This document shows positions 1 through 64,000 of a stretch of DNA of 64,000 nucleotides, in pieces. Positions within the stretch are counted from its first letter, which is position 1. Each line of letters starts with the position of its first letter. The position numbers were made by a program, and so were the translations under genes. Source of the stretch: a phage; sequence record PV730302.1; one strand, written 5' to 3'. The notes under the pieces were generated by a model. It worked only from the letters and a program-made list of their open reading frames with translations, did not search any database and was not told the origin of the DNA.

Positions 1-413
1 CGCAGAGCAGCCAGACGAGAACCTTTAACACCATATTTAGAAGCTTGCTTACGGACGTACCCTAAATAGGCTTTCATGTTGGTTGTATAGAACCGAGAAC
101 GATTGTCTTGGATAAATTTCCATACATCAGGTAAATCAGATTTAACCACCAGTTCAGGTGGAGTGTGGAGCATATCCAGAGCAACGGTTTCGCCTTCAGC
201 CGCCAGTTTAAAGAAATATTTCAGGCTATAAAGCTCGTGGTCAACATCATCTTTAGTGTTTTTGGAAGCAGTGTTATTCGTATTCAGGTTGGTATGGTTC
301 ATAGCCGTACCTAACAGAATATCACGCGGATGTGGAACAAAGATTTCTTTAAAATCAACATCAGATTCTGGAGTACTTGTTCCATAAAGGTGGCTACCGA
401 AGTAGCCTTTCAT
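1..413 (-). CDS. Pol-beta-type nucleotidyltransferase-like protein (N-terminal part; C-terminus lies beyond window start)
   Basis: Own translation of the minus strand (not in ORF track): MKGYFGSHLYGTSTPESDVDF... fits the GS-x(9-13)-DxD nucleotidyltransferase motif; ATG at 411-413. Confidence 0.5.
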   Translation of the reverse strand, partial: MKGYFGSHLYGTSTPESDVDFKEIFVPHPRDILLGTAMNHTNLNTNNTASKNTKDDVDHELYSLKYFFKLAAEGETVALDMLHTPPELVVKSDLPDVWKFIQDNRSRFYTTNMKAYLGYVRKQASKYGVKGSRLAAL

Positions 414-421
414 AACTGTTC

Positions 422-880
422 TCATTCTTTGTCCTCGAAGTGGATTACCGGACAGACCTTAGATTTACGAGCTTTAATGTATTGAATAACGATATTTTCT
501 TTAGTTTCTCGGCCTTCACGCTCAGCTTGAATACGTTGCCATTCCTTTTCTTCTCTACGGGCATCATACCATGCGTGTAAATTCATCGCACCGAATGCCA
601 AACCAATGGATAGCGCAATAATAAGAGCTATTGCAACCAATCCTAAAACAAACCCTAGACTCAACAGAACAGGGGTACTTAATACAAAGAAATGCTCTAA
701 TACACCAACACCTGCAACAGTTAATCCAAAAAGCGTACTACCTGCAACAACAGCACAAGCAAAACAAGCCCAAACCATTTTCCAGAAGTAAGCACATAAA
801 GAGTGCGGTCGAGAATGACTGTCATAAAAACGGTCATGAAGTTTAGCGTGCCAAGAGTTTGCATTGATAATCATAATCAT
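422..880 (-). CDS. small membrane protein (hypothetical)
   Basis: ORF track 152 aa; long hydrophobic segments consistent with 2-3 TM helices. Confidence 0.5.
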   Translation of the reverse strand: MIMIINANSWHAKLHDRFYDSHSRPHSLCAYFWKMVWACFACAVVAGSTLFGLTVAGVGVLEHFFVLSTPVLLSLGFVLGLVAIALIIALSIGLAFGAMNLHAWYDARREEKEWQRIQAEREGRETKENIVIQYIKARKSKVCPVIHFEDKE

Positions 881-890
881 AATATTTTCC

Positions 891-1451
891 TTAAGAGTTC
901 ATAGTTGGGATAACAGAGTTCAGATAAGAGACTAAAACTTTTAGTTCGTCTTTAGTAAATACCACTTCACTTTCACCATCGTGTCTTTGGGTCAAGGATA
1001 ACAAATCACGGCCCTGATGTTGATACACGGTTAATTCAGTATCATAATTCAGTTCTTCTTCATCACCTTCAAAGGTTTCACTAGAACGAATCACGGCATC
1101 TTGGCCAGGGACTTTCCATTCAACTTCCGGCTTGCATTCTTCCTGGAACAGTTTGAAAATACAATCAAAGAATTTATCAGAATCGCTGATGCTCAGACAT
1201 TCCCCGTCTGTTTCCAAATTAAACCCGTTGTCATGGTTATAAATCTGGGCCCACATATCATCGTTAATATCAAATACACCTCTAAAACTACCATTAAGAT
1301 ATTCGTGTTTATCCAAAACCTTTAAATCGTAAAGTGGTTTGATATCTTGGATAGTCAGTACGATTTTATCGTCTTCTTGTGAAAGCACAATCGCATTATC
1401 AACTACTTCAGCGGTCAGGTCACCAAACAACCCAGATGTTTCAATAATCAT
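891..1451 (-). CDS. hypothetical acidic protein
   Basis: ORF track 186 aa; tightly packed in minus-strand early operon. Confidence 0.5.
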   Translation of the reverse strand: MIIETSGLFGDLTAEVVDNAIVLSQEDDKIVLTIQDIKPLYDLKVLDKHEYLNGSFRGVFDINDDMWAQIYNHDNGFNLETDGECLSISDSDKFFDCIFKLFQEECKPEVEWKVPGQDAVIRSSETFEGDEEELNYDTELTVYQHQGRDLLSLTQRHDGESEVVFTKDELKVLVSYLNSVIPTMNS

Positions 1452-1461
1452 TTTCCGTTCC

Positions 1462-1644
1462 TCATTTCACATTTTGTTTAATAAAATTTAACAACTCATT
1501 AAGAGCTTTATCTTCTTCTTTGGAAAGCCTAGTACAATCATCAACCGAGTAATGGTTGCAAAATGCTGTTTCGAATCTAGCAACTGTACCTGCATAGGCC
1601 TCGATAAGCTCTTCAAGCTTTAAGTGCTTTTCTTTAGTTTTCAT
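1462..1644 (-). CDS. hypothetical small protein
   Basis: ORF track 60 aa; fits gene packing. Confidence 0.35.
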   Translation of the reverse strand: MKTKEKHLKLEELIEAYAGTVARFETAFCNHYSVDDCTRLSKEEDKALNELLNFIKQNVK

Positions 1645-1647
1645 AAA

Positions 1648-1932
1648 TCACCGGTTATGTTTTAAAATACTATAAAGCTCTTCAACTTGGCTTGCATCCA
1701 GATAAATGACCTCGTCATCTTGTTCCAGAACAATCCCACCTTTAATGAGGTTCCATTCCACCACTTCAACAGTCATATCATCACCGGAACCGGCTAATGT
1801 TTCTGGTTCTAAAACGATAACGCCATTTTCGGAATTACCACTCGGGTCATATAACATTACAGTTTCCTCGCTAACCGTGAAAAGAATAAACCAATTAAAA
1901 CAGGCCCTACAACCATTGTTAACCAAGCCCAA
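1648..1932 (-). CDS. hypothetical protein
   Basis: ORF track 94 aa. Confidence 0.45.
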   Translation of the reverse strand: MGLVNNGCRACFNWFILFTVSEETVMLYDPSGNSENGVIVLEPETLAGSGDDMTVEVVEWNLIKGGIVLEQDDEVIYLDASQVEELYSILKHNR

Positions 1933-1977
1933 GGTTCAAGATAGTAAATCATCTTCATGCTCCTATGCCACCAGCCA

Positions 1978-2160
1978 TTAGGCTTTCAATTCTTCTAAAT
2001 AATCAACCAAAGCCTGTTTTGATTTAGCCAAATCTCGTTTACACCGTTCTATTCCGGAATATGAATAACCTTCACACATCTCAACCGCAAGGTCGTTAGA
2101 ATCTCTTTCAATTTCAATAGCTAATTTAAGAATTTTTGCACACTGTTCAGCAGTTAACAT
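1978..2160 (-). CDS. hypothetical small protein
   Basis: ORF track 60 aa. Confidence 0.35.
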   Translation of the reverse strand: MLTAEQCAKILKLAIEIERDSNDLAVEMCEGYSYSGIERCKRDLAKSKQALVDYLEELKA

Positions 2161-2164
2161 ATCA

Positions 2165-2401
2165 TCACCAATATTTGTTAATGTTAGAAATCAATTCCTG
2201 GACCTGGGTAGTCTTCAGCTTACACCCACAACCCTTTAATGTATCTTTAAGGAGCCATGGCTCCTTGAGCTCGTCCTTTTCTAGACGAATTCTGTATCCT
2301 CGATAATCGGCGAAGATGCTTCGGTCGTCGAATATCTTAATCTCAAGGAGGCGGTTATTGATTTCATATTCTAATGAAACCGTAGTACTTGTAAGTTTCA
2401 T
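2165..2401 (-). CDS. hypothetical protein
   Basis: ORF track 78 aa; early promoter cassette immediately upstream (2419-2458); SD GGAG before ATG. Confidence 0.5.
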   Translation of the reverse strand: MKLTSTTVSLEYEINNRLLEIKIFDDRSIFADYRGYRIRLEKDELKEPWLLKDTLKGCGCKLKTTQVQELISNINKYW

Positions 2402-2418
2402 ACTGTTCTCCTCATTAG

Positions 2419-2458
2419 TTGATAAGTCTATAGTATCATGTTCCTAGAGGATGTAAAC
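2419..2458 (-). promoter_or_regulatory. early promoter/stem-loop cassette (core TTGATAAGTCTATAGTATCA)
   Basis: minus sense GTTTAC-N17-TACTAT, SD GAGGAG, ATG at 2401. Confidence 0.6.
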
Positions 2459-2498
2459 ACCTAAACGAAAAAAGGTCCCACCGAAGTGAGACCTTTGA

Positions 2499-2882
2499 TT
2501 ATTCTAACGTCAGCAAATACTTAGTCTGGTAAAAGACGCCAGTGATATCGTCCAAAGTCGACTGGATGGCCTTGGGAAGGGTATCATAGATTTTATCAGA
2601 TGCTTTAAGAAGCTCGTCAAGGAAATCTACAGGGTCCTTAGGCAAGTCTGAAGCAGACGGTAATGATGCTTTATATTCTTTGCCACTGAATCCAAGATAT
2701 TGCTCACTAAATTGGTCCAATGGGCCTTGAACTTCTACATAATAGAAGTCATACGCTTTGTGTCTTGCATAGCTTTTGGTTTCTAAATGGGCTGACTTAA
2801 AATAGGCTAAAGAAACCAGTAGCCAACCAATATAAGAATCCACTTCAGACCCTCGACCGGGTACGAAATCATTGAACTTCAT
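2499..2882 (-). CDS. hypothetical protein
   Basis: ORF track 127 aa. Confidence 0.5.
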   Translation of the reverse strand: MKFNDFVPGRGSEVDSYIGWLLVSLAYFKSAHLETKSYARHKAYDFYYVEVQGPLDQFSEQYLGFSGKEYKASLPSASDLPKDPVDFLDELLKASDKIYDTLPKAIQSTLDDITGVFYQTKYLLTLE

Positions 2883-3162
2883 CTTCCACCTTCATTAGTT
2901 TTACATAACGCTCTCCGATGGCACGACCTTCAATTGAGCACGCTTCTATAGTCCGACAACTTGACATCTTCCAAGAAGCCGTAACATAGGCCCAATAGTC
3001 TTCAGAGGCCTTTACGCTGGGTCTACTCATTTGTGCATAAACAGGCATCGCACTACTAGCAAATGCATCCATCAATTTATCGTTGGTGTTATTTGCTAGT
3101 GAAACTGTAGGGCTTAAACATCCCGCCATAAGGATACAAGCCGCTGTACGGAAAATATCCAT
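2869..3162 (-). CDS. hypothetical protein, possible signal peptide or lipoprotein
   Basis: ORF track 97 aa; N-terminal hydrophobic stretch ending ...LMAGC. Confidence 0.4.
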   Translation of the reverse strand: MDIFRTAACILMAGCLSPTVSLANNTNDKLMDAFASSAMPVYAQMSRPSVKASEDYWAYVTASWKMSSCRTIEACSIEGRAIGERYVKLMKVEDEVQ

Positions 3163-3254
3163 ACAAAAGTCCTTTGTTGTTTTATACTATTTGCCTTTCG
3201 GCCTTAACCGATAGCGATTACCAAAAGCTAAAGCTCTACGGTTAGTATTATTAT

Positions 3255-3533
3255 TTATAGCTTTTTAAGCTTACGACAATAAGAATAGAACACGTCGTTA
3301 AAATTATGCTCAACCCAATTCCTCTGTATAGGCGAGGTAATGGAAAGCATATAATGAGCTTTAATTAAATCCATCCCATTTTTATTAGGACATTCTTTAT
3401 TATTAGCATTATACGTCGCTGCTACAACCTCTATCTCTCTTTTGTAAGCCACATCATCCATGATAGGCGAAAGAACAATATAAGAAATAGCCACAGCGAA
3501 CGCTAGAATTAAAATCTTTGAATTTAGGTCCAT
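3255..3533 (-). CDS. small membrane or secreted protein
   Basis: ORF track 92 aa; N-terminal hydrophobic helix. Confidence 0.45.
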   Translation of the reverse strand: MDLNSKILILAFAVAISYIVLSPIMDDVAYKREIEVVAATYNANNKECPNKNGMDLIKAHYMLSITSPIQRNWVEHNFNDVFYSYCRKLKKL

Positions 3534-3540
3534 AGTACCC

Positions 3541-4113
3541 TCAACTCGTTATTTCTATCCAGTGCTTCCTGCACAATGACACGTAAGAATCGTTGCCACC
3601 TATAGAAACTTGGGCTCCGTCCTTAATTGCAATACCATCTTGGATACGAGCCGTCATAGTAGCTTTACGGCCGCAATGGCACACACCTTTGTACTCAACG
3701 AGTTTATCTGCTGTAGCGAGTAATTCAGCAGAGCCAGGAAACAGTTTACCCTGAAAATCAGTTCTTAGCCCATAGCACATAACTGGAACATTATAATTGT
3801 CTACTATCTTTGCCAGTTGTTTTATCTGTGCAGGTTCTAAGAACTGTGCTTCATCCACAAATACACAGTGGATATCTTTTTGAGATTCAGCCCAACGATA
3901 GAACTCGTATAGGTCCATATCCGGAGTCACGGCATTAGCCTCTTGACTAATCCCTATACGAGACGAAATGCTATGGCTTGATTCTCTATTGTCTATCGCA
4001 GGCTTTAAAAGGAGTACGCCCATACCGCGTTCTTTGTAGTTATGAGCCGCTGTTAGCAATGAAGCGGTCTTCCCAGAATTCATCGCCGCATAGTGAAAAT
4101 AAAGTTGAGCCAT
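3541..4113 (-). CDS. tk: thymidine kinase
   Basis: 190 aa; P-loop MNSGKTASLL, C-terminal Cys cluster CHCGRKA...LCRKH; size matches T4 Tk. Confidence 0.9.
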   Translation of the reverse strand: MAQLYFHYAAMNSGKTASLLTAAHNYKERGMGVLLLKPAIDNRESSHSISSRIGISQEANAVTPDMDLYEFYRWAESQKDIHCVFVDEAQFLEPAQIKQLAKIVDNYNVPVMCYGLRTDFQGKLFPGSAELLATADKLVEYKGVCHCGRKATMTARIQDGIAIKDGAQVSIGGNDSYVSLCRKHWIEITS

Positions 4114-4122
4114 ATTACCTTC

Positions 4123-4329
4123 TTAAAGACTATTTACATAAGCAATTAATTCATTTTCTTTCTCATCAAATCGATTAGCAAATTCTTCCAGATGGTCGGC
4201 ATCTATAGGGCCATATTCATCATAAAAAGAATTTGCTTCTGCATGCTCATCTAGAAGTTCATGGATAAGCTCAAACAATTTATCTTTCTGCTCTTTACTC
4301 AGACTCATAACCATTGTACCTTTAAGCAA
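4123..4329 (-). CDS. hypothetical small acidic protein
   Basis: ORF track 68 aa. Confidence 0.35.
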   Translation of the reverse strand: MLKGTMVMSLSKEQKDKLFELIHELLDEHAEANSFYDEYGPIDADHLEEFANRFDEKENELIAYVNSL

Positions 4330-4517
4330 TATTCTTCAACATGCTGTTTGCGTTTATTTTTATCTATAAAAGTATATTCAACATATTCACCAATATACCA
4401 TTTATCGGTGTTATGTTGACTTTTTATAGGGCATTTAGTTACTCGGGTTTCGGACCAGTGTCGAATAATTTCCGCTTTATTTTTAGGGTCAAACGGATGC
4501 GGGTAATGGGCTTTCAT
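4305..4517 (-). CDS. hypothetical protein
   Basis: ORF track 70 aa. Confidence 0.4.
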   Translation of the reverse strand: MKAHYPHPFDPKNKAEIIRHWSETRVTKCPIKSQHNTDKWYIGEYVEYTFIDKNKRKQHVEEYCLKVQWL

Positions 4518-4956
4518 AATCTACCACCACTAAATTAATATCAGGAGTAAACAAATTAATCAATTGATAAACCTTGTCCCAATCACCACCAGCAATACCA
4601 CAACCGATGCGAGGGATATAAATTCTTGGTTTAAACAAAAGACCCTTTGCGGTACGGTTTAATTCTATCATACAGTTTACTAAAGCACCGTAATCAAGAT
4701 TAGGGCCCGGTTCGTATTGGGTGTATAAATTATAGCAAATTTGGCCCTTATTACCTGTGGCTTGAGTAAACGTGCCAAGTTTTTCCAAATGGCCTAAATA
4801 AGTGGTTTTATCGATAGCGAGAATAGGCGGATAAGCCTTAGCCAATTGCCCAGCTACACCTGAACCCATTGTATGGAAACAGTTACACCCGTGAGCAACA
4901 TTATTACCTTGAAGAAACAGGGCGACGATATCGCCCTTAATATAATCAATAATCAT
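4489..4956 (-). CDS. macro-domain-like protein (putative ADP-ribose binding or hydrolase)
   Basis: 155 aa; N-terminal GDI...GNNVAHGCNC...GSGVAGQL resembles the macro-domain GDI/NAAN/GGGV motifs (pattern recognition, not computed). Confidence 0.5.
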   Translation of the reverse strand: MIIDYIKGDIVALFLQGNNVAHGCNCFHTMGSGVAGQLAKAYPPILAIDKTTYLGHLEKLGTFTQATGNKGQICYNLYTQYEPGPNLDYGALVNCMIELNRTAKGLLFKPRIYIPRIGCGIAGGDWDKVYQLINLFTPDINLVVVDYESPLPASV

Positions 4957-5309
4957 TTAGAGTTTAGTCCTCGGTTGTAAGAGTCAACGAGTCTGTCTAC
5001 CATAGACGCGCACATTTCTTTGTACTTTTTATCAGATGGAATACATTCAGTAACGTTTAGACGTTGCTCGTATCTTTTAGAAAGAGTTTTCTCTTTCATT
5101 CGGCGATGCTCTACGTCATTCTGGCCATCTTTAAAAGCAGCTGTGATTTTTGAACTGAATTCGATAATGCATTCAGTATTACTCGGATGACAATAATCTT
5201 TTGCTGTACGGGTAGCATACTCGACAATTGAATTATTACTATCATAAACTTGTGACGCTAATACTCCCGGAGCAATCAACATAAGCGCTATAGTCATCTG
5301 CTTAATCAT
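4953..5309 (-). CDS. secreted hypothetical protein
   Basis: 118 aa; N-terminal signal-like MIKQMTIALMLIAPGVLAS. Confidence 0.5.
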   Translation of the reverse strand: MIKQMTIALMLIAPGVLASQVYDSNNSIVEYATRTAKDYCHPSNTECIIEFSSKITAAFKDGQNDVEHRRMKEKTLSKRYEQRLNVTECIPSDKKYKEMCASMVDRLVDSYNRGLNSK

Positions 5310-5849
5310 TTAATATACCGCCTCAAACATCTTTTTAGATTTTAGATAATTGGCCTTTTCTAGAACTTCAGAAGCATATTTACTGCCTACTTTGACGTTC
5401 CAGCCCGCATTATAAGAAGCAATCGCTTTTCTCAGGTCACCTTTGTGAACATCAATCCAATAAGACAGTTCAATGTAGGCCCAAGAGGCACTGTTCTGTC
5501 GTTTTTGGACCATACGGATTATTTCTTTATCAGACATCTTCCAACCTACCTGTTGAACACGACTTCTTAACGTAGGCAAGTAATTTTGGAACATGCCATA
5601 AGCATGGTGCTTATCTTTATTTAAACCCTGATTAATTCCGGCGGATGATTCCTGCCATAGTAATCCGGCCATGATATATCCTAATCCTTTTTGATTAGGG
5701 TTTTCTTTGAACTTTCCCGACTTTTGGTATTGTTCACCGAAAGCATACGCATAATGTAAATTATCGAGTTGTTCATTACTGAAAGTAGGCTCTACGCTAT
5801 GGGCAGACATACTAACTGTCAATAGTAAAGTGGCTAATACTTTTTTCAT
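5310..5849 (-). CDS. secreted lytic-transglycosylase-like (SLT domain) protein
   Basis: 179 aa; signal peptide MKKVLATLLLTVSMSAHS; motifs LLWQESS, GMFQ, SYNAGW resemble the SLT catalytic signature. Confidence 0.55.
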   Translation of the reverse strand: MKKVLATLLLTVSMSAHSVEPTFSNEQLDNLHYAYAFGEQYQKSGKFKENPNQKGLGYIMAGLLWQESSAGINQGLNKDKHHAYGMFQNYLPTLRSRVQQVGWKMSDKEIIRMVQKRQNSASWAYIELSYWIDVHKGDLRKAIASYNAGWNVKVGSKYASEVLEKANYLKSKKMFEAVY

Positions 5850-5861
5850 GAGACCTCATTA

Positions 5862-6320
5862 TTAAAGATAGATTACTTTCGTGCTGGTTTTACCTTCTAA
5901 ACGTTTAGAGTTAACAAATGCCATACGACATTTAAGGGAATATCCTTTATCAGGATGCTTACGGTCTACTGTCATACCCAACCATAAGGTTTTATCGGTA
6001 ATTTCTAGACGCAATGGGCGATACACTTTACCAGGGACAATTTCGGATTCTACATCAGGCAGAGGTTCCTGGATTAAAAATTCATGGATTTCTTTAACAT
6101 GGTTATGGAGTTGCTTGAATAAAGCAAAAACGTATTTTTCGTCGATTTCACGTTGGATAGCACGGTCCAACAAGTGATTAGAGTACTTAATAAAGAAGGC
6201 TGGGACTCCGCTCTTGATGGCGGCTTTTTTGATGGACGTATTCAGTTCACGGAATTCGGTTTCGAACTGACGACGTAATTTATTGCGGCGGATGAATACT
6301 TCTGAATTAATTTCTGACAT
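5862..6320 (-). CDS. regB: RegB site-specific endoribonuclease
   Basis: 152 aa; N-terminus ...EVFIRRNKLRR...HLLDRAIQREIDE matches remembered T4 RegB; early promoter cassette upstream. Confidence 0.85.
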   Translation of the reverse strand: MSEINSEVFIRRNKLRRQFETEFRELNTSIKKAAIKSGVPAFFIKYSNHLLDRAIQREIDEKYVFALFKQLHNHVKEIHEFLIQEPLPDVESEIVPGKVYRPLRLEITDKTLWLGMTVDRKHPDKGYSLKCRMAFVNSKRLEGKTSTKVIYL

Positions 6321-6338
6321 TTTGTAATCTCCTGTAGT

Positions 6339-6377
6339 TGATAGGTCTATAGTACCACGTCTACAGGAGATGTAAAC
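6339..6377 (-). promoter_or_regulatory. early promoter/stem-loop cassette upstream of regB
   Basis: minus sense GTTTAC-AT-CTCCTGTAG...TACTATAGACCTATCAA-CTACAGGAG-ATTACAAA-ATG. Confidence 0.7.
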
Positions 6378-6381
6378 TGCT

Positions 6382-6591
6382 TTATTCTTGGAATGGGGTA
6401 AGTTTTCCAGCAGCTGAACAAATTTCTACCAGTACAGGGTAAAACTCTTTCACTTGTTCAAGGCGTTGGGCTGCATACTGTACTTCACCTTCTTCGAGAC
6501 AAGCCATTTGGTCGTCAAGCAAGTATTTGTGGTAGCCAGTACAGGCTTCACCGATGATACGCTGGAAATCTTGTAAACTTTCAATTTTCAT
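6382..6591 (-). CDS. hypothetical protein
   Basis: ORF track (start moved to internal MKIESL giving an ATGA overlap with the upstream ORF). Confidence 0.45.
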   Translation of the reverse strand: MKIESLQDFQRIIGEACTGYHKYLLDDQMACLEEGEVQYAAQRLEQVKEFYPVLVEICSAAGKLTPFQE

Positions 6592-6869
6592 CAGTATTTT
6601 TCCTCGGGTTGGAAAACGGAACGACACGCCCACATGCTTGCTTCTTTCAGACGGTCAATTGCATTACGAATCTGGGTGATGCGTTCATGAGCCTGGTCTA
6701 GTTCTTGTTCAGAAACCTCTTCGGTATCTAAGTTCATATAATGAGTAACATGTTCTTCTTCCAGAGCTTTAAACATTAACCCAAGACGAACTTCAGCATC
6801 TTTGATAGCGTTTACTTTACCGATTTTATCGTCGGTATGCGGCTTATAACCCTTGATATCTTCAATCAT
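6591..6869 (-). CDS. hypothetical protein
   Basis: ORF track 92 aa. Confidence 0.45.
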   Translation of the reverse strand: MIEDIKGYKPHTDDKIGKVNAIKDAEVRLGLMFKALEEEHVTHYMNLDTEEVSEQELDQAHERITQIRNAIDRLKEASMWACRSVFQPEEKY

Positions 6870-7084
6870 TTCACTTCCTCGCCAGTTGCGATATCATATT
6901 CTACCAAACGAAGGCCTTCAGTCCAACCTTGCACGGAGATATAGGTAGTCGGGTAAATCATTTCTTTACCATTCCACCGACCGCCATCCCAGACTTCCAG
7001 AAAGTCTTGTTCACCTGGTCCATTAAGCCATTCAACAAATCTTTTCAGAGCTTCTTCAGAACCTTCAATTGTCAATTTAGACAT
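6866..7084 (-). CDS. hypothetical protein
   Basis: ORF track 72 aa. Confidence 0.4.
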   Translation of the reverse strand: MSKLTIEGSEEALKRFVEWLNGPGEQDFLEVWDGGRWNGKEMIYPTTYISVQGWTEGLRLVEYDIATGEEVK

Positions 7085-7373
7085 ATTTTTTCCAATCAGA
7101 AATCATATGAATCTCTTGGTCATAAGTCAAGAGACTACGAGCAATAATACCCTTACAAGGCCCTGAGATGAACTCGAGAGTGAAGTAAGGAACCTGTTTC
7201 ATTAATCGGATACTAGGAGCATGACATCTAAAACGAGAGCCCTTAAAGGGCCCTGTCATGAATACATATTCCAATGGGTAGAAATAAGCATATTCGAAAT
7301 TTGCAGTAAGGTCCTCTCTTCGAACCTTACGTGAGAAATAACAGAACTCAAAAAGTTCTTCATCAGTCATCAT
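7077..7373 (-). CDS. hypothetical protein
   Basis: ORF track (listed 7077-7421; internal start MMTDEEL avoids overlap). Confidence 0.45.
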   Translation of the reverse strand: MMTDEELFEFCYFSRKVRREDLTANFEYAYFYPLEYVFMTGPFKGSRFRCHAPSIRLMKQVPYFTLEFISGPCKGIIARSLLTYDQEIHMISDWKKYV

Positions 7374-7897
7374 TGCATTCCTATCACAAAGAACAGAGGC
7401 AAAGGCTTGTCGCCTTGGCACATAAATTTATTAATCATTACCTGGTAAGCTTCATAGAACTTATCCATCGCTGGAAGGCGCATTGGCTCTTCGATAATAA
7501 TCAATAATCGAGTAACAGATAGTCCACGATACTTATGGAAATTGTCTTCATCAAGGAAACTGCGCACAGTATCATAGACAACAAAACCAGGACCTTCGAC
7601 TTGGAGATGTGGGTGTGCCTTAGAAACCTGTTTTATTACATTACAAATTTCTCGCGAGCGATGCGAAGAACTCGACATAACAATCACATCATTACCCTTG
7701 GAAACCCAATCAGCGGCGAACTGAGCAAGGGCACTTGTTTTACCTGTTTGGCGTCCGCCATCAAGTCGAAGAGTACCAAACTCTTGCATTCTTGAAGCAG
7801 GTTCATACCATGTGTATTGGTCTGAGTCTAAACGTTCAATGGCGCGTTCAGCGAAGGCGTGCATTAAGGTTAGATAAATGGGAGTTAAAAATTTCAT
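7370..7897 (-). CDS. P-loop NTPase-like protein
   Basis: 175 aa; Walker A GRQTGKTS. Confidence 0.5.
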   Translation of the reverse strand: MKFLTPIYLTLMHAFAERAIERLDSDQYTWYEPASRMQEFGTLRLDGGRQTGKTSALAQFAADWVSKGNDVIVMSSSSHRSREICNVIKQVSKAHPHLQVEGPGFVVYDTVRSFLDEDNFHKYRGLSVTRLLIIIEEPMRLPAMDKFYEAYQVMINKFMCQGDKPLPLFFVIGMQ

Positions 7898-7932
7898 AGT
7901 AGTCTCTTAGTGGTGGGGCCATTCCTTGGCAC

Positions 7933-7961
7933 ATAATTCGTCCATGTATCCGTATGTAAAC
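7933..7961 (-). promoter_or_regulatory. possible early promoter (GTTTAC -35, weak -10) without the conserved cassette core
   Basis: minus-strand GTTTAC-N17-AATTAT upstream of ORF 7370-7897. Confidence 0.3.
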
Positions 7962-8057
7962 CCTTTACCGCACTTGGGCTCGACCTTATTACAGGTAGGG
8001 AAAGGTCCATCACTCAGAGGACGCGACGTTCATGAGGAGAGGGCCGGCTTGCCTTTA

Positions 8058-8357
8058 TTAGAAAGAACCAGAACCTCTAATTGTGTTCTGGCGACCTTTA
8101 TTTTCTAATTCATAGTCGTCGATTTCGTAGGCTTGTGCTACACCAAAAGCCTTTTTAACTTTAGCTAAAGAGCCTTTAGACGTAACAATATTAAAAGTAT
8201 TACCTTTGGTAAAATCAACCAAATCCACTTGTACACCCTGTTTACCGAGGCTTGCTACAATAGCATCAACATATTCCTGGTCTAAATTGCCTTGAACTCC
8301 AATTTGAAATACTTTAGGAGCTTTGGCTTCTGTAATAAATTCTTGGTAAGTTTTCAT
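8058..8357 (-). CDS. internal-protein-like (capsid targeting sequence MKTYQEFITE)
   Basis: 99 aa; N-terminal 10 residues match the T4 IP capsid targeting sequence with an I-x-E cleavage motif; paralog of 21257-21565. Confidence 0.7.
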   Translation of the reverse strand: MKTYQEFITEAKAPKVFQIGVQGNLDQEYVDAIVASLGKQGVQVDLVDFTKGNTFNIVTSKGSLAKVKKAFGVAQAYEIDDYELENKGRQNTIRGSGSF

Positions 8358-8399
8358 ATTATTCCTTAAGTTGGTAGAAGTATTCTATCACGGATTTAA

Positions 8400-8816
8400 T
8401 TAAGCGTAAATCGCCTTACCATAATGTTTGTACCAGGTAGGGCGTTGTGCAATTTTTTCGTCCAAACGGGCTTGTGAAATGGCGATAGAAGCTTCGTGAG
8501 GAACATAATCATCACGGAATTCCTGAGGAATGTCACTAATGTCCTGGACAGTAGTATCCTTGATATTAAAACCACGTTTTAAACATTCGGCTATAAGCTC
8601 AATTTGTCGCTTACGTAAAAATTCAAGCTTATCGTAAAAGAATGTAACATGGCCTGTGCCAAGGATAAAAGTAGGACTGATTTTGAAATCACGGACACGT
8701 TTACCATTAGCAACATGCTTACGAACTGCACCGAAAACACGTGGTAATTCACGATATTCAGCCATTAAGTGTTGGTCAGCCAATTCAGATACTAAGGTAA
8801 GGTTGATACGAGTCAT
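8400..8816 (-). CDS. denV: endonuclease V, pyrimidine-dimer DNA glycosylase
   Basis: 138 aa; [31 protein letters not shown]... essentially identical to remembered T4 EndoV. Confidence 0.95.
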
Positions 8817-8832
8817 TTTTAATCTCCTGTAG

Positions 8833-8872
8833 TTGATAGGTCTATAGTATCATGACTACAGGAGATGTAAAC
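8833..8872 (-). promoter_or_regulatory. early promoter/stem-loop cassette upstream of denV
   Basis: same architecture; inverted repeat CTCCTGTAG/CTACAGGAG brackets the -10. Confidence 0.7.
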
Positions 8873-8896
8873 AACTTTTATCAAGTATCGGCTTTA

Positions 8897-9493
8897 TTAA
8901 TTACCACGGGCTGCATTAGCAACGGCGTAAGCGTACTGAATATTAGCGTCTTTAAACGTACCTTTAGAGGTATCTATTTCTGCCTTAAAGCCGCCTTTAG
9001 CCATAACATCGGCAAATTCTTTACGGAAAGTCATTGCATCAAGACCTTTCCATGTTGATTTGTGCTTGGCAAATTCAAGACCAGCGAAGTTGACAGCCTT
9101 AGCCAATTTATTATCAATAGTCCATTTACCTGCTTTAGGTACAAACACCGGGCCTTTCTGTTTAGAGAACAGTTTTAAATTCCAGCGACGAAGGTCACCG
9201 TCAGCTTTAACAAAAGCTGCGTCCAAGTTACTAGCAACAACATCTTGGATATGGGCAAATTTAAGTCCATCAGCTTCAATATTTAGGTCGTTACGCCAGC
9301 GAAGTCCTTCCCAGGCGAAAGCTTTAAAGTCGGAAGCTTTTGTAGCCAAGTACCGTTCAATAGGAGCTGTTTTAGCGTCAAAACCGTTTCCTGGGTTGTC
9401 AACGCCGTTTCCTTTGTAAGTCCACTCATCTTTATTAATGCCTTGGACCTTTCCTACAGAAGCTTCGGCGATAAATTCTTTATACGTTTTCAT
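8897..9493 (-). CDS. internal-protein-like (CTS MKTYKEFIAE), ipII/ipIII locus
   Basis: 198 aa; CTS at N-terminus; lies between denV and e as ipII/ipIII do in T4. Confidence 0.7.
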   Translation of the reverse strand: MKTYKEFIAEASVGKVQGINKDEWTYKGNGVDNPGNGFDAKTAPIERYLATKASDFKAFAWEGLRWRNDLNIEADGLKFAHIQDVVASNLDAAFVKADGDLRRWNLKLFSKQKGPVFVPKAGKWTIDNKLAKAVNFAGLEFAKHKSTWKGLDAMTFRKEFADVMAKGGFKAEIDTSKGTFKDANIQYAYAVANAARGN

Positions 9494-9540
9494 ACGGGTT
9501 CCTTAAAGGTAAATATTTTAATTGGTCTGTTCAAGTAACT

Positions 9541-9575
9541 GTAGATATACTATCACAATTCTAGGAGATGTAAAC
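9541..9575 (-). promoter_or_regulatory. early promoter, degenerate cassette variant
   Basis: GTTTAC at 9570-9575 (minus sense); core GTAGATATACTATCA. Confidence 0.45.
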
Positions 9576-9974
9576 TTATTTGTAGGTCTTCATCCAATTC
9601 TTGAACAAAGCCGCGACGTCTTTCTCTTTAACGTTCAGTTTAATGTCCAACATTTTACCACCGGCAGCACGTGTCTGACGAATCTTAGCAGTACCGGTTT
9701 CGCCATTCCACTCAACATAATACTGCCCAGTGTTCATTGCAATACCATCGCCGTAGTCTTCATTTTTAGAAGTTGTGAAGGCCAGCTTCATAGTCTTAGA
9801 TACACGAGCCTGCATGCCAGTCTGAAGGGCATTACGAACGCGAATAACTTGAGGAGTGGCCTGGGTCAGGTTCTCATTCAGTTCTTCAGTGAACTCTTCA
9901 GATTCAAACATCGCCAAAAGTTCTTTAGATGCAGGAATTACATTCTCTGCGATAAATTCATTATAAGTTTTCAT
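9576..9974 (-). CDS. internal-protein-like ([13 protein letters not shown]), ipII/ipIII locus
   Basis: 132 aa; CTS at N-terminus; immediately downstream of e. Confidence 0.7.
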
Positions 9975-10455
9975 ATGCTTTCCAAGTACCTGTTTTAAAT
10001 GTTGAAATCACGCGCTTAGCACGATTAGGAGTTTGTTTATACCAACGGGATTGAGCCAGGTTAACTGCCGCATCGTTCCAACGTTTCTGTTGGAGCATAC
10101 GTAAAGAGTTAGTGAACCCTGCTACGCCTGCTTCACCCATTTGGAAGACCATGTTAATTAAAGCACAACGACGAACTTCGTCCAGTACATCATAAACAGG
10201 TTTCAATTTAGGATTACGCAGAATAGCTCTACGAGCATTTTCAACCGATCGGTTAAAGAGTTGTTCAGCTTCAGCCATAGTAATACGACCATTACAAACT
10301 CGACCCATAAGCTTATCAAGTTCAGCACGAGCAACATCTTTAGAAGGGTTCTTAGTAATCAATTGGCCAATACCAATAGTCCAATAACCTTCAGTGTCTT
10401 TATAAAGATTTAAATCAAGACCTTCGTCTTGACGTAACATATCAAAAATATCCAT
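9961..10455 (-). CDS. e: endolysin (T4 lysozyme family)
   Basis: 164 aa; [13 protein letters not shown]...[13 protein letters not shown] with E11, D20, T26 conserved; same length as T4 lysozyme. Confidence 0.95.
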
Positions 10456-10478
10456 AATACCTCCTGAGTATAGGAGGT

Positions 10479-10486
10479 ATTTATAT
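10479..10486 (-). promoter_or_regulatory. late promoter TATAAATA for gene e, adjoining the SD-sequestering hairpin
   Basis: minus sense TATAAATA-CCTCCT-ATACTC-AGGAGG-TATT-ATG. Confidence 0.7.
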
Positions 10487-10932
10487 CAAAAGAGCGAATC
10501 TAAAACCTTAAACATCGACGGGCCCATGACATATTCCCATTGCGGACGTTTAATCAAAGCGAACGCATCGAATTCAGGAATAGTACGACCATCAGGGAAC
10601 GTATGGTAAGCCGTACATTTGCAATCCTTGAACTGCTCGTGTTCCACAGGCACTGTATATAAGAACAGATGTAGATTCTTATTGCTTGAATATTTGAACT
10701 CACCCAGGTCTTTCAGGAATGCAGGATCGTATGCTGTGAATCCAATCTCTTCTTCGGTTTCGCGCATTGCCGCTTGAATAGGCTCTTCGCCTGGTTCGAC
10801 ATGGCCTTTAGGAATGTCCCATTTATGACGCATGTTCTCTGGATTACGAGAGCCTGTTACACGACCCATGACCAGTTCTTTATCAACGGTCATGAACAAA
10901 ATACCTGCCGATAATTCCTTAGCTTTCTTACC
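10486..10932 (-). CDS. nudE: Nudix hydrolase
   Basis: Nudix box GHVEPGEEPIQAAMRETEEEIGF; start set at internal MGKKAKEL (149 aa, T4 NudE is about 151). Confidence 0.8.
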   Translation of the reverse strand, partial: GKKAKELSAGILFMTVDKELVMGRVTGSRNPENMRHKWDIPKGHVEPGEEPIQAAMRETEEEIGFTAYDPAFLKDLGEFKYSSNKNLHLFLYTVPVEHEQFKDCKCTAYHTFPDGRTIPEFDAFALIKRPQWEYVMGPSMFKVLDSLF

Positions 10933-11164
10933 CATCGTCTCGTTCCCATGATTGTTTAAAAATATCTTGCATAATAATTTGAAGTCTATTTTCTGATGAT
11001 GGACTTTCACTATCAGACACTTGAAGCATATAGTCACCAATAGGACAGAACATATCCATATCGCTTTCTAAGTCTTCTTTAATTTTCTCTTCTGATGTTC
11101 CGGTATCATAGGAATACAGATAAGAATCACATGACTCAGATTTAATATAAATTGCAATACTCAT
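10928..11164 (-). CDS. hypothetical small acidic protein
   Basis: ORF track 78 aa. Confidence 0.35.
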   Translation of the reverse strand: MSIAIYIKSESCDSYLYSYDTGTSEEKIKEDLESDMDMFCPIGDYMLQVSDSESPSSENRLQIIMQDIFKQSWERDDG

Positions 11165-11748
11165 TTACGGCATTCCTTAATAAAAGAGTTTAATGTATTT
11201 TTCTTAGTGATATCGTCATATACCTTTTTAACTTTAGAAATACGAAAAGGTACTTCGATAACAGAGGTCCATAAAAATGATGCGATAAGACCCAAGATAG
11301 CAGCAGACATCGCTGAAGCGAATACACAAATAGGCAGGTCATTATCTGTTGTCAGGAAAAACCATAGGAGTGGGAAAAATAATATACCCATCCAAACATA
11401 GAATCTAGAACTCACCAATTTGTCGTATTCATCACTCCATGCACGGAAGCCGTATTTTTTGCTATAACAAATCAATGGGTCTGGAGTCTGTTCTTTATGT
11501 GGTTCCGCTTGCCAGCCGTTTACGATATAGCCCATTTTATATTCCTCAATTAAAAGCTGTTTCATTTCGGCAGTACAACCTGACCAATCTATTGTACTGG
11601 CTGAAATTCCTTCATCACCGTCATCGATATTTCGCCAGGACTTTTTAATAATCATAGTCTCACCACTTGGGATAATAATTCCAGCATTTTCCGACCGACG
11701 GATGAAGTTTGTATCAATACCCATACAACCAGGTTCATAAAGGGCCAT
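11161..11748 (-). CDS. membrane protein with C-terminal ...NSFIKECRK motif
   Basis: 195 aa; two hydrophobic helices; C-terminus paralogous to ORFs at 15802-16155 and 16148-16684. Confidence 0.5.
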   Translation of the reverse strand: MALYEPGCMGIDTNFIRRSENAGIIIPSGETMIIKKSWRNIDDGDEGISASTIDWSGCTAEMKQLLIEEYKMGYIVNGWQAEPHKEQTPDPLICYSKKYGFRAWSDEYDKLVSSRFYVWMGILFFPLLWFFLTTDNDLPICVFASAMSAAILGLIASFLWTSVIEVPFRISKVKKVYDDITKKNTLNSFIKECRK

Positions 11749-12437
11749 TACCAGCCCTCCATAGGGAATTCCAGATATACTTGAGCATTAACGCGGATTT
11801 CATTTGTAATCTTTTTAACACGGTCTGTATTACGAGACACACGACCAAACCAGCGCCACCCATTACTTACTGCACGAGAACCTGTATGCCATGTCTGCCA
11901 ATCAAACTGGAGCAACGTGCGGTCAGGAGCATCCCACTTGGTTAATTCATTGGACTCAATTTTTTCCAGAACTTCTTTATGCCACTGGCGATAGATAAGT
12001 TCGCCTTCAGGAATCTGACTGAACTGTGCAGTTCCGGTTGCAAAATGAGTAGGACACACATCAGCATTAACAAGACCAAGAATATGTTCAGAATGGTATC
12101 GAGGATTATCATAATCAGGTTGCCCTGCGGTAATAAAGTGTTGACCCACCGGAATATCCGGGCGTGGTACATCATCATGGTGGAAGCCTGGAATTGCAGG
12201 GTACCAGCCAGGCATTAACATGTGTACACGGGAATCAAATACAATATCAGGGCCACATTGCCAATCTTCAGGCAGGTTTTCAATAAAGCTACGAGTAATA
12301 GGACCACCGTGTTTATGAGCAAAATAAGCATCGCAATTAAAGAACATAGGCTCATTTTTAATCATATCATTACTGATATCTTGAGCAAAACCACCGACTG
12401 CACGAGCTTGAGAATTAAAAGTTTTCGGGCCGTTCAT
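11748..12437 (-). CDS. hypothetical protein (His/Asp-rich, possible metal-dependent enzyme)
   Basis: 229 aa ORF; GFHHDDVPRPD and HSEH motifs. Confidence 0.5.
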   Translation of the reverse strand: MNGPKTFNSQARAVGGFAQDISNDMIKNEPMFFNCDAYFAHKHGGPITRSFIENLPEDWQCGPDIVFDSRVHMLMPGWYPAIPGFHHDDVPRPDIPVGQHFITAGQPDYDNPRYHSEHILGLVNADVCPTHFATGTAQFSQIPEGELIYRQWHKEVLEKIESNELTKWDAPDRTLLQFDWQTWHTGSRAVSNGWRWFGRVSRNTDRVKKITNEIRVNAQVYLEFPMEGW

Positions 12438-12451
12438 AATATTTTCCTCAC

Positions 12452-12666
12452 TTACTTTTTGTTGAAAAAGTACATTTTACCTTTAGGGGATAAGGATACA
12501 CGAAGTGCGTTACCAATACCAACTGAACATTTAACCAGGTCAGCAGATTTCAATTCACCAAATGCTTGACGAAGGTCACCGTCACGAGTGTTAACCATCA
12601 GGCATTTAGCACCAGCTGCACGAACTTCGTTTAACATGTTGATTGCTTGGTTAGAAAGTTTCATTT
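12452..12666 (-). CDS. hypothetical protein
   Basis: start moved to MKLSNQ (SD GGAG 6 nt upstream); early promoter cassette directly upstream. Confidence 0.5.
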
Positions 12667-12690
12667 TATTCTCCATTTCACTCTGTTGTT

Positions 12691-12730
12691 TTGATAGGTC
12701 TATAGTATCACACCTATAGACCTTGTACAC
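12691..12730 (-). promoter_or_regulatory. early promoter/stem-loop cassette (core TTGATAGGTCTATAGTATCA; -35 GTGTAC)
   Basis: inverted repeat GGTCTATAGG/CCTATAGACC; upstream of ORF 12452-12666. Confidence 0.6.
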
Positions 12731-12742
12731 TGTTTTGTGTAA

Positions 12743-13702
12743 TTATTTTTCGAAAGGACGAATTAAATGTTGGTTATCTTGGAAACGCTTGATGTAGTCG
12801 TTTTCACCTAAAGTCTTGTACATATTAACCACCGCTTGGTAGTTTTCCCAGGCGTACTCGCGGAACCAACCTGAAGTGATTGAGGTGCACACTTTCTCAA
12901 GAGCCATATAGAAACTTAATGATGGCGAAATATTAAAGTCATTAGGAACCTGTGAACGTTCTAGTGCCAGGACACAAGTTTCTTCATACACACCGGCCAA
13001 TTTAATAGCTTCAGGCAAAGCTTCAAACTTCTCACGAGAGGTCATGACTTCAGAACCATCCTTCATATAAAAGGTATATGCAGGGCGGCCTGCCAATGCT
13101 ACTGCTTCGTGGATGGAGTCATGGTCCAGCGTATAAATGGTATCATTAAAGAATGATGATTTGTTAACGTCTAATTTAGGGTGAGAATAGCTCAACGTTT
13201 CTTTTTGACGTTGCAGCATAATTTCCTGGAGTTCTTCGTTCAGGGTCACGCCTTTATTACGAAGGTATTTGATGTGGGACATAGTTTTCAAGAAGAACGG
13301 ATTATTCTTAAGGAAACGATGAGAGGTTTTGATAGCCAGACAGATATCAGGGGTTGCCCAATAGAAACCAGTAAGACGGTCCTTTTTAATATGATTTTCA
13401 GCATATTTCAGGAGACGATAGCTTGAAGTGAAATCTTCGTCTTGAAGCTCACCGGTAATTTCTCGTACGTTAGTCAGAGCACGAACGATATAAGCTTCAA
13501 AATAGGTTTCTTTACCATTATGCATACATTTGAAAGCCTGGACATCAGGATTGTCAACGTGTACATGGGCACCAAACATCCGAGCTTTAAAGTGATTCCA
13601 TGAGCCTTGGTCGGCAATGAAATCCCAATCAGAATTTTCGATATGCTTACTTTCAATCAGACCAGCGTGGTGCAGTGCACGAGAACCAATAACTAACATC
13701 AT
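12743..13702 (-). CDS. hypothetical 319-aa protein, possible nucleotidyltransferase fold
   Basis: N-terminus IGSRALHH...SDWDF loosely resembles a GS...DxD motif (spacing atypical). Confidence 0.5.
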   Translation of the reverse strand: MMLVIGSRALHHAGLIESKHIENSDWDFIADQGSWNHFKARMFGAHVHVDNPDVQAFKCMHNGKETYFEAYIVRALTNVREITGELQDEDFTSSYRLLKYAENHIKKDRLTGFYWATPDICLAIKTSHRFLKNNPFFLKTMSHIKYLRNKGVTLNEELQEIMLQRQKETLSYSHPKLDVNKSSFFNDTIYTLDHDSIHEAVALAGRPAYTFYMKDGSEVMTSREKFEALPEAIKLAGVYEETCVLALERSQVPNDFNISPSLSFYMALEKVCTSITSGWFREYAWENYQAVVNMYKTLGENDYIKRFQDNQHLIRPFEK

Positions 13703-13715
13703 AATATTTTCCTCA

Positions 13716-13883
13716 TTAGTAGAGACGAGTTACTTCATATTTACCTAGTTCAGATTTTTTTGCTTCAATACGCGTGGCGGCGAGATTAGCGGCCTCTAGT
13801 GAAGAAAATTGAACCACTTGTGAAGTATTCTGCCTTACGCCACCTTGTGGGTGAGTAACAAAAACAATAAGAACATTATACAT
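13716..13883 (-). CDS. hypothetical small protein
   Basis: internal start MYNVLIV with SD GAGGAAAA upstream. Confidence 0.35.
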   Translation of the reverse strand: MYNVLIVFVTHPQGGVRQNTSQVVQFSSLEAANLAATRIEAKKSELGKYEVTRLY

Positions 13884-13902
13884 AATATTTTCCTCAGATA
13901 AC

Positions 13903-14142
13903 TTAAATTTCGGCAACGTAAGTGTTATGCAATTCCCACATATCATCAGAATTGCTCTTAATGATAGGGATTATCTCATTAGAGATTTCTTCAGCATAAG
14001 GGTCATTGATACAGTGGGCATCTTCAAAACGAACACCGTAATCAGACTTCTTATAGGCAAAGCCATAAATCTTTTTAAACTTGGCACGGGTAATGCGTAC
14101 CGGTTCATTAGACTTATCAGACAACGGAGAGTAATACCACAT
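13903..14142 (-). CDS. hypothetical protein
   Basis: ORF track 79 aa. Confidence 0.4.
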   Translation of the reverse strand: MWYYSPLSDKSNEPVRITRAKFKKIYGFAYKKSDYGVRFEDAHCINDPYAEEISNEIIPIIKSNSDDMWELHNTYVAEI

Positions 14143-14185
14143 ATGTTCTCCTCATGTTTGTGTAGGGTAATAGTAACACGTATTT

Positions 14186-14536
14186 TTAGAGTTGTACATC
14201 ACTTCTGCAATATTCTAAAAATAATTTATCGTTGTCTACCGTATCCCAACGACGCCAAGATGGATTCCAGACCAAAGCGTTGTCACCACAATCATTGAGC
14301 TTAAAATGGTCGTAGTACATAGCTATACGTCTAGTTTCGTCACCAGAGAACCCCAGTATAGGCTCGCCGTGGGTGTGATACATATGATGGTGCATTGAGA
14401 GGTCGCATTTGTAAAACATCTCACGTTTACCACGAACGAACAAGAAGGCTTGCCCATTCATATAGAATTCTTTATCTGTTTTCAAAAGATATTTGAATAC
14501 TGAATCTTTATGCATAAGTCCTCCTACCACATCCAT
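14186..14536 (-). CDS. hypothetical protein (His-rich HHHMYHTH segment)
   Basis: ORF track 116 aa. Confidence 0.45.
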   Translation of the reverse strand: MDVVGGLMHKDSVFKYLLKTDKEFYMNGQAFLFVRGKREMFYKCDLSMHHHMYHTHGEPILGFSGDETRRIAMYYDHFKLNDCGDNALVWNPSWRRWDTVDNDKLFLEYCRSDVQL

Positions 14537-14545
14537 GTGGTTAAA

Positions 14546-14773
14546 TTATTTTCCTAACGAAACACGAGTAGGTTTTTTACCAAAATAGTCTTCGTAAGAA
14601 CCATCTAAACGGCCTGCTTTAGACCGACAATACGAATCATACTTTTTGTAATAAGTCATCTCGGTATTATAACGTGGGTGTCTATCAGCCATAATAATAC
14701 TTAACGGCCAACCTTTGGCATAATCGCGAAGACCATTTATTTTACGAATGTATCTTTTCTTTAATTTTAGCAT
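14546..14773 (-). CDS. hypothetical basic protein
   Basis: ORF track 75 aa. Confidence 0.4.
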   Translation of the reverse strand: MLKLKKRYIRKINGLRDYAKGWPLSIIMADRHPRYNTEMTYYKKYDSYCRSKAGRLDGSYEDYFGKKPTRVSLGK

Positions 14774-14991
14774 GAGCTCGGATACCAGATTTTACCATCG
14801 GCCTGAGCAACGAAGGTGCGACCAGCTTCTTCACCATAACAAGAGCTATTCAGCCAATCTTCGAGACGAACTTCACCGTCATAATCATCGAGCTCAACAC
14901 CGAAATCCTGGGCAGAAGCCATATCTTTTACTTTCTTATACAGTGCAGCCAGTTCAAGAGCAGCTTTTTCTAATTCATTAATATCAGACAT
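14767..14991 (-). CDS. C-terminal-Cys family small protein, member 4 (ends WYPSSC)
   Basis: start set at MSDINELEK; shares N-terminal helix, central aromatic/Gly motif and terminal W-x-SS-x-C with three upstream paralogs. Confidence 0.55.
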   Translation of the reverse strand: MSDINELEKAALELAALYKKVKDMASAQDFGVELDDYDGEVRLEDWLNSSCYGEEAGRTFVAQADGKIWYPSSC

Positions 14992-15001
14992 TTTTATTTC
15001 C

Positions 15002-15214
15002 TTAGCAAGACATAGAAGAAGTAAACCAGAAACCATCACCATCAGGAATGCCGTAATCATCACGGACCCATTCATAATCATCATATTCCGGGTTCTTTGG
15101 AGAAATGTATTGTCCACGACCAGAAACATGGAACTCTTCACCCGTTTCGTCAGCCACAGACTGGCCTTTACGTACTAATTCACGGATTTGGTTTTCAATT
15201 TCATCAATAGTCAT
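15002..15214 (-). CDS. C-terminal-Cys family small protein, member 3 (ends WFTSSMSC)
   Basis: ORF track 70 aa; paralog. Confidence 0.55.
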   Translation of the reverse strand: MTIDEIENQIRELVRKGQSVADETGEEFHVSGRGQYISPKNPEYDDYEWVRDDYGIPDGDGFWFTSSMSC

Positions 15215-15223
15215 TTTATTTCC

Positions 15224-15505
15224 TTAACATTCAGAAGAAGAGGACACCCAACCACCATTTTCTAGGCTGGTAGTGTAATCATGTTGGTTTACAATAGCGT
15301 ACTGAGCTTCACCGTATTCTTCCCAGTGGGCAAGGTCGGCTTTCAAGGCGCCAGGAGAATAATAGTCACCGCCCATACCGCGAGCAGGGTATATATTAAA
15401 ATGAGTCTCATATTTGTTTGCAATTTCCTCGGCACGACGAATAGCTTTATGGATATCATTTACTGCTTCAGCCAATTCTTTATTTTTATGGTAATCATTC
15501 ATCAT
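15224..15505 (-). CDS. C-terminal-Cys family small protein, member 2 (ends GWVSSSSEC)
   Basis: ORF track 93 aa; paralog. Confidence 0.55.
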   Translation of the reverse strand: MMNDYHKNKELAEAVNDIHKAIRRAEEIANKYETHFNIYPARGMGGDYYSPGALKADLAHWEEYGEAQYAIVNQHDYTTSLENGGWVSSSSEC

Positions 15506-15514
15506 AGCGTTTCC

Positions 15515-15805
15515 TTAGCACATTGCCGAAGAGGAGATCCAAGCACCAACTGTAACGACGCCATTTTCAACTTCACCACCGTTGTTTTCAATTTCATCTT
15601 TAAACCACTGGGAGCATTCATAACCGACAGGATAATATGTACGGCCTGAACCATAATCACCGGTACCGAATTGGATACCATACTTATCGGCAATAGCTTC
15701 ACATTCATGTTCGATGGTATTCACTTTATTCAGAAGAGCATAGATAGCCTTTTCTGCAGATTTCTCGTCATTGTGTTCCGGGATTTCAATTTCAATTTTA
15801 TTCAT
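15515..15805 (-). CDS. C-terminal-Cys family small protein, member 1 (ends AWISSSAMC)
   Basis: ORF track 96 aa; paralog. Confidence 0.55.
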   Translation of the reverse strand: MNKIEIEIPEHNDEKSAEKAIYALLNKVNTIEHECEAIADKYGIQFGTGDYGSGRTYYPVGYECSQWFKDEIENNGGEVENGVVTVGAWISSSAMC

Positions 15806-16155
15806 GATTTACATTCCTTAATAAAGGTTTCAAGGTCATTACGTTTAGTTTGTTTTACATACTCATTATAATTAGCCATAGCTAAAGCATATCTCTTTTT
15901 ACGTGGCTTGTTTATTTTATTAGTTTGGGCAATATCAAAGACCCATGGGATAAAAAATCCTATTAAAGCCGGAACCCAAATCCATGCAAGGCTCATATCT
16001 TCAAACGGATGGCGAGGCATACCATTAATAATCCCACCGACAAGAAATCCAATTATCCCTGCAGTCATACTAGTAGCAATGCCGAGGAATAAGGAAATAG
16101 CTATATCATAATCTGCTAATGCGTAACCAGGGTCGGTTTTACTAGGCTTATGCAT
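15802..16155 (-). CDS. membrane protein with C-terminal ...ETFIKECKS motif
   Basis: start set at MHKPSK (SD AAGAGG upstream); TM helices; C-terminus paralogous to 11161-11748. Confidence 0.5.
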   Translation of the reverse strand: MHKPSKTDPGYALADYDIAISLFLGIATSMTAGIIGFLVGGIINGMPRHPFEDMSLAWIWVPALIGFFIPWVFDIAQTNKINKPRKKRYALAMANYNEYVKQTKRNDLETFIKECKS

Positions 16156-16684
16156 TTTGAACCTCTTTAGCGTATTCGCGACATTCAGCAATAAAACGAT
16201 TAAGCTTACGTTGTTGTTTACGACTTTCTAATGTGTACTCATTAGCCAAAATAATAAGCTCATCTTTATCGTAATTTTTAATATCAGAGTAAGATGGGCG
16301 ACGGTCAACCATTCCAAATACATCACCATTTTCTAAAGCTACATAACATACTAAATGGTAATCATCGTCTGCCATATTAAGAAGCACACAATCAGCGCTC
16401 TCGTTTAAAGAATATACCGAATAACGTAGTCCAGCGAATTCCACTCGTTGAATAGCCAGATTTACGTCAATAATTTCCAAAGCATCTTCAAAAGAAAGGT
16501 CTTCAGCTAAAGCAAAAATAAAAGGTAATTTGGTAGTATCGCCACGGCTAGATGTTCTGCTTAAGAAATCGTTTGAATAGCCTAGGTCTTGGCGAATTCT
16601 ATAAAGAACTGAATTAGTTTCATGTGAAAGACCACTATGCTTAAACCAATCAATATTTGATATCAGGTCGTCATATAAACTCAT
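16148..16684 (-). CDS. hypothetical protein with C-terminal ...LNRFIAECREY motif
   Basis: ORF track 178 aa. Confidence 0.5.
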   Translation of the reverse strand: MSLYDDLISNIDWFKHSGLSHETNSVLYRIRQDLGYSNDFLSRTSSRGDTTKLPFIFALAEDLSFEDALEIIDVNLAIQRVEFAGLRYSVYSLNESADCVLLNMADDDYHLVCYVALENGDVFGMVDRRPSYSDIKNYDKDELIILANEYTLESRKQQRKLNRFIAECREYAKEVQNA

Positions 16685-16707
16685 AATATTCTCCTCTCCT
16701 CCAAATA

Positions 16708-16725
16708 GGGAGACCGAAGTCTCCC
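16708..16725 (-). terminator. UUCG-tetraloop hairpin GGGAGAC-UUCG-GUCUCCC
   Basis: perfect 7-bp stem just downstream of ORF 16733-17326; identical hairpin follows gene 23 on the plus strand. Confidence 0.5.
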
Positions 16726-16732
16726 AGTAACA

Positions 16733-17326
16733 TTACTTAAGTGAATTAATGTAGTCTTCGATATCAGCAGAAGTCGTATCCATTCCAACTTGTGGGCCTT
16801 TAAACGTTTCTACACGAAGCAGGGTGTCTTCAATATCAATCTTAGTCAATGCAGCGATTTCAACAACATCATCGGCAGTAGCAATACCCAGGGCAGCCAT
16901 ATTACGAGTTTCACGAATGTACTCAAGCTTAACCGCTAGTTCCTGGCGAGAGTCATCAAGTTCCTTGACCTTAAGCTTAATTTCATTACGCATTTCAACA
17001 TAATCATCGGCTTTCTTACGAAGTTGAGTAGCCGTACGACGATAAAGGAGGCCGAGTTTAGCATGTACCTGGACATCGGCACCTTCTTTAATCAGTTTAC
17101 GAATTTCGCGTTCTTTGGAACTAGCCAGTTGGTCCTTTTCGTTAGCGAGTTCACGAATACGTTTTTCTTCATTCACAGACTTAACATGGGCAGTCTGGAG
17201 CTCAGTGATTTTATCAATCAGAGTAGAAGCAGCTTTGGTGTATTGGTCTTCGATTGACAGGTTCTGAGCCATTGCAGTACCCAATTTGGAACGGATGAAT
17301 TCAACGATTTTCTTTAAAGTGTTCAT
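16733..17326 (-). CDS. coiled-coil protein (possibly PspA/IM30-like)
   Basis: 197 aa; heptad-rich charged sequence throughout. Confidence 0.5.
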
Positions 17327-17350
17327 AGTATTTCCTTCAGTTGGTTAAGA

Positions 17351-17399
17351 TTTATAATCCATGAGGACATTATACCCTGTCCTCTGAGGGTTGTAAACA
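17351..17399 (-). promoter_or_regulatory. early promoter (GTTTAC -35, TATAAT -10) with flanking inverted repeat GAGGAC/GTCCTC
   Basis: read on minus strand; upstream of ORF 16733-17326. Confidence 0.6.
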
Positions 17400-17402
17400 T
17401 TT

Positions 17403-17801
17403 TTATTTCATTTTTGCGAGGCAAATTTCATTGGCTTCCCATTGAGCTTGCTTAATAATAGCTTTGGATACAGGAGCCCTTTGGCCATAAGTTTTTGACG
17501 TTGAGAGAACAATACATTTGTTTGCTTCATTATGCCAGCCCCATGATTTTTCGCCATGGGTACCTTTAATTACAGCAGACACCTCAACAGAGCAACCACC
17601 ATCAGAAATCTTGGTTTCGACAATCCATTCATTTCTCTCAGCAGCTTCAAGTTCTAATCTAGTTTTTTCTTCATACATCGCGGCCCAATCAGTTTTTGCC
17701 AAGTTGAAAGCAAGGGCTTTCTCTAATTCTTTGGCATATTTTTGTTGTTCAGGTGTTAATGAATTATACAACTCTTGCATTTCTTTATCTTCGATATTCA
17801 T
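17403..17801 (-). CDS. hypothetical protein
   Basis: ORF track 132 aa. Confidence 0.5.
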   Translation of the reverse strand: MNIEDKEMQELYNSLTPEQQKYAKELEKALAFNLAKTDWAAMYEEKTRLELEAAERNEWIVETKISDGGCSVEVSAVIKGTHGEKSWGWHNEANKCIVLSTSKTYGQRAPVSKAIIKQAQWEANEICLAKMK

Positions 17802-17820
17802 TATGTTCTCCTCAAATTAT

Positions 17821-17856
17821 GGGCTCATAATATCTTAATCATGAGCCCGTGTAAAC
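17821..17856 (-). promoter_or_regulatory. early promoter variant with inverted repeat GGGCTCAT/ATGAGCCC
   Basis: GTTTAC at 17851-17856 (minus sense); SD GAGGAG then ATG of ORF 17403-17801. Confidence 0.5.
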
Positions 17857-17859
17857 ATT

Positions 17860-18123
17860 TTATTTCATATTATTGAAATAATCTTCCGCATCAAAATCGT
17901 TATCATGGTAAACTTTGGTAGACGATTTGGCGTAGCCTTCAGCTGAGAACATATTAATCACAACTTTAATTGTATACCACTGTCCATCTTCATTACCCAT
18001 TACTGCATAGGTTTCATACACTGGGTGTTCAGGACCGATAACTTTAATATCGTTAACTGTAGCACCAAATTCTTCCGGAACACATTTCATAAAGAAATTA
18101 AACACTTCACCATAATTATCCAT
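17860..18123 (-). CDS. hypothetical protein
   Basis: start set at MDNYGEV (SD AAGGAG); promoter cassette upstream. Confidence 0.5.
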   Translation of the reverse strand: MDNYGEVFNFFMKCVPEEFGATVNDIKVIGPEHPVYETYAVMGNEDGQWYTIKVVINMFSAEGYAKSSTKVYHDNDFDAEDYFNNMK

Positions 18124-18147
18124 TTTACTCTCCTTCACACTGTTGTT

Positions 18148-18188
18148 TTGATAGGTCTATAGTATCATGTTCTACGAAAGAGTAAACA
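18148..18188 (-). promoter_or_regulatory. early promoter/stem-loop cassette (core TTGATAGGTCTATAGTATCA on plus strand)
   Basis: minus sense GTTTAC-N17-TACTAT with TGn extended -10. Confidence 0.65.
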
Positions 18189-18217
18189 TCTTTTTTAAAC
18201 TTTTTAGAAACAAAAAA

Positions 18218-18239
18218 GGCCCAACCTTTCGGAAGGGCC
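18218..18239 (-). terminator. intrinsic terminator hairpin GGCCC-UU-CC-GAAA-GG-UU-GGGCC plus U-run (minus sense)
   Basis: follows stop of ORF 18245-18820; A-run on plus strand 18212-18217. Confidence 0.6.
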
Positions 18240-18244
18240 TAGAA

Positions 18245-18820
18245 TCAGTTCTTGTAGAACCGGAACGGGTTTACATGGAAGGCTAACATGGCCTTAGGGA
18301 TTTTACGAGACAAAAGGCTCTTAAGCTTCCAACCACAGTACACGCGAAGGTAAAAGGTAATCCCACCAACCTTAAGATATGGAACTGAAGCAAATACACC
18401 CCAGGCGTCGTCATTCCACATCCATAACCACCCGTGATGAGCTTTATCAGGAGAACCGGATTCAACGTCAGGATTACCACGATAATGGAATTCTGAGCTA
18501 CAATCACGACCGAGTTTATGGTAAGCAAAGTTATAAGCTTTATTTCGCCATAGCCAAGCTACTCTCTGGAGATAAACACCACCTGGCATTTTCCTGATTT
18601 TAGCCCAACGTTTAATGTGACCTTTGTCACCGTCAATTGGATTATCGTATGTCATCATCCAATCAAAGCCATAAGGCAATTTACCGGTCTTTTTATTGTG
18701 GAAAGGAACTACAAAAGGCGCAAGGATAACAGCCAGAACCATAGAGATAAAATCCAGTGGAACCAACAGAACCCAACTCAAATATTTTAAAAGTTTCATA
18801 TATTTCTCTAATTTAACCAA
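18245..18820 (-). CDS. membrane protein (hypothetical)
   Basis: 191 aa; N-terminal TM helices; Trp-rich C-terminal domain. Confidence 0.55.
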   Translation of the reverse strand: MVKLEKYMKLLKYLSWVLLVPLDFISMVLAVILAPFVVPFHNKKTGKLPYGFDWMMTYDNPIDGDKGHIKRWAKIRKMPGGVYLQRVAWLWRNKAYNFAYHKLGRDCSSEFHYRGNPDVESGSPDKAHHGWLWMWNDDAWGVFASVPYLKVGGITFYLRVYCGWKLKSLLSRKIPKAMLAFHVNPFRFYKN

Positions 18821-18821
18821 A

Positions 18822-18841
18822 AAAGCCCCAGATGGGGCTTT
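18822..18841 (-). terminator. intrinsic terminator AAAGCCCC-AUCU-GGGGCUUUUUU (minus sense)
   Basis: hairpin plus U-run directly after stop of ORF 18844-19308. Confidence 0.65.
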
Positions 18842-18843
18842 CG

Positions 18844-19308
18844 TTATTTGATTTGTTTAGCAGACCAGATACGGTCTTTGATGATTTTCTGAATATCTTC
18901 AACATACTCTAAGTCGTGAGCATGCGGATTATCTTTGAAGCTATGTGCTCGTGCTAGTTTCTGGCCTTCTGTTTTGATTACTAAAAGCTCTTTAAGAATT
19001 GCTTCATACTTAGAAATAATTCCTTTGGCGATATTTTTTTCTTGAGCGGCTTTAGGGTCTGCTTTTGTAGCAGGTGCTTTACCTGTAGCTTTCTGGAACA
19101 ATTCACCTGATGCAGCTAGGCTTTTAAAAACTCGGCTAACAGTATTAGCATTAGTAAAACCTTCGGCTTTAAAATCTCTAATAAAACGGAAACGTTCTTC
19201 ATCAGAGGCGTCTTTGTAAGAATATTTACCTGCTTGAATTGCTGCAATCGCAGCGGCTTTTACATCTGAACTAGATTGTTCAGTCAAAAATTCATTGTAA
19301 GTTTTCAT
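18844..19308 (-). CDS. internal-protein-like (CTS MKTYNEFLTE)
   Basis: 154 aa; N-terminal CTS-like decapeptide. Confidence 0.65.
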   Translation of the reverse strand: MKTYNEFLTEQSSSDVKAAAIAAIQAGKYSYKDASDEERFRFIRDFKAEGFTNANTVSRVFKSLAASGELFQKATGKAPATKADPKAAQEKNIAKGIISKYEAILKELLVIKTEGQKLARAHSFKDNPHAHDLEYVEDIQKIIKDRIWSAKQIK

Positions 19309-19353
19309 TATTATTTCCTAAGTTAATTAACTTATCTATTTATTATGCCAAAA

Positions 19354-19377
19354 AGCCCCAACCTTTCGGAAGGGGCT
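19354..19377 (-). terminator. intrinsic terminator hairpin, compensatory variant of the 18218 hairpin
   Basis: AGCCCC-AA-CC-TTTC-GG-AA-GGGGCT on plus strand with A-run upstream (U-run in minus sense); closes the tRNA region. Confidence 0.55.
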
Positions 19378-19758
19378 ATGCCTTGCGGCAACCTTGTCGG
19401 GGTTCCACCTGCTAGGCAAGTGTTTGTACGAAACGCCGGGATTCGAACCCGGTTATTAAGTAGTTGACGCTACTCAATATTTTTAAAAGGCCATATCTCG
19501 ACCATATCCGAACGTTCCGTCAAAAACGCTACTCGGCTTACGGCAAAGATATTTCCTCGAATCGATAATTCGGTGCGCCGTTTCTGCTGTGATGTAAGGG
19601 GACGTTAACAGATCGTAAAGATTTGTTAATGTCAGTCCTTATTCAGGGAACATCAGTCCGACGACTTACCGGTAGCGACCCGGTTTCTTGTTTGGTGCGC
19701 CGGTGAATGCTGGTAATCAGTCTTCATACGACGGCTTGACTATATAATAGTCTTCATT

Positions 19759-19833
19759 TGGTATCCCGCCCTGGGATCGAACCAGGACCGCAAACTTAGA
19801 AGGATCGTATGCTATCCATTACACCAGCGGGAC
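19759..19833 (-). tRNA. tRNA-Arg (anticodon TCT), CCA encoded
   Basis: manual fold of minus strand: 7-bp acceptor stem, T-loop TTCGATC, anticodon loop CTTCTAA. Confidence 0.85.
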
Positions 19834-19838
19834 ATAGT

Positions 19839-19915
19839 TGGTGACCCGGACCAGATTTGAACTGGTAACCTTTCCCTTATGAGGGGACTGCTTCTAACCA
19901 TTGAGCTACAGGGCC
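19839..19915 (-). tRNA. tRNA with CAT anticodon (elongator Met or lysidine-type Ile), CCA encoded
   Basis: manual fold: acceptor GGCCCTG, T-arm ACCAG-TTCAAAT-CTGGT, anticodon loop CTCATAA; 5 nt from tRNA-Arg. Confidence 0.8.
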
Positions 19916-19920
19916 TTAAT

Positions 19921-20187
19921 TTAAATTACAAATCCAGCAGGAGCATTATCATCTTTAGCCATGTGCTGAATTGTATGATAAGTCATTTCTTCAGGAGCAA
20001 CCAGATAAGCCGCAACGTTAACTAGTGGAATTATTTTTGGTTTAGCGAACGTGCTATCAGAAATTGCCATAAAGGGCTCGCCGTCTCGTTCAACTTCGCC
20101 AAATTGGCATTCATATGAAATAGAACAACGTTTGGTAGTTGTTGTCTTGGTTTTAGGGTCATAAAAAGCTAATTTTAATACTAACAT
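19921..20187 (-). CDS. hypothetical protein
   Basis: ORF track 88 aa. Confidence 0.4.
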   Translation of the reverse strand: MLVLKLAFYDPKTKTTTTKRCSISYECQFGEVERDGEPFMAISDSTFAKPKIIPLVNVAAYLVAPEEMTYHTIQHMAKDDNAPAGFVI

Positions 20188-20315
20188 AACACCTCAAATA
20201 AAATTAAGTAAAGTAAGTTTAATTAATAGACCTTGTCTATTATGAAAGGTTCTTTGAGGGAAGAACCTTTGGTAATAGAGGGTATTAATGATAGAGTAAT
20301 AATATCACATAATTC

Positions 20316-20600
20316 TTAAAGCATATTAATGTAATCAAGTTTAATAGAAGCAATCTTCAAAGGATTTTTAAAGATGTCGTATTCGACCAATCCGTTTTCA
20401 GTTGCGGTATAAAAAGTAAAGTTAACAGAATTATAACGTTGGCTGTTAACTTTGAGTTTAACGTCGCTTGAACTACGGCCAATATTAACCTGTTGGACAT
20501 CAAGCACGGCATCTTTGCCAAAGTTGCGAATCAGTAGCTCTGCTGCAACCTGGTCTGAATTATATCCATTCTCTGGATTAGTAACCTTAACGTATAGCAT
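20316..20600 (-). CDS. hypothetical protein
   Basis: ORF track 94 aa. Confidence 0.45.
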   Translation of the reverse strand: MLYVKVTNPENGYNSDQVAAELLIRNFGKDAVLDVQQVNIGRSSSDVKLKVNSQRYNSVNFTFYTATENGLVEYDIFKNPLKIASIKLDYINML

Positions 20601-21002
20601 TTAACCCTCGTCTACAATAGTATGGGTATTAGCATTAACAATCTGCCACCAGTCAAAACGATCGGAGCCGTAAAGAAACTTATTCTCGTTTTCTTTAACA
20701 ATTTCACGTAGTTCATCTTCAGTGGCAGCTTTAGCGATTAAATCGGTATAGCCACCACGTGGATAGTAGTTATCACCCGCGAACAGAAGGAAATTTACTT
20801 TACCAGAAGGAACATATGCTTCCTTAGGATACTTGTTTCCTGCTTGGTCTACCACTTCAATATAACGGTAAGGAATATCGGTACTTTCAACCCATTGCCA
20901 AGCTGCAGCAGGGGATTCAAAAGCATCTACACCTAAACGGTTATCTTCATCTTTAGACGGATTATTTTCATAATCCGCATATGCATAATATTCAACGTTC
21001 AT
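20601..21002 (-). CDS. hypothetical protein
   Basis: ORF track 133 aa. Confidence 0.5.
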   Translation of the reverse strand: MNVEYYAYADYENNPSKDEDNRLGVDAFESPAAAWQWVESTDIPYRYIEVVDQAGNKYPKEAYVPSGKVNFLLFAGDNYYPRGGYTDLIAKAATEDELREIVKENENKFLYGSDRFDWWQIVNANTHTIVDEG

Positions 21003-21187
21003 TATTCACCTTTAGAGATTTTATCCATAACGATAGCGATTAAGCCGATTAGAAATGCTACTACCAATGAGATAGAATTTTCTGTTGTTGTCAGTAGTCC
21101 ACAAATGAATCCTACAAACATCGAAAAACTAAAAGCCATTGAAGCAATTACTACAGCAACATTACGAATCAGTTCAGCGCGTTTCAT
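21002..21187 (-). CDS. small membrane protein
   Basis: 61 aa, one to two TM helices; promoter cassette upstream. Confidence 0.4.
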   Translation of the reverse strand: MKRAELIRNVAVVIASMAFSFSMFVGFICGLLTTTENSISLVVAFLIGLIAIVMDKISKGE

Positions 21188-21204
21188 TTTATTCTCCTCA
21201 GTAG

Positions 21205-21244
21205 TTGATAGGGTAATAGTATCACTACCCTATCTAAAAGTAAA
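21205..21244 (-). promoter_or_regulatory. early promoter/stem-loop cassette (variant core TTGATAGGGTAATAGTATCA)
   Basis: GTTTAC at 21239-21244 in minus sense. Confidence 0.55.
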
Positions 21245-21256
21245 CGGTTTTATAAA

Positions 21257-21565
21257 CTATTTTATTCCGCGTGATGCAATCGTATTCTGCCGTTTAACGC
21301 CAGTTTGTTTAAAGTTATGATTGTCGAGTTGATCGGTACGAGCAACTCCGAATGATGATTTAATCTTAGCTTTAGATCCTTTAGTTATAGAAATAAACAT
21401 CTCGGGAGCCCCTTTCTTAAAGTCCGAAGCAATTACTTCAACACCGTTCTTAGCAAGTGACCTCAGAATTGCTTCCACATACTCATCATCAAGACCCGCT
21501 TGAGTATGAATAACGAATGTCTTTGGTGCAGCCGCTTCATTGATAAATTCTTTATAGGTTTTCAT
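21257..21565 (-). CDS. internal-protein-like (CTS MKTYKEFINE), ipI-like position next to 57B
   Basis: 102 aa; CTS; paralog of 8058-8357 with shared motifs along the whole length. Confidence 0.7.
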   Translation of the reverse strand: MKTYKEFINEAAAPKTFVIHTQAGLDDEYVEAILRSLAKNGVEVIASDFKKGAPEMFISITKGSKAKIKSSFGVARTDQLDNHNFKQTGVKRQNTIASRGIK

Positions 21566-21584
21566 TTTATGTTCCTAATTAATT

Positions 21585-21625
21585 TTGATGAGATAATAGT
21601 ACCACAACCCTATTTAAAAGTAAAC
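21585..21625 (-). promoter_or_regulatory. early promoter/stem-loop cassette (variant)
   Basis: GTTTAC at 21620-21625 in minus sense. Confidence 0.5.
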
Positions 21626-21898
21626 TCATTTTAAATAAATTGCATACTTTTTATAACCGGCCGTTTCGTGACGCAGCCCTTTTTCATTAGCAAAACGTTC
21701 AATATTGTTAATTTGATTCTGGTCGAGTTCTGAAGTATCAAATACAAAAAAGTTTCGCTTATTGCCTAAAGTTACGTGATTAGTCAAATCGATGTTATAG
21801 AGATGATTTATATCATCAATCATAGTCTTAACAGATTTGTTAATTTTTACTTCCTCATTAAGAATAGATTCAGCGATAAATTCTTGATAAGTTTTCAT
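21626..21898 (-). CDS. internal-protein-like (CTS MKTYQEFIAE)
   Basis: 90 aa; exact match to the canonical CTS decapeptide. Confidence 0.65.
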   Translation of the reverse strand: MKTYQEFIAESILNEEVKINKSVKTMIDDINHLYNIDLTNHVTLGNKRNFFVFDTSELDQNQINNIERFANEKGLRHETAGYKKYAIYLK

Positions 21899-21924
21899 TT
21901 TGATTTCCGTGCGGTTAGTTTGTT

Positions 21925-21964
21925 TTGATAGGTCTATAGTATCATGCCTATAGACCTTGTAAAC
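21925..21964 (-). promoter_or_regulatory. early promoter/stem-loop cassette (core TTGATAGGTCTATAGTATCA)
   Basis: GTTTAC at 21959-21964 in minus sense; inverted repeat GGTCTATAGG/CCTATAGACC. Confidence 0.65.
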
Positions 21965-21975
21965 ACCTTTTTAAA

Positions 21976-22653
<678 letters not shown>

Positions 22654-22661
<8 letters not shown>

Positions 22662-23415
22662 TTTTATTTCCTAATAATTTATCAATAGTAGTGTATAGTT
22701 CAGAAAGAGTGCCGTTATTTTCAACAACAACGTCACCAGGTAAAATTGGTAGACCCGCTTCAGTGATGTGCGAGTCTTGTACTTGACCGGTTTCAGAGCG
22801 AACTACATGAATAATCGTAGCACCCATCGCTCTGAGCGAATCAATTTCGTGTGTTTGACGAACATCAGGTACGACATAGTATTTCGCGTCAGAGTATATT
22901 TTATCAAAATAGTCTAAAGCGAACAACTTAACCCAATACATCTTATCAAATTGGTTAACAATAATATCAGTCCCAAGGGTCTGCATGAGACGACGTACTG
23001 ACCAATTGTTATTTTTATTTATTACTTCAAACAGTTGGTCTTTTGTTTCTTCAGACAGATACTGGACTGGGGTAAGACCATAATGATATGCGGTACGAAC
23101 ATCCATTCCTGGAATAGGAAGGATATTATTCAGTTTGACAATAGCATTTTCAAAGATATCAATAACGTCATATGGTTTTAAAGGAATGATTTCTTCACGG
23201 TCGTAACCGATACCTTCAAAACAGTTGAAATCCAGTTTAGGCATATAACTACGGTCGAATACAGGGTCATCAGAGATGTATTCATAGGCTTCAGCCAGAT
23301 ACTTTTTAATAGGACCTGCGAGCTGAAATTTTACCGAATCCATATTTTCGATTACATAGTTAGCAACGGTATCCTTACCGCTACGTTTGATTCCTACAAT
23401 TGATATTAGTTTCAT
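22654..23415 (-). CDS. 1: deoxynucleoside monophosphate kinase gp1
   Basis: P-loop GIKRSGKDT; WSVRRLMQTLGTDII and MYWVKLFALDY motifs as in T4 gp1. Confidence 0.9.
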
Positions 23416-24005
23416 TATTTTCTCATAGATGGATGCATAGACATACGAGCCACACGTTGTTCGGCATACGAATCAATTTGTGGACGACCTGTAACTATTG
23501 TACCATCTATTTCTACAGCAAACGATTTGAAGTTGAATGTTGCTGTAGCGATTATCGCAGGGTCAGAATCCTCTTTATAAGAGTACTGGATTTCCGAGAG
23601 GTCGGATGGCCAACCACCGTAGTAATGAATGCTCATTACGATTTTCTGTTTGTTATTATCAAGGATGTGGAGCGTAATTGCTTCAGGTAAGCCTTTAGGA
23701 TGCCAGGCTTCTGAATCATGGGTTACGTAGTTGTTTAATGACAACATCCACTTATAAACGTCAAGCCATGATTTCAATTCTTTGTCCACAAGAAAGTTCA
23801 CGACCAATGGGTCGAATTCTACAGTAGAACCTGGCAGCTTAGCACGATGTATGCCCTGGGTCGATCCTGGGACGTCTGAGATCGGAATATGGATACCAGG
23901 TAGTGTTACATCTTGTACGTTCAATTTGAATGCCTGGGTCATTCCTGCGTCACTAACCTCTAAGATAAAGTTGGTGGTGTTAGTTTGGTTAAATAAACCG
24001 TTCAT
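23415..24005 (-). CDS. 3: tail completion / sheath stabiliser gp3
   Basis: position between gp1 and gp2; true start may be internal Met near 23942 (175 aa vs T4 176). Confidence 0.75.
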   Translation of the reverse strand: MNGLFNQTNTTNFILEVSDAGMTQAFKLNVQDVTLPGIHIPISDVPGSTQGIHRAKLPGSTVEFDPLVVNFLVDKELKSWLDVYKWMLSLNNYVTHDSEAWHPKGLPEAITLHILDNNKQKIVMSIHYYGGWPSDLSEIQYSYKEDSDPAIIATATFNFKSFAVEIDGTIVTGRPQIDSYAEQRVARMSMHPSMRK

Positions 24006-24087
24006 AGGATTCCTATATTGCTTAAGTCCCAGACAGTGTATAATGGTCCTAGGTCTGTTCCATTCAATAACTGGCTGGGATAATAGA

Positions 24088-24915
24088 TTATGAATTCTTC
24101 CATACTTTCTGAGCTGAATAACGCTTGCCTTTAGACATGAACTGTTGGAGAGGCATCATGACCACATTAGCCCAATCAGCAGGTTTTATCTCTACTAAAG
24201 GGCCCTTGATATTTCCAGGGATATAAGCCTTAATCATAACGTCTGCGCCGGCGAATCCTTTTACCTTACTCCAATCGATTTTTAATTTAGTCGAGTTAGT
24301 AATGGTAGGCGTACTCGCGTATTGCTTCAGCAATTCTTCCAGAAATTGTTGACGTGCTTTAGGTGGGATATAGTGTAAGTTCAGCCCGTACATTAAATTA
24401 TGCTTACCTAACCCAAGATAAATGATTAAAGGATATTTGTCCCAATACGGTAGAGTATCCTTGTGCTTGGCGTCATAGATATAAGCATAAAGCTTACCAG
24501 GAGATGGTTTAGATACCTGGTGTCCACGAATTCCTTTCTTTAATGTTTCTGTAAACCATTTAGCTGATTTATTGTTTACAGCGGCGCCTTCGTTAGCAAT
24601 CTTATCACGAATACTCTTTCTAAAACTATTCACCAAAATTAATTGACGTTCGGCTTTGGTTAATTTATTGCCAGGTTTCTTCTGAAGTTTTTCAACCTGT
24701 ACAGCAGTTTTAATTCGACTCGAGTATCGAGACATCGCAGATGTAAAGCTAGAATACTTGATGCCTTTATCTTCAGCGAATTTCTTAGCCGAGACACCTT
24801 TAGCCTTGGCATTGGCATATTCAACGCCTAAAGTTATCCATTGTTGTTCTGAACGGGTGGGCTTGGAACCCTTTGTGGTTTCAGTAGCCTCATTGATGTA
24901 GGAAAATATACTCAT
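24088..24915 (-). CDS. 2: DNA end-protector protein gp2
   Basis: about 275 aa, basic; synteny 3-2-4; start set at MSIFSY. Confidence 0.8.
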
Positions 24916-25361
24916 CCTTTCCATCCTAATTTTTTCAGTGAATGTTCGGTAATCAATCTAAAGGTGATACCCATTTTATCTGCTGTAGCTTTAGCTGCTT
25001 TCCACTTATCAGTATTAACAGACCAAGTATAGTGTTCGTTGATATATCTCTTTTTAGCAGCCGTAGTCATTTTAACAGGCACCGCAGGAGCATGGGTTTC
25101 TTTAAAAGGTTTGACTTCAAAAAAGAATTGTTGGCCCGTATCAAATTTAACCCAGAAGTCCATAAAATATCGTCTTTTCTTTCCTTCGGCATTGCAAAAG
25201 TAAGGAATGACCACCTCTTCTGAATTCCACTGGACTACATTAGGATGGTTGTCAAGCCAACGCATAAACCATGCTTCCCAAGAGGAACGATATTGGATTT
25301 TCTTCCAGTCACCTTTATATTTTTGTAAGTTTGTAGGTTTAAATTTCCCTGAGTAAGCCAT
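24912..25361 (-). CDS. 4: head completion protein gp4
   Basis: start at MAYSGKFKP gives 149 aa (T4 gp4 150 aa); late promoter upstream on minus strand. Confidence 0.85.
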
Positions 25362-25372
25362 AGTTGCCTCCT

Positions 25373-25380
25373 TATAAATA
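25373..25380 (+). promoter_or_regulatory. late promoter TATAAATA (gene 53)
   Basis: exact octamer 28 nt upstream of the 53 ATG. Confidence 0.7.
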
Positions 25381-25387
25381 TTAATAT

Positions 25388-25395
25388 TATTTATA
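25388..25395 (-). promoter_or_regulatory. late promoter TATAAATA (minus sense, gene 4)
   Basis: TATTTATA on plus strand, divergent from the gene 53 promoter. Confidence 0.6.
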
Positions 25396-25407
25396 CTCGG
25401 AGGCCCT

Positions 25408-26010
25408 ATGCTCTTCTCATTTTTCGATCCCATCGATTACGAATCAAAAACAGTCAAGCCGGATTCGGGCTCATTAACAAATGCCGATGTACTGAGCGTG
25501 CCGATGACTGATATATTTAGAAATTATAAAGAATATTTTGATAAAGTGGCTAAAAACTATACACTAAAGACTTATTATATCAACGGGGCCCCTCGTCCAG
25601 AAGAATTGGCCAATCAACTTTACGGTAACGTTCAGTTATACTGGGTTTTATTGATGTGCAATAACGTATATGACCCATATTACGGCTGGATTACAGGCCA
25701 AGAAGTCGCATATCAAGCAGCAATCCAAAGATATTCTACTGCAGGTGGCAATCAAGTTCTTTATCATGTTAATGAAAAGGGTGAGAAATTCTGGAATCTT
25801 GTTAATACTCCAGAAAACCCATATACTTGGTATGATAAAGGTGATACAGAAAAACGTTATCCTCAATATGAGGGCCCTTTGGCTGCAGTAGATATTTACG
25901 AGGATGCTATTCGTAAAAATGAATATAAGCGCGAAATAAAGATTGTAGACCCTAATGATATTGAGTCCTTTATTTCTGCCCTTATTCGCGAAATGGAGAA
26001 AGCCCTCTAA
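25408..26010 (+). CDS. 53: baseplate wedge protein gp53
   Basis: 200 aa (T4 gp53 196); first gene of plus-strand baseplate operon. Confidence 0.85.
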   Translation: MLFSFFDPIDYESKTVKPDSGSLTNADVLSVPMTDIFRNYKEYFDKVAKNYTLKTYYINGAPRPEELANQLYGNVQLYWVLLMCNNVYDPYYGWITGQEVAYQAAIQRYSTAGGNQVLYHVNEKGEKFWNLVNTPENPYTWYDKGDTEKRYPQYEGPLAAVDIYEDAIRKNEYKREIKIVDPNDIESFISALIREMEKAL

Positions 26011-27797
26011 TGATTAACATGTCTGATAATGTAAGTTGGTTCGTCGGTGTAGTTGAAGACCGAATGGACCCGCTCAAACAAGGCCGAGTACGCGTGCGCG
26101 TATGGGGTATGCATCCCTATGAAAAGGTACAAGGCCCTGTAAAAGGTCTTCGTACAGAAGATTTACCATGGATGTCGGTATTAATGCCTACATCTTCGGC
26201 CTCTGTTTCAGGTATACAAACCGCTATGACAGGTATGGTCCCAGGTACACAAGTTTATGGCCACTTTCTTGATAAGTGGAAATTAAACGGACTTGTCCTT
26301 GGTACATACGGTTCCGCTTCAAGACAAAAGGCTAACCCTAATGAAGGTTTTAGCGACCCAACAGGCCAATACCCACTTTATTTAGGTAATGATGCCGCGG
26401 CTTTAAACCGAGGTGGTGAAGTTGGATATGATGCCACTTCTAACGTAATCCAGGATTCTAATCTAGATTTGGGTCTTAATCCTGATGGTTTAGATTTAAG
26501 TCAAGTCAAACCTGACGATAATCCTAATTTCACAATAGAAAACATGCTTCACCGTGATGAAGGGCTTAGACTGAAGGTATATTGGGACACCGAAGGATAC
26601 CCTACTATAGGTATAGGTCACCTTATTACGCCACAACCTATTAGAGATATGAACCAAATAAACAAAATATTGTCTAAACAAATAGGTCGAGAAGTTAAAG
26701 GTAACCCTGGTGCAATATCAATGGATGAGGCTTCTAAATTATTCCAAGAAGACCTTAAAAAAGTCCAAAGCGATATAGGTCGACATAGTGTTGTGGGTCC
26801 GGTTTACAATAAAGAAAACCGTTCAAGACAAATGGCTCTTGAAAACATGGCTTTCCAAATGGGATTGGGTGGACTGGCTAAATTTAGAACCATGCTCGCT
26901 GCAATGTTAGCCGGAGATTATAAGAAAGCATTTGATGCCGCTCGTGATTCTGTGTGGTTTAACCAAACTAAAGGTCGTGCATCAAGGGTATCAATGATTA
27001 TCCTTACAGGTAACATGGAATCATACGGTATTATGGCCCCTAAAGAAAGGTCATTTAAAGGGCGTTCGTATAGAATGATTCAAACTTTTGCCGCACCTGC
27101 AAATTCAGACCCAGCCGACCCATGGACCCCAGAAGATACAAGGATTCTGTTTAAAGAACCCGAATCAAGTTATAAGGGCGAATATCCTTATGTGCAGACA
27201 ATGCAAACTGAAGGTGGGCATATCCAAGAATTCGATAACACCCCAGGGCAAGAACGTTATCGTTTAATCCATCCTACAGGTAGTTATGAAGAAGTTGCTC
27301 CTGATGGACGTAAAACTTCTAAGACGGTAGCCGACGGATATTATATGACCCAAGGCGATTCTAATACTTATGTCGGCGGTAATAATAAAGTCAACATAGG
27401 CGGTGATGAAACCTATTATAATATGGCAAACGTGCGCCGTCAAACTGACGGGTCCGAAAGCATCCATATTCGTGGTAATGAAACCAAAACAGTAGAAGGT
27501 GATGGAACTCTGCTTGTTAAAGGAAATGTTAAAATAGTTATTATGGGTACTGCTGATATAACTGTTGAACAAGAAGCATATATTACGGTTGAAAAAGATA
27601 CAACAGTTAATGTCAACCAGAATGCAGATATAAGCGTTAAACAAAAGGCCACAATCAATGCTCAAAATATGGATGTAAATGTCGAACAAGATTTAAATTT
27701 TGCAGCGACGAACATTAATTTAAACGCATCAAATACTGTGCATATGGATGGCGGTTCATTAGCTAAAGTATCTGGTGGCAACGTACAGGTCGGTTAA
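26010..27797 (+). CDS. 5: baseplate hub/spike protein with lysozyme domain gp5
   Basis: 595 aa; lysozyme core DEGLRLKVYWDTEGYPTIGIGHLI; C-terminal beta-helix repeats. Confidence 0.95.
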   Translation: MINMSDNVSWFVGVVEDRMDPLKQGRVRVRVWGMHPYEKVQGPVKGLRTEDLPWMSVLMPTSSASVSGIQTAMTGMVPGTQVYGHFLDKWKLNGLVLGTYGSASRQKANPNEGFSDPTGQYPLYLGNDAAALNRGGEVGYDATSNVIQDSNLDLGLNPDGLDLSQVKPDDNPNFTIENMLHRDEGLRLKVYWDTEGYPTIGIGHLITPQPIRDMNQINKILSKQIGREVKGNPGAISMDEASKLFQEDLKKVQSDIGRHSVVGPVYNKENRSRQMALENMAFQMGLGGLAKFRTMLAAMLAGDYKKAFDAARDSVWFNQTKGRASRVSMIILTGNMESYGIMAPKERSFKGRSYRMIQTFAAPANSDPADPWTPEDTRILFKEPESSYKGEYPYVQTMQTEGGHIQEFDNTPGQERYRLIHPTGSYEEVAPDGRKTSKTVADGYYMTQGDSNTYVGGNNKVNIGGDETYYNMANVRRQTDGSESIHIRGNETKTVEGDGTLLVKGNVKIVIMGTADITVEQEAYITVEKDTTVNVNQNADISVKQKATINAQNMDVNVEQDLNFAATNINLNASNTVHMDGGSLAKVSGGNVQVG

Positions 27798-27798
27798 T

Positions 27799-29862
27799 AT
27801 GAATTACTACGATAAAGTTGATGAAGTGGTAGGGACTGTAACAAGTCCCTGTGATGACGCAGTAGGACCTGGTGAATATCGCCGGGTTAAATGGGAATTA
27901 TATAACCCAACAGGTGCTTTTATTCAACCTGGGAATGGCGTTGAATGGGATACCGAGATTATTCCACTAGCTACACATTTATACACACAAAATCCATTTG
28001 GTAATAAGTCCGAAACTTTTCCTGCACCTCCCCCACCGGAAGATGGAACAAGTCAAGGTATCTGGTGTGCTAAACTCGGAATATTCTTTATTACGCAATT
28101 GGATTTAGAAAATTATGTAGAATCGATTGGTGCAACTCTTTTGCCCGGTAATGATTGGTACGGCGCTGATTTATCAAAATCTGTATTGTATAAAACATCT
28201 ATTGAATATGATATGTATCGCATCGAAAACTGTGGCGGTGTATGGACGTCACAGGGCCCCAGAATGGACCCCAGGACGATGATTGCAGTTACGGCTGATT
28301 ATCATATGTATGTCAACTTTAACGGCCTTGGTGACTCCCGCAGGGCTTATTTGAAGTACTATGAGACAAAACCTTGTACTTATGTTGGACTGGTATTAAA
28401 TCTAGATGTCGATATGAGTATCCCAGGAACTCCGATTCCGGGACCGGTATCCATCGGGTCTTTACCGCCAGAAATAACCGGGCGAGCCAGGACAATAAGC
28501 TGTGTTCCTTTTACAGCGGAATTCCCTTACAACGGATTGACTAATGCGATTATGGCTTCATGGAATACATCTAGGAATTCATTCAAATTATATTGGGATA
28601 TGCTCCCTGGATGGCCATCATCTGGTGGAACCGATTGGGAAAAATTCTTCGATTCCGGTTATAGTAAGCTATCGGTCGCAATGGAAGAGCTAGGCAACTC
28701 AGCTGTTGCTATGTGTCAATATGTTCAGCAAATGGCTTTTCTTGCATTTAAAGATGCCATATCACAGGTCTTGAATATTGTTGGCGGTGGGTGGGACTTA
28801 CTTAAAAGCTTTTTACCCTCGATTACTATTATGGGCATGACTATTGACCTGGAAGACCTCTGCACTTCAGGTGATGGTGTACAGAAATTAAAAGAAGCAT
28901 GGAAAAACTTTAATTTAGAAGAAACCATCCAATCGATTTATTCTGCCATTGGGTCGGCATACGATTATTCGGTTGAACGCGTCAAGATGTATTCGCGTGA
29001 CCTTATTGATGCAATTACAGACTTGTATGACTGGGCCTGGTCTCAATTGCTTATGGCTGGTGTTGCATTATCAAAACTGTGTGTAGACCTCGCTCAAATA
29101 TGGAGTATGCCTCCTATAGTTCCGAACCCAGTTTGGAGCGTTATTACTGCGGTCAAGGAAATGATGAAGCAAGTTAAACCACTGGACATGATAATGAGCG
29201 GTAACTTTCCAGGATTCACAGCATCAGATGTTTATCAAATGGTTATGGAAAAGGTAGACCAGAAAATAGACGAAGCTTATGCAATGATTGAGGCTCTTAA
29301 AACCCAGGCACTCAATCTGTGGAATGAGATTAAGCTCAAAAAGCAAGAAGTACAAAAACAAGCTATTGAATTTAAACAATATCTTTCAGGAATGTACGAA
29401 AAAGTTACAGACGAGCTAACTGCTCAGAAGGAAGCCGCATTAGCACAAGCTGAAGCTGCACTTGAACTTTTAAAGAATAAATATAATCAGATTAAGAACT
29501 CTATTACCGAAAGTCAAACCTCCGTTTCTGATGTATTAGATATGGCTTTAGAAGAATTCAAAAAACTTCCTATTGTGGCTCAAATGGAAGAACTTCTCGG
29601 TATGCTCGGAGCTACTGTAGATGATATCATGGTTATATACGAGAACTCAGTAACTAAAGCAAAATCTTTATATCACGAATTTACTGATGGTTCCAGGTCA
29701 ATGAAAGACTTGTGCAAATCAATGTATAACCAAATATCAACATTATCCTTAAGTAAGGTGGTACAATGGATTAATAAGATGCTGGGAATATTCGGTTTAA
29801 CGATTACATTTCCATCCCTTTCCATTTGCATACCTTGTTTAGAATCTCCTACTAGGAATTAA
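27799..29862 (+). CDS. large hypothetical protein between gp5 and gp6 (687 aa)
   Basis: ATG immediately after gp5 stop, stop 1 nt before gp6 ATG; Cys/Gly/Pro-rich N-terminus, hydrophobic segments and a coiled-coil stretch; T4 as remembered has only small ORFs 5.1-5.4 here. Confidence 0.7.
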   Translation: MNYYDKVDEVVGTVTSPCDDAVGPGEYRRVKWELYNPTGAFIQPGNGVEWDTEIIPLATHLYTQNPFGNKSETFPAPPPPEDGTSQGIWCAKLGIFFITQLDLENYVESIGATLLPGNDWYGADLSKSVLYKTSIEYDMYRIENCGGVWTSQGPRMDPRTMIAVTADYHMYVNFNGLGDSRRAYLKYYETKPCTYVGLVLNLDVDMSIPGTPIPGPVSIGSLPPEITGRARTISCVPFTAEFPYNGLTNAIMASWNTSRNSFKLYWDMLPGWPSSGGTDWEKFFDSGYSKLSVAMEELGNSAVAMCQYVQQMAFLAFKDAISQVLNIVGGGWDLLKSFLPSITIMGMTIDLEDLCTSGDGVQKLKEAWKNFNLEETIQSIYSAIGSAYDYSVERVKMYSRDLIDAITDLYDWAWSQLLMAGVALSKLCVDLAQIWSMPPIVPNPVWSVITAVKEMMKQVKPLDMIMSGNFPGFTASDVYQMVMEKVDQKIDEAYAMIEALKTQALNLWNEIKLKKQEVQKQAIEFKQYLSGMYEKVTDELTAQKEAALAQAEAALELLKNKYNQIKNSITESQTSVSDVLDMALEEFKKLPIVAQMEELLGMLGATVDDIMVIYENSVTKAKSLYHEFTDGSRSMKDLCKSMYNQISTLSLSKVVQWINKMLGIFGLTITFPSLSICIPCLESPTRN

Positions 29863-29863
29863 A

Positions 29864-31822
29864 ATGGCTACTCCTACGAATTACCAATTAACAAGAACCG
29901 TTAACGCTATCCCAAAAGTATTTGTGGGAGCTACGTTTGAAGAAATTAAAAAGAATATTATAGACTGGCTTTCTAGCCAGGACGAATTTAAGGATTATGA
30001 TTTCGTTGGTTCTCGAATGAATATCCTTATTGATATGCTTGCTTATAATACCCTTTATATGCAGCAATTTGCTAACACTGCTTTATACGAATCTTTTATA
30101 GGAACTGCAAACCTTCGTTCTTCGGTTGTCCAGGCTGCACAAGATAATGGATATCTTCCTAGTTCTAAATCCGCGGCAAAAACTACTGTAATGCTTACGT
30201 GTACTCAAGCCCTTAATGAAAAGAATATTCGTATTCCGAGAGGTACTAAATTCCTGGCTTATGCTCGTGATACTTCAGCCGATCCATATGCCTTTGTGAC
30301 CACTGATAACGTTATTGCAGTGCGTGACGTTAATAACCGGTATTGGCCTATTGTTTCTCTGGCTCAAGGACGTATTATTCGTACCGAACTTAAATACGAC
30401 CCTAAAACTCCTATTCTTATTCGTGACCCGGATATTGATAGACAAGAAGTTAAACTTTATGTTGATGGGGCAGAATGGATTAACTGGACCGATAAATCAA
30501 TGGTTCACGCTGGTAGCACCTCGACAATTTACTATATGCGCGAAACCGTAGATGGTAATACCGAATTCTTCTTTGGTGAAGGTGAAGCCGAGAAATCTGT
30601 TGCAGGTGGAGTATTAGAAGCTAATTATATCGGCGGTCTAAAACCTGTTAAAGATTCTACCATTGTTATAGAATACCTTCGTACAGACGGTGAAGTTGCA
30701 AACGGTGCTGTCGACTTCAGTTATGCCGACTCCTTGGCTTATATCACTGTAGAAAAAATTACTGAAAACTATAACGACGACCCTGATTATGTGGGTGCCG
30801 ATGGTGGTGGTGACCCTGAAGATATTGAACGTATTCGCGAATTGGCTGTAGTTAAGCGCGAAGCCCAGATGCGTGCTGTAACAGGAACCGACTACGATAC
30901 ATTCGTGTCCGAGCGTTTTGGTTCTATTGTACAAGCAGTACAAACCTTTACGGACCCAAATAAACCTGGTTATGCTTTTGTCACCATTAAACCCAAATCA
31001 GGGCTATATTTGACGGCAGTCCAACGTGAAGATATCCAAGGCTATCTAAAAGAATTTAACTTAGCCCCTATTACCGCTTCTGTTATTTCTCCTGATTATT
31101 TGTTCTTAAAGCATAAAATTAAGGTATCATATGCCTTGAATAAATTACAGGAATCTGAACAGTGGCTATCGGCTCAAATTCTTTCTCAGATAGACCGCTA
31201 TTATATTAACGAAGTAGAAATTTTTAACCACGGATTCGCTAAGTCAAAAATGCTGACTTATATTGATAATGCTGACCATAGTATTTTAGGCTCCTCTGCT
31301 ACCATAACAATGGTTCGTGAGGTATTGAACTTTTTCAAAACCCCTGAATCAGGTATTAAATACTATAATCAATACACTAACCGTTCTGTGGTTTCTAGTG
31401 AATTTGAGTTTGTCCCTACTATCGTTTCTGAAGACAGTCCGGCGTATAATGTCAGAATTGCCGCTACAGATAAAGACGGCCGTGGTGATGGTAAAATGGT
31501 TATTGGGCCTTTCCGTCCAGGAGATGTAATTGAAAACCAATACATTAAACCATATACAGGAAATGACTTTGACAAAATGCCTGCTCCTGCAGACCAATCC
31601 GTTTATTACGTTATAGGTGAAATTGATTATTATTCAGATTTCATTTTCTGGGACATTGCGGCTATCGGTTTAACGTCCGATCGTTTTGAAGTTCAATCTA
31701 TAGAACTTTATGCGGGACCTGACCAAGACAACATCTTTACAAAAGACGGTTCGTTAATCGTATTTGAAGATGACCTCCGCCCTCAATACACGACCATTGA
31801 ATTAGAACCTATTACAATATAA
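29864..31822 (+). CDS. 6: baseplate wedge protein gp6
   Basis: 652 aa; MATPTNYQLTRTVNAIPKVFVGATFEEIK... matches remembered T4 gp6 N-terminus. Confidence 0.95.
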   Translation: MATPTNYQLTRTVNAIPKVFVGATFEEIKKNIIDWLSSQDEFKDYDFVGSRMNILIDMLAYNTLYMQQFANTALYESFIGTANLRSSVVQAAQDNGYLPSSKSAAKTTVMLTCTQALNEKNIRIPRGTKFLAYARDTSADPYAFVTTDNVIAVRDVNNRYWPIVSLAQGRIIRTELKYDPKTPILIRDPDIDRQEVKLYVDGAEWINWTDKSMVHAGSTSTIYYMRETVDGNTEFFFGEGEAEKSVAGGVLEANYIGGLKPVKDSTIVIEYLRTDGEVANGAVDFSYADSLAYITVEKITENYNDDPDYVGADGGGDPEDIERIRELAVVKREAQMRAVTGTDYDTFVSERFGSIVQAVQTFTDPNKPGYAFVTIKPKSGLYLTAVQREDIQGYLKEFNLAPITASVISPDYLFLKHKIKVSYALNKLQESEQWLSAQILSQIDRYYINEVEIFNHGFAKSKMLTYIDNADHSILGSSATITMVREVLNFFKTPESGIKYYNQYTNRSVVSSEFEFVPTIVSEDSPAYNVRIAATDKDGRGDGKMVIGPFRPGDVIENQYIKPYTGNDFDKMPAPADQSVYYVIGEIDYYSDFIFWDIAAIGLTSDRFEVQSIELYAGPDQDNIFTKDGSLIVFEDDLRPQYTTIELEPITI

Positions 31823-31825
31823 GCC

Positions 31826-31839
31826 TCTTAGGAGGCTTT
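31826..31839 (+). terminator. hairpin GCCTC-TTAG-GAGGC between genes 6 and 7 (weak terminator or attenuator)
   Basis: 5-bp stem followed by TTTG. Confidence 0.3.
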
Positions 31840-31850
31840 GAGGAGATTTA

Positions 31851-34800
31851 ATGTCTGTGCAAGCGCCTTCCGTTACTAGTTTGAGAATTGATAAACTCTC
31901 GGCTAACCATGTAAGTATTCTTTGGGATGACGTAGGCGCCAATTTCTATTATTTCGTAGAACTGGCCCAAACCAAGGATGCGGGTGAATCTATACCCGAT
32001 GATAAGTTATTTTGGAGAAATTTAGGTTACACCCCGAACAATAACTGGTTCGAAGAAAGATTTATTTCTCCTAATTCGTTTTATAAAATGCGTGTCGCTG
32101 TAGCTGCTCAAGGATTTGAACAATCTGACTGGGTTTATACAGAAGAATTCGAGACATTTTCTACTAACGCGTATACCTTCGAGCATATGCGTGAATTCAC
32201 TTTATCCAATAAATTCATTGAAGAAAAATTTACCAAAAATAACCAGAGTTACGTGGATTTTAATAGTGATGCCATTATGGCTTCTATGATGTCCGAAGAT
32301 TTTACTTGGACTCCGGCGTATTCACATCTTTCTTCAATTTCCAATTATGTATTAAAGGCCGACCGCTTCCATGAGATTCAAGGAAGTATCCAGGCCGTTT
32401 GTAAAGACCCTAATCGTTCTATTTTAATGGAGCTTGGTGGCGTACTTTACCTTTTAGAAAGATTCCAGAACACCGCTAAGGTATCTAACGATAAGGCCCA
32501 GAACTGGCATTATATCCGTTTGTTTAATGATAGAGTAGGTAATCCGGTTTCACGTACGGCTCATTATCAAACAGATACAACAACTTATATTTTAGGATAC
32601 GACCGCATATTTTACGGACGTAAATCAAGTGATATTCGTTGGTCTGCCGATGATGTACGTTTTAGCTCACAAGACGTGACATTTGCCAAAATTGGTAGTG
32701 ATATCGACCTGGACTTCGAAATCGAAATTTTCGGTTCTTATGCCCGTTTACCATTAGCTATTTCTACTATCGCAGAAGCTATGTGTGCTTCGGATGATTT
32801 TATTTACGTTGCGGCTCGTGACAGAGTTTATAAAGCAAAAACTACTGATGCCCCTATTGACACCGACCCGGGCTCTCCTACTTACGGTGAGAAAATATTT
32901 GAAAGTGGCTATTCGACCATAACCGGTAACCCTAAAGCGGTTTGTTATAAGTTAGATTCTATCCAAGGAAATACCTTTGCCTTAATTACGGGTGAAGTTA
33001 AAGAAGAAAGAATGGACCCTACTAAAGAAGAAAACGTGGTTGATTCTGAATCTAAAGGTGTTTATTGGTTGGATGCCGAAACCGATACATGGACCAGAGT
33101 ATTTGGTAATACTGAAGAAGAGAGACGTCGTATTGAGCATGGCTATACTAGCATGTCTACCGATGGCGAAGAAATATTCTTTAGCTCAAGTAACTTCAAA
33201 TATGAAGTAGAAGTTGATAACGAATTACCTTTAGAATACCCTATTGTGGCCTCAGCGGTAAAATACGTTAAGGACGAACAGTGGATTCATGATAAACATT
33301 ATCTGATGATGAGCTTTAGAGCTAACAGTAAGTCAGATTTTAAAGAATTCAAACCGGGTCGAATGGCCTATTATGCTGAACCGTTCTTTAGTTGGTCTAG
33401 ACGCGACGGGACACGTTCTTGGATTACCACAAGTAACCATGCAATGGTTGTTTATAATGATGCCTTATACCAGAAAATTATTGATTTAAACAGTGGTTCT
33501 TCTCCTGAACGTATTATCCGTGAAATTTGGGATAAAGGCTTTTGTACCGTAACATGTCCTAATATCGAATTCAATGGATTTAAAAAATACTCTTCAGGTA
33601 TAATGATTCACAAATCATCAGGTGAATTGGTTGGATATTTCGAGTTCGACTACCGAGTTCGAGATGAAGTTAAAATAATTTGGAAGCCTAAAGAAATAAT
33701 GTTTACGGCTGAACTCCAAAACCAAGAGCATGAAATTCCATGGGCCCCTAAAGAGGAAACTGGTGAACAAGACCCTGATTTGCGTCCTTTATTGGTTAAA
33801 ATGGTTCCTGATAGTTATTTGCTTCAAGATTCTAACTTTGAAAAATTCTGCGAATATTATCTCCAGTTTATTAGTGATGGCTCCGGCACCCATTATAATA
33901 ATCTATTAAATCTTATTCGTAACCAATATCCTAGAGAAGAAGATGCATGGGAATACTTATGGTCTGAAATCTATAAACGCAATATCTATTTGTCTAAAGA
34001 AAAACGCGACGAAGTAGTTCGTTTCTTCCAAGCAAGACAATCGGATTTCTGGTCTACAAAAGGTACCGAAGCTTCATATAAATTCCTGTTTAAATTGCTT
34101 TATAACGAAGATGTTGAAATTGACATCGAGTCCAAGAACTCGATTGAATATGATATCATCGTAGAATCCGACAATATCAGTGAAGATATCGTAGGCCAAA
34201 CAATTTATACCCCTACAGGAAGAAGTAATGTTACTTATATAGAACGAAATTACAAAGATGGTAAATTGCAATGGCGTTTAACCATTCACAATCTTTTAGG
34301 CCGTTTTATAGTCGGACAAGAGATTAAATCTGAACGCACCTCATTTAAAGGTATGATAGTGCAGGGTGTACGCGGTAAAGAATTGTTAAGTAACAATATC
34401 GATTATATTAACCGCAACCGTTCTTATTATGTTATGACTATTAAATCCAACCTCCCTACTTCTCGATACCGTAATGACGTGTTGAGATTTGTCCATCCTG
34501 TAGGATTTGGTTTTATAGGGATTACGTTGCTTTCTATGTTTGTTAATGTCGGTTTGACATTAAAGCACACGGAAACCATTATTAATATACTTAAGAACTA
34601 TAAGTGGGACTCAGGTCTTCCATCCGAGTGGTACGATAGAGTTGCTGTAATCGGATTTGATGGTAATATAGAAAGAGACCCTAGAACAGGACTTCCGGTT
34701 TATAACGTTGGACCTAAAGCAGGCGAACCGTTCCCTATTCCTGTTGATTATGATGCAGAAAATGATTTCTCTGTATTCCAAGGTCAATTACCTCATGAAC

Positions 34801-34943
34801 GTATTAAAAAGCATAGTCCTTTATTTGACCAAAGTGCAGTAACATTTTCAAAATGGCGTGCTTTAGTTGATGACAGACTTAAAGCTGATATTGGAAACCC
34901 TAGAGACCCGCAAGACCCAACTCAGGTAAAAATTGATGATTAA
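31851..34943 (+). CDS. 7: baseplate wedge protein gp7
   Basis: 1030 aa (T4 gp7 1032). Confidence 0.9.
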   Translation: MSVQAPSVTSLRIDKLSANHVSILWDDVGANFYYFVELAQTKDAGESIPDDKLFWRNLGYTPNNNWFEERFISPNSFYKMRVAVAAQGFEQSDWVYTEEFETFSTNAYTFEHMREFTLSNKFIEEKFTKNNQSYVDFNSDAIMASMMSEDFTWTPAYSHLSSISNYVLKADRFHEIQGSIQAVCKDPNRSILMELGGVLYLLERFQNTAKVSNDKAQNWHYIRLFNDRVGNPVSRTAHYQTDTTTYILGYDRIFYGRKSSDIRWSADDVRFSSQDVTFAKIGSDIDLDFEIEIFGSYARLPLAISTIAEAMCASDDFIYVAARDRVYKAKTTDAPIDTDPGSPTYGEKIFESGYSTITGNPKAVCYKLDSIQGNTFALITGEVKEERMDPTKEENVVDSESKGVYWLDAETDTWTRVFGNTEEERRRIEHGYTSMSTDGEEIFFSSSNFKYEVEVDNELPLEYPIVASAVKYVKDEQWIHDKHYLMMSFRANSKSDFKEFKPGRMAYYAEPFFSWSRRDGTRSWITTSNHAMVVYNDALYQKIIDLNSGSSPERIIREIWDKGFCTVTCPNIEFNGFKKYSSGIMIHKSSGELVGYFEFDYRVRDEVKIIWKPKEIMFTAELQNQEHEIPWAPKEETGEQDPDLRPLLVKMVPDSYLLQDSNFEKFCEYYLQFISDGSGTHYNNLLNLIRNQYPREEDAWEYLWSEIYKRNIYLSKEKRDEVVRFFQARQSDFWSTKGTEASYKFLFKLLYNEDVEIDIESKNSIEYDIIVESDNISEDIVGQTIYTPTGRSNVTYIERNYKDGKLQWRLTIHNLLGRFIVGQEIKSERTSFKGMIVQGVRGKELLSNNIDYINRNRSYYVMTIKSNLPTSRYRNDVLRFVHPVGFGFIGITLLSMFVNVGLTLKHTETIINILKNYKWDSGLPSEWYDRVAVIGFDGNIERDPRTGLPVYNVGPKAGEPFPIPVDYDAENDFSVFQGQLPHERIKKHSPLFDQSAVTFSKWRALVDDRLKADIGNPRDPQDPTQVKIDD

Positions 34944-35940
34944 TTCAACAGTAATATACCGTTCTATTGTTACTTCTAAATTTAGAACGGAAAAGATGTA
35001 CAACTTTTACAGAACAATTGGTGATGGTGAAGACCAGAACACGATGTATGTATCTTTCGGGAGAGCCCAACCATGGGCTCCTAACGAAAACGACCCAGGC
35101 TTTGCTCCACCTTATCCTGTAGATGATTCTGAGGGCGTAGAAGACGTCTGGACAAACATGATGGGTTGTGTTAAGGTTTATAAGAGCATGTTGGATTGTG
35201 TTGTTCCTCGCAAAGACTGGGGCGATACCTCTTATCCTAACCCTTTCACTTTCCAAATTGGCGAAATTGTAGTGGCGAATAGCCAACCTCAAAACCGTAC
35301 TGATGTGGGTGCAGGTTGGATGGTTTATCGTTGTGTAGACGTACCGGAATCTGGAGCATGTTCTATTTTATCTCTTGATAACAAAACCGAGTGTATTAAA
35401 CTTGGCGGTAAATGGACTGCTAACGTTCCTTCAGTTAAAGCTCCGGCAGGACAAGGCGATACGGAAGGCATGGTAGACACTGGTGATGGTTACCTTTGGG
35501 AATACCTTTATGAGATTCCACCTGATGTAAGTATCAACCGTTGTACTAACGAATATATTGTAGTGCCATGGCCAGAAGAAATTGCCGAAGACCCGGAACG
35601 TTGGGGATATGAAAACAACCTCACTTGGCAGCAAGATGATTATGGTTTAATTTATCGTATTAAAGCCAATACTATTCGTTTTAAAGCATTCTTAGATTCA
35701 GTTTACTTCCCTGAATTTAGTCTGCCTGGTAACAAAGGGTTTAGACAGCTTTCGATAATTTCTAACCCGTTAGAAGCTAAAGCTCACCCATCCGATCCAA
35801 TCATTAAAGCTGAAAAAGAGTACTATGATGTTATAGACCTCTCCCGCCATTCAGGTGAAATGATTTATATGGAAAACCGTCCTCCGGTTATTCGTTCCAT
35901 GGACCAAACAGAAGAAATTAACATTATCTTCGAATTCTAA
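34933..35940 (+). CDS. 8: baseplate wedge protein gp8
   Basis: 335 aa; VIYRSIVTSKFRTEKM... and CTNEYIVVPWPEE match remembered T4 gp8. Confidence 0.95.
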   Translation: MMINSTVIYRSIVTSKFRTEKMYNFYRTIGDGEDQNTMYVSFGRAQPWAPNENDPGFAPPYPVDDSEGVEDVWTNMMGCVKVYKSMLDCVVPRKDWGDTSYPNPFTFQIGEIVVANSQPQNRTDVGAGWMVYRCVDVPESGACSILSLDNKTECIKLGGKWTANVPSVKAPAGQGDTEGMVDTGDGYLWEYLYEIPPDVSINRCTNEYIVVPWPEEIAEDPERWGYENNLTWQQDDYGLIYRIKANTIRFKAFLDSVYFPEFSLPGNKGFRQLSIISNPLEAKAHPSDPIIKAEKEYYDVIDLSRHSGEMIYMENRPPVIRSMDQTEEINIIFEF

Positions 35941-35943
35941 TAA

Positions 35944-35957
35944 GGGCCGCAAGGCCC
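35944..35957 (+). terminator. hairpin GGGCC-GCAA-GGCCC after gene 8
   Basis: 5-bp GC stem followed by TTTCG. Confidence 0.45.
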
Positions 35958-35966
35958 TTTCGGGGG

Positions 35967-35974
35967 TATAAATA
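35967..35974 (+). promoter_or_regulatory. late promoter TATAAATA (gene 9)
   Basis: exact octamer 27 nt upstream of gene 9 ATG. Confidence 0.7.
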
Positions 35975-36000
35975 CATTATATCAATAATGAGGCATACCT

Positions 36001-36861
36001 ATGATTAAGCAAACTGGTAAGTTACTAATTGACGTCGGTGAGATTGGTAATGCCAGCACCGGCGACATCTTATATGACGGTGGTGTTAAACTGAACACCG
36101 ACTTAAACAACATCTATAATACTTTTGGTGACCAACGTAAAGCAGCCCTTACAGGCGAAACTACTGGTCAAAAATTACATGCCACCGGATACTATCAAAA
36201 ATTCGGTGATACCGACCAAGCAGGTTCTGTTGATTTAGGCTCTTTGGTGGATGTCGATGCTTCTACCGGTTCTATAGTTTTAACAACTGTAAAAGGAGCT
36301 GTGGGCGAAGGTATTGAAATAATTAACTCTAATGGAAGTATTTCAGCTACCAACTATCTTGAAATCCGTATATTGGATTCGTTTTTGAACCATCCTACAT
36401 CAGCCTTAAGAATAGTAACTCCTTATACACGGGTACTTTTATGGTGTGTAAGTGATATAAACGGTATAGCTGTATGGGATTATTCTATTGAGAGTATGTT
36501 TGGTGACAAACGAGTACCATTAAATAGAACATATAACATTTCTAACGTACCTAGAGATATCCCAGTGGTTTTTTCAGGTCAATATTCTTTAGTTAAGCTT
36601 TTAGTTACGGCAGTAAATGCCAATGAAACCATTTATAAAGCTTCTGAATATCTTTTGTTTATGGATAACCAAGCTAAAAAAATATATTCTACGGAATACG
36701 CTGTTATCCGTCGTGGACAAGCCACTGATGAAGACGAAATTTACAATCTCGATTTTAAATTTGATACATCCAACTATATAGTGGCTACGGCATCATCTGA
36801 AATCCCTATGAGATTGGCAATTAAAGTCGTAGATACCCAAACTATTGGAGTCCCAGTATAA
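36001..36861 (+). CDS. 9: baseplate protein gp9 (long tail fibre socket)
   Basis: 286 aa (T4 288); synteny. Confidence 0.9.
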   Translation: MIKQTGKLLIDVGEIGNASTGDILYDGGVKLNTDLNNIYNTFGDQRKAALTGETTGQKLHATGYYQKFGDTDQAGSVDLGSLVDVDASTGSIVLTTVKGAVGEGIEIINSNGSISATNYLEIRILDSFLNHPTSALRIVTPYTRVLLWCVSDINGIAVWDYSIESMFGDKRVPLNRTYNISNVPRDIPVVFSGQYSLVKLLVTAVNANETIYKASEYLLFMDNQAKKIYSTEYAVIRRGQATDEDEIYNLDFKFDTSNYIVATASSEIPMRLAIKVVDTQTIGVPV

Positions 36862-38672
36862 TGAAACAAGAATTAAAAATCGGCCAGGCCGTTGACGATG
36901 GCTCCGGAGATTACCTGCGCGCAGGTGGTCTAAAAATCAATAATAACTTTAATGAGTTATATTATCAATTAGGTGATGGAGATAATCCACACGCTGCTGG
37001 TGCCTGGAAACAATATTCTACTGCAGATGGTCCTTTACTTAATGCTGTTATGGGTCATAGCTATACATTGAATACTCAAGGTGGAAGGATTAACGTTCAA
37101 CTTCCTAAAGGCACTCCATCAGAATATAACTTTGTAATTCGTTTACGTGACGTTTATTCTTCTTGGCAAGCTAACCCTGTGACTATTATACCGGCCCCAG
37201 GTGATACAATTAAAGGTTCCGCCGTACAGGTTGAAATAGCTCGTAATTTTGCCGACCTTGAACTTGTTTACTGTGCCCCGGGACGTTGGGAATATGTTGA
37301 GAACAAGCAAGTTAACCGTATTCCAAATAACGACCTCGCTACTGTAGCAACTAAACAGTTTATTGCTACTGAAGGCCAAACTGATTTCTTGGATATTTTC
37401 CCAGGTCTAACCTATAATATTTCAAGTCTTAGCGTTATCCAACGTGGTAACACCTTGTTCTACGGTGTGGATGATATATTTGATGAAGCTACTTCTGAAT
37501 TTGGTAGCCCAGGTACAAACCCAGGCGAATTGGTTGAATTGAACGGTAAAGATATCCGTTTGAAATATCCTTGTGAAGCTGGCGATACGGTAATTATTAA
37601 ATCGTATAACGATGGATTGGCTCAATGGCGCAGTTCTTATAATCGTCGCGATATTACTATTTTAGATACGACCCTTACCCATGAAACCACAGTTAACGGT
37701 TCTAAAGTAGTATTAGACCTTTCTACCGTACAGACTATCACATCGGCAGAATTAAATGTTTCTCCTACAAGCCCTATTAACCCTAATGCTTGTCAGGTAA
37801 TGCTTAATAGTACTTTATTGCATCAAGCTGGTACTGCCGGATTCCCTGCTTTCTATTGTGAAGGTGTTGATACAGATGATGCGGGCCTTTGTGCAGATTC
37901 GGGTGGCGTATGGACGCAATCCAAATCCGATTATATTTTGAATATAGCAGATGACGATAAAATCGAATCATTTGAATTTGGACGTAAACTGGAACATGGC
38001 GATATCCTTACTGTAATTTGGTATAATAATGATATCGGTACCACTATGACTATTGATGAGATTTTAGATACCACAAACGATATCTATATTTCTCAAGGTC
38101 CTTCGGTGTCTTTAACAGGTCAAGTTCGTATTACTGATGTGGATAATCCATTTTCTCCTAACTTTGAACCTGTAGCAGAATCTGAAGTTTCTATTAATAC
38201 GGCAGCAGTGATGTTTGATTTGCTCCACCCTATTGGAACGATTTATGAGAACACTGTGAACCCTAATAACCCTGCAACTTATATGGGTATGGGTAGTTGG
38301 AAACGTCTGTCTGATAGTTTCCTTGTAGGTTGGTCTCCGGATGCTGACTCGTTGTTCAATGCAAACAATAATGATTTAGACTCTGGTGGTGTTCCTAAAT
38401 CTACTGCCGGCGGGACGGGCGGTTCTCATAATATTTCCATTAAATATGAAAACGTTCCTGAACTTAATACAGACGACAAGGTATTAGTTGCCGATGATAA
38501 CGGCCCTATTGTTATTGGCGGATGTTTGGTAGACCCGGATGCCCAAGGCCCGGCTTATACAAAATATCGTGAAGATAAAGCTACGATAAACAAACAGCAA
38601 TCTACAACGCCTATTCCTATTGGCACTTTGCCTCCATATACAACCGTTTATCGCTGGGTGAGGATTGCGTAA
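36861..38672 (+). CDS. 10: baseplate wedge protein gp10
   Basis: 603 aa (T4 602); synteny. Confidence 0.9.
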   Translation: MKQELKIGQAVDDGSGDYLRAGGLKINNNFNELYYQLGDGDNPHAAGAWKQYSTADGPLLNAVMGHSYTLNTQGGRINVQLPKGTPSEYNFVIRLRDVYSSWQANPVTIIPAPGDTIKGSAVQVEIARNFADLELVYCAPGRWEYVENKQVNRIPNNDLATVATKQFIATEGQTDFLDIFPGLTYNISSLSVIQRGNTLFYGVDDIFDEATSEFGSPGTNPGELVELNGKDIRLKYPCEAGDTVIIKSYNDGLAQWRSSYNRRDITILDTTLTHETTVNGSKVVLDLSTVQTITSAELNVSPTSPINPNACQVMLNSTLLHQAGTAGFPAFYCEGVDTDDAGLCADSGGVWTQSKSDYILNIADDDKIESFEFGRKLEHGDILTVIWYNNDIGTTMTIDEILDTTNDIYISQGPSVSLTGQVRITDVDNPFSPNFEPVAESEVSINTAAVMFDLLHPIGTIYENTVNPNNPATYMGMGSWKRLSDSFLVGWSPDADSLFNANNNDLDSGGVPKSTAGGTGGSHNISIKYENVPELNTDDKVLVADDNGPIVIGGCLVDPDAQGPAYTKYREDKATINKQQSTTPIPIGTLPPYTTVYRWVRIA

Positions 38673-39337
38673 TGACTTTAACAGAAATGAAAAGCGGGTT
38701 AAAATCCCGCCTTGCCGACTTTTTAGAATTTTCTTTTACAACTAATCAACCTGCCGCAGTGGCAGGTCAACGCCCTATTGGTGGTCCATCGGCAAACCAA
38801 ACCCAAAAAGGTGTTTATTACCCTACGGTCCAAAGTGCTATTGATGATATTGCTTTCCGTGCAGAACTTCCTGTCAATGCAGTGGTAACTACTACTGAAA
38901 ACAGGGCACCCGGCTTTATTCAACAATCAGATAAATTAACTTTCTCCGGCTCCATTTCTTCTGGTGGCGAATTAGGCGATACGGTTATTATTAAGGTATT
39001 CGGTTTGCCTGTTGAAGTTATTGTGGGTGATTCTTCGGTCCTGGTTGCTTCTAAAGTTAACGATGCTTTTATAAGCGCTATTGCCGATAGTTATATTTTG
39101 GCAGAAACGTCTATCGACCCTCTAGACCAGTCTACTTTAAACATTAAATATAACGACTACCAAAACCATATTTTTGAGCCATTTAAACAAGCAGGATGCA
39201 CCATTTCTCAGACTATAGTTCAACAGCCTCGTGCAGGTTATGGATACTGGGAATATTTAGGTTCTACTACAGAATCTATGACAGGTGGAACCGTAAATGG
39301 AACAACAACCTTATATCACTATAAGCGAGTAAGTTAA
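38672..39337 (+). CDS. 11: baseplate wedge protein gp11
   Basis: 221 aa (T4 219); synteny. Confidence 0.9.
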   Translation: MTLTEMKSGLKSRLADFLEFSFTTNQPAAVAGQRPIGGPSANQTQKGVYYPTVQSAIDDIAFRAELPVNAVVTTTENRAPGFIQQSDKLTFSGSISSGGELGDTVIIKVFGLPVEVIVGDSSVLVASKVNDAFISAIADSYILAETSIDPLDQSTLNIKYNDYQNHIFEPFKQAGCTISQTIVQQPRAGYGYWEYLGSTTESMTGGTVNGTTTLYHYKRVS

Positions 39338-40869
39338 TGTCTACAAATACACTAAAACACATAAGTGATAAATCAGAATTTAAAACATTCGACCCTACTG
39401 GGTCGAATTTTGACCCCTCTATTACTAATGTCCAGGATGCATTGGCGTCTATTTCCGCTATAGGTGTTACAGGTAATATACCTTCAGCTTCTGAAACAGA
39501 ACAGGGTATTATTAGATTAGCGACCCAACAAGAAGTTATTGATGGCACCGATACTTTCTCTGCAGTAACTCCGGCCACTTTAAAAGGCCGTTTAGATATT
39601 CCTACTCAAGCAACAGAAACTTATGTAGGTATCACCCGTTACGCCACTAATGCTGAAGCCATTGCCGGAACAGAAACCCAGGCTGCAATCGTAGCATCGT
39701 CTTTGAAAGCTACTATAGATTATACATTCACCAATCGTTTAGCCACAGAGAACACTACAGGCGTACTCAAGATTTCAACCCTGCCTGCTGCTCTAGCCGG
39801 TACAGATGATACGACGGCAATGACACCGCTGAAAACCGCCCAGGCAATTGGCGCTGCTACATCGGCATTACCAACTTATTCAAGTGCTACTCAAACTACT
39901 GAAGGTATTGTTAGAATCGCAACAAACGCTGAAGTGGCAAATGGTACATTGACTAATGGTGTGGCAATTTCTCCTTCTGGGTTAAAATCTTTAACTTCTA
40001 CCCAAGGACGAGCAGGTATTATTAGATTAGCCACTCCACAAGAAGCTTCTGCTGGCAGTGATTCTAATATAGCTTTATCTCCTTCAACTCTTCTTTCTCG
40101 TACCGGTACTACCGGAAGGTTGGGTGTTGTTAAATTATCGACTACGGTTGGTTCTGGTGATGGGAATACTGCATTGGCATATAATGCTAACGTTATTTCT
40201 ACCACAGGCGGCACCATTAATGGTACTTTAAACGTTAACGGTACTTTACGTCGCAATGGGCGTGATGTTGTTACTATCGACCAATTAAAAGATTCTGTCC
40301 CTATCGGTACTATTGTTATGTGGGGAGGCCAGATTAATAATATCCCTGCAGGTTGGGCTGTTTGTGATGGTGGTAACTCTGGTGAACAAGGATTCCGAAA
40401 TGTAGTTGGTAGTAAATGGGGTTCAACCGGCGCTCGTCCTGATTTCCGTGGATTATATCCTCGCGGTGCAAACCAGACTAACGACGGTGGATTAAGAGAA
40501 TGGGATGCCAACGTTAGAATTAGAGATGCCAAAGGTAATGATGCCAAAGGTAAACCTAAATTAGGCGTGGGTTGCGGTTCATATGGCCATGGCACTGTAC
40601 AAGCCCAGCAGCTTCGTTTCCATAAACACGCTGGTGGTTTTGGCGAACACGACAACGCAGGTGCATTTGGTAATACCGTTCGTTCCAACTTTGCAGGTAC
40701 TCGTAAAGGGCTGGACTGGGATAACCGTTCTTACTTTACAAACGAAGGATATGAAATTGACGGTTCAGGTTCACGAGATTCAAGAACTACTCTAAACAGC
40801 GAAGGGTTAGTTGGTAACGAAAACCGTCCTTGGACTATGTCCATCCTATTCATTATTAAAGTTGCTTAA
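39337..40869 (+). CDS. 12: short tail fibre protein gp12
   Basis: 510 aa; Gly/Thr/Ala-rich repeats; synteny. Confidence 0.85.
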   Translation: MSTNTLKHISDKSEFKTFDPTGSNFDPSITNVQDALASISAIGVTGNIPSASETEQGIIRLATQQEVIDGTDTFSAVTPATLKGRLDIPTQATETYVGITRYATNAEAIAGTETQAAIVASSLKATIDYTFTNRLATENTTGVLKISTLPAALAGTDDTTAMTPLKTAQAIGAATSALPTYSSATQTTEGIVRIATNAEVANGTLTNGVAISPSGLKSLTSTQGRAGIIRLATPQEASAGSDSNIALSPSTLLSRTGTTGRLGVVKLSTTVGSGDGNTALAYNANVISTTGGTINGTLNVNGTLRRNGRDVVTIDQLKDSVPIGTIVMWGGQINNIPAGWAVCDGGNSGEQGFRNVVGSKWGSTGARPDFRGLYPRGANQTNDGGLREWDANVRIRDAKGNDAKGKPKLGVGCGSYGHGTVQAQQLRFHKHAGGFGEHDNAGAFGNTVRSNFAGTRKGLDWDNRSYFTNEGYEIDGSGSRDSRTTLNSEGLVGNENRPWTMSILFIIKVA

Positions 40870-40878
40870 GGAAATAAA

Positions 40879-42468
40879 ATGATTGACAAACTGAGTATTA
40901 AAGAACTTCCGTTTGTCGATGGTGTACCCGATGCATCCCAAGAGCGTATCCGTTGGATACGCAATGGAGAATGTATTGAAGGAGCCACGACTAAATACGG
41001 TCACGACGGTAATTTGAATGCCCCTGCTTTAGGAGTACAAACCAACGTAGTTAGATTAGAAGAAAACAGTATAGCTTCTAAAGACAAAATTAACGAGCTT
41101 GTGGATAACGTTAATTTGATTAATGAAGCCCTAGATATTTCTACTGATACGGCGGTTATTCAGCAAATTGAAAAGAACCGTGTCGATATACTGGCTGTGG
41201 ATGAAAAGGCTTCCGAAACTAAACAAGAATTAGGTGACTTAACCGTTAATTTTAATTTTTTAGAAGAAGATGTAGGTTATTATGACCCGGCTTTAGACGG
41301 GACTTATCTAACCGTCAGAGAAAATATAAATCTTCTTAAATCTGAAATTGGTCATTATGCGAACCAGGATATAAACAGCCAACCGCTTCCTCCAGGTGAA
41401 ACTTCTGAAGCCACCGGCATGAAACGTCGCATTATGGATAATACCAGTGCTATTGTCGACCATTCACAACGTATAGATACCCTTGAAAAGAATTACGAAG
41501 ATTCTGATGTAGGGCAACTTGGGCTTAAGATTAACGAAATTCGTGAAGAACTCGGCCCTCATATCGATACCATAGGTAAACAACCGGCGTATACCAGGAT
41601 TTCCACTCTTGAAACTGCTGCTGTAAGCTTTAACGAATCAATAGATTCTATCAAAACCAGTATAGGTTTTAATAAAGGCCCTATTGATACAAGAGTAACC
41701 ACTCTGGAAACTAAAACTTCAACTTTAGAAAACACCGTTAATACCGGTTTGGTTCCTAGAGTTACTGCAGTGGAAACCGCTATCGGTACGGCAGATGCCC
41801 CTACTTCTATTAATGGTAGATTAGGTGGCTTACGTACCGATGTTAATGAACTAAAAACTATAGTAGGTGCTAGTTCGTCTGAAGGGCTTCGTTTCCAGGT
41901 TTCCGATATAGACCGTAAAATTGGTGCCGATGTAAGTCCGGCTGCGGGAACAATTAATAAACGTTTGAATGACCTTACGACTCAAGGTAATACTTCAGCC
42001 TCAACTATTCAGGATTTACAGGCTGAAATTGGTAATAACCAAACAGGTATTAAAGGTTCTATTCTTAAAATTACCAACCAAATTGAAGGAACAAACCCTA
42101 ACGGTAGTACTGTAGAAGAACGAGGGCTAATAAACTCTGTTAAAGGCCTTGAAGCTCAAATGCCTACTAAATTGAGTGACGCCCCTGCTGATGGTAAATT
42201 GTACGGACGTAAAGATGCGGCATGGGCTGAAGTTGTTGATGCAGGTACAGAAATAGCTGCAGTAAAAGCTTCTTTAGTAGTTACTGATGGTGAGGTTGAT
42301 GATTTAGGAACTCGTTTAACTGCGGCTGAAGGTAAAATCACTGCACTAGAAACTGAGTTGGCTAAACGCCCTCCTGTTGCTCCTGTGGCTGACGGACTTC
42401 CGTATGTTCTGGTTGATAACGCATGGGTACTATTGTCAGATTTTGTGACTTTAAACCCAGCACCGTAA
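40879..42468 (+). CDS. wac: fibritin (whisker antigen control)
   Basis: 529 aa coiled-coil protein; foldon-like C-terminus PVADGLPYVLVDNAWVLLSDF. Confidence 0.85.
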   Translation: MIDKLSIKELPFVDGVPDASQERIRWIRNGECIEGATTKYGHDGNLNAPALGVQTNVVRLEENSIASKDKINELVDNVNLINEALDISTDTAVIQQIEKNRVDILAVDEKASETKQELGDLTVNFNFLEEDVGYYDPALDGTYLTVRENINLLKSEIGHYANQDINSQPLPPGETSEATGMKRRIMDNTSAIVDHSQRIDTLEKNYEDSDVGQLGLKINEIREELGPHIDTIGKQPAYTRISTLETAAVSFNESIDSIKTSIGFNKGPIDTRVTTLETKTSTLENTVNTGLVPRVTAVETAIGTADAPTSINGRLGGLRTDVNELKTIVGASSSEGLRFQVSDIDRKIGADVSPAAGTINKRLNDLTTQGNTSASTIQDLQAEIGNNQTGIKGSILKITNQIEGTNPNGSTVEERGLINSVKGLEAQMPTKLSDAPADGKLYGRKDAAWAEVVDAGTEIAAVKASLVVTDGEVDDLGTRLTAAEGKITALETELAKRPPVAPVADGLPYVLVDNAWVLLSDFVTLNPAP

Positions 42469-42473
42469 TAAAA

Positions 42474-42491
42474 GGGCTTCGGCCCTTTTTT
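42474..42491 (+). terminator. intrinsic terminator GGGC-UUCG-GCCC plus U6 after wac
   Basis: hairpin immediately followed by TTTTTT. Confidence 0.7.
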
Positions 42492-42493
42492 GC

Positions 42494-42501
42494 TATAAAT
42501 A
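42494..42501 (+). promoter_or_regulatory. late promoter TATAAATA (gene 13)
   Basis: exact octamer 22 nt upstream of gene 13 ATG. Confidence 0.7.
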
Positions 42502-42522
42502 CGGTTATTAGAGGAATAAAAC

Positions 42523-43455
42523 ATGGCAAGTGAATCATTTAACCCTAAGCAACTCAAGGACGCTATCCTGCGCCGCCTGGGTGCGCCGATTACAAATATT
42601 GAAGTAACTACAGACCAAGTATATGATTGCATCCAGCGAGCCCTAGAGCTCTACGGTGAGTACCATTATAACGGGTATAACAAAGGTTATCAGGCTTTTT
42701 ATATCGGCCATGACGATGAAGAAAAATTCCGTAATGGGGTATTTGACCTTAAAGGCCGTAATATATTTGCAGTGACACAAATTTTGAGAACCAATGTAGG
42801 TTCTTTAACATCTATGGATGGGCAAGCGACTTATCCGTGGTTTACTGATTTTGTATTAGGCTTAGCAGGTATTAATGGCGGGCTAGGGTCTTCGTGTAAC
42901 AGTTTTGGACCTAATGCCTTCGGCGCCGACCTTGGTTATTTTACCCAACTAATGCAATATCGTTCTATGATGCAGGACCTTTTGGTTCCACTACCTGATT
43001 ATTGGTATAACGATGCCACCGAACAGTTGAAGGTAATGGGTAACTTTGTTAAAGGCGATTTTATTGTAATTGAAGTTTATACTCGCTCTTTTAATGGGGT
43101 TGATTCTATGGTAGGAAATACCGTAGGATACGGTTATGCTTCAGCTTGTGGTGAAGATGCATGGAGCCCGGGTGCTATTTGGGATAATCCGGCGCGTCGT
43201 ATTTCTGGTATGCGTGTAGGTGAGGACCTTGGTCTTCAAGATGGTGCATATAATAACCGTTGGGTCAAAGATTATGCCACGGCATTGGTTAAAGAAGTCA
43301 ATGGTAATATTTTAGCCAAACACCAAGGCATGCAACTTGCAGGTGGAACCACCGTAGATGGCATTCGATTGATTGAAGAAGCTCGTTTAGAAAAAGAACG
43401 ACTTCGCGAGGAATTAGATTTACTCGACCCACCAACACCTATTTTAATTGGATAA
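42523..43455 (+). CDS. 13: neck protein gp13
   Basis: 310 aa (T4 309); synteny. Confidence 0.9.
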
Positions 43456-43457
43456 TT

Positions 43458-44231
43458 ATGGCTACTTTCGATTCGAGTTTATTCGCTAAGCTAGAAGATA
43501 ATACTGGCTATGCTAACACGAACGAAACTGAAATAATGAACCCTTTCGTCAACTTTTACAAGCATGAGAATACCCAAACATTGGCTGATGCTTTAGTTGC
43601 TGAGTCTATTCAAATGCGTGGTATTGAGCTTTATTATATACCACGTGAATATGTTAAACCAGACCAGCTATTTGGCGAAGACCTTCAGAACAAATTTACT
43701 AAAGCCTGGAAGTTTGCAGGATATTTGGATTCCTTTGAAGGTTATTCCGGTGACAATACTTATTTCAGTAAGTTCGGTATGATGGTTAATGATGAAGTGA
43801 CAATCACAATTAACCCTAACCTTTTTAAACATCAATGCAATGGCACTGAACCTGTTTCAGGCGACTTGATTTATTTCCCAATGGACAATAGCCTATTCGA
43901 AATTAACTGGGTACAACCTTACGACCCATTCTATCAAGTAGGTGCTAACGTCCAGCGTCGAATCACTGCTACCAAGTTCATTTATAATGGTGAAGAACTT
44001 CGTCCTGAATTACAGAGAAATGAAGGTATTAATATTCCTGAATTTAGTGAGCTTGATTTAATGCCTGTTAAGAATATCGACGGATTGGCAGATATCTCAG
44101 ACATTCAATACGAAGAGGTCAACGAGATTAATGCTGAAGCGGCTGAATTCGTACATCCTTATGTTGTAATTAATGGTCGAGGAGAGGATGCTCCTCCTAC
44201 AGCATTTGATGATGCTTTTTTAGATGATTAA
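43458..44231 (+). CDS. 14: neck protein gp14
   Basis: 257 aa (T4 256); synteny. Confidence 0.9.
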
Positions 44232-44269
44232 ATAATACATGGCGCATGGTGCGCCATTTAGGAGGTTTG

Positions 44270-45132
44270 ATGTTTGGACATTGGTATAATAGTTCGCTAC
44301 GTCGCTATATTGTTTTGATGGGTGATTTATTTTCCCATGTTCAAGTAGCACGTCAAAGAGAAGATACAGGACTTAAATTTATTAAAGTTCCTATTACGTA
44401 TGCTTCTAAAGAAAGATTTATGGCAAATTTAGGTAAATGGACTGCTGTTCAAAATATTCCAAACCCTAATATGTCTCCTAAAGAACGAGCTGAACAAAAA
44501 GCTAAAGTGGAAACAGTTCTTCCACGTATGAACCTTCAAATGGTTGATATGCTTTATAACTCACAATACAAAACGGCTCTTCAGAACAGAACACAAATTC
44601 AATTTGAGAATGGTGACCCGAGAAAACGAGTTAGCCAATATTCTCCTACTCCAGTAAAAATGATTTTCGAACTGGGTATTTACACTAGAACCCAAGATGA
44701 TATGTTCCAAATTGTGGAACAGATTATGCCTTATTTCCAACCTCATTTTAATACTACAATTACCGAACTCTATACAAACGAGATTAAATTTGACCGTGAT
44801 ATTCGTATTGTGTTCCAGTCTATTGCAATGGATGAACAATTAGAAGGTGATACCACTTCACGTCGTCGCTTAGAATGGTCTATGATGTTTGAGGTTAACG
44901 GGTGGTTATATCCTCCAGTTAAAGAAATGGAAGGCGAAATTAAAACCATTTATCTTGATTTCTTTGCTAACTCAAAGGAACTCGCTCCTGAAGGTAATTT
45001 CGAATCGGTTGATAGCGAAGTGGTTCCTAGAGGTATAGAAGAAAAAGAATGGGATGGAAGTTCCGTTCAAACATATTCACAAGATATTCCAGTGCCTGTC
45101 GAGCCAGCGCCTCCAGCACCAAGGAGAACCCC

Positions 45133-45136
<4 letters not shown>
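44270..45136 (+). CDS. 15: tail sheath stabiliser / tail terminator gp15
   Basis: start at MFGHWYNSS (SD GGAGG 5 nt upstream); listed ORF begins 44246. Confidence 0.85.
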
Positions 45137-47446
<2,310 letters not shown>

Positions 47447-47475
47447 ACAATAAAGCATAACCAAGAGGATTCAAA

Positions 47476-49458
47476 ATGTCTTTATTATCACCGGGCATTG
47501 AGCTCAAAGAAACGTCCGTACAGAGTACTGTCGTTCGTAACGCAACGGGTCGTGCAGCGCTGGTTGGTAAATTCCAGTGGGGCCCTGCTTTCCAGGTAAC
47601 TCAAATTACTAACGAAGTTGAACTGGTGGATTTGTTTGGAGGTCCTAACAACGAAGTGGCAGATTATTTTATGTCTGGTATGAACTTCCTCCAATATGGT
47701 AACGACCTTCGTACTGTTCGTGTTGTTAACCGTGAATTCGCTAAAAACGCATCTCCTGTTGCAGGCAATATCGAAACCACTATTACTACGGCTGGTTCTA
47801 ACTATGCAGTAGGCGATAAAATTAATATCAAGCACAACCAAACTGTTGTTGAATCTGAAGGTCGTGTGACTTCTGTAGATACGGATGGTAAAATTCTTTC
47901 CGTGTTTATCCCATCAGCAAAAATTATTGCTTATGCACGTTCTTTAAACCAGTATCCTGCCCTGGGCCCGGCTTGGACGGCTGAAGTTACTTCCGCTTCT
48001 TCTGGTGTTTCCGGTACTATTACCGTAGGTAAAATTGTTACGGATTCAGGTATTCTTTTAACTGAAGCAGAGAACAGTGAAGAAGCTATTACTTCCCTGG
48101 AATTCCAAGCATCTCTTAAGAAATTTGCTATGCCGGGCGTAGTTGCTCTTTATCCAGGCGAAATTGGTTCCACCTTAGAAGTAGAAATCGTTTCCAAAGC
48201 CGCTTATGATGTTGGTTCTTCTAAAATGCTGGATATTTATCCGGGCGGTGGTTCTCGTGCTTCTATTGCCAAGGCGGTATTTAATTACGGCCCACAAACA
48301 GATGACCAATACGCGATTATTGTTCGTCGTGACGGCGCTATCGTAGAATCTGTCGTACTTTCTACCAAAGAAGGTGAAAAAGACGTTTACGGTAATAACA
48401 TTTATCTTGACGACTATTTCGCTAAAGGTACTTCTAACTATATTTTTGCTACCTCTTTGAACTGGCCTAAAGGCTTCAGTGGTATCATTAATCTGATGGG
48501 TGGTGTATCTGCTAACGATCAGGTTACTGCAAGTGATTTGATGCAGGGTTGGGATTTGTTTGCCGACCGTGAAGCACTCCATATTAACCTTTTGATTGCT
48601 GGTGCTGTTGCTGGTGAAGGCGATGAAGTTGCTTCTACCGTTCAGAAACACGTGGTGAGCATTGCTGATGAACGTCAAGATTGCTTAGCCTTTATTTCTC
48701 CTCCTAAAGGACTGTTGGTTAACGTTCCATTGACTCGTGCAGTAGATAACCTTATTGACTGGCGTACAGGTGCAGGTACTTTCGATACCAACAACATGAA
48801 CATTAGCACCACTTATGCTGCTATTGATGGTAACTATAAATATCAGTATGACAAATATAATGACGTAAACCGTTGGGTGCCTCTGGCCGCTGATATGGCT
48901 GGTTTGTGTGCGCGTACAGATGATGTTTCTCAGCCTTGGATGTCTCCGGCTGGTTATAACCGTGGTCAGATTCTTAACGTTCTGAAATTGGCAATTGAAC
49001 CACGCCAAGCTCAACGTGACCGCATGTACCAAGAAGCTATTAACCCGGTTGTTGGTTTTGCTGGTGGCGATGGTTTCGTATTGTTTGGTGATAAGACTGC
49101 AACTAAAGTTCCATCTCCGATGGACCATATTAACGTTCGCCGTCTGTTCAACATGCTTAAGAAAAATATCGGTGATGCCTCTAAATATAAACTGTTTGAA
49201 TTGAACGACAACTTCACTCGTTCAAGCTTCCGTATGGAAGTTTCTCAGTACTTAGATGGTATTAAGGCACTTGGTGGGATTTATGAAGGACGTGTGGTTT
49301 GTGATACTACAGTGAACACCCCTGCGGTTATCGACCGTAATGAGTTTATTGCTAATATCTATGTTAAACCTTCTCGTTCTATTAACTACATCACGTTGAA
49401 CTTCGTTGCAACGAGCACTGGTGCTGATTTTGATGAATTGATTGGACCTTTAGTATAA
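47476..49458 (+). CDS. 18: tail sheath protein gp18
   Basis: 660 aa (T4 659). Confidence 0.95.
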   Translation: MSLLSPGIELKETSVQSTVVRNATGRAALVGKFQWGPAFQVTQITNEVELVDLFGGPNNEVADYFMSGMNFLQYGNDLRTVRVVNREFAKNASPVAGNIETTITTAGSNYAVGDKINIKHNQTVVESEGRVTSVDTDGKILSVFIPSAKIIAYARSLNQYPALGPAWTAEVTSASSGVSGTITVGKIVTDSGILLTEAENSEEAITSLEFQASLKKFAMPGVVALYPGEIGSTLEVEIVSKAAYDVGSSKMLDIYPGGGSRASIAKAVFNYGPQTDDQYAIIVRRDGAIVESVVLSTKEGEKDVYGNNIYLDDYFAKGTSNYIFATSLNWPKGFSGIINLMGGVSANDQVTASDLMQGWDLFADREALHINLLIAGAVAGEGDEVASTVQKHVVSIADERQDCLAFISPPKGLLVNVPLTRAVDNLIDWRTGAGTFDTNNMNISTTYAAIDGNYKYQYDKYNDVNRWVPLAADMAGLCARTDDVSQPWMSPAGYNRGQILNVLKLAIEPRQAQRDRMYQEAINPVVGFAGGDGFVLFGDKTATKVPSPMDHINVRRLFNMLKKNIGDASKYKLFELNDNFTRSSFRMEVSQYLDGIKALGGIYEGRVVCDTTVNTPAVIDRNEFIANIYVKPSRSINYITLNFVATSTGADFDELIGPLV

Positions 49459-49583
49459 TCTATTATCCCAGGCTGTAATATAAAGAACCTAAAACCATTA
49501 TACCATGAGTTTGGTTACAGCGTACATCACGTAGAATTGCGCCTGGGATTGATTAGCTATCAGGAATATGATTTATCAACTGT

Positions 49584-49591
49584 TATAAATA
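49584..49591 (+). promoter_or_regulatory. late promoter TATAAATA (gene 19)
   Basis: exact octamer; followed by 5' UTR hairpin GTTCCTGG-TGTGT-CCAGGAAC. Confidence 0.7.
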
Positions 49592-49643
49592 AATTAATCA
49601 GAACGTTCCTGGTGTGTCCAGGAACTGACTTATGAGGCATCCC

Positions 49644-50135
49644 ATGGAGTTGACAGATATCACTCGTGCATTTGAGTCAGGTGACTTTGCACGCCCTAAC
49701 CTTTTCGAAGTGGAAATTCCATTTCTTGGTAAAAACTTTAGCTTTAAATGTAAAGCAGCACCTATGCCAGCAGGCATTGTAGAAAAAGTACCGGTTGGCT
49801 ACATGAACCGTAAAATTAACGTAGCTGGTGACCGTACGTTTGATGATTGGACCATTACCATTTATAACGATGATGCACATGACACTCGTCAAGCAATTGT
49901 TGATTGGCAGAATCTCTGTCATGGTATGACCAATGAAATTACCGGTGCAGCACCTGCAGAATATAAGAAACAAGCAGTAGTTCGCCAGTTCCATCGTGAC
50001 GGCAAGACTGTGACCAAAGAAGTTACAATTTACGGCTTATGGCCTACTAACGTTGGTGAAGTCCAGATGGATTGGGACAGTAACAACGAAGTTGAAACGT
50101 TTGAAAGTACGTTCGCTATCGATTGGTGGGAATGA
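49644..50135 (+). CDS. 19: tail tube protein gp19
   Basis: start at MELTDITRAFESGDFARPNLF gives 163 aa, same as T4 gp19. Confidence 0.95.
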   Translation: MELTDITRAFESGDFARPNLFEVEIPFLGKNFSFKCKAAPMPAGIVEKVPVGYMNRKINVAGDRTFDDWTITIYNDDAHDTRQAIVDWQNLCHGMTNEITGAAPAEYKKQAVVRQFHRDGKTVTKEVTIYGLWPTNVGEVQMDWDSNNEVETFESTFAIDWWE

Positions 50136-50136
50136 G

Positions 50137-50144
50137 TATAAATA
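50137..50144 (+). promoter_or_regulatory. late promoter TATAAATA (gene 20)
   Basis: exact octamer right after gene 19 stop; followed by hairpin GGAGC-TTCG-GCTCC. Confidence 0.7.
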
Positions 50145-50192
50145 GAATTATCAAGGAGCTTCGGCTCCTTATCCCATTCATCGGAGACTCTA

Positions 50193-51767
50193 ATGGCAAA
50201 CTTTAATACAATATTAAGTTTTCTTAAGCCATGGGCTAATGAAGACGAAAAAGAATATAAACAACAAATTAATAACAATTTAGAGTCTGTCACCGCACCT
50301 AAGCTTGATGATGGCGCTCGCGAAATTGAGACACAAGAGCAAAATATCCCTTATAATGCTCTTATGCAACAGATGTTTGGTAGTAATGAGCCTGAAGTTA
50401 AAAATACCAGGGAACTTATTGATACCTACCGTAATTTAATGAATAACTACGAAGTCGACAACGCCGTACAGGAAATTGTGTCTGACGCTATTGTCTATGA
50501 GGATGATAAAGAAGTAGTTGCATTGAATTTAGACGGGACGGAATTTAGTCAAGCAATTAAAGATAAAATCTTGGCCGAATTCAGTGAAGTTTTAAACCTT
50601 TTAAATTTCCAACGTAAAGGCACTGACCATTTCCAACGCTGGTATGTAGACTCAAGAATTTTCTTTCATAAAATTATAAACCCTAAAAAAATGAAAGATG
50701 GTGTACAAGAGCTTCGTCGCTTAGACCCACGCCAAGTCCAATATATTCGTGAAATCGTTACACGTATGGAAGATGGTGTTAAAGTTGTAGACGGATATCG
50801 CGAGTTTTTCGTTTATGACACAGGTCATGAAAGTTATTGCGCAGATGGACGCATTTATTCAGCCGGGACTAAAGTTAAAATTCCTCGTGCTGCTGTGGTT
50901 TATGCCCATTCAGGATTATTAGATTGTTGTGGTAAAAACATCATTGGCTATTTGCAACGTGCTATTAAGCCGGCAAACCAGCTTAAATTGATGGAAGACG
51001 CAATGGTCATCTACCGTATTACCCGTGCTCCTGACCGTCGTGTGTTTTATATAGATACAGGTAATATGCCTTCACGTAAGGCTGCAGCACAAATGCAACA
51101 TATCATGAACACGATGAAAAACCGTGTGGTGTATGATGCTTCGACAGGTAAAATTAAAAACCAACAACACAATATGTCCATGACTGAAGACTATTGGTTG
51201 CAACGTCGTGATGGTAAAGCGGTAACAGAAGTTGATACAATGCCAGGTGCTACTGGTATGAGTGATATGGATGACGTTCTTTATTTCCGCACAGCACTTT
51301 ACCGTGCGTTGCGTGTTCCTGAATCACGTATCCCTAGCGAGTCTAATTCTGGTGTTATGTTTGATGCCGGTACAGCAATCACTCGTGACGAATTAAAATT
51401 CTCTAAATGGATTCGTCAACTACAAAACAAATTTGAAGAAATTTTCCTAGACCCGTTAAAAACAAACCTCATTCTTAAAAAGATTATTACAGAAGATGAG
51501 TGGGAAAAGGAAATAAATAATATTAAAGTTACGTTTAACCGTGATAGCTATTTCAGTGAAATGAAAGATGCTGAAATCATGGAACGCAGAATCAATATGC
51601 TAACGATGGCTGAACCATTTATTGGTAAGTACATTTCACATCAAACGGCTATGAAAGATTTCCTCCAAATGACCGACGAAGAAATTAATCAAGAAGCTAA
51701 GCAAATTGAAGAAGAGTCTAAAGAGGCTCGTTTCCAAAACCCAGATGAAGAAGAAGAGGATTTCTAA
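50193..51767 (+). CDS. 20: portal vertex protein gp20
   Basis: 524 aa, same as T4 gp20; long conserved blocks e.g. [21 protein letters not shown]. Confidence 0.95.
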
Positions 51768-52012
51768 TGGAAGATTTAATCGAAGCTATTAAATCAAACG
51801 ACCTCGTAGCAGTTCGTAAAGCAGCAGCCCCGCTTATCGAATCTCGAGTAACCGCTTTGATTGAAGCCCGTAAAGCAGAAATTGCTCGCTCCGTTATGAT
51901 TGAAGGCGAAGAAGCTGACGAAGATGACGAAGACGACGAAAAATCCGATAAAGCAGATAAGAAAGACAAAAAAGAATCTGACGATGCGGATGACGACGAG
52001 GACGACGAATAA
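51767..52012 (+). CDS. 67: prohead core protein gp67
   Basis: 81 aa with acidic D/E tail. Confidence 0.9.
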
Positions 52013-52440
52013 TGTTCCTTATCCCTGATGATTACGAATTAACTCTAGAAAGCGTAGAGGCCAAAATTCCAGAAGCACAGGGACGTTTTGCTGCTCTTTC
52101 TGAAGCGCTCGAGAAAAGCGATATAAATAATCTTGTAGAGAACATGATTGCTGAAGGCAATATCGAATGTGCTATCGCTCTTGGTTCTTTAAATGAATCA
52201 ATGGCTCTTAACGAATTTATAGTTAAACACGTTTCCTCTAAAGGTGAGCTTACTCGTACTAAAGATATTAAAACCCGTCAGCGTAATGCGTTCCAAACGA
52301 CAGGTTTATCTAAAGCAAAACGCCGTCAGATTGCTCGTAAAGCATCTAAAACCAAACGTGCTAATCCGTCTACTCAAGTACGTGCCGAACGTAAGCGTAA
52401 GAAAGCCCGTTCTAAACGTAAAGCTTTTGGACTTAACTAA
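52012..52440 (+). CDS. 68: prohead core protein gp68
   Basis: 142 aa with basic C-terminus; synteny. Confidence 0.85.
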
Positions 52441-53075
52441 TGAAACCTGAATTGCTCATCGAACATTGGGGACAACCAGGTGAAATTATCGATGGGGTTC
52501 CTATGTTGGAATCTCATGATGGAAAAAATTCTGGGCTTGCTCCCGGCCTTTATATAGAAGGCATTTTCATGCAAGCAGAGGTAGTTAACCGTAATAAACG
52601 CCTTTACCCAAAACCTATTTTGGAAAAAGCCGTTGCTGATTATATGGCAGAACAGGTTGCTACTAAACAAGCTTTAGGAGAATTAAACCATCCACCTCGT
52701 GCTAACGTTGACCCTATGCAAGCTGCTATCATTATTGAAGATATGTGGTGGAAAGGTAATGATGTTTATGGACGTGCACGTATCATCGAAGGTGACCATG
52801 GCCCTGGTGATAAACTAGCTGCTAATATTAGAGCTGGCTGGGTTCCTGGTGTTAGTTCTCGTGGTCTTGGTTCTTTAACCGAAACCAACAAAGGATATAA
52901 GCGTGTAAACGAAGGTTATAAATTAACTGTCGGTGTTGATGCAGTATGGGGACCATCTGCTCCTGATGCTTATGTAACTCCGAAGCAAATTACAGAATCA
53001 CAAACGGTAGAAACCGATACCAGTGCCGATGACGCCTTTATGGCTCTCGCAGAGGCCATGAAAAAAGCGTTATAA
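52440..53075 (+). CDS. 21: prohead core protease gp21
   Basis: 211 aa; synteny 68-21-22. Confidence 0.9.
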   Translation: MKPELLIEHWGQPGEIIDGVPMLESHDGKNSGLAPGLYIEGIFMQAEVVNRNKRLYPKPILEKAVADYMAEQVATKQALGELNHPPRANVDPMQAAIIIEDMWWKGNDVYGRARIIEGDHGPGDKLAANIRAGWVPGVSSRGLGSLTETNKGYKRVNEGYKLTVGVDAVWGPSAPDAYVTPKQITESQTVETDTSADDAFMALAEAMKKAL

Positions 53076-53078
53076 ATA
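53071..53078 (+). promoter_or_regulatory. late promoter TATAAATA (gene 22)
   Basis: octamer overlapping the gp21 stop. Confidence 0.7.
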
Positions 53079-53105
53079 TTATTATCTAAACAACAGGACT
53101 ACAAA

Positions 53106-53921
53106 ATGCTTAAAGAACAACTGATCGCTGAAGCACAGAATATTGATGCTTCCGTTGCTCTTGACAGTATTTTCGAATCAGTTAATATTTCTCCGGAAGC
53201 AAAAGAAACTTTCGGCACTGTATTCGAAGCTACCGTCAAGCAACACGCCGTGAAACTGGCTGAATCTCACATCGCTAAAATCGCTGAAAAAGCGGAAGAA
53301 GAAGTCGAGAAAAATAAAGAAGAAGCTGAAGAAAAAGCCGATAAGAAAATCCAAGAAGCTGCCGGTCGTTTCCTTGACCACGTTGCTAAAGAATGGATGG
53401 CTGAAAACCAGCTGGCTGTTGATAAAGGTATTAAAGCCGAACTGTTCGAATCCATGTTGATGGGTATGAAAGAACTGTTTGTTGAACACAATGTGGTTGT
53501 TCCAGAAGAAGCAGTAGATGTTGTTGCTGAAATGGAAGAAGAGCTCCAAGAGCAGAAAGATGAAACCGCTCGTCTGTTCGAAGAAGTTGGTAAGCGCGAT
53601 GCGTATATTAATTACGTACAGCGTGAAGTTGCTGTTACAGAAGCAACTAAAGACCTGACTGAATCCCAAAAAGAAAAAGTTAGTTCTCTGGTAGAAGGCA
53701 TGGATTATTCCGATGCATTCGGTAAAAAAATTGGCGCTATTGTTGAAATGGTTAAAGGTCAGTCTGACGTTGAAAACCCAATCACCGAAGCCGCTATAAA
53801 TAAAAATGTAGACGATGCTGCGGCCCTGAATTACATTTCAGAAGCAGTTGAAGAAAAAGGCTCTAAGCCTACCCTGTCCTTCGCGGACCTGTCTGCAATC
53901 GCAGCATCACGAATTTCTTAA
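53106..53921 (+). CDS. 22: prohead scaffold core protein gp22
   Basis: 271 aa, Glu/Lys-rich helical. Confidence 0.9.
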   Translation: MLKEQLIAEAQNIDASVALDSIFESVNISPEAKETFGTVFEATVKQHAVKLAESHIAKIAEKAEEEVEKNKEEAEEKADKKIQEAAGRFLDHVAKEWMAENQLAVDKGIKAELFESMLMGMKELFVEHNVVVPEEAVDVVAEMEEELQEQKDETARLFEEVGKRDAYINYVQREVAVTEATKDLTESQKEKVSSLVEGMDYSDAFGKKIGAIVEMVKGQSDVENPITEAAINKNVDDAAALNYISEAVEEKGSKPTLSFADLSAIAASRIS

Positions 53922-53942
53922 TTTAATAAGGTTATACAACAC

Positions 53943-55502
53943 ATGAAAAAGAATGCATTAGTTCAAAAATGGTCCGCTCTGCTGGAAAACGAAGCCCTTC
54001 CTGAAATCGTGGGTGCTTCTAAACAAGCTATCATCGCTAAAATTTTCGAAAACCAGGAACAAGACATCCTGACTGCTCCGGAATACCGTGATGAAAAAAT
54101 CTCTGAAGCATTTGGTTCTTTCCTGACCGAAGCTGAAATTGGTGGTGACCACGGTTATGATGCTACCAATATCGCAGCTGGCCAGACTTCTGGTGCTGTA
54201 ACTCAGATTGGGCCGGCAGTAATGGGTATGGTTCGTCGTGCTATTCCTCATCTGATTGCTTTTGATATTTGCGGTGTTCAGCCTCTGAATAACCCTACCG
54301 GCCAGGTATTTGCCCTTCGTGCAGTTTATGGTAAAGACCCTATCGCTGCTGGCGCTAAAGAAGCTTTCCATCCGATGTATTCTCCGGACGCTATGTTCTC
54401 TGGTCAGGGTGCTGCTAAATCTTTCGAAGCACTGGCTGCAAGCAAAGTTCTGGAAGTTGGTAAAATTTATTCCCACTTCTTCGAAGCTACCGGTGCTGCA
54501 CACTTCCAGGCTGTTGAAGCTGTAACCGTTGATGCTGCTGCTACCGATGCCGCTAAACTGGATGCTGCTGTTACCGCTTTGATTGAAGCAGGTAAGTTGG
54601 CTGAATTGGCTGAAGGTATGGCTACTTCTATCGCTGAACTTCAGGAAGGCTTTAACGGTTCTACCGATAACCCGTGGAACGAAATGGGCTTCCGCATCGA
54701 CAAACAAGTTATCGAAGCTAAATCCCGTCAGCTGAAAGCAAGCTACTCTATCGAACTGGCACAGGACCTTCGTGCAGTACACGGTATGGATGCAGATGCT
54801 GAACTGTCCGGTATCCTTGCTACCGAAATTATGCTCGAAATCAACCGTGAAGTTATCGATTGGATTAACTACTCTGCACAGGTTGGTAAATCTGGTATGA
54901 CCAACACCGTTGGCGCTAAAGCTGGTGTGTTTGACTTCCAGGACCCGATTGATATCCGTGGTGCTCGTTGGGCCGGTGAGAGCTTTAAAGCCCTTCTGTT
55001 CCAGATTGATAAAGAAGCAGCCGAAATCGCTCGTCAGACCGGTCGTGGTGCTGGTAACTTCATCATCGCTTCCCGTAACGTAGTTAACGTACTGGCTGCA
55101 GTTGATACTTCTGTAAGTTATGCAGCTCAAGGTCTGGGTCAAGGTTTCAACGTTGACACAACCAAAGCAGTATTTGCCGGTGTTCTTGGTGGTAAATATC
55201 GCGTTTACATCGACCAGTATGCACGTTCCGATTACTTCACCATCGGTTATAAAGGCGCTAACGAAATGGACGCAGGTATCTACTATGCTCCGTACGTTGC
55301 ACTGACCCCGCTGCGTGGTTCCGATCCGAAGAACTTCCAACCGGTAATGGGCTTCAAAACTCGTTACGGTATCGGTATCAACCCGTTCGCTGACCCGTCT
55401 GCACAGGCTCCTACCAAACGTATTCAGAGCGGTATGCCTGACATCGTTAACAGCCTTGGTCTGAATGGTTACTTCCGTCGCGTATATGTTAAAGGTATCT
55501 AA
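53943..55502 (+). CDS. 23: major capsid protein gp23
   Basis: 519 aa; long blocks identical to remembered T4 gp23. Confidence 0.97.
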   Translation: MKKNALVQKWSALLENEALPEIVGASKQAIIAKIFENQEQDILTAPEYRDEKISEAFGSFLTEAEIGGDHGYDATNIAAGQTSGAVTQIGPAVMGMVRRAIPHLIAFDICGVQPLNNPTGQVFALRAVYGKDPIAAGAKEAFHPMYSPDAMFSGQGAAKSFEALAASKVLEVGKIYSHFFEATGAAHFQAVEAVTVDAAATDAAKLDAAVTALIEAGKLAELAEGMATSIAELQEGFNGSTDNPWNEMGFRIDKQVIEAKSRQLKASYSIELAQDLRAVHGMDADAELSGILATEIMLEINREVIDWINYSAQVGKSGMTNTVGAKAGVFDFQDPIDIRGARWAGESFKALLFQIDKEAAEIARQTGRGAGNFIIASRNVVNVLAAVDTSVSYAAQGLGQGFNVDTTKAVFAGVLGGKYRVYIDQYARSDYFTIGYKGANEMDAGIYYAPYVALTPLRGSDPKNFQPVMGFKTRYGIGINPFADPSAQAPTKRIQSGMPDIVNSLGLNGYFRRVYVKGI

Positions 55503-55518
55503 GATATAACCTTATTAT

Positions 55519-55536
55519 GGGAGACTTCGGTCTCCC
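55519..55536 (+). terminator. terminator hairpin GGGAGAC-UUCG-GUCUCCC after gene 23
   Basis: perfect 7-bp stem with UUCG tetraloop followed by AUUCUUGUUU. Confidence 0.65.
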
Positions 55537-55551
55537 ATTCTTGTTTCTGTA

Positions 55552-55818
55552 CTATGCAATCTTAACTCGACGGTTGATGATATCACGGAAGTCAATACGA
55601 TTTTCTTGGATTTTCAGCCAGTTACCAGATTTGTCTTTGGTATGGGTAGAGTATTCACCGTTCCACCAGAAATCAGTTTCATAAGCCAGAGCTTCGTATT
55701 TCTTAACCAATGCATTAACTGCATTACCATTAGGATTGGTACCAAATTTTTCTACCAGAGCTTTGATGTCTTTGTCAAGGTTAGAAAGAGTGGTACGGAT
55801 AAAGTTTAATTTGTTCAT
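55552..55818 (-). CDS. hypothetical early protein inserted between capsid genes 23 and 24
   Basis: start set at MNKLNF; opposite strand to flanking late genes; own early promoter cassette at 55837-55877. Confidence 0.55.
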   Translation of the reverse strand: MNKLNFIRTTLSNLDKDIKALVEKFGTNPNGNAVNALVKKYEALAYETDFWWNGEYSTHTKDKSGNWLKIQENRIDFRDIINRRVKIA

Positions 55819-55836
55819 TTTTAATCTCCTCATGTT

Positions 55837-55877
55837 TTGATAGGTCTATAGTAACACGACGCTTTTTGTGTGTAAAC
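55837..55877 (-). promoter_or_regulatory. early promoter/stem-loop cassette (core TTGATAGGTCTATAGTAACA)
   Basis: GTTTAC at 55872-55877 in minus sense; abuts gene 24 late promoter. Confidence 0.6.
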
Positions 55878-55883
55878 CACTTT

Positions 55884-55891
55884 TATAAATA
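55884..55891 (+). promoter_or_regulatory. late promoter TATAAATA (gene 24)
   Basis: exact octamer 29 nt upstream of gene 24 ATG. Confidence 0.7.
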
Positions 55892-55920
55892 AAATTATAT
55901 TCTCAATAAGGAAAATAGCA

Positions 55921-57201
55921 ATGGCTAAAATTAACGACCTTTTAAAAGAGTCGACCATTACTTCGAGTTCTTCGATTGGTCGTCCAAATTTAGTAGCTTT
56001 AACCAGAGCTACGACCAAACTTGTTTATACCGACCTTGTAGCTCAGCAGCGTACTAACCAACCTTTGGCTGCTCTATATGGTATCAAATATCTTACAGAA
56101 AAAGATGAATTATCTTTCCAGACGGGTGCTACTTATTCCGGTGCAGTATCCGCTAAAGACCGTGCCACTATCCCAGTTTTCACTGCAGGTGCTGTTTACG
56201 CTAAAGATGATTTGTTCCAATTTGAAAACGTAGTTTATAAAGCTTTGGTAGCAACACCATTTGCAGGTGCTACTGGTGATGAATACGAACAACTTCAAGA
56301 AGCTATTGTTAAGTTGACTATTCGTATTATGTCTGACGCCGCACTGACTGAGCGTTTTGAAGGTCCTCAAGAAGTAGATATTTCTGAAGCTAAATTCGTC
56401 GTTAATAAATGGAACGCTCCAGTTAAATCCCGTAAGTTGAAGAGCACTGTTACTGTAGAACTGGCTCAAGACCTCGAAGCAAATGGTTTCGATGCCCCTA
56501 ATTTCTTGGAAGACCTCCTGGCTACTGAAATGGCTGATGAAATCAACAAAGATATTCTTCAGTCCCTGGTTACGGTTTCCAAGCGTTATAAAGTTGAAGG
56601 TTTGTGTGATGATGGCTTAATTGACCTGAGTTATGCTAACTCACCAGAAGCTTCTCGCAAGCTTTATGAGATAGTTTGTGAAATGGTTTCTCATATCCAG
56701 CGCGCAACCTCTTATACGGCAACTTATGTGGTAGCGAGTACTCGTGTAGCTGCTGTTCTGGCTGGTTCCGGATGGTTAAGACACACCCCACAGAACGACA
56801 AATATCTTTCTGCAAATGCATACGGATTCCTGGAAAACGGTTTGCCGGTGTATTGTGATACCAACACGCCAATTGATTATGTTACTGTAGGTGTTAAAGA
56901 GGAATTTGGTGGGAAAGAAGCAGTAGGTTCTTTGTTCTATGCGCCGTATACAGAAGGCCTTGATTTGGCTGACCCTGAACATGTGGGTACATTTAAAGTG
57001 GTTGTTGACCCTGAAAGCCTGCAACCATCTATTGCATTAATGGTTCGTTATGCACTGGCTGCTAACCCTTATACGGTTACTGCTGATGATAAACAAGCCC
57101 GTATTATTGATGCGACTAATATGGATTTGATGGCGGGACGTTCTGATATGTCTGTATTGCTTGGTGTGAAACTTCCTAAAGTTTTGACTGAATTAAACTA
57201 A
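55921..57201 (+). CDS. 24: capsid vertex protein gp24
   Basis: 426 aa (T4 427); gp23 paralog. Confidence 0.95.
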   Translation: MAKINDLLKESTITSSSSIGRPNLVALTRATTKLVYTDLVAQQRTNQPLAALYGIKYLTEKDELSFQTGATYSGAVSAKDRATIPVFTAGAVYAKDDLFQFENVVYKALVATPFAGATGDEYEQLQEAIVKLTIRIMSDAALTERFEGPQEVDISEAKFVVNKWNAPVKSRKLKSTVTVELAQDLEANGFDAPNFLEDLLATEMADEINKDILQSLVTVSKRYKVEGLCDDGLIDLSYANSPEASRKLYEIVCEMVSHIQRATSYTATYVVASTRVAAVLAGSGWLRHTPQNDKYLSANAYGFLENGLPVYCDTNTPIDYVTVGVKEEFGGKEAVGSLFYAPYTEGLDLADPEHVGTFKVVVDPESLQPSIALMVRYALAANPYTVTADDKQARIIDATNMDLMAGRSDMSVLLGVKLPKVLTELN

Positions 57202-57208
57202 CAAAAAA

Positions 57209-57224
57209 GGGACCTCACGGTCCC
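57209..57224. terminator. bidirectional terminator hairpin GGGACC-TCAC-GGTCCC between 24 and rnlB
   Basis: flanked by A-run upstream and T-run downstream. Confidence 0.65.
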
Positions 57225-57232
57225 TTTATCAT

Positions 57233-58240
57233 TTATTTGGATACTAGGTCAATCCATACATGTCTTAATGTTTCTTTTACAGACTCGATGAGTTGCTTTT
57301 TAACTTCAACAGGATTTTCAGCATCAGTTAATTCTAATTCTTCACGGGCAGCTTCTTCTAAGATATCTTGGACTGTCAAGCCCATTACCTTTCCAAAATC
57401 CTTCGGCGATACTTCACCAATCTTACTGATGACGTTGTTAATGCGGTTAACAGTCACATAATCAGTGAATTGCCACATCAAGTCCATATCGTCTTGGGAT
57501 AAAACCACTGCAACTTTAATAGGCTTATCAGACTTTTTCTTCTCGCTGAATTTAGAGTTCTTACATTTAATCGCTACACGATTTCCATTAGGAAGCCAGA
57601 GTGGGTAGCAAGGTTTTAATACATACCCTTCAGCCGTAAATACTTCGCCTTTTGCTTCAGCATTCCACACATGGGTATTAGCTTCAATTAGCCCGACGTT
57701 ATCTACCATAAAATTATAATCAGGAAGGACGGAATCTAAATCATTTGGCAATTTAATAAGGTCTTCAAATTTACCACGTCCTAAAAGTGGAGCCAGTTTA
57801 AATCCAAAGGTCTTACAAAATGATTCCATCATATAATCATCGACATAGGTCACATCACCGCTTTCGGTGGTAACAATAATGTCAAATACATAAAAATCTT
57901 TAGCACCGTAATCAACATTCTTCTGAATGCCCGTTCCAGCGAATTCACCGAAAACTTGATAAGATACAGCTGCCGAAGTTTCCATAATATCTTGTACGGC
58001 TTTAATAGAATCAGCATAGTTCTTAAGTACAATTTCATAACCATAGAAATCTTCAGCAGGGAGGATAGGGCCAGTGCGCTTGGCGCATGTGACTGCGTCA
58101 CGTTCTATGATTAAACTAAAGTTGGTCCCATGAATCTTCTCACGTGCTGCCCATTCACCACCAGTCAAACCGTTAGTACGGAGTTTTTCGATAAACTTAT
58201 TGTTGTAGTGGTTTTCGAGACTGCTATATTTCTTGAACAT
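57233..58240 (-). CDS. rnlB: RNA ligase 2
   Basis: 335 aa; [19 protein letters not shown]...[18 protein letters not shown] (KxHG motif) matches remembered T4 Rnl2. Confidence 0.95.
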
Positions 58241-58354
58241 AAATCACCATAATAAATATAATTAAATAGAAGAGCTAGTAGTCTTCTGTCACCAAGCCAA
58301 ATGGTTTAACGGAAGGACCTAGACCCATTATATCACACCTAAATTTAAAGCATA

Positions 58355-58564
58355 TTACTTTGAACCAGAACGCGCTTTACGCCGAACCTTATTGTTCAAT
58401 CTTTTACGATAAACAACCTTTTCTTTCGCTTTAAATTTGGCCTTGGCTTGTTCTACATCAACCCATGCTTTGGCCATATCCTTAGCGGTCCCGCCCATTT
58501 TTTTAGCAATTTCTATAAAATTCAACCCAGATTCGTGTAAAAAATGTACTTTAACCTTGTCCAT
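58355..58564 (-). CDS. small basic protein, possible helix-turn-helix
   Basis: start set at MDKVKVHF; GLNFIEIAKKMGGTAKDMAKAW resembles an HTH. Confidence 0.45.
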   Translation of the reverse strand: MDKVKVHFLHESGLNFIEIAKKMGGTAKDMAKAWVDVEQAKAKFKAKEKVVYRKRLNNKVRRKARSGSK

Positions 58565-58649
58565 AACAATTCTCTCGTTGAGTTGGTAAACCCATCTTAA
58601 CATAGGATTTTTAACTTGTAAACAGGAATTTTGTACTTTAATGCAAAAT

Positions 58650-58663
58650 GGGCCGAAAGGCCC
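58650..58663 (-). terminator. terminator hairpin GGGCC-UUUCG-GCCC plus U-rich tract (minus sense) after hoc
   Basis: directly downstream of hoc stop. Confidence 0.55.
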
Positions 58664-58667
58664 ATAA

Positions 58668-59516
58668 TTAGTAAACGTAATCGTATATAATACCAGCTTC
58701 TAAAGCGGTGCGATGAATAATTCGACCATTACGAGATTCTTGTACATCAACCTCTGGATAGTCGGTAATCATTTTTTGAAGTGTGTATCGGTGCAAATAA
58801 TACGGGCTATCTGGGTTATCTGTTTTCCAGTCTTGACCAGCAAGAGTCATTTTCTGAATTTCGTCCATAACCCACCAACCGCACCAAATATAAGCTGAAT
58901 TACGTACCGGCAGCGGATGAACGTAAGGTAGTTCACCATCCGGAACTGGTGCGACTTCAGCCGTGACTGTTACATTACCGGTTTTTGTGACAGTCGCCGG
59001 GTCATAATCAGTCGCCGAAACCACAACAGAAACTTCAATAACCTGTGAACCTTCAGTGCTTGTGTCGATTGCTAGAGTATCCGTGGTGCCAACTACAGGA
59101 GAACCGTCTTTCTTCCAAGAATAGGCAAAAGTAGCGCCAGCAGGCGCGCCGACTACATCCGCTTTAAAAGAAGCTGGAGTGCCTTCCGGAACATTAATTG
59201 ATTCTGGGGTTAATGTCACAGAAACATCTGACATAGTTTTGTTCTGGATAGTTAAAGTCGTCTCAGCTTCAGCAGTTTCCGGTTCGCCGTCCGCTGGTGT
59301 AGTTGTTGCAACAACTTTAATAGTCTTGCTGCCTGCTGGACCAACAGCAACATAATCCATTGCAGCAGTCACAGAAGATTGAGGAACGCCATCAACAGTC
59401 CAGACAAATGATTCGGTACCTTCAGCTGCAGCACCGGAACCGGTCGCAGTGAAATTGGTTGTTGCTCCAATAACGGCCGTAGCCGCCAAAGGAGCAATAT
59501 CTACGGTATAAGCCAT
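58668..59516 (-). CDS. hoc: outer capsid decoration protein Hoc (shortened, about two Ig-like domains)
   Basis: 282 aa; Thr/Val/Ala-rich Ig-like repeats plus a Trp-rich C-terminal module; T4 position. Confidence 0.75.
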   Translation of the reverse strand: MAYTVDIAPLAATAVIGATTNFTATGSGAAAEGTESFVWTVDGVPQSSVTAAMDYVAVGPAGSKTIKVVATTTPADGEPETAEAETTLTIQNKTMSDVSVTLTPESINVPEGTPASFKADVVGAPAGATFAYSWKKDGSPVVGTTDTLAIDTSTEGSQVIEVSVVVSATDYDPATVTKTGNVTVTAEVAPVPDGELPYVHPLPVRNSAYIWCGWWVMDEIQKMTLAGQDWKTDNPDSPYYLHRYTLQKMITDYPEVDVQESRNGRIIHRTALEAGIIYDYVY

Positions 59517-59526
59517 AATAAAACCC

Positions 59527-60198
59527 TTATTTTAAAGTGACAAAAGATGAGTTACGAGTTTCTCGTACTAGAACAGACCCATTACGATTGATGTAATAAA
59601 TCAAGCTGAATAGTGTTTGGTGTGCGGTAGGATGTTGGAAACTGGTTGGACGTTCTTTCCAATCCGGAGTCTCAGAAATCCATTGGTAAATCCACCAAGG
59701 AACGGTGCAATAACCAGGGTTCTTACCGATAAGCAAAAGATTAGGACTGAAGTTTTCAGGTAAAGAGAATACAGGTTTTTCAGATTCAACCACCTTGGCT
59801 ACAGCCTCTTTGAATTTCTCTTCGTCAAATGGAACATCCTCTTCGATAATCTCTACCTTAGGAAGTTCGGCCACCTCTATTACTTCAACAACCGCCTCAG
59901 GAGCATCGAACAACAGGGTTGCTTCTTCTTTAGCTGGTTCTACACCTTCGATAAAATCATTATCACCAGTGAGTTCGTCAGCAGCATCAATCAAATCAGA
60001 AATAGACAACCCGTCTGTTTCCGGAAGTGGTTCGTCAGCCAAGGCTTTAAGGCCTTCAGAGATATCGATAATCAAATTATCAAACGAACGGGTTTTCTTA
60101 AGTTTTAAACCGAACTGTTCGCCGTATTCGATTAACTTAGCTTTAGCTTCTTTTTTATCTTTGAGTGCACGAAGCTCTTCAATATATTGAGTATCCAT
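59527..60198 (-). CDS. inh: prohead protease inhibitor Inh-like
   Basis: 223 aa (T4 Inh about 226); position between hoc and uvsW; late promoter upstream. Confidence 0.65.
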   Translation of the reverse strand: MDTQYIEELRALKDKKEAKAKLIEYGEQFGLKLKKTRSFDNLIIDISEGLKALADEPLPETDGLSISDLIDAADELTGDNDFIEGVEPAKEEATLLFDAPEAVVEVIEVAELPKVEIIEEDVPFDEEKFKEAVAKVVESEKPVFSLPENFSPNLLLIGKNPGYCTVPWWIYQWISETPDWKERPTSFQHPTAHQTLFSLIYYINRNGSVLVRETRNSSFVTLK

Positions 60199-60217
60199 AA
60201 TTAGTCTCTTGTTGGTG

Positions 60218-60225
60218 TATAAATA
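60218..60225 (+). promoter_or_regulatory. late promoter TATAAATA (uvsW)
   Basis: exact octamer 28 nt upstream of uvsW ATG. Confidence 0.65.
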
Positions 60226-60231
60226 TAACTA

Positions 60232-60239
60232 TATTTATA
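60232..60239 (-). promoter_or_regulatory. late promoter TATAAATA (minus sense, inh)
   Basis: TATTTATA on plus strand upstream of inh. Confidence 0.55.
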
Positions 60240-60253
60240 ACTGAGAATTACTT

Positions 60254-61750
60254 ATGCAAATTCAAGTACATTTTGATAATTTTAGTCATGTCCGTATCGA
60301 GTGTGATGAATCCACATTCTACGAACTCAGAGACTATTTTAGCTTTGAAGCTGATGGATATAAATTCAACCCTAAATTTCGTTATGGGCAATGGGATGGG
60401 CGTATTCGTCTTCTAGATTATAACCGTAAACTGCCTTATGGACTTGTCCCTCAAATTAAAAAGTTCGCCGAACAATTTGAATATTCTCTGTGGATTGACC
60501 CACGTATTCTTGAACAGGAAGATATTTCTCGTGAAGATTTTGACTCATGGGTTGCTTCTCAAGAAATTTATTCAGGGTCTACCAAGATTGAGCCTCATTG
60601 GTATCAGAATGAAGCCGTATACAACGGCCTGACAAAACGACGCGCAATTCTGAATTTACCTACATCCGCAGGTAAATCATTGATTCAGGCGCTCCTGAGT
60701 CGATATTACGTTGAGAACTACGAAGGTAAAATCCTTATTCTGGTTCCTACTACTGCACTTGTCGACCAGATGATTAATGACTTCATCGATTATCGATTGT
60801 TCCCTAAAGCAGCAATGCTTGGTATTCGTTCAGGTACTGCTCGTGATTCTGATGCAATGATTTACGTTTCAACTTATCAAACTGCTATCAAGCAACCTAA
60901 AGAATGGTTTGCTCAGTTTGGTATGTTTATGAACGACGAATGCCATTTGGCTACAGGTAAATCTATTTCTACTATCATCGAAGGCCTAACCAACTGTATG
61001 TTTAAATTCGGTTTGTCTGGTTCTTTAAAAGATGGTAAAGCTAATTTAATGCAATATATGGGTTTGTTTGGTGATGTGTTTAAGCCGGTATCCACTTCCC
61101 AATTAATGGAAGAAGGACAGGTTACTGACCTTAAAATCAACAGTATTTTCCTTCGATACCCAGACGAATTCACTGTTAAGATGAAAGGTAAAGATTACCA
61201 ATCAGAAATTAAAGTCATTACTAAGGCTACTCGTCGTAATAAATGGGTTGCTAATTTAGCTGTTAAACTCGCTAAGAAAGAAGAGAACGTATTCCTGATG
61301 TTTAAAAACATCGAACACGGTAAAACTCTTTTTGAAATGGTTAAAGAGCAACATAAAGAAGTTTATTACGTATCAGGTGAAGTTAATACCGAAACGCGTA
61401 ATGCTCTGAAAGTAATGGCGGAAAATGGTAAGGGTATTATTGTTGTGGCAAGTTATGGTGTGTTCTCTACTGGTATTTCCGTTAAGAACCTTCACCACGT
61501 TGTATTTGCCCATCCAGTAAAATCTAAAATCATTGTACTCCAGACAATTGGTCGTGTACTCCGTAAACATGCCTCTAAATCAACAGCACAGGTGTGGGAT
61601 ATCATCGACGACATGGGTGTTAAGCCTAAATCAGCTACGGCTAAAAAGAAATATGTTCATTTGAACTACGCCCTCAAACACGCTTTAGAACGTATTCAAC
61701 GTTATGCTGATGAGAAATTTAATTACGTAATGAAACAGGTGGATTTATGA
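60254..61750 (+). CDS. uvsW: UvsW RNA-DNA and DNA-DNA helicase
   Basis: 498 aa; helicase motifs LNLPTSAGKS and MNDECH; strong match to remembered T4 UvsW. Confidence 0.95.
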   Translation: MQIQVHFDNFSHVRIECDESTFYELRDYFSFEADGYKFNPKFRYGQWDGRIRLLDYNRKLPYGLVPQIKKFAEQFEYSLWIDPRILEQEDISREDFDSWVASQEIYSGSTKIEPHWYQNEAVYNGLTKRRAILNLPTSAGKSLIQALLSRYYVENYEGKILILVPTTALVDQMINDFIDYRLFPKAAMLGIRSGTARDSDAMIYVSTYQTAIKQPKEWFAQFGMFMNDECHLATGKSISTIIEGLTNCMFKFGLSGSLKDGKANLMQYMGLFGDVFKPVSTSQLMEEGQVTDLKINSIFLRYPDEFTVKMKGKDYQSEIKVITKATRRNKWVANLAVKLAKKEENVFLMFKNIEHGKTLFEMVKEQHKEVYYVSGEVNTETRNALKVMAENGKGIIVVASYGVFSTGISVKNLHHVVFAHPVKSKIIVLQTIGRVLRKHASKSTAQVWDIIDDMGVKPKSATAKKKYVHLNYALKHALERIQRYADEKFNYVMKQVDL

Positions 61751-61974
61751 AAACCTTTAAAGAAGTTATTCAAGAAGCATCTATTGAAAGCTTCATGGCT
61801 AAAATTGGTTCTTGTCAGACTATGGATGGTCTGAAGGAATTGGAAAAGTATTACAAAACTCGTAGTAAGGAAGCTGAACTTCGTGATTCGGATGATATTA
61901 GCGTGCGCGATGCATTGGCTGGTAAGAGAGCTGAATTGGAGTCGATGGACGACGAGGAAGAGGAAGATTTCTAA
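61747..61974 (+). CDS. uvsW.1: UvsW.1-like small acidic protein
   Basis: 75 aa overlapping uvsW stop; N-terminus MKTFKEVIQE resembles the capsid targeting sequence. Confidence 0.7.
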   Translation: MKTFKEVIQEASIESFMAKIGSCQTMDGLKELEKYYKTRSKEAELRDSDDISVRDALAGKRAELESMDDEEEEDF

Positions 61975-61982
61975 ACAAAAAA

Positions 61983-62004
61983 GGCCCAACCTTTCGGAAG
62001 GGCC
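61983..62004 (-). terminator. terminator hairpin GGCCC..GAAA..GGGCC plus U-run (minus sense), identical to 18218-18239
   Basis: 22-mer identical to the copy at 18218; A-run on plus strand upstream. Confidence 0.55.
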
Positions 62005-62027
62005 AATAACCATAAATGGCTATACAC

Positions 62028-62201
62028 ACTAGACTAAAGTAGTAATTGGGTTTCGTTCAGCTGTTCTTCAGTGTTTTCCGTAACCGGCAAGCTTTGAACG
62101 TAATTATAACATGAGCCCGGATGAACCGGACCTTTTTCTGTTTCAACAACCAATGCAGCATCGATTGGAGTTTTACAGACAACGCAAATCTTATCTGACA
62201 T
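62028..62201 (-). CDS. small Cys-containing protein (uvsY-upstream ORF)
   Basis: 57 aa, own translation MSDKICVVCKTPIDAALVVETEKGPVHPGSCYNY...; not in ORF track. Confidence 0.4.
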
Positions 62202-62327
62202 GATTGTCTCCTTAGTTTAACTTACATATCTATTTATTACTTGATAAAGCGGTATTAATGAATTCTTGAAGAAGTTTCATTTTATCGGCATCTACTTTAA
62301 TGGGTTTGGTATTTTTAGTACGTCTCA

Positions 62328-62762
62328 TTATTTACCTGCCTCAAATTGTCTCATCTCATGCATGGTCTTAAGGTTAAAACCACGCGCCTTAATAGCATCA
62401 AGTGCTGAACTACAAAAGTCCTGTAATAAAGCCCAATACTGGATTGATGTATCGATTTTAATTACACTCGAATCTGCAGCCATAACGGTCTTTAATTCAG
62501 ACTTCTCATACTGGTCCATACAAACCTCATCACCAGGCTCTCCACGTCCCGTGTAGAAATCTAATCGCTTCTTAAGTGAGGTCTTTTTCTGGATTTCTAA
62601 TCTCATTATTTCTTTCTTACAATTCGTATACAGCCTTAGCCATTTGCTGTGCAGCAAAACGTTGTTCTGTACTTCATATTGTAAACGAGTTCCATCAATC
62701 TTTAAATCCTCGTCTAATGCGTCCTGAAATGATTCTAATTTATATTCAATCTCTTTACTCAT
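62328..62762 (-). CDS. uvsY: UvsY recombination mediator
   Basis: start set at MSKEIEY; C-terminal half LQYWALLQDFCSSALDAIKARGF...FEAGK matches remembered T4 UvsY. Confidence 0.9.
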   Translation of the reverse strand: MSKEIEYKLESFQDALDEDLKIDGTRLQYEVQNNVLLHSKWLRLYTNCKKEIMRLEIQKKTSLKKRLDFYTGRGEPGDEVCMDQYEKSELKTVMAADSSVIKIDTSIQYWALLQDFCSSALDAIKARGFNLKTMHEMRQFEAGK

Positions 62763-62820
62763 CGCATGTTTCCTGTGTAATAACCATAGGACCATTATAC
62801 ACTATTCATTTGAACAGCAA

Positions 62821-63210
62821 TTAACCACTCTGTGAGAGCTGGATTCTAATTTGCTCTAATGTATCCGGGTCATCAACTATACTAAACTGAACGGTCACTA
62901 TAATCGAGTTATCATCGTACACAGGTGTCACACCTACAGCCAGGGTAGAAATTCTGGGTTCGAAGTTCCGCACAGCGGAAACTATATTACGCTTAATGGT
63001 ATCCGTGATTAGTGGAGTAATATTCTCAAACAATTGGTTACTGATGTCACAACCAAATTCAGGCATAAAAGGGCGTGAACCTTTGCGAGTAGTAATAATG
63101 CCTAACAAACTATTTTTTACTGCACGAGCACCTGTGGCTTTAGCGACGTCTCTATTCCAAGACGTCCTCATTTCAGGGTCTAAATCTGAATACATTTTAT
63201 TGATATTCAT
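62821..63210 (-). CDS. 25: baseplate wedge protein gp25
   Basis: 129 aa; [14 protein letters not shown]...LLGIITTRKGSRPFMPEFGCD matches remembered T4 gp25. Confidence 0.95.
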   Translation of the reverse strand: MNINKMYSDLDPEMRTSWNRDVAKATGARAVKNSLLGIITTRKGSRPFMPEFGCDISNQLFENITPLITDTIKRNIVSAVRNFEPRISTLAVGVTPVYDDNSIIVTVQFSIVDDPDTLEQIRIQLSQSG

Positions 63211-63833
63211 TACATCACCTTAAAGAACTCTTTAAGTCCCTCAATAACGTGGACGGTATGTTCACCGCATTCGCAAGAAATAGGTATAGCCAAAATAGGC
63301 TTAGGGGCAACTAGTGCATCATAAACTTCTTTTATGTCTTTTTCTGATATCACAGAATAAAGGTCATCAAGTTCCGCATCGCTTAAATCGGAAAGAAAAA
63401 GCTTTTCGCCTGCAGAAGTTAAAATATAATCGATACACCCTGCGACCATCATAGCTCTATTTTTATCTTCAAAGAGTTTAGGATATCTGAAAACAATTTT
63501 AAAGTTGCCAAAGTCTTTAATAACATCAGGCTCTTTACCTAATGTTGCGCGAGTTAGTGTCATAGGGACAACCTGTGAACGACCACAACTACAAACCCAC
63601 TCACGTTCTATATTCACTTCAGCTAATGAATGGGCCCACAGGTTTATCACCAGGAGCTCAGATTCTTGCTTGTTTAAATCACGAGCATCTGTGCAATTCG
63701 AAATGAGTTCATTGATAAAGGACTCTATTCTGCCTTCTAATTTAGCTTGGAGCAAGTCCTTATACTCTCTGAGGGTAAATGCTCTGCATTTTATGGTTTT
63801 GTTTTTAATTTTTACGTCAAAAGTATAATTCAT
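63210..63833 (-). CDS. 26: baseplate hub protein gp26
   Basis: 207 aa (T4 208); synteny 25-26-51. Confidence 0.85.
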
Positions 63834-63851
63834 TGTCTTCTCCTTTAAGCT

Positions 63852-63859
63852 TATTTATA
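63852..63859 (-). promoter_or_regulatory. late promoter TATAAATA (minus sense, gene 26)
   Basis: TATTTATA on plus strand 19 nt upstream of gene 26 ATG. Confidence 0.6.
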
Positions 63860-63863
63860 AATA
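63856..63863 (+). promoter_or_regulatory. late promoter TATAAATA (gene 51)
   Basis: overlaps the minus-strand octamer (TATTTATAAATA). Confidence 0.65.
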
Positions 63864-63883
63864 CATCAATAAGAGGACACCCT

Positions 63884-64000
63884 ATGGCTAATATAGTACG
63901 TTGTGAAATGCCTGATGGAGTCCACCGATTTAAACCTTTTACAGTAGCTGATTATCGTGATTTTATTTTGATTCGAAATGACATGAATAATAAATCACCT
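63884..64000 (+). CDS. 51: baseplate hub assembly protein gp51 (N-terminal fragment, runs off window)
   Basis: own translation [19 protein letters not shown]...; position after gene 26. Confidence 0.6.

Follow-up and report, generated by a model that had tools for sequence, protein, structure and literature searches.

The window analysed here is a stretch of 64,000 nucleotides of sequence record PV730302.1, from a Dhakavirus, a T4-like phage. In a hyperplastic region between e.3 and e.2 it carries four small, tightly spaced and co-directional ORFs, here called paralogs A to D, followed on the same strand by a gene for a nucleotidyltransferase-like protein (NTase). Their positions are collected in Table 1 and agree with those given in a preliminary description of this DNA, the gaps between the genes being 9, 9 and 10 nt. 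Every gap contains AAGGAA 5-8 nt 5' of the ATG, partly formed by the preceding TAA stop. The start of paralog A overlaps the stop of the upstream gene for an e.3-like membrane protein by 4 nt (ATGA), and at the other end of the array the next ORF overlaps paralog D by 7 nt. In the case of paralog D, the start codon is the ATG at 14991 with its AAGGAA ribosome binding site, not the GTG further upstream. The AAGGAA site of each gene, the overlapping stop and start signals and the dN/dS values together indicate that the array genes are real.

Table 1. Array genes, partner gene and promoter candidates, with profile E values and dN/dS where they apply. The leave-out profile is the family profile built without any Dhakavirus sequence.
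Feature	Position	Strand	Length (aa)	C-terminus or content	Subtype pattern	phrog_899 E	Leave-out profile E	dN/dS
Second sigma-70-like site	17827-17855							
Candidate early promoter	17369-17397	-		Best sigma-70-like match upstream of the co-directional block, TTTACA-17-TATAAT				
Paralog A	15515-15805	-	96	...GAWISSSAMC	GDYGSGRTYYP…GAW[VI]SSSxMC	2.8e-23	1e-20	0.17
Paralog B	15224-15505	-	93	...GGWVSSSSEC	YPAxGMGGxYYSPG…GGWVSSSxEC	2.4e-20	2e-26	0.23
Paralog C	15002-15214	-	70	...GFWFTSSMSC	GExF…EYIP…YxW[VI]RD…GFW[FY]xSSMxxC	1.3e-13	1.3e-16	0.11
Paralog D	14767-14991	-	74	...KIWYPSSC		4.3e-10	7e-5	0.08
Four intervening small ORFs	13716-14773	-	75, about 109-116, 79, about 55					
NTase gene	12743-13702	-	319	N-terminal Pol-beta-type DUF7277 and helical DUF7275				

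All four proteins match one family, phrog_899 (function unknown), with E values from 3e-23 to 4e-10. The matches fall on the last ~70-89 of the 221 profile positions, and the phrog_899 record gives neither function, motif description nor partner information. Among the 494 ORFs of the window, the leave-out profile recovered exactly A to D, and the pattern W..SS.{0,3}C$ was likewise matched by these four only; 15 of the 494 end in Cys. Thus, the resemblance of the C-termini exceeds chance, and the earlier proposal of paralogs that arose by tandem duplication is borne out. Aligned over almost their full length, A, B and C share about 23-26% pairwise identity, and the relatedness of D is seen by profile only. 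What A to D have in common, and nothing else, is an N-terminal helix, a Gly/aromatic hairpin motif and the tail W-x-x-S-S-x(0-3)-Cys-COOH, three elements named already in the preliminary description which alignments and motif statistics show to be real and strongly constrained.

Like the family as a whole, A to D are acidic proteins in the range of 65-110 aa, in which the N-terminal helix closes with A-[DEN]-x-x-G-x-x-F and the chain terminates in G-x-W-x-x-S-S-x(0-3)-C. The small proteins are very acidic, with a pI in the range of 4.2-5.0 (about 4.4) and a net charge of about -8. The AF2 model of paralog B (pLDDT 65, low confidence) has a helix at 9-31 and short strands, with the tail modelled at low confidence. 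A word-indexed homolog search returned 57 proteins and an exhaustive profile search 50 clusters, all but one consisting of small proteins (72-143 aa); the sole long match, the repeat protein P0062 of 1,080 aa, looks spurious. Database names for the family are all ‘hypothetical’, save for obvious propagated errors. A Pfam scan of A to D gave nothing above threshold (FYRN, BrxC/D, TPR, COX5A and KH all at E ≥ 0.04), and PADLOC gave no match for them. Against PDB sequences, the family profile gave nothing beyond a weak local resemblance between G-x-T-Y-Y…W and the WW domains of PRPF40A (E 0.04), probably a convergent hairpin.

The invariant positions of these proteins lie in the tail. In the set of 281 unique family members, the position W+3 is Ser in 264/265 and W+4 is Ser in 240, and Cys ends the chain in 179 of 184 HMM matches as compared to 5.8% of background ORFs. 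Ser-Ser is followed by 0 to 3 residues before the terminal Cys. Different Ser codons are used in the four copies (TCC, TCT, TCG, AGC, TCA), so that the tail is conserved at the protein level. A shared 3' end kept as a DNA or RNA element, such as a ribosome binding or coupling signal, was considered and rejected, since codons differ between the copies and the motif persists in phages whose nucleotide sequences differ. Additionally, W-x-x-S recurs inside many family members, with 80 internal copies observed as compared to 15.1 ± 3.9 in shuffles; examples are DWLNSSC of type D and WESSSEGWESSSEGWVSSSSQC of protein P0096. Paralog D itself has two copies of the motif, the internal EDWLNSSC and the terminal IWYPSSC, and its orthologs keep the internal DW[LNM]xSSCYGE. 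Such recurrence is more in keeping with a site motif than with a structural core. Altogether, the strong constraint on the tail points to a chemical or recognition role.

The paralogs fall into five old orthologous subtypes, which are kept in Dhakavirus, Gaprivervirus, Mosigvirus, Moonvirus, Marfavirus, Kanagawavirus and relatives; the fifth has been lost from this window. Orthologs of paralog A are present in other genera and those of paralog C were detected in other phages. Paralog B has matches in 284 phage records (tblastn), and its AYGMGGTYY is found in distant relatives; being nearest to most of the distant family members, it is probably the ancestral type. Across the subtypes, dN/dS is 0.08-0.23, i.e. 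purifying selection. The four genes are therefore ancient paralogs of a phage-only family, and the idea of a fast-diversifying array does not hold.

What the preliminary description does not mention is the key context of the array, an almost obligatory link with the NTase gene some 1 kb downstream. The NTase gene starts at 13702, 1,064 bp from the end of paralog D at 14767. The four small ORFs in between belong to families (phrog_7065, 9796, 3723 and 20278) that occur in T4-like loci only, where they separate the array from the NTase gene; the 79-aa family, the only one of the four among the families listed, occurs in 12/86 loci. Outside the T4-like phages the small genes abut the NTase gene, with a gap of as little as 12-13 bp. 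The intervening ORFs are thus lineage-specific fillers outside the conserved module.

Anchoring on the NTase, 69 of 80 viral loci contained a member of the small-protein family by HMM and 6 more a motif-only ORF, about 5-11 of the 80 being without a recognisable small partner. In the reverse direction, the NTase was present in 58 of 59 loci collected by way of the small protein (with the B-type sub-alignment), the exception being a contig that ends at the array. All 184 small-protein matches lie on the NTase strand and 181 of them upstream, usually by 12-1,600 bp (median to the nearest small gene 405 bp, minimum 12 bp). One to six tandem small genes precede a single NTase gene, with a single small copy in 14 loci. 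The pairing is kept in Ralstonia phage RSP15 and in phage contigs of >350 kb, at NTase identities of 37-57%. No third conserved partner emerged: the best other neighbour family was found in at most 8 of 74 non-T4-like NTase clusters, which indicates that a two-family cassette moves as a unit. Because the small family almost never occurs without a nearby NTase, both probably work together, and we conclude that the small proteins and this MenT-like NTase probably act jointly in an undescribed phage module.

Regarding the NTase, its DUF7277 domain carries G6-S7, D25-x-D27 and E69, all five residues being invariant or almost invariant among 32 homologs. The helical DUF7275 domain is very conserved, contains KVCTSITSGWFREYAWENY and has one invariant Cys (C272 in KVCTS) and four invariant His. 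Proteins with both domains measure 300-350 aa. The structure prediction is confident and gives a bi-lobed MenT-type fold with Pol-beta motifs I and II; the nearest folds are MenT1 (best), ANT(2''), TglT/MenT3, MenT4 and LnuA, enzymes which all transfer nucleotides to hydroxyl groups. Judged by its residues and its model, the NTase looks active. A Pfam scan of the 319-aa protein gave DUF7275 and DUF7277 only, neither AbiEii/DUF1814 nor PF10127 (RlaP), and a search of the PDB by sequence found no MenT. For a HEPN or HD nature of DUF7275, only a marginal match to the KEN domain of RNase L appeared (E 0.03), without the catalytic His. About 2,800 homologs exist in sequence databases, spread over T4-like and Ackermannviridae-like phages and phage contigs of >350 kb. 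In bacteria, a search of 185,579 species genomes found the NTase at 6 loci only, each of them on a MAG contig, and it is absent from PADLOC.

As to expression, the early promoter candidate of Table 1 matches at 11/12 positions and is a consensus match only, the total of sigma-70-like matches in the region being no higher than in shuffles. A T4-type late promoter, TATAAATA, was not found within 10486-25372. In phage Merlin, a terminator is annotated 3' of the array, so that array and NTase are not always co-transcribed. Further afield, neighbours in other large phages include RNA ligases, RlaP, NAMPT, NUDIX and HD_4, among them genes of RNA repair and NAD salvage; ligases account for 3 RNA-ligase and 2 DNA-ligase matches among 136 neighbours. 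Genes for tRNAs lie within ±5-6 kb in 10/60 distant loci, a proximity to the cassette that is suggestive at most. The early-gene-like setting, the acidity of the proteins and these RNA-repair and NAD-salvage neighbours make an anti-defence or host-takeover role, raised already in the preliminary description, possible.

To bring these observations together, we propose that the small acidic proteins are the dedicated partners of the NTase and offer it their Ser-Ser…Cys tail as acceptor or pseudo-substrate, a reading that we consider plausible though somewhat short of probable. NTase and small proteins would form a self-contained two-family cassette in many large lytic phages. In the small protein, the N-terminal amphipathic helix would pack on a small beta-sheet whose last strand is anchored by the invariant Trp, leaving the flexible Ser-Ser…Cys-COOH tail to protrude. 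We infer a physical interaction in which this tail, as the contact or modification site, would reach into the active site of the NTase; there, a Ser hydroxyl might accept a nucleotidyl (or phosphoryl) group and the terminal Cys thiol and carboxylate might help tail docking or metal binding. A single NTase could in this way serve one to six paralogous substrate proteins, whose variable acidic, aromatic middles may direct each of them to a different host-cell target early in infection. The arrangement of one NTase gene after one to six tandem small genes fits one enzyme with many substrates, and the presence of invariant Ser and Cys nucleophiles on a flexible, low-pLDDT end favours the tail as the site. 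However, several points count against this reading. The Ser-Ser to Cys spacing of 0-3 residues is awkward for a precise fit in one active site, and the Pol-beta-fold protein nucleotidyltransferases GlnE, GlnD, MntA and DrrA target Tyr, not Ser. To these are added the four unrelated ORFs between array and NTase gene in T4-like phages, the terminator of phage Merlin, the loci with no recognisable small partner and the low confidence of the small-protein model. More tentatively, and as a rather doubtful extension, the cassette may be a previously unrecognised phage-specific protein-modification system, in which the NTase would covalently join a nucleotide or nucleotide-derived group to the tails of up to six small acidic carrier or effector proteins that then act on host targets early, in takeover or counter-defence.

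An unlikely alternative is an antitoxin-like role as in MenA1/MenT1, in which the small proteins would bind a potentially toxic, tRNA-modifying NTase and inhibit or regulate it, the long N-terminal helix or the tail filling its active-site cleft as a pseudo-substrate with no covalent change. The best structural match of the NTase is MenT1, and MenT1 is inhibited by MenA1, a protein of 68 aa whose long N-terminal helix alone suffices (PMC10435456). The co-directional and almost always upstream position of the small genes suits such a role, as does their acidity, which would match a nucleic-acid-binding cleft. The invariant positions are nevertheless in the C-terminal tail and not in the helix, and one inhibitor would be enough, whereas up to six non-redundant paralogs have long been kept under purifying selection. 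Moreover, a distance of 0.3-1.6 kb, occupied by unrelated ORFs, often separates the genes, and the family profile, run against all PDB sequences (including 8an5 MenAT1 and 6y8q AbiEi), detected no MenA1 or AbiEi at E ≤ 10. The near-absence of the NTase from bacterial genomes and its absence from PADLOC are also unlike a cellular toxin-antitoxin or defence module.

By a further alternative, the small proteins would be independent early effectors, acidic nucleic-acid mimics or decoys directed against host defence or other proteins of the host, and the NTase a mere syntenic neighbour engaged, for example, in RNA-end repair. Known DNA-mimic anti-defence proteins are likewise small, acidic and aromatic-rich, and the array lies in an early-type, promoter-proximal and hyperplastic region. 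The neighbours seen in other phages (RNA ligases, RlaP, NAMPT, NUDIX and HD_4) also fit, genes of these kinds being typical of conflict islands (PMC7824862). However, synteny is insufficient to explain a same-strand co-occurrence in 58/59 and about 75/80 loci across phages that share no other neighbour, and selection is purifying, not diversifying. We regard this explanation as quite unlikely.

Improbable, too, is an assembly of the tails around a metal, cluster or redox centre, or through disulfides, either in homo- or hetero-oligomers of the paralogs or with C272 of the NTase. A thiol beside a free carboxylate is a good chelator, and the strictly terminal Cys, the several paralogs per genome and the invariant Cys and four His of DUF7275 would be in line with this. 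Yet a second metal ligand is not conserved in the small proteins, the cytoplasm is reducing, in many phages there is only one copy (14 loci), and the invariant Ser-Ser and Trp would be left unaccounted for.

Finally, it is very improbable that the small proteins are RiPP-like precursors (a leader helix and a Ser/Cys core forming a lanthionine or AviCys ring) or T4-type internal head proteins. Most copies end in S-x-x-C(end), which resembles AviCys-forming cores, RiPP loci typically hold several precursor genes in tandem, and the N-termini contain I/L-x-E triplets like T4 prohead protease cleavage sites. Against these readings, the 74-86 loci hold no conserved dehydratase, cyclase, YcaO, radical-SAM or flavoprotein decarboxylase gene nearby, a conserved tail with a variable remainder is the reverse of RiPP precursor families, the proteins of 65-110 aa have predicted folded parts, TATAAATA is absent from the coding strand over about 4 kb around the array, and the N-termini differ between paralogs instead of forming a conserved capsid-targeting sequence.

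The linkage of the small family to the NTase is a new result: a literature search on phrog_899, RB69ORF137c, DUF7275, DUF7277, PF23940 and PF23942 found nothing, nor any description of the pair. Both families are annotated as ‘hypothetical’ or DUF, and several GenBank records mislabel them as capsid or tail proteins. Linking them makes a concrete enzyme-partner system, open to test, out of orphans that had no explanation, and its NTase belongs to the structural clade of the MenT/AbiEii toxins of bacterial abortive infection. A role of the tail as modification site would mean a new protein chemistry in the conflict between phage and host and, in T4-like and jumbo phages, a widespread new class of effectors. 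If instead the small proteins are inhibitors, they would form the first phage-borne, multi-antitoxin MenAT-like pair. Either outcome would inform research on tRNA-directed toxins and phage counter-defence and would aid the annotation of hyperplastic early regions in therapeutic T4-like phages.

Several known systems resemble the cassette in part. In the HEPN-MNT (type VII) modules an MNT is paired with a HEPN protein; the small proteins here gave no HEPN Pfam match and have no R-x4-6-H motif. The small-molecule O-nucleotidyltransferases ANT(2'')-Ia (AadB) and LnuA share the NTase fold, but they act on antibiotics, without a partner protein and without a helical domain of the DUF7275 type. Of the same logic are CitX/CitD and MdcG/MdcC (holo-ACP synthases acting on Ser), GlnD/PII and MntA/HepT, in which an NTase-type enzyme modifies one residue of a partner. 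In the ACP cases CitD and MdcC, a small acidic protein bears a thiol-carrying arm, and in those of GlnD and MntA the acceptor is Tyr. To our knowledge, none of the partners CitD, MdcC, PII and HepT has a C-terminal Cys motif or a tandem array of paralogs, and the Pfam scan showed no sequence or profile similarity between these systems and the small proteins. RlaP is likewise a phage Pol-beta NTase of conflict and RNA-repair neighbourhoods (PMC7824862), and a few DUF7275 loci adjoin genes for an RNA ligase, a metallophosphoesterase or RlaP itself. In contrast to RlaP, however, the NTase described here has no PF10127 match, and its association with ligases is sporadic where that with Cys-tailed proteins is near-universal.

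The closest likeness is to MenAT1 of Mycobacterium tuberculosis and the MenT-AbiEii family. As in these, the phage NTase keeps the Pol-beta catalytic motifs and is paired with a co-directional, almost always upstream gene for a small helix-first protein. In sequence it lies outside the MenT/AbiEii group, Pfam giving DUF7275/DUF7277 and not DUF1814. MenAT1 has one partner where the phage cassette has one to six, and the invariant part is here the C-terminal W-x-x-S-S…C. MenAT and AbiE reside in bacteria, whereas the cassette is carried by phages and all but missing from bacterial genomes. For Ser chemistry on proteins there is a precedent within the clade: MenT3/TglT and AbiEii-type enzymes are reported to auto-phosphorylate a protein Ser when induced by the antitoxin, with transfer of the phosphoryl group under partner control (PMC11375011; bioRxiv 10.64898/2026.01.19.700257). 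The modified Ser lies there within the enzyme and the partner is a kinase-like COG5340 protein, while in the phage cassette the Ser-Ser is carried by the small partner.

Four small minus-strand genes (paralogs A to D, see table) lie where the preliminary description had placed them, and its spacing of about 10 nt agrees with measured gaps of 9, 9 and 10 nt. Every gap contains TAAGGAA, partly built from the TAA stop of the preceding gene. Furthermore, A overlaps the upstream e.3-like gene at ATGA, and D and the next ORF share a 7-nt overlap. As judged from the sequence, this is the arrangement typically seen in translationally coupled blocks. For D the start is the ATG at 14991, preceded by a separate AAGGAA ribosome-binding site; a longer GTG-initiated ORF, which overlaps C, was rejected as the D gene.

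Features of the paralog array and its surroundings in the window
Feature	Position	Strand	Length
Paralog A	15515-15805	minus	96 aa
Paralog B	15224-15505	minus	93 aa
B/C junction	15215-15223		
Paralog C	15002-15214	minus	70 aa
Paralog D	14767-14991	minus	74 aa
Palindrome ACCACATCCATGTGGT	14526-14541		16 nt
DUF7277+DUF7275 ORF (NTase)	12743-13702	minus	319 aa

The C-terminus that these proteins had been noted to share is not due to chance. Firstly, A-D have a common PHROG match, phrog_899 (function unknown, E 3e-23 to 4e-10); a Pfam search of A-D gave no match. Secondly, among the 494 ORFs of the window, a profile that excludes every Dhakavirus sequence retrieves exactly A-D, and the motif W..SS.{0,3}C$ is present in these four only. 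As the serine codons of the tail vary from copy to copy, the constraint acts on the protein.

The linkage of these small proteins to a large partner, encoded about 1 kb downstream of D, is near-obligate and same-strand. In 80 viral loci fetched with the large protein (family call at E < 1e-3), at least one family member was found in 69, and tail-motif-only ORFs in 6 more. All 184 family matches, with 1 to 6 copies per locus, lie on the strand of the partner gene and 181 of them upstream, the nearest copy at a median of 405 bp (range 12-1,622 bp). In the reverse direction, 58 of 59 loci fetched with the small protein carry a same-strand DUF7275 gene, downstream in 56 of those 58; in the sole remaining locus the contig stops at the array. 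In Ralstonia phage RSP15, for example, family members (2974-3435) are followed by a DUF7275 protein (3834-4730), and in a metagenomic contig both genes are 13 bp apart. The linked loci include contigs of >350 kb, with large-protein identities of only 37-57%. Clustering of all neighbouring ORFs gave no third conserved gene, the best other family reaching at most 8 of 74 NTase clusters, and the window ORFs separating the array from the partner gene occur in T4-like phages only.

In the case of the partner, the N-terminus carries a Pol-beta-type signature (strand 1, G6-S7, helix, strand 2 with D25-x-D27, and E69 on a later strand). D25, D27 and E69 do not vary among 32 diverse homologs, in which conservation of G6 and S7 is 90% or higher. 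Structural matches were obtained to the MenT1 toxin (score 10.1), ANT(2'') (8.7), TglT/MenT3 (8.6), MenT4 (7.8), other small NTases (7.6-7.7) and LnuA (7.3), and Foldseek was in agreement. These matches point to a nucleotidyltransferase (NTase) of the structural clade whose members transfer nucleotides to hydroxyls, namely the tRNA 3'-OH for MenT and antibiotic hydroxyls for ANT and Lnu. From its residues, this MenT-like enzyme is apparently active. A Pfam scan gave no sequence match to DUF1814/AbiEii or RlaP. The DUF7275 half is helical and extremely conserved (K125, S127, H128, H174, H194, D195, H198, E240, E241, …KVCTSITSGWFREYAWENY). Among the invariant residues of DUF7275 are one Cys (C272) and four His. 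A marginal match of the NTase-family profile to the RNase L KEN (HEPN-like) RNase domain (E 0.03, residues ~118-150) places the invariant R148 opposite the catalytic Arg; there is no catalytic His. About 2,800 homologs of the NTase are known from metagenomic and phage data, and cellular genomes lack it almost entirely (6 MAG contigs in 185,579 species).

The breadth of the small-protein family was gauged by searching 1.8 billion representative proteins exhaustively with its profile, which gave only 50 clusters at E ≤ 1e-3 with members of 72-143 aa, barring one long match. The latter (P0062), a repeat protein of 1,080 aa whose C-terminal repeats are SLH-like, matched with E 4e-7 over 45 residues and looks compositional or spurious. 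Most clusters show the consensus helix …AE.IADE.G..F.F..AYGMGGTYY…(acidic, Trp-rich)…G.W.SSS..C. Among 281 unique members, Ser occurs at W+3 in 264 of 265 and at W+4 in 240, and the terminal Cys follows the Trp at a distance of 7 residues in 205, 5 in 47 and 8 in 11. Additional internal W-x-x-S units in these members are five-fold enriched (80 vs 15.1 ± 3.9 in shuffles). A second, internal motif (EDWLNSSCYGEE), e.g. DWLNSSC, is conserved in type D, and in some distant members (clusters P0096, P0068 and P0100; RSP15, 3211-3435) the unit is repeated 2-3 times ahead of the terminal one, e.g. WESSSEGWESSSEGWVSSSSQC in P0096. The W-x-x-S-S unit behaves like a module that can be duplicated. The AF2 model of B, of moderate confidence only (pLDDT 65), has two helices, the first at 9-31, together with short strands, and its final strand falls at the Trp; confidence in the tail is low. 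This tail is invariant, nucleophile-rich and probably flexible.

The family is old and stable, under purifying selection. Five subtypes (A-D and a fifth paralog, E) are orthologous in Mosigvirus (RB69), Moonvirus (Merlin), Marfavirus, Kanagawavirus, Serratia phage 4S and others, at ~55-60% identity, and dN/dS in Dhakavirus and Gaprivervirus spans 0.08-0.23 (A 0.17, B 0.23, C 0.11, D 0.08, E 0.08). The earlier likening to a diversifying array is therefore contradicted. Copy E (65 aa, MSRELDC…SWVSSSYEC) lies between B and C in 10 of 12 close relatives and is lacking in both the window, at the B/C junction, and phage QL01 (compare 9716-9931 in relative locus L001). The missing unit of 207 bp is bounded by near-identical B and E 3' ends (TGGGTGTCCTC…GAATG[TC]TAAGG), so that copies are probably gained and lost by recombination between conserved tail-coding sequences. 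In RB69 (locus L003, 5673-5982) the type-A paralog looks split into ORF139c and ORF138c, the latter ending in GAWVSSPALC, and it is intact in another Mosigvirus; the cause of the split is a frameshift/pseudogene or else a sequencing error.

The Dhakavirus phages QL01, WG01, 04086 and Bp7 (T4-like Straboviridae) match the region at 93-98% identity. Compared with the annotated RB69 genome, A-D lie within an insertion that separates the homologs of e.3 and e.2 in the early 'e.x' region, a few kb from a tRNA cluster, nudE and the lysozyme gene e. A candidate sigma-70-like promoter upstream of the array matches the consensus strongly, and no late promoter was found near the array. The timing and role of the cassette are no more than weakly indicated. 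The T4-type late promoter core TATAAATA occurs 19 times in the whole window (7.3 expected), with 15 sites at or past 25 kb, where long plus-strand ORFs lie; the array has no such site nearby. Downstream of the array, between 75-aa and 116-aa ORFs, lies a perfect palindrome, probably not a terminator as the coding strand shows no T-run. In other phages the cassette sits amid replication, nucleotide-metabolism, RNA-repair and NAD-salvage genes. Among 60 distant loci, only 10 have tRNA genes close by. Directly downstream of the NTase, unrelated phages (RSP15 and others, e.g. L137 and L077) encode RNA ligases (3), DNA ligases (2), calcineurin-like phosphoesterases (3), RlaP (1), NAMPT (2), NUDIX (2) and HD_4 (2), a neighbourhood with a loose RNA-repair and NAD-conflict flavour.

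Regarding mechanism, we tentatively prefer a reading in which a tail serine is modified by the NTase. The small proteins would be protein partners of the enzyme, the Trp would hold the last strand in place, and the Ser-Ser…Cys tail would enter the active site, where a Ser hydroxyl would accept a nucleotidyl or phosphoryl group. The main rival, which we consider rather unlikely, takes them as inhibitors or regulators of the NTase like MenA1, a 68-aa helix-first protein blocking MenT1 (PMC10435456); the invariant residues are nucleophiles and not a typical binding surface, which argues for serine modification. This preferred reading also draws on the W-x-x-S-S unit recurring within many members like a site motif, and on one enzyme gene with 1-6 tandem small genes, as fits one enzyme with many substrates. 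Moreover, enzymes of the clade act on hydroxyls, protein Ser included, as described for the auto-phosphorylation of MenT3 and AbiEii (PMC11375011; bioRxiv 10.64898/2026.01.19.700257). The family is strongly acidic (median pI 4.4, net charge -8), and it is unlikely that its members act as acidic decoys independently of the adjacent enzyme. Cys is the terminal residue in 179 of 184 HMM matches, compared with 5.8% of background ORFs. Assembly around a metal or redox centre through these Cys residues seems quite improbable. That the genes encode a RiPP precursor or internal head protein is hardly credible.

Neither the two families nor their pairing was found described in the literature or in database annotation. 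In several phage records (e.g. MK295203) orthologs of the small proteins and of the NTase are named 'tail completion protein', 'major capsid protein', 'prohead assembly scaffold protein' or 'DNA helicase', names that are clearly propagated annotation errors. The nearest known systems are MenAT1/AbiE and other pairs of an NTase and a small protein. As several of their defining features are missing from the cassette, it therefore belongs with the systems of an NTase and a small protein partner, outside each of the named families.

Follow-up and report, generated by a model that had tools for sequence, protein, structure and literature searches.

The same short GC-rich inverted repeat occurs three times in the stretch of phage DNA analysed here, a window of 64,000 nucleotides that is 96-99% identical to the Dhakavirus coliphages 04086, UGJNEcP3, QL01 and WG01 and related to JS10 and JS98 (Tevenvirinae, T4 family), which raises the question of what this hairpin does, how its copies are related and why two of them flank genes that come and go among close relatives. 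A search of the whole window places the exact 22-mer GGCCCAACCTTTCGGAAGGGCC at positions 18218-18239 (copy 1) and 61983-62004 (copy 3), in agreement with a sequence-only reading that had reported an identical 22-mer at two sites, and finds a third member, GCCCCAACCTTTCGGAAGGGGC, at 19355-19376 (copy 2), with two mismatches to GGCCCAACCTTTCGGAAGGGCC. A looser family pattern run over the 64 kb window returns three members at the same three sites, and none of 100 dinucleotide-preserving shuffles contains any match to the repeat, so that chance copies are not expected. Read from the raw sequence, the identity of copies 1 and 3 extends to 32 nt (AAACAAAAAAGGCCC...GGGCC) and takes in the U-tract.

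Hairpin structure and position in the transcription units

In minus-sense RNA, copies 1 and 3 fold as GGCCC-UU-CC-GAAA-GG-UU-GGGCC with a predicted free energy of -13.9 kcal/mol for the 22-mer, which reproduces the GAAA-capped, U-run-flanked hairpin described from the sequence. Five G-C pairs form the base and two C-G pairs the top, while the U.U positions stay unpaired, resulting in a stem of 5+2 bp around a 2x2 U.U/U.U internal loop. Relative to its sister copies, copy 2 has stem positions 2 and 21 changed from G-C to C-G; pairing is retained, just as had been claimed for a GGCCC/GGGCC to GCCCC/GGGGC exchange, and the form common to all copies is SSCCC-UU-CC-GAAA-GG-UU-GGGSS. The span of 19354-19377 originally given to copy 2 equals 19355-19376 plus one A/T on each side, a potential extra A-U pair. 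By sequence and predicted fold, the loop is a GNRA tetraloop closed by a C-G pair, C(GAAA)G, in all three copies, and the hairpin persists in folds of 86-96 nt contexts. The stem is followed on its 3' side by UUUUUUGUUU at copies 1 and 3 and by UUUUUGG at copy 2, that is, by runs of five to six U.

Gene names around copies 1 and 2 were assigned through the annotation of JS10 and T4, and the order along the minus strand is tRNA(CAU), tRNA-Arg, rnaD, rnaC, copy 2, ORF154, an unrelated terminator, ORF184, copy 1, an early-type promoter and e.8. Copy 1 (minus strand, with the UUUUUUGUUU U-tract at 18208..18217) lies 5 nt past the stop codon of the cassette gene ORF184 (18245..18799, minus; DUF7338, PHROG 2143). 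Thirty-one nucleotides downstream of it is a T4-early-type promoter-like site (18159..18186, minus; TTTACT-N16-TACTAT with a TG two bases upstream of the -10 element), which has homologous sequence in T4, where the early consensus is TTTACW-N17-TAYWAT (PMC4122927), and stands ahead of the 87-aa e.8 homologue (17860..18123, minus), the gene at which conservation resumes downstream of the variable cassettes. Upstream of ORF184 lies a second, unrelated terminator-like hairpin (18819..18838, minus; GCCCC-AUCU-GGGGC followed by U6), which separates it from the cassette gene ORF154 (18844..19308, minus; PHROG 2280). Copy 2 (minus, U5 tract at 19350-19354) is found about 50 nt beyond the 3' end of the rnaC homologue (19565-19427, minus), and its transcription unit includes, further upstream, the rnaD homologue (approximately 19692-19572, minus) and the genes for tRNA-Arg(UCU) and a CAU-anticodon tRNA (19759..19915, minus). 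Finally, copy 3 (minus, U-tract at 61973-61982) follows the stop codon of the 55-aa uvsY.-2 homologue (62034..62201, minus) by 29 nt and faces the convergent 75-aa uvsW.1 homologue (61747..61974, plus), whose stop codon is 8 nt from the hairpin and overlaps the complement of the U-tract. Gene-to-hairpin spacing is thus 5-50 nt, always on the minus strand, and the earlier statement that every copy sits right after a minus-strand gene holds for copies 1 and 3, whereas copy 2 stands behind a stable-RNA cluster (tRNA, rnaD, rnaC) rather than a protein gene.

All three sites therefore share the sequence features of an intrinsic terminator, namely a GC-rich hairpin, an adjacent U-tract, an intergenic position and the orientation of the transcribed strand. 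From these features, together with the predicted fold and the orthology set out below, we infer that the three copies are very probably Rho-independent terminators of minus-strand units acting on the host RNA polymerase. The nascent RNA would form the GC-clamped hairpin with its GAAA cap, the U-tract would weaken the RNA-DNA hybrid and the E. coli RNA polymerase would let the transcript go. At copy 2 this would terminate the tRNA/rnaD/rnaC stable-RNA operon, at copy 3 the uvsY/uvsY.-2 unit ahead of a collision with uvsW.1, and copy 1 would shield the e.8 early promoter from upstream transcription. An equivalent hairpin is labelled 'putative transcriptional terminator (ARNOLD)' in the public record MK373785.1. 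A standard terminator scan of the window missed all three copies, because it disallows the internal U.U loop, and a fold-based scan was written in its place. Rfam, at gathering as well as permissive thresholds, returns no match at the hairpins, rnaC or rnaD, the two tRNAs being the only matches. Searches of the literature for mapped transcript 3' ends or for read-through measurements found none for this phage, for T4 or for other T4-type phages, and nothing that could be used on T4 tetraloop terminators.

The hairpins could instead serve mainly as 3'-end stabilisers or processing signals, protecting against exonucleases or offering an RNase site rather than stopping the polymerase. GNRA-capped GC hairpins are indeed very stable (PMC4371310), and copy 2 lies within the trailer of a precursor that needs processing into rnaC, rnaD and tRNAs; however, each of the copies and orthologues is directly adjoined by a U-run, where an element that only conferred stability would need none, and the two roles are not exclusive, as a terminator hairpin also protects the 3' end. 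We consider a mainly stabilising role improbable. Two further candidates were discarded. A bidirectional terminator at copy 3 would require a U-run on the plus strand as well, where the hairpin (-12.6 kcal/mol) is followed by AAUAACC, and a REP- or MITE-like mobile dispersed repeat does not fit a family of only three copies, two of them at sites where T4 has orthologous hairpins.

Stable tetraloop hairpins are a known feature of T4 intercistronic RNA, which has UUCG and GNRA loops, and T4 mRNA is where the UUCG tetraloop originally came to attention (PMC4371310). The likeness to the present hairpins lies in the C(GAAA)G loop, and the window also has UUCG and GUGA loops; the T4 work, in contrast, concerns loop thermodynamics (PMC4371310) rather than a whole hairpin repeated as a module. 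On the minus strand, the fold-based scan additionally picked up strong terminator-like hairpins with U-runs at 2474-2493 (GGUCUCAC-UUCG-GUGGGACC), 57209-57224 (GGGACC-GUGA-GGUCCC) and 58649-58664 (UGGGCC-UUUC-GGCCCA), and a tetraloop cap appears to be the norm among the terminators of this phage genome. Small hairpins also accompany two of the copies on the same strand. Copy 2 is preceded by a GNRA mini-hairpin, UGCC-GCAA-GGCA (19379-19390), and copy 3 has AUAGCCAUUUAUGGUUAU immediately upstream (62012-62030), a place where other genera have small hairpins of different sequence (AACCAACUUGUUGGUU, GCCACUUGUGGU), which suggests, as far as sequence can tell, that a tandem-hairpin arrangement is conserved at the copy 3 site.

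The stable-RNA genes upstream of copy 2 deserve mention in their own right, since rnaC and rnaD are present here, with 98% and 85% identity to T4, and carry no annotation in the closest public records. The body of rnaC is deleted in JS98-like, vB_EcoM_005-like and IME341-like contigs, in which only the last 25 nt or so of the trailer is left before the hairpin. Between tRNA-Arg and the rnaD homologue, the window has about 58 nt more than T4 (19693-19758, minus), and within this extra stretch AUGAAGACU is repeated and the rnaD-ending motif GGCGCACCAAA occurs for a second time. The tRNA at 19839-19915 (minus) is called tRNA-Met (anticodon CAT) by ARAGORN and is 97% identical to a T4 gene annotated as tRNA-Ile (locus L003, 2961-3034); judging from sequence, this CAU-anticodon tRNA is probably a lysidine-type tRNA-Ile rather than a tRNA-Met.

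Orthologous hairpins in T4 and its relatives

A search for the module in related genomes, which the sequence-only reading had proposed, finds hairpins at the orthologous sites in T4 and in T4-like relatives, and near-identical T4 hairpins with U-runs at two of these sites strengthen the case for the predicted terminator identity. At the post-rnaC site, T4 has GCCCCGACCGAAAGGTTGGGGC followed by T5 in the same place and behind a nearly identical trailer (approximately 98%). The T4 hairpin shares with copy 2 its position, the outer stem GCCCC/GGGGC, the CC-GAAA-GG top and the U5 tract, and differs from it in having GA opposite UU (G.U + A-U), which yields a continuous 9-bp stem of -18.2 kcal/mol as opposed to the UU/UU loop and -13.9 kcal/mol of the window. 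Between uvsY.-2 and uvsW, T4 has GGCCCTTCC-TTTTT-GGTTGGGCC followed by T6; here the site, the stem GGCCC-UU-CC...GG-UU-GGGCC with its tandem U.U and the U6 tract are shared with copy 3, and the difference lies in the loop, which is UUUUU in T4, GAAA in the window and UUUU, UUAC, UUAU, UUUC or A7 in other genera. The GGCCC/GCCCC difference is thus, on this comparison, an old one between two paralogous terminators that were already separate in T4, and did not arise within the present genome.

At the same time, the sites of the Dhakavirus lineage all share the inner sequence UUCC-GAAA-GGUU, which combines the U.U of the T4 uvsY.-2 site with the GAAA of the T4 rnaC site. This shared inner sequence indicates copying or gene conversion between sites some 43 kb apart. 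In the history that we favour, copies 2 and 3 would have descended from the hairpins found at the same sites in T4, the inner 12 nt would have been homogenised in the Dhakavirus lineage, presumably by gene conversion, and copy 1 would have arisen with the insertion of gene cassettes into the interval from the rnaC terminator to the e.8 promoter.

Independent convergence would dispense with such a history, the three copies resembling one another only because there are few ways to build a strong, short terminator, and about 20 metagenomic viral contigs, apparently unrelated, that combine the 18-nt core with outer stems of other sequence speak for it. Yet copies 1 and 3 are identical through the U-tract and beyond, the two orthologous sites of T4 differ in loop and inner stem whereas the Dhakavirus sites agree in both, and in Tequatrovirus relatives both of the cassette-flanking copies carry the GA variant specific to that lineage. 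Convergence is accordingly very hard to credit, and the reused module that the sequence-only reading had put forward draws support from the 32-nt identity and from relatives whose inserted cassettes are each flanked by this hairpin.

Was the structure itself under selection, as had also been suggested? Each of the 25 T4-like contigs compared has a hairpin with a T-run behind uvsY.-2; in most of them SSCCC-UU-CC/GG-UU-GGGSS is retained, the loop being GAAA, UUUU, UUUUU, UUAC, UUAU or A7 and pair 2/21 G-C in some lineages and C-G in others, and four carry a different hairpin, GCCCCUC-loop-GAGGGGC. Pairs were then counted over 12 distinct family members, for which loops were cut to 4 nt beforehand since MAFFT misaligned hairpins with loops of 5-7 nt. 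Paired states occupy 85% of the cells, much more than in slid controls; pair 2/21 is C-G in nine members, G-C in three and broken in none, pair 5/18 includes one G.U, and pairs 6/17 and 7/16 form only in the GA and AG variants. An IMG/VR search with an rnaC 3' motif gave only five loci, and protein-anchored loci were used instead. Pair 2/21 flips and is never half-changed, other changes lead to G.U, and some genera have replacement hairpins, a pattern consistent with selection on the stem; support for this part of the earlier interpretation is modest, amounting to one covarying pair among related sequences.

The tandem U.U mismatch

The internal loop is a costly element, as predicted folding puts the tandem U.U at about 4.6 kcal/mol relative to a paired AA/UU version. 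In IMG/VR, the U.U core with a GAAA loop is nevertheless found in 63 stretches, against 10, 6 and 8 for three Watson-Crick versions, all counts being inflated by relatedness. The 63 stretches represent 37 flank types, of which about 20 lie outside this T4-like group, and in the contigs outside the group most flank types extend the 18-nt core by complementary outer sequence giving 2-8 pairs, with a T-run behind it. With UUUC as its loop, the U.U stem accounts for a further 47 IMG/VR stretches, also inflated by relatedness and frequently flanked on either side by A- and T-runs (loci L005-L067 and L105-L176 cover the U.U core as a whole). Other T4-like genera carry this UUUC version several times per genome, with up to three in several contigs of 174-180 kb, T4-like in size. 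An AA/AA scan had been intended as a negative control and was dropped, for its reverse complement is that same UUUC-loop U.U stem, common in other T4-like genera.

It is conceivable, if rather unlikely, that the U.U stem (SCCC-UU-CC / GG-UU-GGGS) is a selected module across the T4 superfamily and beyond. Were this true, it would imply a function beyond hairpin stability, for instance protein recognition, service as a portable recombination linker that moves cassettes, or avoidance of a perfect DNA palindrome. The first of these can be taken further, to a stem in which the tandem U.U (T.T/A.A in DNA) is primarily the recognition site of a phage or host protein, for example a factor in recombination or homing or a regulator that binds RNA, and termination is secondary. 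Such a role would account for the persistence of the U.U/U.U loop at the uvsY.-2 site in different genera, where the terminal loop varies freely, and for a mismatched core that IMG/VR contains 4-10 times as often as three fully paired versions, albeit with counts inflated by related genomes; Arbiol et al. have likewise speculated that PeSL stems are protein targets (PMC2839356). Against it, the T4-like orthologues at the rnaC site tolerate GA or AG, which pair with the opposite UU, some genera have a wholly different hairpin at the uvsY.-2 site, and a candidate protein is not known. We give a primary recognition function the lowest probability of all the readings considered, and retain termination as the probable main role of the hairpin.

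Cassette turnover around copies 1 and 2

The part of the genome that holds copies 1 and 2 is hyperplastic, and both copies sit at junctions where close relatives differ by insertion, deletion or replacement. Of the 767 phage records with a match, no more than 12 span 80% or more of the 2.2 kb that surround these two copies; copy 3 lies in a conserved region free of cassette turnover. T4 has a single hairpin here and no ORF154. Tequatrovirus relatives have rnaC, a hairpin, an ORF154 homologue and a second hairpin, the two being the GA-type copies mentioned above. JS98-like phages have the order hairpin, TATAAATA, ORF184, hairpin, TATAAATA and ORF205, followed by another terminator, ORF205 belonging to the same PHROG as ORF154. 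The window reads hairpin, ORF154, terminator, ORF184, hairpin, and the gene order is therefore swapped between the two. In QL01, a 5' UTR of the ORF184 type is joined to the coding sequence of ORF154. The edges of one such event can be seen in a blastn alignment, where T4 positions 92-435 and 401-961 align on either side of a relative's ORF154 cassette with a 35-nt overlap that is exactly the hairpin repeat; from its sequence, this overlap is most simply read as the footprint either of direct-repeat recombination or of the insertion of a gene-plus-terminator unit. One IME341-like contig (L074) loses window positions 18297-18782, an indel that is not hairpin-bounded, and other mechanisms must therefore act too.

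The repeat-bounded indels and the mosaic gene order invite comparison with the PeSL stem-loops, which have been described as effective terminators directly ahead of T4-early promoters and as agents of modular shuffling that give rise to mini-circles (PMC2839356, Arbiol et al. 2010; PMC4122927, Comeau et al. 2014). Copy 1 resembles a PeSL in its predicted succession of terminator stem-loop, AT-rich stretch, T4-early-type promoter, SD and ATG, and copies 1 and 2 together bracket ORFs that are inserted, deleted or reordered among close relatives. Unlike a PeSL, however, copy 2 is followed by a late-promoter-like TAATAAATA instead of an early promoter, copy 3 lacks a promoter and faces a convergent gene in a conserved region, and Dhakavirus genomes have two to four copies each (three in the window) where PeSLs number in the dozens. 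We therefore treat the repeat as one that would work like a PeSL, and do not class all three copies as PeSLs. Because the repeat flanks cassettes, we infer, with somewhat better than even confidence, a secondary role as a short homology patch for cassette turnover, in which recombination at the repeat would permit cassettes to be inserted, deleted and reordered in the style of PeSL shuffling.

The unit that is repeated may be longer than the hairpin. In JS98-like phages, each copy leads directly into TATAAATA, the consensus of T4 late promoters, and a shared 5' UTR (L073, 2596-2635 and 3218-3259), and an imperfect version of that motif, TAATAAATA, stands behind copy 2 of the window (19310-19349, minus); the repeat unit may thus comprise terminator, late promoter, UTR and first codons. 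The cassette proteins themselves begin alike, as ORF154 starts with MKTYNEFLTE and the K/A/P-rich ORF205 of JS98-like phages (L073, 3260-3877) with MKTYNEFLNE, and both are assigned to PHROG 2280, of unknown function, with no Pfam match for either. Their N-termini resemble the start of the T4 internal protein IPI (MKTFKEF...) and the capsid-targeting sequence MKTYQEFIAE, which ends in L/I-x-E. On this likeness, ORF154 and ORF205 are probably internal proteins of the head whose genes travel on the shuffled cassettes.

Taken together, the repeat is very probably a lineage-specific version of known T4-family terminators, of an ordinary kind, that is reused around shuffled cassettes. For annotation, it places the putative ends of three transcription units in a group of phages for which most records have no regulatory features. 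For evolution, it offers a clean, small case from T4-type phages in which cassettes lying between short terminator repeats are gained, lost and reordered, with a likely internal head protein among the genes so shuffled, and it supports the existing picture of PeSL-mediated modular shuffling without changing it. The conserved tandem U.U is the one element here that could lead to something new.

What the first reader, a model, noticed from the sequence alone, without database searches (positions are those of the whole stretch)
19381..19758. About 380-nt ORF-free segment beside the tRNAs with a degenerate tRNA-like element
Plus strand 19435-19452 (GCCGGGATTCGAACCCGG) is the reverse complement of a canonical T-arm (CCGGG-TTCGAAT-CCCGG), but I could not fold a canonical cloverleaf around it: the anticodon-like loop is 6 or 8 nt and the acceptor pairing is poor. 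The motif GGTGCGCCG occurs twice (19571, 19694). T4 encodes small stable RNAs next to its tRNA cluster, so this could hold a tRNA pseudogene or stable RNAs.
Basis: partly seen in the sequence, partly recalled or inferred. Interest (0 to 1): 0.4.

Follow-up and report, generated by a model that had tools for sequence, protein, structure and literature searches.

The report
T4-type stable RNAs rnaC and rnaD
The gene-free stretch next to the two tRNA genes holds this phage's copies of the two small stable RNAs that phage T4 makes from its tRNA operon (rnaC and rnaD, known since the 1970s, function still unknown), and the odd "tRNA-like" motif is the tRNA-shaped end of rnaC, so the finding is real but already known.

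Summary
The T-arm is at 19435-19452, GGTGCGCCG occurs twice, and no ORF exceeds 40 aa.

The window is a Dhakavirus, a T4-like phage 99.8% identical to Escherichia phage 04086. The interval is the non-coding 3' end of its minus-strand tRNA operon.

After tRNA-Met and tRNA-Arg come:
- a 66-nt rnaD-like mini element, 19693-19758;
- rnaD (T4 species 2 RNA), 19572-19691, 85% identical to T4;
- rnaC (T4 species 1 RNA), 19427-19565, 138/139 identical to T4 and 100% to the annotated rnaC of phage GiZh;
- a structured trailer and an intrinsic terminator, 19350-19426.

Across 22 distinct homologues from several phage genera, rnaC folds as a covariation-supported cloverleaf:
- a 7-bp acceptor stem with two invariant U·U mismatches;
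- a roughly 70-nt arm in place of the D-arm;
- a 6-nt loop in place of the anticodon loop;
- a canonical T-arm.

This explains why no tRNA finder calls it. rnaD is also structurally conserved.

Neither RNA is in Rfam, and neither motif was found in bacterial genomes. The two GGTGCGCCG copies are the 3' strands of rnaD and of the mini element. The mini element is the only unreported piece, and its status as an RNA is unproven. Function remains unknown.

The parts
19839..19915 (-). tRNA-Met (CAT). First RNA gene of the operon segment; context only.
   Evidence: ARAGORN; Rfam tRNA model, 51.8 bits.
19759..19833 (-). tRNA-Arg (TCT), T4-type sequence, with an encoded CCA ending at 19759. Context only.
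   Evidence: ARAGORN; Rfam, 48.8 bits. It is the same tRNA-Arg type as in T4.
19693..19758 (-). 'Mini-D', a 66-nt rnaD-like element. It has a 6-bp AU-rich 5' hairpin, then AA, then a roughly 13-bp interrupted helix closed by GCCGUCG/CGGCGC, then an ACCA tail. It carries the second GGTGCGCCG copy (19694-19702). It is absent from T4, RB10 and GiZh. Whether it is a stable RNA or a recombination scar is unresolved.
   Evidence: Insertion relative to T4/RB10/GiZh. Fold -16.4 kcal/mol, z = -3.3, 0/200 shuffles as good. The rnaD covariance model aligns it end to end at 16.3 bits, E about 1.5e-4 in 1.2 kb. It is present, at 97% identity or more, in only 27 GenBank records and in loci L016-L018.
19572..19691 (-). 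rnaD, the homologue of T4 species 2 RNA (120 nt). From 5' to 3': a 7-nt leader; P1 hairpin ACCGG-GUCGCUA-CCGGU; closing helix P2 GUCGUCG/CGGCG(C)AC; conserved internal loops and helices P3 and P4; a variable distal hairpin. It carries the first GGTGCGCCG copy (19572-19580).
   Evidence: Maps onto the annotated rnaD of T4 and RB10; 85.1% identical to T4 and 95% to GiZh. Fold. Covariation on 20 distinct sequences: 96.9% of cells paired, 8 pairs with changes on both sides, 0/500 shuffles as high.
19566..19571 (-). AU-rich spacer GAAUUA between rnaD and rnaC. Inferred to be a processing site.
   Evidence: Alignment. The processing role is inferred, not tested.
19427..19565 (-). rnaC, the homologue of T4 species 1 RNA (139 nt), with a tRNA-like cloverleaf topology. 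Acceptor stem 19558-19564 pairs with 19429-19435 (CGAUUCG/CGUUUCG, with a tandem U·U). Giant arm 2: 19488-19557. A-rich linker. Arm 3: 19454-19479, with the 6-nt loop CGUCAA. Discriminator U: 19428.
   Evidence: 138/139 identical to T4 rnaC and 139/139 to the annotated rnaC of GiZh. Fold -50.2 kcal/mol, z = -4.6. Covariation on 22 distinct sequences: 98.3% of cells paired, 26 of 40 pairs with changes on both sides, 0/500 shuffles as high; slid registers give 3-7.
19378..19426 (-). Conserved structured 3' trailer with three small hairpins (19406-19422, 19390-19404, 19380-19389). It is kept even in relatives that lack rnaC.
   Evidence: Fold. Conservation, with G-C to A-U changes in hairpin 3.
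19350..19377 (-). Intrinsic terminator at the end of the tRNA/small-RNA operon: hairpin AGCCCCUUCC-GAAA-GGUUGGGGCU followed by a U5 tract.
   Evidence: Fold. The terminator annotated in phage GiZh maps to 19345-19376. In T4 the cluster transcript terminates after the species I gene (PMC2330249).

Best explanation
The interval is the 3' non-coding end of the phage's tRNA operon, read on the minus strand. After tRNA-Met and tRNA-Arg it encodes a 66-nt rnaD-like mini element, then rnaD (T4 species 2 RNA), then rnaC (T4 species 1 RNA), then a structured trailer and an intrinsic terminator.

Shown here:
- Orthology to the annotated T4, RB10 and GiZh genes.
- A covariation-supported structure for both RNAs.
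- rnaC is a tRNA-shaped molecule. It has an acceptor stem with two invariant U·U mismatches, an arm of about 70 nt where the D-arm would be, a hairpin with a 6-nt loop where the anticodon arm would be, a canonical T-arm and a discriminator U.
- These features explain why it looks like a tRNA but cannot be folded or called as one.

Inferred from T4 (PMC2330249 and my recollection of the older literature): all these RNAs are made as one long precursor together with the tRNAs. The host's tRNA-maturation enzymes then cut them out. RNase P would recognise the acceptor/T-arm stack of rnaC, and RNase E plus exonucleases would act in the AU-rich spacers. The products accumulate as stable RNAs.

Their role in infection is not known. 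My best guess is that rnaC acts as a tRNA mimic that engages a tRNA-binding host or phage factor, and that rnaD is a separate protein-binding or defence-related RNA.

The mini element is most likely a partial, internally deleted duplicate of rnaD. It keeps only the outer frame (5' hairpin plus closing helix).
For: Identity:
- The alignment to T4 maps T4 rnaD onto 19572-19691 and T4 rnaC onto 19427-19565. RB10 and GiZh annotations map to the same coordinates.
- rnaC identity to the window is 99.3% for T4 and 100% for GiZh; rnaD is 85-95% identical.
- About 770 T4-like genomes hold the segment.

rnaC structure:
- 22 distinct sequences from Tequatrovirus/Dhakavirus-type phages, Moonvirus, Karamvirus, Kanagawavirus, Winklervirus and Marfavirus.
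- 40 pairs, 98.3% of cells paired, 26 pairs with changes on both sides (shuffles 15.3 ± 1.7, 0/500; slid registers 3-7).
- Acceptor pair 3:70 switches A-U to G-C (9 versus 13 sequences), while the tandem U·U never varies.
- Marfavirus-type copies encode U-CCA directly after the stem.

rnaD structure:
- 20 sequences, 96.9% of cells paired, 8 pairs with changes on both sides, 0/500 shuffles as high.
- Divergent members in Moon-type and other T4-like contigs keep P1 and P2 through compensatory changes.

Operon context:
- The same strand and order as in T4, with a terminator hairpin plus U tract at 19350-19377.
- The T4 cluster is one primary transcript of about 1.75 kb, precursor of the tRNAs and of species I and II RNAs (PMC2330249).
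- RNAC and RNAD were detected by RNA-seq, and at least RNAC was probed by Northern blot, in T4 infection (PMC9697503).

Mini element.
Against: - No expression data exist for this phage. Transcription, processing sites and stability are carried over from T4.
- The 5' and 3' ends are those of GenBank annotations, not measured here.
- The involvement of RNase P at the rnaC 5' end rests on my memory of 1970s-80s work (the 'p2Sp1' precursor). I could not retrieve that work.
- rnaC ends U-ACA in T4-like phages, not U-CCA, so a functional CCA end is not assured.
- rnaC is precisely absent from several close relatives, including IME08, L011, L017, L018, L021 and L023. It is therefore dispensable in at least some lineages.
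- The proposed tRNA-mimic function is a guess. Reviews and recent papers state that the functions are unknown (PMC3014915; PMC9697503; PMC12685909).
- The mini element lacks the family's conserved internal motifs GUUCCCUG and AUCACAGC.
- Most copies of the mini element end AACA rather than ACCA.
- Its covariance-model score of 16.3 bits is only a little above tRNA T-arm false positives, which reach 12.8 bits.
Confidence: 0.9

Rival explanations
1. The T-arm belongs to a decaying tRNA pseudogene left next to the tRNA cluster. The rest of the interval would then be non-functional spacer.
For: A perfect T-arm sits next to real tRNAs. No tRNA finder calls it. There is a weak tRNA-Sec-like alignment at 17 bits.
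Against: The element is conserved over its full 139 nt in several genera, with 26 compensatory pairs and invariant non-canonical features.

The tRNA-Sec-type acceptor pairing (columns 48-55 with 137-144) shows no compensatory change and scores below every shuffle. At one of its pairs, 12 of 22 sequences are unpaired.

In T4 the region is a known, expressed RNA gene.
Confidence: 0.03
2. The interval encodes small proteins. Many GenBank records annotate one to four 'hypothetical proteins' here.
For: ORFs of 27-40 aa exist on both strands. Many deposited genomes annotate hypothetical proteins under the match.
Against: Close relatives differ by single-base indels inside these ORFs, for example TTGCC-TAGC versus TTGCCTTAGC in the trailer.

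Substitutions follow RNA pairing rather than codon structure.

Whole modules are swapped or deleted without regard to reading frame.

Curated T4-family records annotate ncRNAs instead.
Confidence: 0.02
3. The mini element (19693-19758) is an independent third small stable RNA of this phage subgroup. It would be a minimal rnaD paralogue, or an RNase P/CCA-type minihelix, released from the precursor between tRNA-Arg and rnaD.
For: - The fold is stable relative to shuffles (z = -3.3).
- It has the same outer architecture as rnaD and is aligned end to end by the rnaD model.
- It sits exactly where a tRNA sits in relatives, and in this window it ends in ACCA followed by the same AACAAGAAACC leader.
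- The three sequence variants seen all fall in unpaired positions.
- In genuine rnaD relatives, the size of the central domain and of the P1 loop varies widely.
Against: - Only 27 near-identical copies are known, so no covariation test is possible.
- It lacks the conserved core motifs of the family.
- Most copies have AACA, not ACCA.
- The model score is weak.
- T4 looks like the same junction without it (CCA-AAUGA-GAAACC), which is compatible with a simple insertion, deletion or recombination scar.
Confidence: 0.3
4. rnaC, rnaD and the trailer have no function in trans. They would be cis-acting structured modules that punctuate and protect the polycistronic tRNA precursor, acting as processing signals or 3' exonuclease barriers. 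They would accumulate merely as stable by-products.
For: - They always sit inside or at the end of tRNA clusters, directly after a tRNA CCA end or a stop codon.
- rnaC can be lost precisely without disturbing the neighbours.
- No function has been found in 50 years.
Against: - Loops and internal loops are strongly conserved: GUCGCUA, GUUCCCUG and AUCACAGC in rnaD; CGUCAA, UUGAC and the tandem U·U in rnaC. A mere barrier would not need these.
- rnaD was transferred into an unrelated Vequintavirinae phage.
- An rnaD SNP arose in all evolved lines of a T4-like phage adapting to a semi-permissive host (PMC12685909).
Confidence: 0.2

Closest known systems
Bacteriophage T4 rnaC (species 1 RNA; NC_000866 70908-71046)
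   Same: Identical at 138 of 139 positions. Same strand and same order: after rnaD, before the operon terminator. Same length. The annotated rnaC of phage GiZh is 100% identical.
   Different: Nothing of substance differs. The RNA lies in a Dhakavirus genome whose tRNA cluster has only two tRNAs, against T4's eight. It is not annotated in the nearest GenBank record.
Bacteriophage T4 rnaD (species 2 RNA; NC_000866 71053-71171)
   Same: 85% identical over the full length, with the same helices P1-P4 and the same conserved loops. It lies between tRNA-Arg and rnaC.
   Different: It is separated from tRNA-Arg by the 66-nt mini element, whereas T4 has a 1-nt spacer. The 3' tail reads ACCG, against ACCA in T4.
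Canonical tRNA
   Same: Cloverleaf order of four helices, a 7-pair acceptor stem, a canonical T-arm GGUUCGAAUCC, a discriminator base, and (in Marfavirus-type copies) an encoded CCA.
   Different: Two invariant U·U mismatches in the acceptor stem, an arm of about 70 nt in place of the D-arm, an A-rich linker, and a 9-10 bp arm with a 6-nt loop instead of a 5-bp anticodon stem with a 7-nt loop. It is not called by ARAGORN or by the Rfam tRNA model.
tRNA-like domains of non-tRNA RNAs and non-tRNA RNase P substrates (tmRNA tRNA-like domain, plant-virus 3' tRNA-like structures, pre-4.5S RNA, phage M3 and C4 RNAs; listed in PMC11143913)
   Same: An acceptor/T-arm mimic attached to a non-tRNA body (rnaC). 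A hairpin with an ACCA-type tail (mini element, rnaD). Both are the kind of substrate that RNase P and the CCA-adding enzyme accept.
   Different: There is no sequence or model similarity. ARAGORN finds no tmRNA and Rfam has no hit. No tag reading frame or pseudoknots are evident. The resemblance is architectural only, and processing was not tested.

Membership tests
T4 rnaC (species 1 RNA) | Full-length sequence homology to the T4 gene | tested here: met
   138/139 identical to T4 and 139/139 to the annotated rnaC of GiZh.
T4 rnaC (species 1 RNA) | Position at the distal end of the tRNA cluster, on the same strand, followed by the operon terminator | tested here: met
   The order is tRNA-Arg, (mini-D), rnaD, rnaC, trailer, terminator, all on the minus strand.
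T4 rnaC (species 1 RNA) | Accumulates as a stable RNA of about 140 nt cut out of the tRNA precursor | not testable with these tools
   Known for T4 (PMC2330249; PMC9697503). There are no expression data for this phage.
T4 rnaD (species 2 RNA) | Full-length sequence and structure homology to the T4 gene | tested here: met
   85.1% identity to T4. The consensus helices are kept, with compensatory changes across 20 sequences.
T4 rnaD (species 2 RNA) | Lies directly downstream of a tRNA (or a stop codon) and upstream of rnaC or the trailer | tested here: met
   This holds in the relatives. In the window the upstream neighbour is the ACCA-ended mini element, not the tRNA itself.
rnaD family, as applied to the mini element 19693-19758 | Conserved core motifs AAGUCGUC, GUUCCCUG, AUCACAGC and GGCGCA with helices P1-P4 | tested here: not met
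   Only AAG(C)CGUCG, CGGCGCACC, P1 and P2 are present. P3, P4 and their motifs are missing. The model score is 16.3 bits. It is therefore described as rnaD-derived, not as a member.
Canonical tRNA / tRNA pseudogene | Cloverleaf with a 3-4 bp D-stem, a 5-bp anticodon stem with a 7-nt loop, and a fully paired acceptor stem; detected by tRNA models | tested here: not met
   There is no ARAGORN or Rfam tRNA call. The loop is 6 nt, arm 2 is about 70 nt and the acceptor has a tandem U·U. The conservation pattern excludes a decaying pseudogene.
tmRNA | tRNA-like domain plus a tag-peptide reading frame and pseudoknots | tested here: not met
   ARAGORN reports no tmRNA in the window. There is no Rfam tmRNA hit even at E up to 10.
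Any Rfam 15 family | Score at or above the family gathering threshold | tested here: not met
   Only the two tRNAs pass. All other hits in 19250-19950 are far below threshold.

The most novel reading that the evidence does not exclude
rnaC is a conserved tRNA mimic with a deliberately imperfect acceptor stem. rnaD was horizontally transferred and was mutated in all evolved lines during adaptation to a semi-permissive host. One reading that the evidence does not exclude is that these RNAs, and perhaps the mini element, are trans-acting decoys or inhibitors aimed at host factors that bind or cut tRNAs. Candidate targets are tRNA-targeting defence nucleases, RNase P, the CCA-adding enzyme, or modification enzymes. 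In that case the tRNA operons of T4-like phages would carry an RNA-based counter-defence module.
Probability: 0.15. Interest if true: 0.7.

Novelty: already known. Interest (0 to 1): 0.22.

Why it matters
For the scan, this closes the finding. The ORF-free segment is the rnaC/rnaD locus that has been known in T4 since the 1970s. It is neither a new element nor a tRNA pseudogene.

Three by-products may be useful.
- Covariation-supported secondary structures now exist for both RNAs. Neither is represented in Rfam 15.
- Family boundaries are clearer. rnaC occurs in at least six genera, including Marfavirus, which is not classified in Straboviridae (the T4 family). rnaD occurs across Tevenvirinae and once in Vequintavirinae. 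The motifs of both RNAs found no match in one genome for each of 185,579 bacterial and archaeal species.
- Many deposited T4-like genomes annotate spurious hypothetical proteins over these RNA genes, and the nearest relative annotates nothing there.

The structural models also point to testable features of two RNAs whose function is still unknown after 50 years. These are the invariant tandem U·U in rnaC, its conserved hexaloop, and the conserved internal loops of rnaD.

Tried and rejected
- Rfam sub-threshold hits in the interval (tRNA-Sec 17 bits, isrK 16.2, SNORD20, plastid UTR families). All are far below gathering scores. The tRNA-Sec register was tested on 22 sequences and rejected: no compensatory change, and below every shuffle.
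- Literature searches for 'species 1 RNA' plus 'bacteriophage T4' and for 'p2Sp1' returned nothing relevant. The Miller 2003 T4 genome review (PMC150520) is not held. Three search or find calls failed because a term was too short. Hits in PMC10468400, PMC13454534 and PMC13414033 were false matches such as 'RNACoenzyme', 'RNAClean' and 'RNAcofold'.
- The sigma-70 promoter scan of 19200-20400 gave no more sites than shuffles. The simple terminator scan missed the real minus-strand terminator because of its internal U·U loop. The terminator was confirmed by folding and by the GiZh annotation instead.
- No minus-strand T4 late-promoter motif TATAAATA lies nearer than 25388-25395. A dedicated late promoter for these RNAs was therefore not found in this phage.
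- A first viral-contig pattern for rnaC used a wrong gap length and found nothing. The corrected pattern found 13 loci.
- A 15-base rnaD pattern gave mostly chance hits. The 74 newly fetched loci were filtered with the covariance model, which left 6 true hits.
- Bacterial and archaeal genome scans for the rnaD core and for rnaC both gave 0 hits.
- An rnaD-loop/rnaC kissing interaction (CGCUAC with GUAGCG) was considered. I dropped it because the 6-mer is expected by chance, the rnaC partner bases lie in stems, and each RNA occurs without the other in some phages.
- The third CGGCGCACC copy at 42580 lies inside long ORFs and is probably chance.

Full report
**What is in the sequence**

- Plus-strand 19435-19452 reads GCCGGGATTCGAACCCGG, the reverse complement of a T-arm.
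- GGTGCGCCG occurs at 19572-19580 and 19694-19702, with a third copy at 42580 inside long ORFs. That is 3 matches against 0.11 expected.
- No ORF of 60 aa or more lies between the 154-aa gene ending at 19308 and the 88-aa gene starting at 19921. Only four ORFs of 27-40 aa are present.
- ARAGORN and Rfam call only tRNA-Arg(TCT) at 19759-19833 and tRNA-Met(CAT) at 19839-19915, both on the minus strand.
- A permissive Rfam search of 19250-19950 gives nothing near a gathering score. The best hit over the T-arm is tRNA-Sec at 17 bits against 47.

**Identity**

The 421-nt query (19340-19760) matches 766 phage records, nearly all T4-like. The best match is Escherichia phage 04086 at 99.8%, a Dhakavirus of the Tevenvirinae.

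Records with curated annotation place ncRNA genes under the match:
- rnaC ('small stable RNA; species 1 RNA') in GiZh;
- rnaC and rnaD ('species II RNA') in RB10;
- rnaC and rnaD in T4 itself, downstream of tRNA-Arg.

Aligning the window's minus strand to these records and transferring the coordinates gives rnaD at 19572-19691 and rnaC at 19427-19565. The terminator annotated in GiZh maps to 19345-19376.

Identities to the window:

| RNA | T4 | RB10 | GiZh |
|---|---|---|---|
| rnaC | 138/139 | 138/139 | 139/139 |
| rnaD | 85.1% | 90% | 95% |

The first GGTGCGCCG copy is the 3' end of rnaD.

**rnaC is a tRNA-shaped RNA, not a tRNA and not a pseudogene**

The window copy folds at -50.2 kcal/mol (z = -4.6).

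I collected homologues from:
- Moonvirus, Karamvirus, Kanagawavirus, Winklervirus and Marfavirus records;
- viral contigs found with a structure-spanning pattern.

This gave 22 distinct sequences. RNAalifold on them predicts 40 pairs. Counted on the alignment:
- 98.3% of cells are paired;
- 26 pairs carry changes on both sides (shuffles 15.3 ± 1.7, 0/500; slid registers 3-7);
- the covariation score is 0.50 against 0.24 for shuffles.

The topology is a cloverleaf:
- a 7-position acceptor stem, CG(A/G)UUCG with CGUU(U/C)CG; pair 3:70 switches between A-U and G-C, and positions 4:69 and 5:68 are U·U in every sequence;
- an arm of about 70 nt in the D-arm position, whose sequence is wholly replaced in some genera while its pairs are kept;
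- an A-rich single-stranded linker;
- a 9-10 bp arm with the hexaloop CG(U/C)CAA;
- one nucleotide, then a canonical T-arm, then a discriminator U.

Marfavirus-type copies continue U-CCA, whereas T4-type copies continue U-ACA.

The alternative pairing suggested by the Rfam tRNA-Sec alignment shows no compensatory change and falls below all shuffles. Their conservation rules out a decaying pseudogene.

**rnaD is also a conserved structured RNA**

Twenty distinct sequences came from annotated records and 14 viral contigs. Their consensus comprises:
- a 7-nt leader;
- hairpin P1, 5 bp, with the loop GUCGCUA invariant in the T4/Dhakavirus group;
- AA;
- closing helix P2 (GUCGUCG with CGGCG-C-AC);
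- P3 and P4, with conserved internal-loop sequences;
- a distal hairpin.

In this set, 96.9% of cells are paired and 8 pairs carry changes on both sides, with 0/500 shuffles as high.

The distal hairpin exists in at least three unrelated sequence versions.

A covariance model built from this alignment (R1) finds further, divergent members:
- in Moon-type contigs, 100-101 nt long, with P1 UCCAUGA/UCAUGGA and P2 GUCGUCC/GGGCGCA;
- in other T4-like contigs, with a 48-nt insertion in P1.

One Vequintavirinae phage, A5-4, carries an rnaD directly after a tRNA. Its distal hairpin is of the IME08 (Dhakavirus) type, which indicates horizontal transfer.

Patterns for the rnaD core and for rnaC found nothing in one genome for each of 185,579 bacterial and archaeal species.

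**The extra 66 nt (mini-D)**

Between tRNA-Arg and rnaD the window has 19693-19758, which T4, RB10 and GiZh lack.

It folds at -16.4 kcal/mol (z = -3.3) into:
- a 6-bp hairpin;
- AA;
- an interrupted helix closed by GCCGUCG/CGGCGC;
- an ACCA tail.

This is the same outer frame as rnaD and includes the second GGTGCGCCG copy. The rnaD model aligns it end to end, with the central 76 positions replaced by 24 nt. The score is 16.3 bits, E about 1.5e-4 in a 1.2-kb search.

Points against treating it as a family member:
- tRNA T-arms give false positives of up to 12.8 bits with the same model;
- it lacks GUUCCCUG and AUCACAGC, which are conserved in all true members;
- it occurs in only 27 GenBank records and three viral contigs, all at 97% identity or more, so covariation cannot be tested;
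- most copies end AACA, not ACCA.

The three variants seen all fall in unpaired positions. I regard it as an rnaD-derived partial duplicate. Whether it accumulates as an RNA is open; I put the probability at about 0.3.

**The rest of the interval**

The segment 19378-19426 is a conserved trailer of three small hairpins, followed by the terminator hairpin and U tract at 19350-19377. The trailer is retained, with some compensatory changes, even in relatives where rnaC is precisely deleted. In those relatives the junction reads ...GCACCGAA|CACUUGCC....

**How it most likely works**

Shown here: gene identity, order, strand, structures and the terminator.

Taken from T4 work:
- The tRNA cluster is transcribed as one primary transcript of about 1.75 kb. 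It is the precursor of the tRNAs and of species I and II RNAs, and it ends after the species I gene (PMC2330249).
- RNAC and RNAD behave as late RNAs, and RNAC was probed by Northern blot (PMC9697503).
- RNase P processes T4 tRNA precursors and also several non-tRNA hairpin or tRNA-like substrates. T4 tRNAs that lack CCA have it added (PMC11143913).

Inference: the acceptor/T-arm stack of rnaC makes it an RNase P substrate, and the AU-rich spacers are cut by RNase E and trimmed. I recall a 'p2Sp1' precursor from the older literature but could not retrieve it.

Function is unknown according to every source I could read. One recent paper reports the same rnaD SNP in all evolved lines of a T4-like phage adapting to a semi-permissive host (PMC12685909).

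My best guess is a tRNA mimic that engages a tRNA-binding factor. That is a guess, and a purely cis-acting role in processing or protection remains possible.

**Comparison and verdict**

The locus passes every testable membership criterion for T4 rnaC and rnaD. It fails those for canonical tRNA, tRNA pseudogene, tmRNA and every Rfam family.

The only new items are:
- covariation-supported structures;
- the wider distribution;
- the modular gain and loss of parts;
- the unproven mini element.

Noticed in passing
L008 (IME08) 781-790; also L011, L017, L018, L021, L023: rnaC is precisely absent from several Dhakavirus-type relatives. There rnaD runs straight into the conserved trailer (...GCACCGAA|CACUUGCC...). 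rnaC therefore behaves as a dispensable cassette.
   Followed up: partly
L009 (Escherichia phage A5-4, Vequintavirinae) 698-818, minus strand: A clear rnaD homologue (119 bits with model R1) lies directly after a tRNA in a phage of a different subfamily. Its distal hairpin is of the IME08 (Dhakavirus) type, which suggests horizontal transfer. It was the only non-Straboviridae record identified among 731 rnaD matches, of which only a sample was listed.
   Followed up: partly
L026, L027 (Klebsiella Marfavirus phages) 425-573; L042 1721-1870; L047 12182-12330: rnaC homologues occur outside Straboviridae. Unlike the T4-type copies, which read U-ACA, these encode U-CCA immediately after the acceptor stem.
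   Followed up: partly
Alignment A4 columns 50-100 (window 19590-19645): The distal hairpin of rnaD exists in at least three unrelated sequence versions: the T4/window type, the IME08/A5-4 type and the L013/L018 type. All sit on an otherwise conserved frame, so the hairpin behaves as a swappable module.
   Followed up: partly
L010, minus strand, the ~80 nt directly downstream of rnaD (rnaD = 4103-4223): In this T4-like contig rnaC is replaced by two tandem hairpin repeats (GAGCGG.NGGUGC.NCCGGUA). The first contains GGUGCGCC, the exact complement of the rnaD 3' strand GGCGCACC. This could allow an alternative pairing.
   Followed up: no
Window 19336-19706, and many GenBank relatives: Many deposited T4-like genomes annotate one to four 'hypothetical proteins' over rnaC and rnaD. 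The nearest record (phage 04086) annotates nothing there. These ORFs are very probably spurious.
   Followed up: partly
Window 19759-19915, compared with L001/L002/L003: This phage has only two tRNA genes in the cluster (Met, Arg), against 8 in T4 and 10 in RB10 and GiZh. Its tRNA-Arg is the T4 sequence type, not the RB10/GiZh/IME08 type. The mini element was seen only in phages that have the T4-type tRNA-Arg; T4 itself has that tRNA-Arg without the mini element.
   Followed up: partly
Window 19481-19489 (rnaC linker, minus strand): The single-stranded linker of T4-type rnaC contains CUUUUAA. From memory, this is the anticodon-loop sequence of E. coli tRNA-Lys(UUU), the target of the PrrC anticodon nuclease. 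It is not conserved in other genera (CUUUGAA, CUUACAA, CUUAUAA) and is not presented in a 7-nt loop, so it is probably chance.
   Followed up: partly
Window 19318-19345, minus strand: Just downstream of the terminator the window reads CAUAAUAAAUAG. Relatives have a perfect T4 late-promoter box TATAAATA at the same place, upstream of the next gene (18844-19308, phrog_2280, unknown function).
   Followed up: no
Window 42580-42588, minus strand: A third exact copy of CGGCGCACC lies inside overlapping long ORFs (42156-42632 on the minus strand, 42523-43455 on the plus strand). It is probably chance.
   Followed up: partly

Follow-up and report, generated by a model that had tools for sequence, protein, structure and literature searches.

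Among described fibritins, the closest to the one reported here are those of the JS98 type, which carry 'two foldon-like motifs' with a coiled-coil spacer of differing length between them (Letarov & Krisch 2013, PMC3797505). Both T4 and JS98 fibritins are described as trimerising with these small motifs only, and a deletion in the JS98 type has been proposed as a possible origin of the T4 type (PMC3797505). T4 fibritin attaches by its C-terminal end to gp35, the kneecap of the long tail fibre (PMC3004832). Given that the JS98-type protein has already been published (PMC3797505), the presence of two motifs in one fibritin was known by 2013, and what we describe carries little weight as a discovery; its remaining value is practical and descriptive.

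We analysed a window of 64,000 nucleotides of phage DNA (sequence record PV730302.1), the window being the whole of that stretch. The reading we favor, with a probability of roughly 85%, is that it contains the wac gene of a Dhakavirus encoding a JS98-type fibritin, with the layout and the mechanism set out below.

The fibritin gene and its neighbours

The gene and its surroundings consist of the following features.

39337..40869, plus strand: gene 12 (short tail fibre), a 510-aa ORF upstream of wac, in the position of annotated gp12 in IME08, JS98, 04086, CLB_P2 and Bp7
40879..42468, plus strand: wac, fibritin (neck whisker protein), 529 aa plus stop, from the ORF list
42465..42493, plus strand: putative intrinsic terminator, a hairpin and then a T-run just after the wac stop, from direct RNA folding
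42523..43455, plus strand: gene 13 (neck protein), a 310-aa ORF downstream of wac, in the position of annotated gp13 in related phages

The placement of wac between gene 12 and gene 13 is identical to the annotated order in related phages, except in the mis-annotated ESCO10 record. The wac DNA is 93.8-97% identical to the annotated wac of the closest Dhakavirus relatives (H1-H10, which include 04086, C6, AnYang, fDHCT2, IME08 and JS98-C3), and the 22 kb around it are about 97% identical to fDHCT2, C6 and AnYang. From this similarity at the DNA level we conclude that the window belongs to a T4-like coliphage of the JS98/IME08 group and that the gene is wac. Identity to the JS98-C3 wac record is 95.1%. 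Latypov et al. are said to have published a study on JS98C3 in 2007. At the protein level identity is 67% to JS98, 71% to Bp7 and 92-93% to dhabil and fDHCT2, and the exact 529-aa sequence is absent from a collection of 15 billion proteins. The resemblance to T4 fibritin extends over most of the chain: phmmer matched aa 6-428 to 2bsg_A (E 2e-74) and aa 7-84 to the N-terminal fragment structure 1ox3 (E 6e-15), and Pfam Fibritin_C matched aa 373-453 with 86.1 bits, the cut-off (gathering score) being 21.

The ORF list holds no extra ORF between wac and gene 13, which is consistent with self-trimerisation without an accessory chaperone, as reported for JS98 fibritin (PMC3797505). The hairpin 3' of the wac stop was missing from the output of a consensus terminator scan and was therefore folded directly; its energy of -14 kcal/mol (z = -3.3) was equalled by 1 of 200 shuffles, and together with the T-run it is likely to be an intrinsic terminator.

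Two foldon-like motifs and the helix between them

The layout of the protein comprises an N-terminal domain and segmented coiled-coil body resembling those of T4 (aa 1-430), a hairpin (431-451), a spacer (452-496), a linker (497-501) and a foldon (502-524). The parts beyond the body map to the DNA as follows.

42169..42231, plus strand: internal foldon-like beta-hairpin, aa 431-451 (KLSDAPADGKLYGRKDAAWAE), from the foldon profile, Pfam Fibritin_C, strands predicted by AlphaFold2 (AF2) and identity to the T4 foldon
42232..42366, plus strand: coiled-coil spacer, aa 452-496, from the AF2 helix, the heptad pattern and a weak Pfam DUF7310 match
42367..42381, plus strand: proline-rich linker RPPVA, aa 497-501, read from the sequence, non-helical in AF2, conservation 0.72
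42382..42450, plus strand: terminal foldon, aa 502-524 (PVADGLPYVLVDNAWVLLSDFVT), from the foldon profile, identity to the T4 foldon, the AF2 hairpin, Foldseek and conservation

A sequence-only reading of this DNA had drawn attention to positions 42160-42468, which correspond to aa 428 through the stop codon, and its description of the protein was borne out. The fibritin, which it held to be about 40 residues longer than that of T4, has 529 aa against 487 aa (2bsg_A), a difference of 42 aa. The C-terminal sequence that it fitted to the foldon pattern, PVADGLPYVLVDNAWVLLSDF at aa 502-522, is supported by profile, shuffle and AF2 results, and the internal segment that it placed some 70 residues upstream, APADGKLYGRKDAAWAEV at aa 435-452, is offset by 67-70 residues. 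The coiled coil it proposed between the two is predicted by AF2 as a helix at aa 455-496 and has a clean heptad pattern, in which hydrophobic residues occupy 13 of the 15 a/d positions; Pfam DUF7310 (coiled coil) gives a weak match at aa 452-493.

The similarity of both segments to the foldon was evaluated with a profile of 27 positions, built from the C-terminal foldons of 19 single-foldon fibritins and run over the complete six-frame translation of the window (961 segments, 64,575 aa). Only two places matched, both within the fibritin: aa 431-451 with 20.8 bits (E 9e-6) and aa 505-522 with 17.3 bits (E 1e-4), the third-best score in the window being 4.6 bits. In BLOSUM62 local alignments the T4 foldon scored 55 against the internal motif (9/18 identical) and 58 against the terminal motif (14/25 identical, with one 1-aa gap), and none of 5000 shuffles scored as high in either case; the two motifs scored 32 against each other (8/18 identical), a value reached by 7 of 5000 shuffles. 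Both segments are confirmed as foldon-like beyond chance, with a coiled coil in between. The Pfam Fibritin_C model detects the internal copy only: the isolated internal fragment scores 22.4 bits (cut-off 21) at profile positions 58-91 of 93, which is the foldon portion, and isolated terminal fragments gave no match to this model.

A monomer model of aa 396-529 (134 residues) was obtained with AF2 from a 16-sequence alignment, with a mean pLDDT of 77. As it is a monomer with a pTM of 0.39, its local secondary structure alone is informative. The model contains: (i) strands at aa 442-445 and 448-451, which form the internal beta-hairpin; (ii) one continuous helix over the stretch given above, which is the most confident part (block-mean pLDDT about 80-97); and (iii) strands at aa 509-512 and 515-518, which form the terminal hairpin, followed by a short helix. 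The hairpin-plus-short-helix predicted for the terminal segment is the layout of the T4 foldon. Foldseek searches of the PDB placed solved foldons (1RFO, 8UDN, 4NCW, 1NAY) on part of the model with a local rmsd of 0.8-1.0 A and 44-56% identity across 25-28 columns, the aligned hairpin (internal or terminal) not being reported by the tool; the identities of 52-56% agree with the 14/25 of the terminal-motif alignment. Fibritin and foldon entries headed the Foldseek list with E-values of 0.16-2 (0.7-2 for the foldon matches), which are non-significant because the matches are so short, and as global TM-scores are meaningless for the monomer of a trimeric fibre, we used local rmsd and identity.

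The sequence-only reading had itself named the alternative that the internal segment is ordinary coiled coil, unrelated to the foldon, to which a chance match may be added. Helices on either flank and the lack of the hydrophobic foldon tail would fit such an origin, but the profile score holds against the whole six-frame window, the foldon portion of Fibritin_C exceeds its gathering score, AF2 gives a beta-hairpin and no helix at this place, and the pattern AP.D...Y.R....W is invariant in 16 homologues. We regard this alternative as almost certainly wrong; Pfam, the foldon profile and the AF2 hairpin rule out ordinary coiled coil.

Motif sub-types, spacer alleles and the question of duplication

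The two motifs differ in kind. The terminal motif ends 7 residues before the wac stop codon and alone keeps the hydrophobic foldon tail (WVLLSDFV vs WVLLSTFL in T4). In the T4 foldon, a Glu5-Arg15 salt bridge between subunits stabilises the trimer. The residues aligned with these two are Ala/Val and Leu in the terminal motif, where the pair is absent and appears, from the alignment, to have been replaced by hydrophobic residues, and Asp and Arg in the internal motif. With the pair lost from the terminal copy and an acid/Arg pair kept in the internal one, the latter may add more to trimerisation or stability than we assign to it below.

The internal motif contains the hairpin core APxDGxxYxRKDxxW, of which A435, P436, D438, Y442, R444 and W449 do not vary among 16 two-motif fibritins. 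It has neither the C-terminal location nor the hydrophobic tail of the foldon, W449 being followed by AEVVDAG (0/7 identity to VLLSTFL) and then by helix, and we therefore call it foldon-like but not a foldon in the strict sense. In sequence it resembles the tail-less hairpins of the APxDGxxYGRxxxxW class found in non-fibritin phage fibre proteins. Its best solved relative is aa 122-147 of JBD30 gp54 (SDAPSDGKAYARESGAWTE, E 0.003; Foldseek local match of 23 columns, rmsd 1.7 A), a segment that begins the knee domain, an antiparallel beta-sheet and then a short helix, of a trimeric fibre protein (PMC11445458). Similarity to the internal motif also led to a set of non-fibritin proteins (P0003, P0069-P0080) in which the same hairpin is followed by coiled coil. 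Against a profile of such non-fibritin motifs the internal motif scored 54 vs 28 bits, a comparison that is suggestive but biased and inflated by the retrieval of those proteins through similarity to the internal motif and is given little weight.

Both motifs are widespread. All six Dhakavirus wac genes compared (IME08, JS98, 04086, ESCO10, CLB_P2 and Bp7) encode two-motif proteins, with the internal motif starting at about aa 434 and a nearly invariant terminus, PPVAPxADGLPYVLVDNAWVLLSDFVTLNxAP. Alignment with related fibritins, the check proposed in the sequence-only reading, shows both motifs throughout the Dhakavirus fibritins examined and also in more remote fibritins. In the wider homologue survey, for which the full-length protein was the query (a C-terminal 122-aa query gave 3 proteins only), we found: (i) one-motif fibritins, namely T4-like ones, proteins of 477-482 aa ending in GYIxDAPSDGKFYVRKDGxWVELPT and proteins of 455-459 aa ending at the position of the internal motif; (ii) two-motif fibritins in Dhakavirus, Yersinia phage vB_YenM_P8, Enterobacter phage CIP9 and others; (iii) three to six tandem motifs in the fibritins of EcS1 and CHI14; and (iv) one motif and then an unrelated domain in the fibritin of Yersinia phage MHG19. 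In most fibritins the internal motif lies at a constant distance from the N-terminus (aa 432-437), irrespective of what comes after. Among 16 two-motif fibritins (43-91% identical), mean column conservation is 0.86 for the terminal motif, the highest of any segment, 0.70 for the internal motif and 0.52 for the spacer, and the key residues of both motifs are invariant.

In a neighbour-joining tree of the fibritin body (aa 1-428), single- and double-motif forms are interleaved and include three sister pairs of one single- and one double-motif protein. Within each pair, 16-20 of 24 positions of the single foldon agree with the terminal motif of its sister and only 9-12 of 24 with the internal one. 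Our interpretation is that the terminal motif corresponds in function to the classical foldon and that the internal hairpin and the spacer are gained or lost as one block in front of it. By these sequence comparisons, the terminal motif would be a divergent but genuine foldon and the true foldon equivalent of the protein. The sequence-only reading had taken the terminal copy as canonical, which stands insofar as this copy is nearer to the T4 foldon and has the tail; against it, Pfam Fibritin_C recognises only the internal copy, located where short fibritins end.

The spacer is the variable part. It ranges from 40 to 325 aa among 30 relatives, in which both motifs are always kept, and its long forms hold repeats of about 27 aa. 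No heptad or 11-residue periodicity was found in spacer length among relatives, as expected for a segmented coiled coil. The fibritin of the window has a short allele of 55 aa, with gap boundaries absent from the other alleles compared. These were mapped by aligning the 3' part of wac from seven Dhakavirus phages at the DNA level with MAFFT:

42294..42295, plus strand: junction where 810 nt of the long-spacer IME08 allele have no counterpart (in-frame gap), from MAFFT; the position is alignment-dependent, within a few nt on either side

The gaps in the wac genes of 04086 and Bp7 have boundaries unlike those of the window in the same alignment, and we therefore take the three short alleles to be independent events, each of which spared both motifs.

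These data bear on the suggestion, made in the sequence-only reading, of a partial duplication of the trimerisation module. Its descriptive part stands, both segments being foldon-like with coiled coil between them, but there was no duplication event in this genome and the motifs are of different sub-types. Had the foldon-coding segment undergone a recent partial tandem duplication in this lineage, giving a redundant second trimerisation module, one could point to the significant similarity of the motifs to each other, to the 42 aa by which the protein exceeds that of T4 and to the published view that 'a single deletion or duplication' separates the JS98 type from the T4 type (PMC3797505). However, no DNA direct repeat was detected between 42169-42231 and 42382-42450 (only chance matches of 14-18 nt elsewhere), and the motifs have just 8/18 residues in common and belong to different sub-types, with and without tail. 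Moreover, all Dhakavirus fibritins compared have both, as do fibritins that are only 43-50% identical to the one described here. The missing DNA repeat, the low identity, the wide distribution and the differing sub-types largely refute a recent duplication, which we consider very improbable. From the sequences compared, the two-motif architecture is older than the genus, and any duplication is not recent; the motifs may go back to a duplication in the distant past, or a module of hairpin and coiled coil may have been acquired. The occurrence of one, two or three to six motifs, together with the interleaving of single and double forms on the body tree, would imply repeated in-register recombination between motifs. 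With the same hairpin present in unrelated fibre proteins as well, the survey supports the published interconversion of T4 and JS98 types by deletion or insertion between motifs.

Possible roles of the motifs and comparison with known systems

By analogy with T4, the beta-hairpin propeller of the terminal foldon would nucleate trimerisation and, starting from the C-terminal end, bring the three parallel strands of the coiled coil into register. The same foldon would form the tip of the whisker, which in T4 contacts the long-tail-fibre kneecap. The internal hairpin may act as a local three-fold 'knot' or registration point that interrupts the coiled coil, for which the JBD30 knee offers a parallel. 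The spacer would set the length of the extension only, expanding by repeats of about 27 aa and contracting by in-frame deletion; at 1.5 A per residue, we infer that the variable extension adds about 6-48 nm.

The roles could also be reversed, with the internal motif as the working foldon at an ancestral tip, trimerising a T4-like body, and with the spacer and terminal motif as an accessory fibre, for example for extra reach or surface contact. This is in keeping with the exclusive recognition of the internal copy by Pfam, with the acidic and Arg residues that it retains at positions 5 and 15 of the foldon (a pair important in the T4 foldon), with its fixed distance (aa 432-437) from the N-terminus in most fibritins and with the unrelated domains that other lineages, such as that of Yersinia phage MHG19, append after the same motif. 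We nevertheless think it unlikely, as the terminal motif is both the most conserved segment (0.86) and the one nearest to the T4 foldon (14/25), the single-motif sister fibritins have the terminal type and no internal type, and a coiled coil beyond the internal hairpin would in any case require a separate element to register it. A JS98-type fibritin registered from its terminal foldon remains our preferred reading. The internal copy of Dhakavirus, lying at a fixed distance from the collar (aa about 434), might all the same be the real docking point for the long-tail-fibre knee, in which case the variable extension would have a separate role, e.g. reaching the cell surface.

A more general proposal, which we put forward tentatively and hold to be doubtful, is that the foldon-like hairpin is a reusable three-fold 'registration knot' of phage fibres and does more than cap trimers at the C-terminus. 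Foldon tags are in wide use for engineering trimeric proteins, and alternative sources of such tags could be sought among divergent natural foldons, e.g. the salt-bridge-less PVAPxADGLPYVLVDNAWVLLSDF, and among tail-less internal hairpins that tolerate a downstream coiled coil.

With regard to known systems, one parallel is the knee of the JBD30 receptor-binding protein gp54 (DUF2793; PDB 8RK3), which likewise has an internal, non-terminal hairpin in a trimeric fibre protein; unlike the fibritin, gp54 is a siphovirus baseplate protein, unrelated outside the motif, with no coiled-coil body and no second motif. The short single-foldon fibritins of 455-459 aa (for example P0035, P0033 and P0036, the last from Pectobacterium phage PM2) share a body that is 49-52% identical, and their only foldon starts at aa 432-435, the position of the internal motif here. 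They stop there, most of them with a complete foldon and an LLSTFL tail (PM2-like proteins end in WVDITTL), whereas the protein described here has a helix in place of the tail and 78 more residues. T4 fibritin (1AA0, 1AVY, 1RFO, 2BSG) shares the N-terminal domain, the segmented coiled-coil body and the gene order 12-wac-13, and its foldon shares WVLLSxF with the terminal motif. It differs in lacking an internal hairpin, its one foldon lying at aa 457-483, and relative to the T4 foldon the terminal foldon has a 1-aa insertion (APVADG vs AP-RDG) and seven extra residues after the Phe. The JS98-type fibritin, from the same genus, has the same T4-like body, two foldon-like motifs and variable coiled-coil spacer, and the protein of the window differs from it in the allele only (55-aa spacer, 810-nt gap vs IME08); what is particular to the window is this short-spacer allele.

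Spacer alleles and the internal hairpin

The coiled coil that separates the internal foldon-like hairpin (aa 431-451) from the terminal foldon (aa 502-524) of the window fibritin was found to be strongly polymorphic in length, ranging from 40 to 325 aa among 30 relatives. Comparison with the wac loci of six Dhakavirus phages (L001-L006) placed the gap in the window as follows.

42232-42366, coiled-coil spacer of wac, with the gap junction near 42294/42295

Relative to the long alleles, in-frame gaps are present in the window, phage 04086 and phage Bp7, and because the gap boundaries are different in each, these three short alleles have independent origins. The exact 529-aa window fibritin has no identical entry in the public protein collection.

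In a quick neighbour-joining tree of fibritin bodies, built without support values, a single-foldon fibritin groups as sister to a double-motif one in three separate pairs (P0035/P0026, P0033/P0031 and P0032/P0030). These pairs suggest that the block of internal hairpin plus spacer has been gained or lost repeatedly in fibritins.

The wac-gene 13 interval and public annotation

Two features were detected between wac and gene 13:

Within 42465-42501, stable hairpin plus T-run directly 3' of the wac stop codon (-14 kcal/mol, z -3.3)
42494-42501, T4 late-promoter-like TATAAATA, upstream of gene 13

The window contains 19 copies of TATAAATA, where 7.3 would be expected, and most of them are on the + strand.

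In the IME08 record (L001, HM071924.1, 1432-3900) the annotated wac start lies 69 nt upstream of that in the other records and wac as annotated overlaps gene 12; the start codon was probably mis-called. In the vB_EcoM_ESCO10 record (L004, OM386655.1) wac is labelled 'phospholipase', gene 13 is entered as a 'hypothetical protein', and the name given to gene 14 is 'baseplate hub subunit and tail lysozyme'. These labels look like annotation errors, as does the source name of the protein P0019, 'Zn-ribbon protein'.

Hairpin arrays and carriers other than fibritins

Three fibritins, P0038 (Escherichia phage EcS1, 607 aa), P0041 (Serratia phage CHI14, 584 aa) and P0043 (550 aa), have 3 to 6 foldon-like hairpin motifs in tandem at the C-terminal end, spaced by approximately 29-32 aa without intervening coiled coil, and the final copy is missing the LLSTFL tail. 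A limited literature search found no published account of such arrays in fibritins.

One to four copies of the hairpin (APxDGxxYGRxxxxW) are also present in non-fibritin metagenome proteins (P0002, P0003 and P0069-P0080), often with a coiled coil after it. The hairpin looks like a modular element widespread in phage fibres; the same hairpin is found in the JBD30 receptor-binding protein gp54 (PDB 8RK3), where it occupies aa 122-147, the beginning of the knee.
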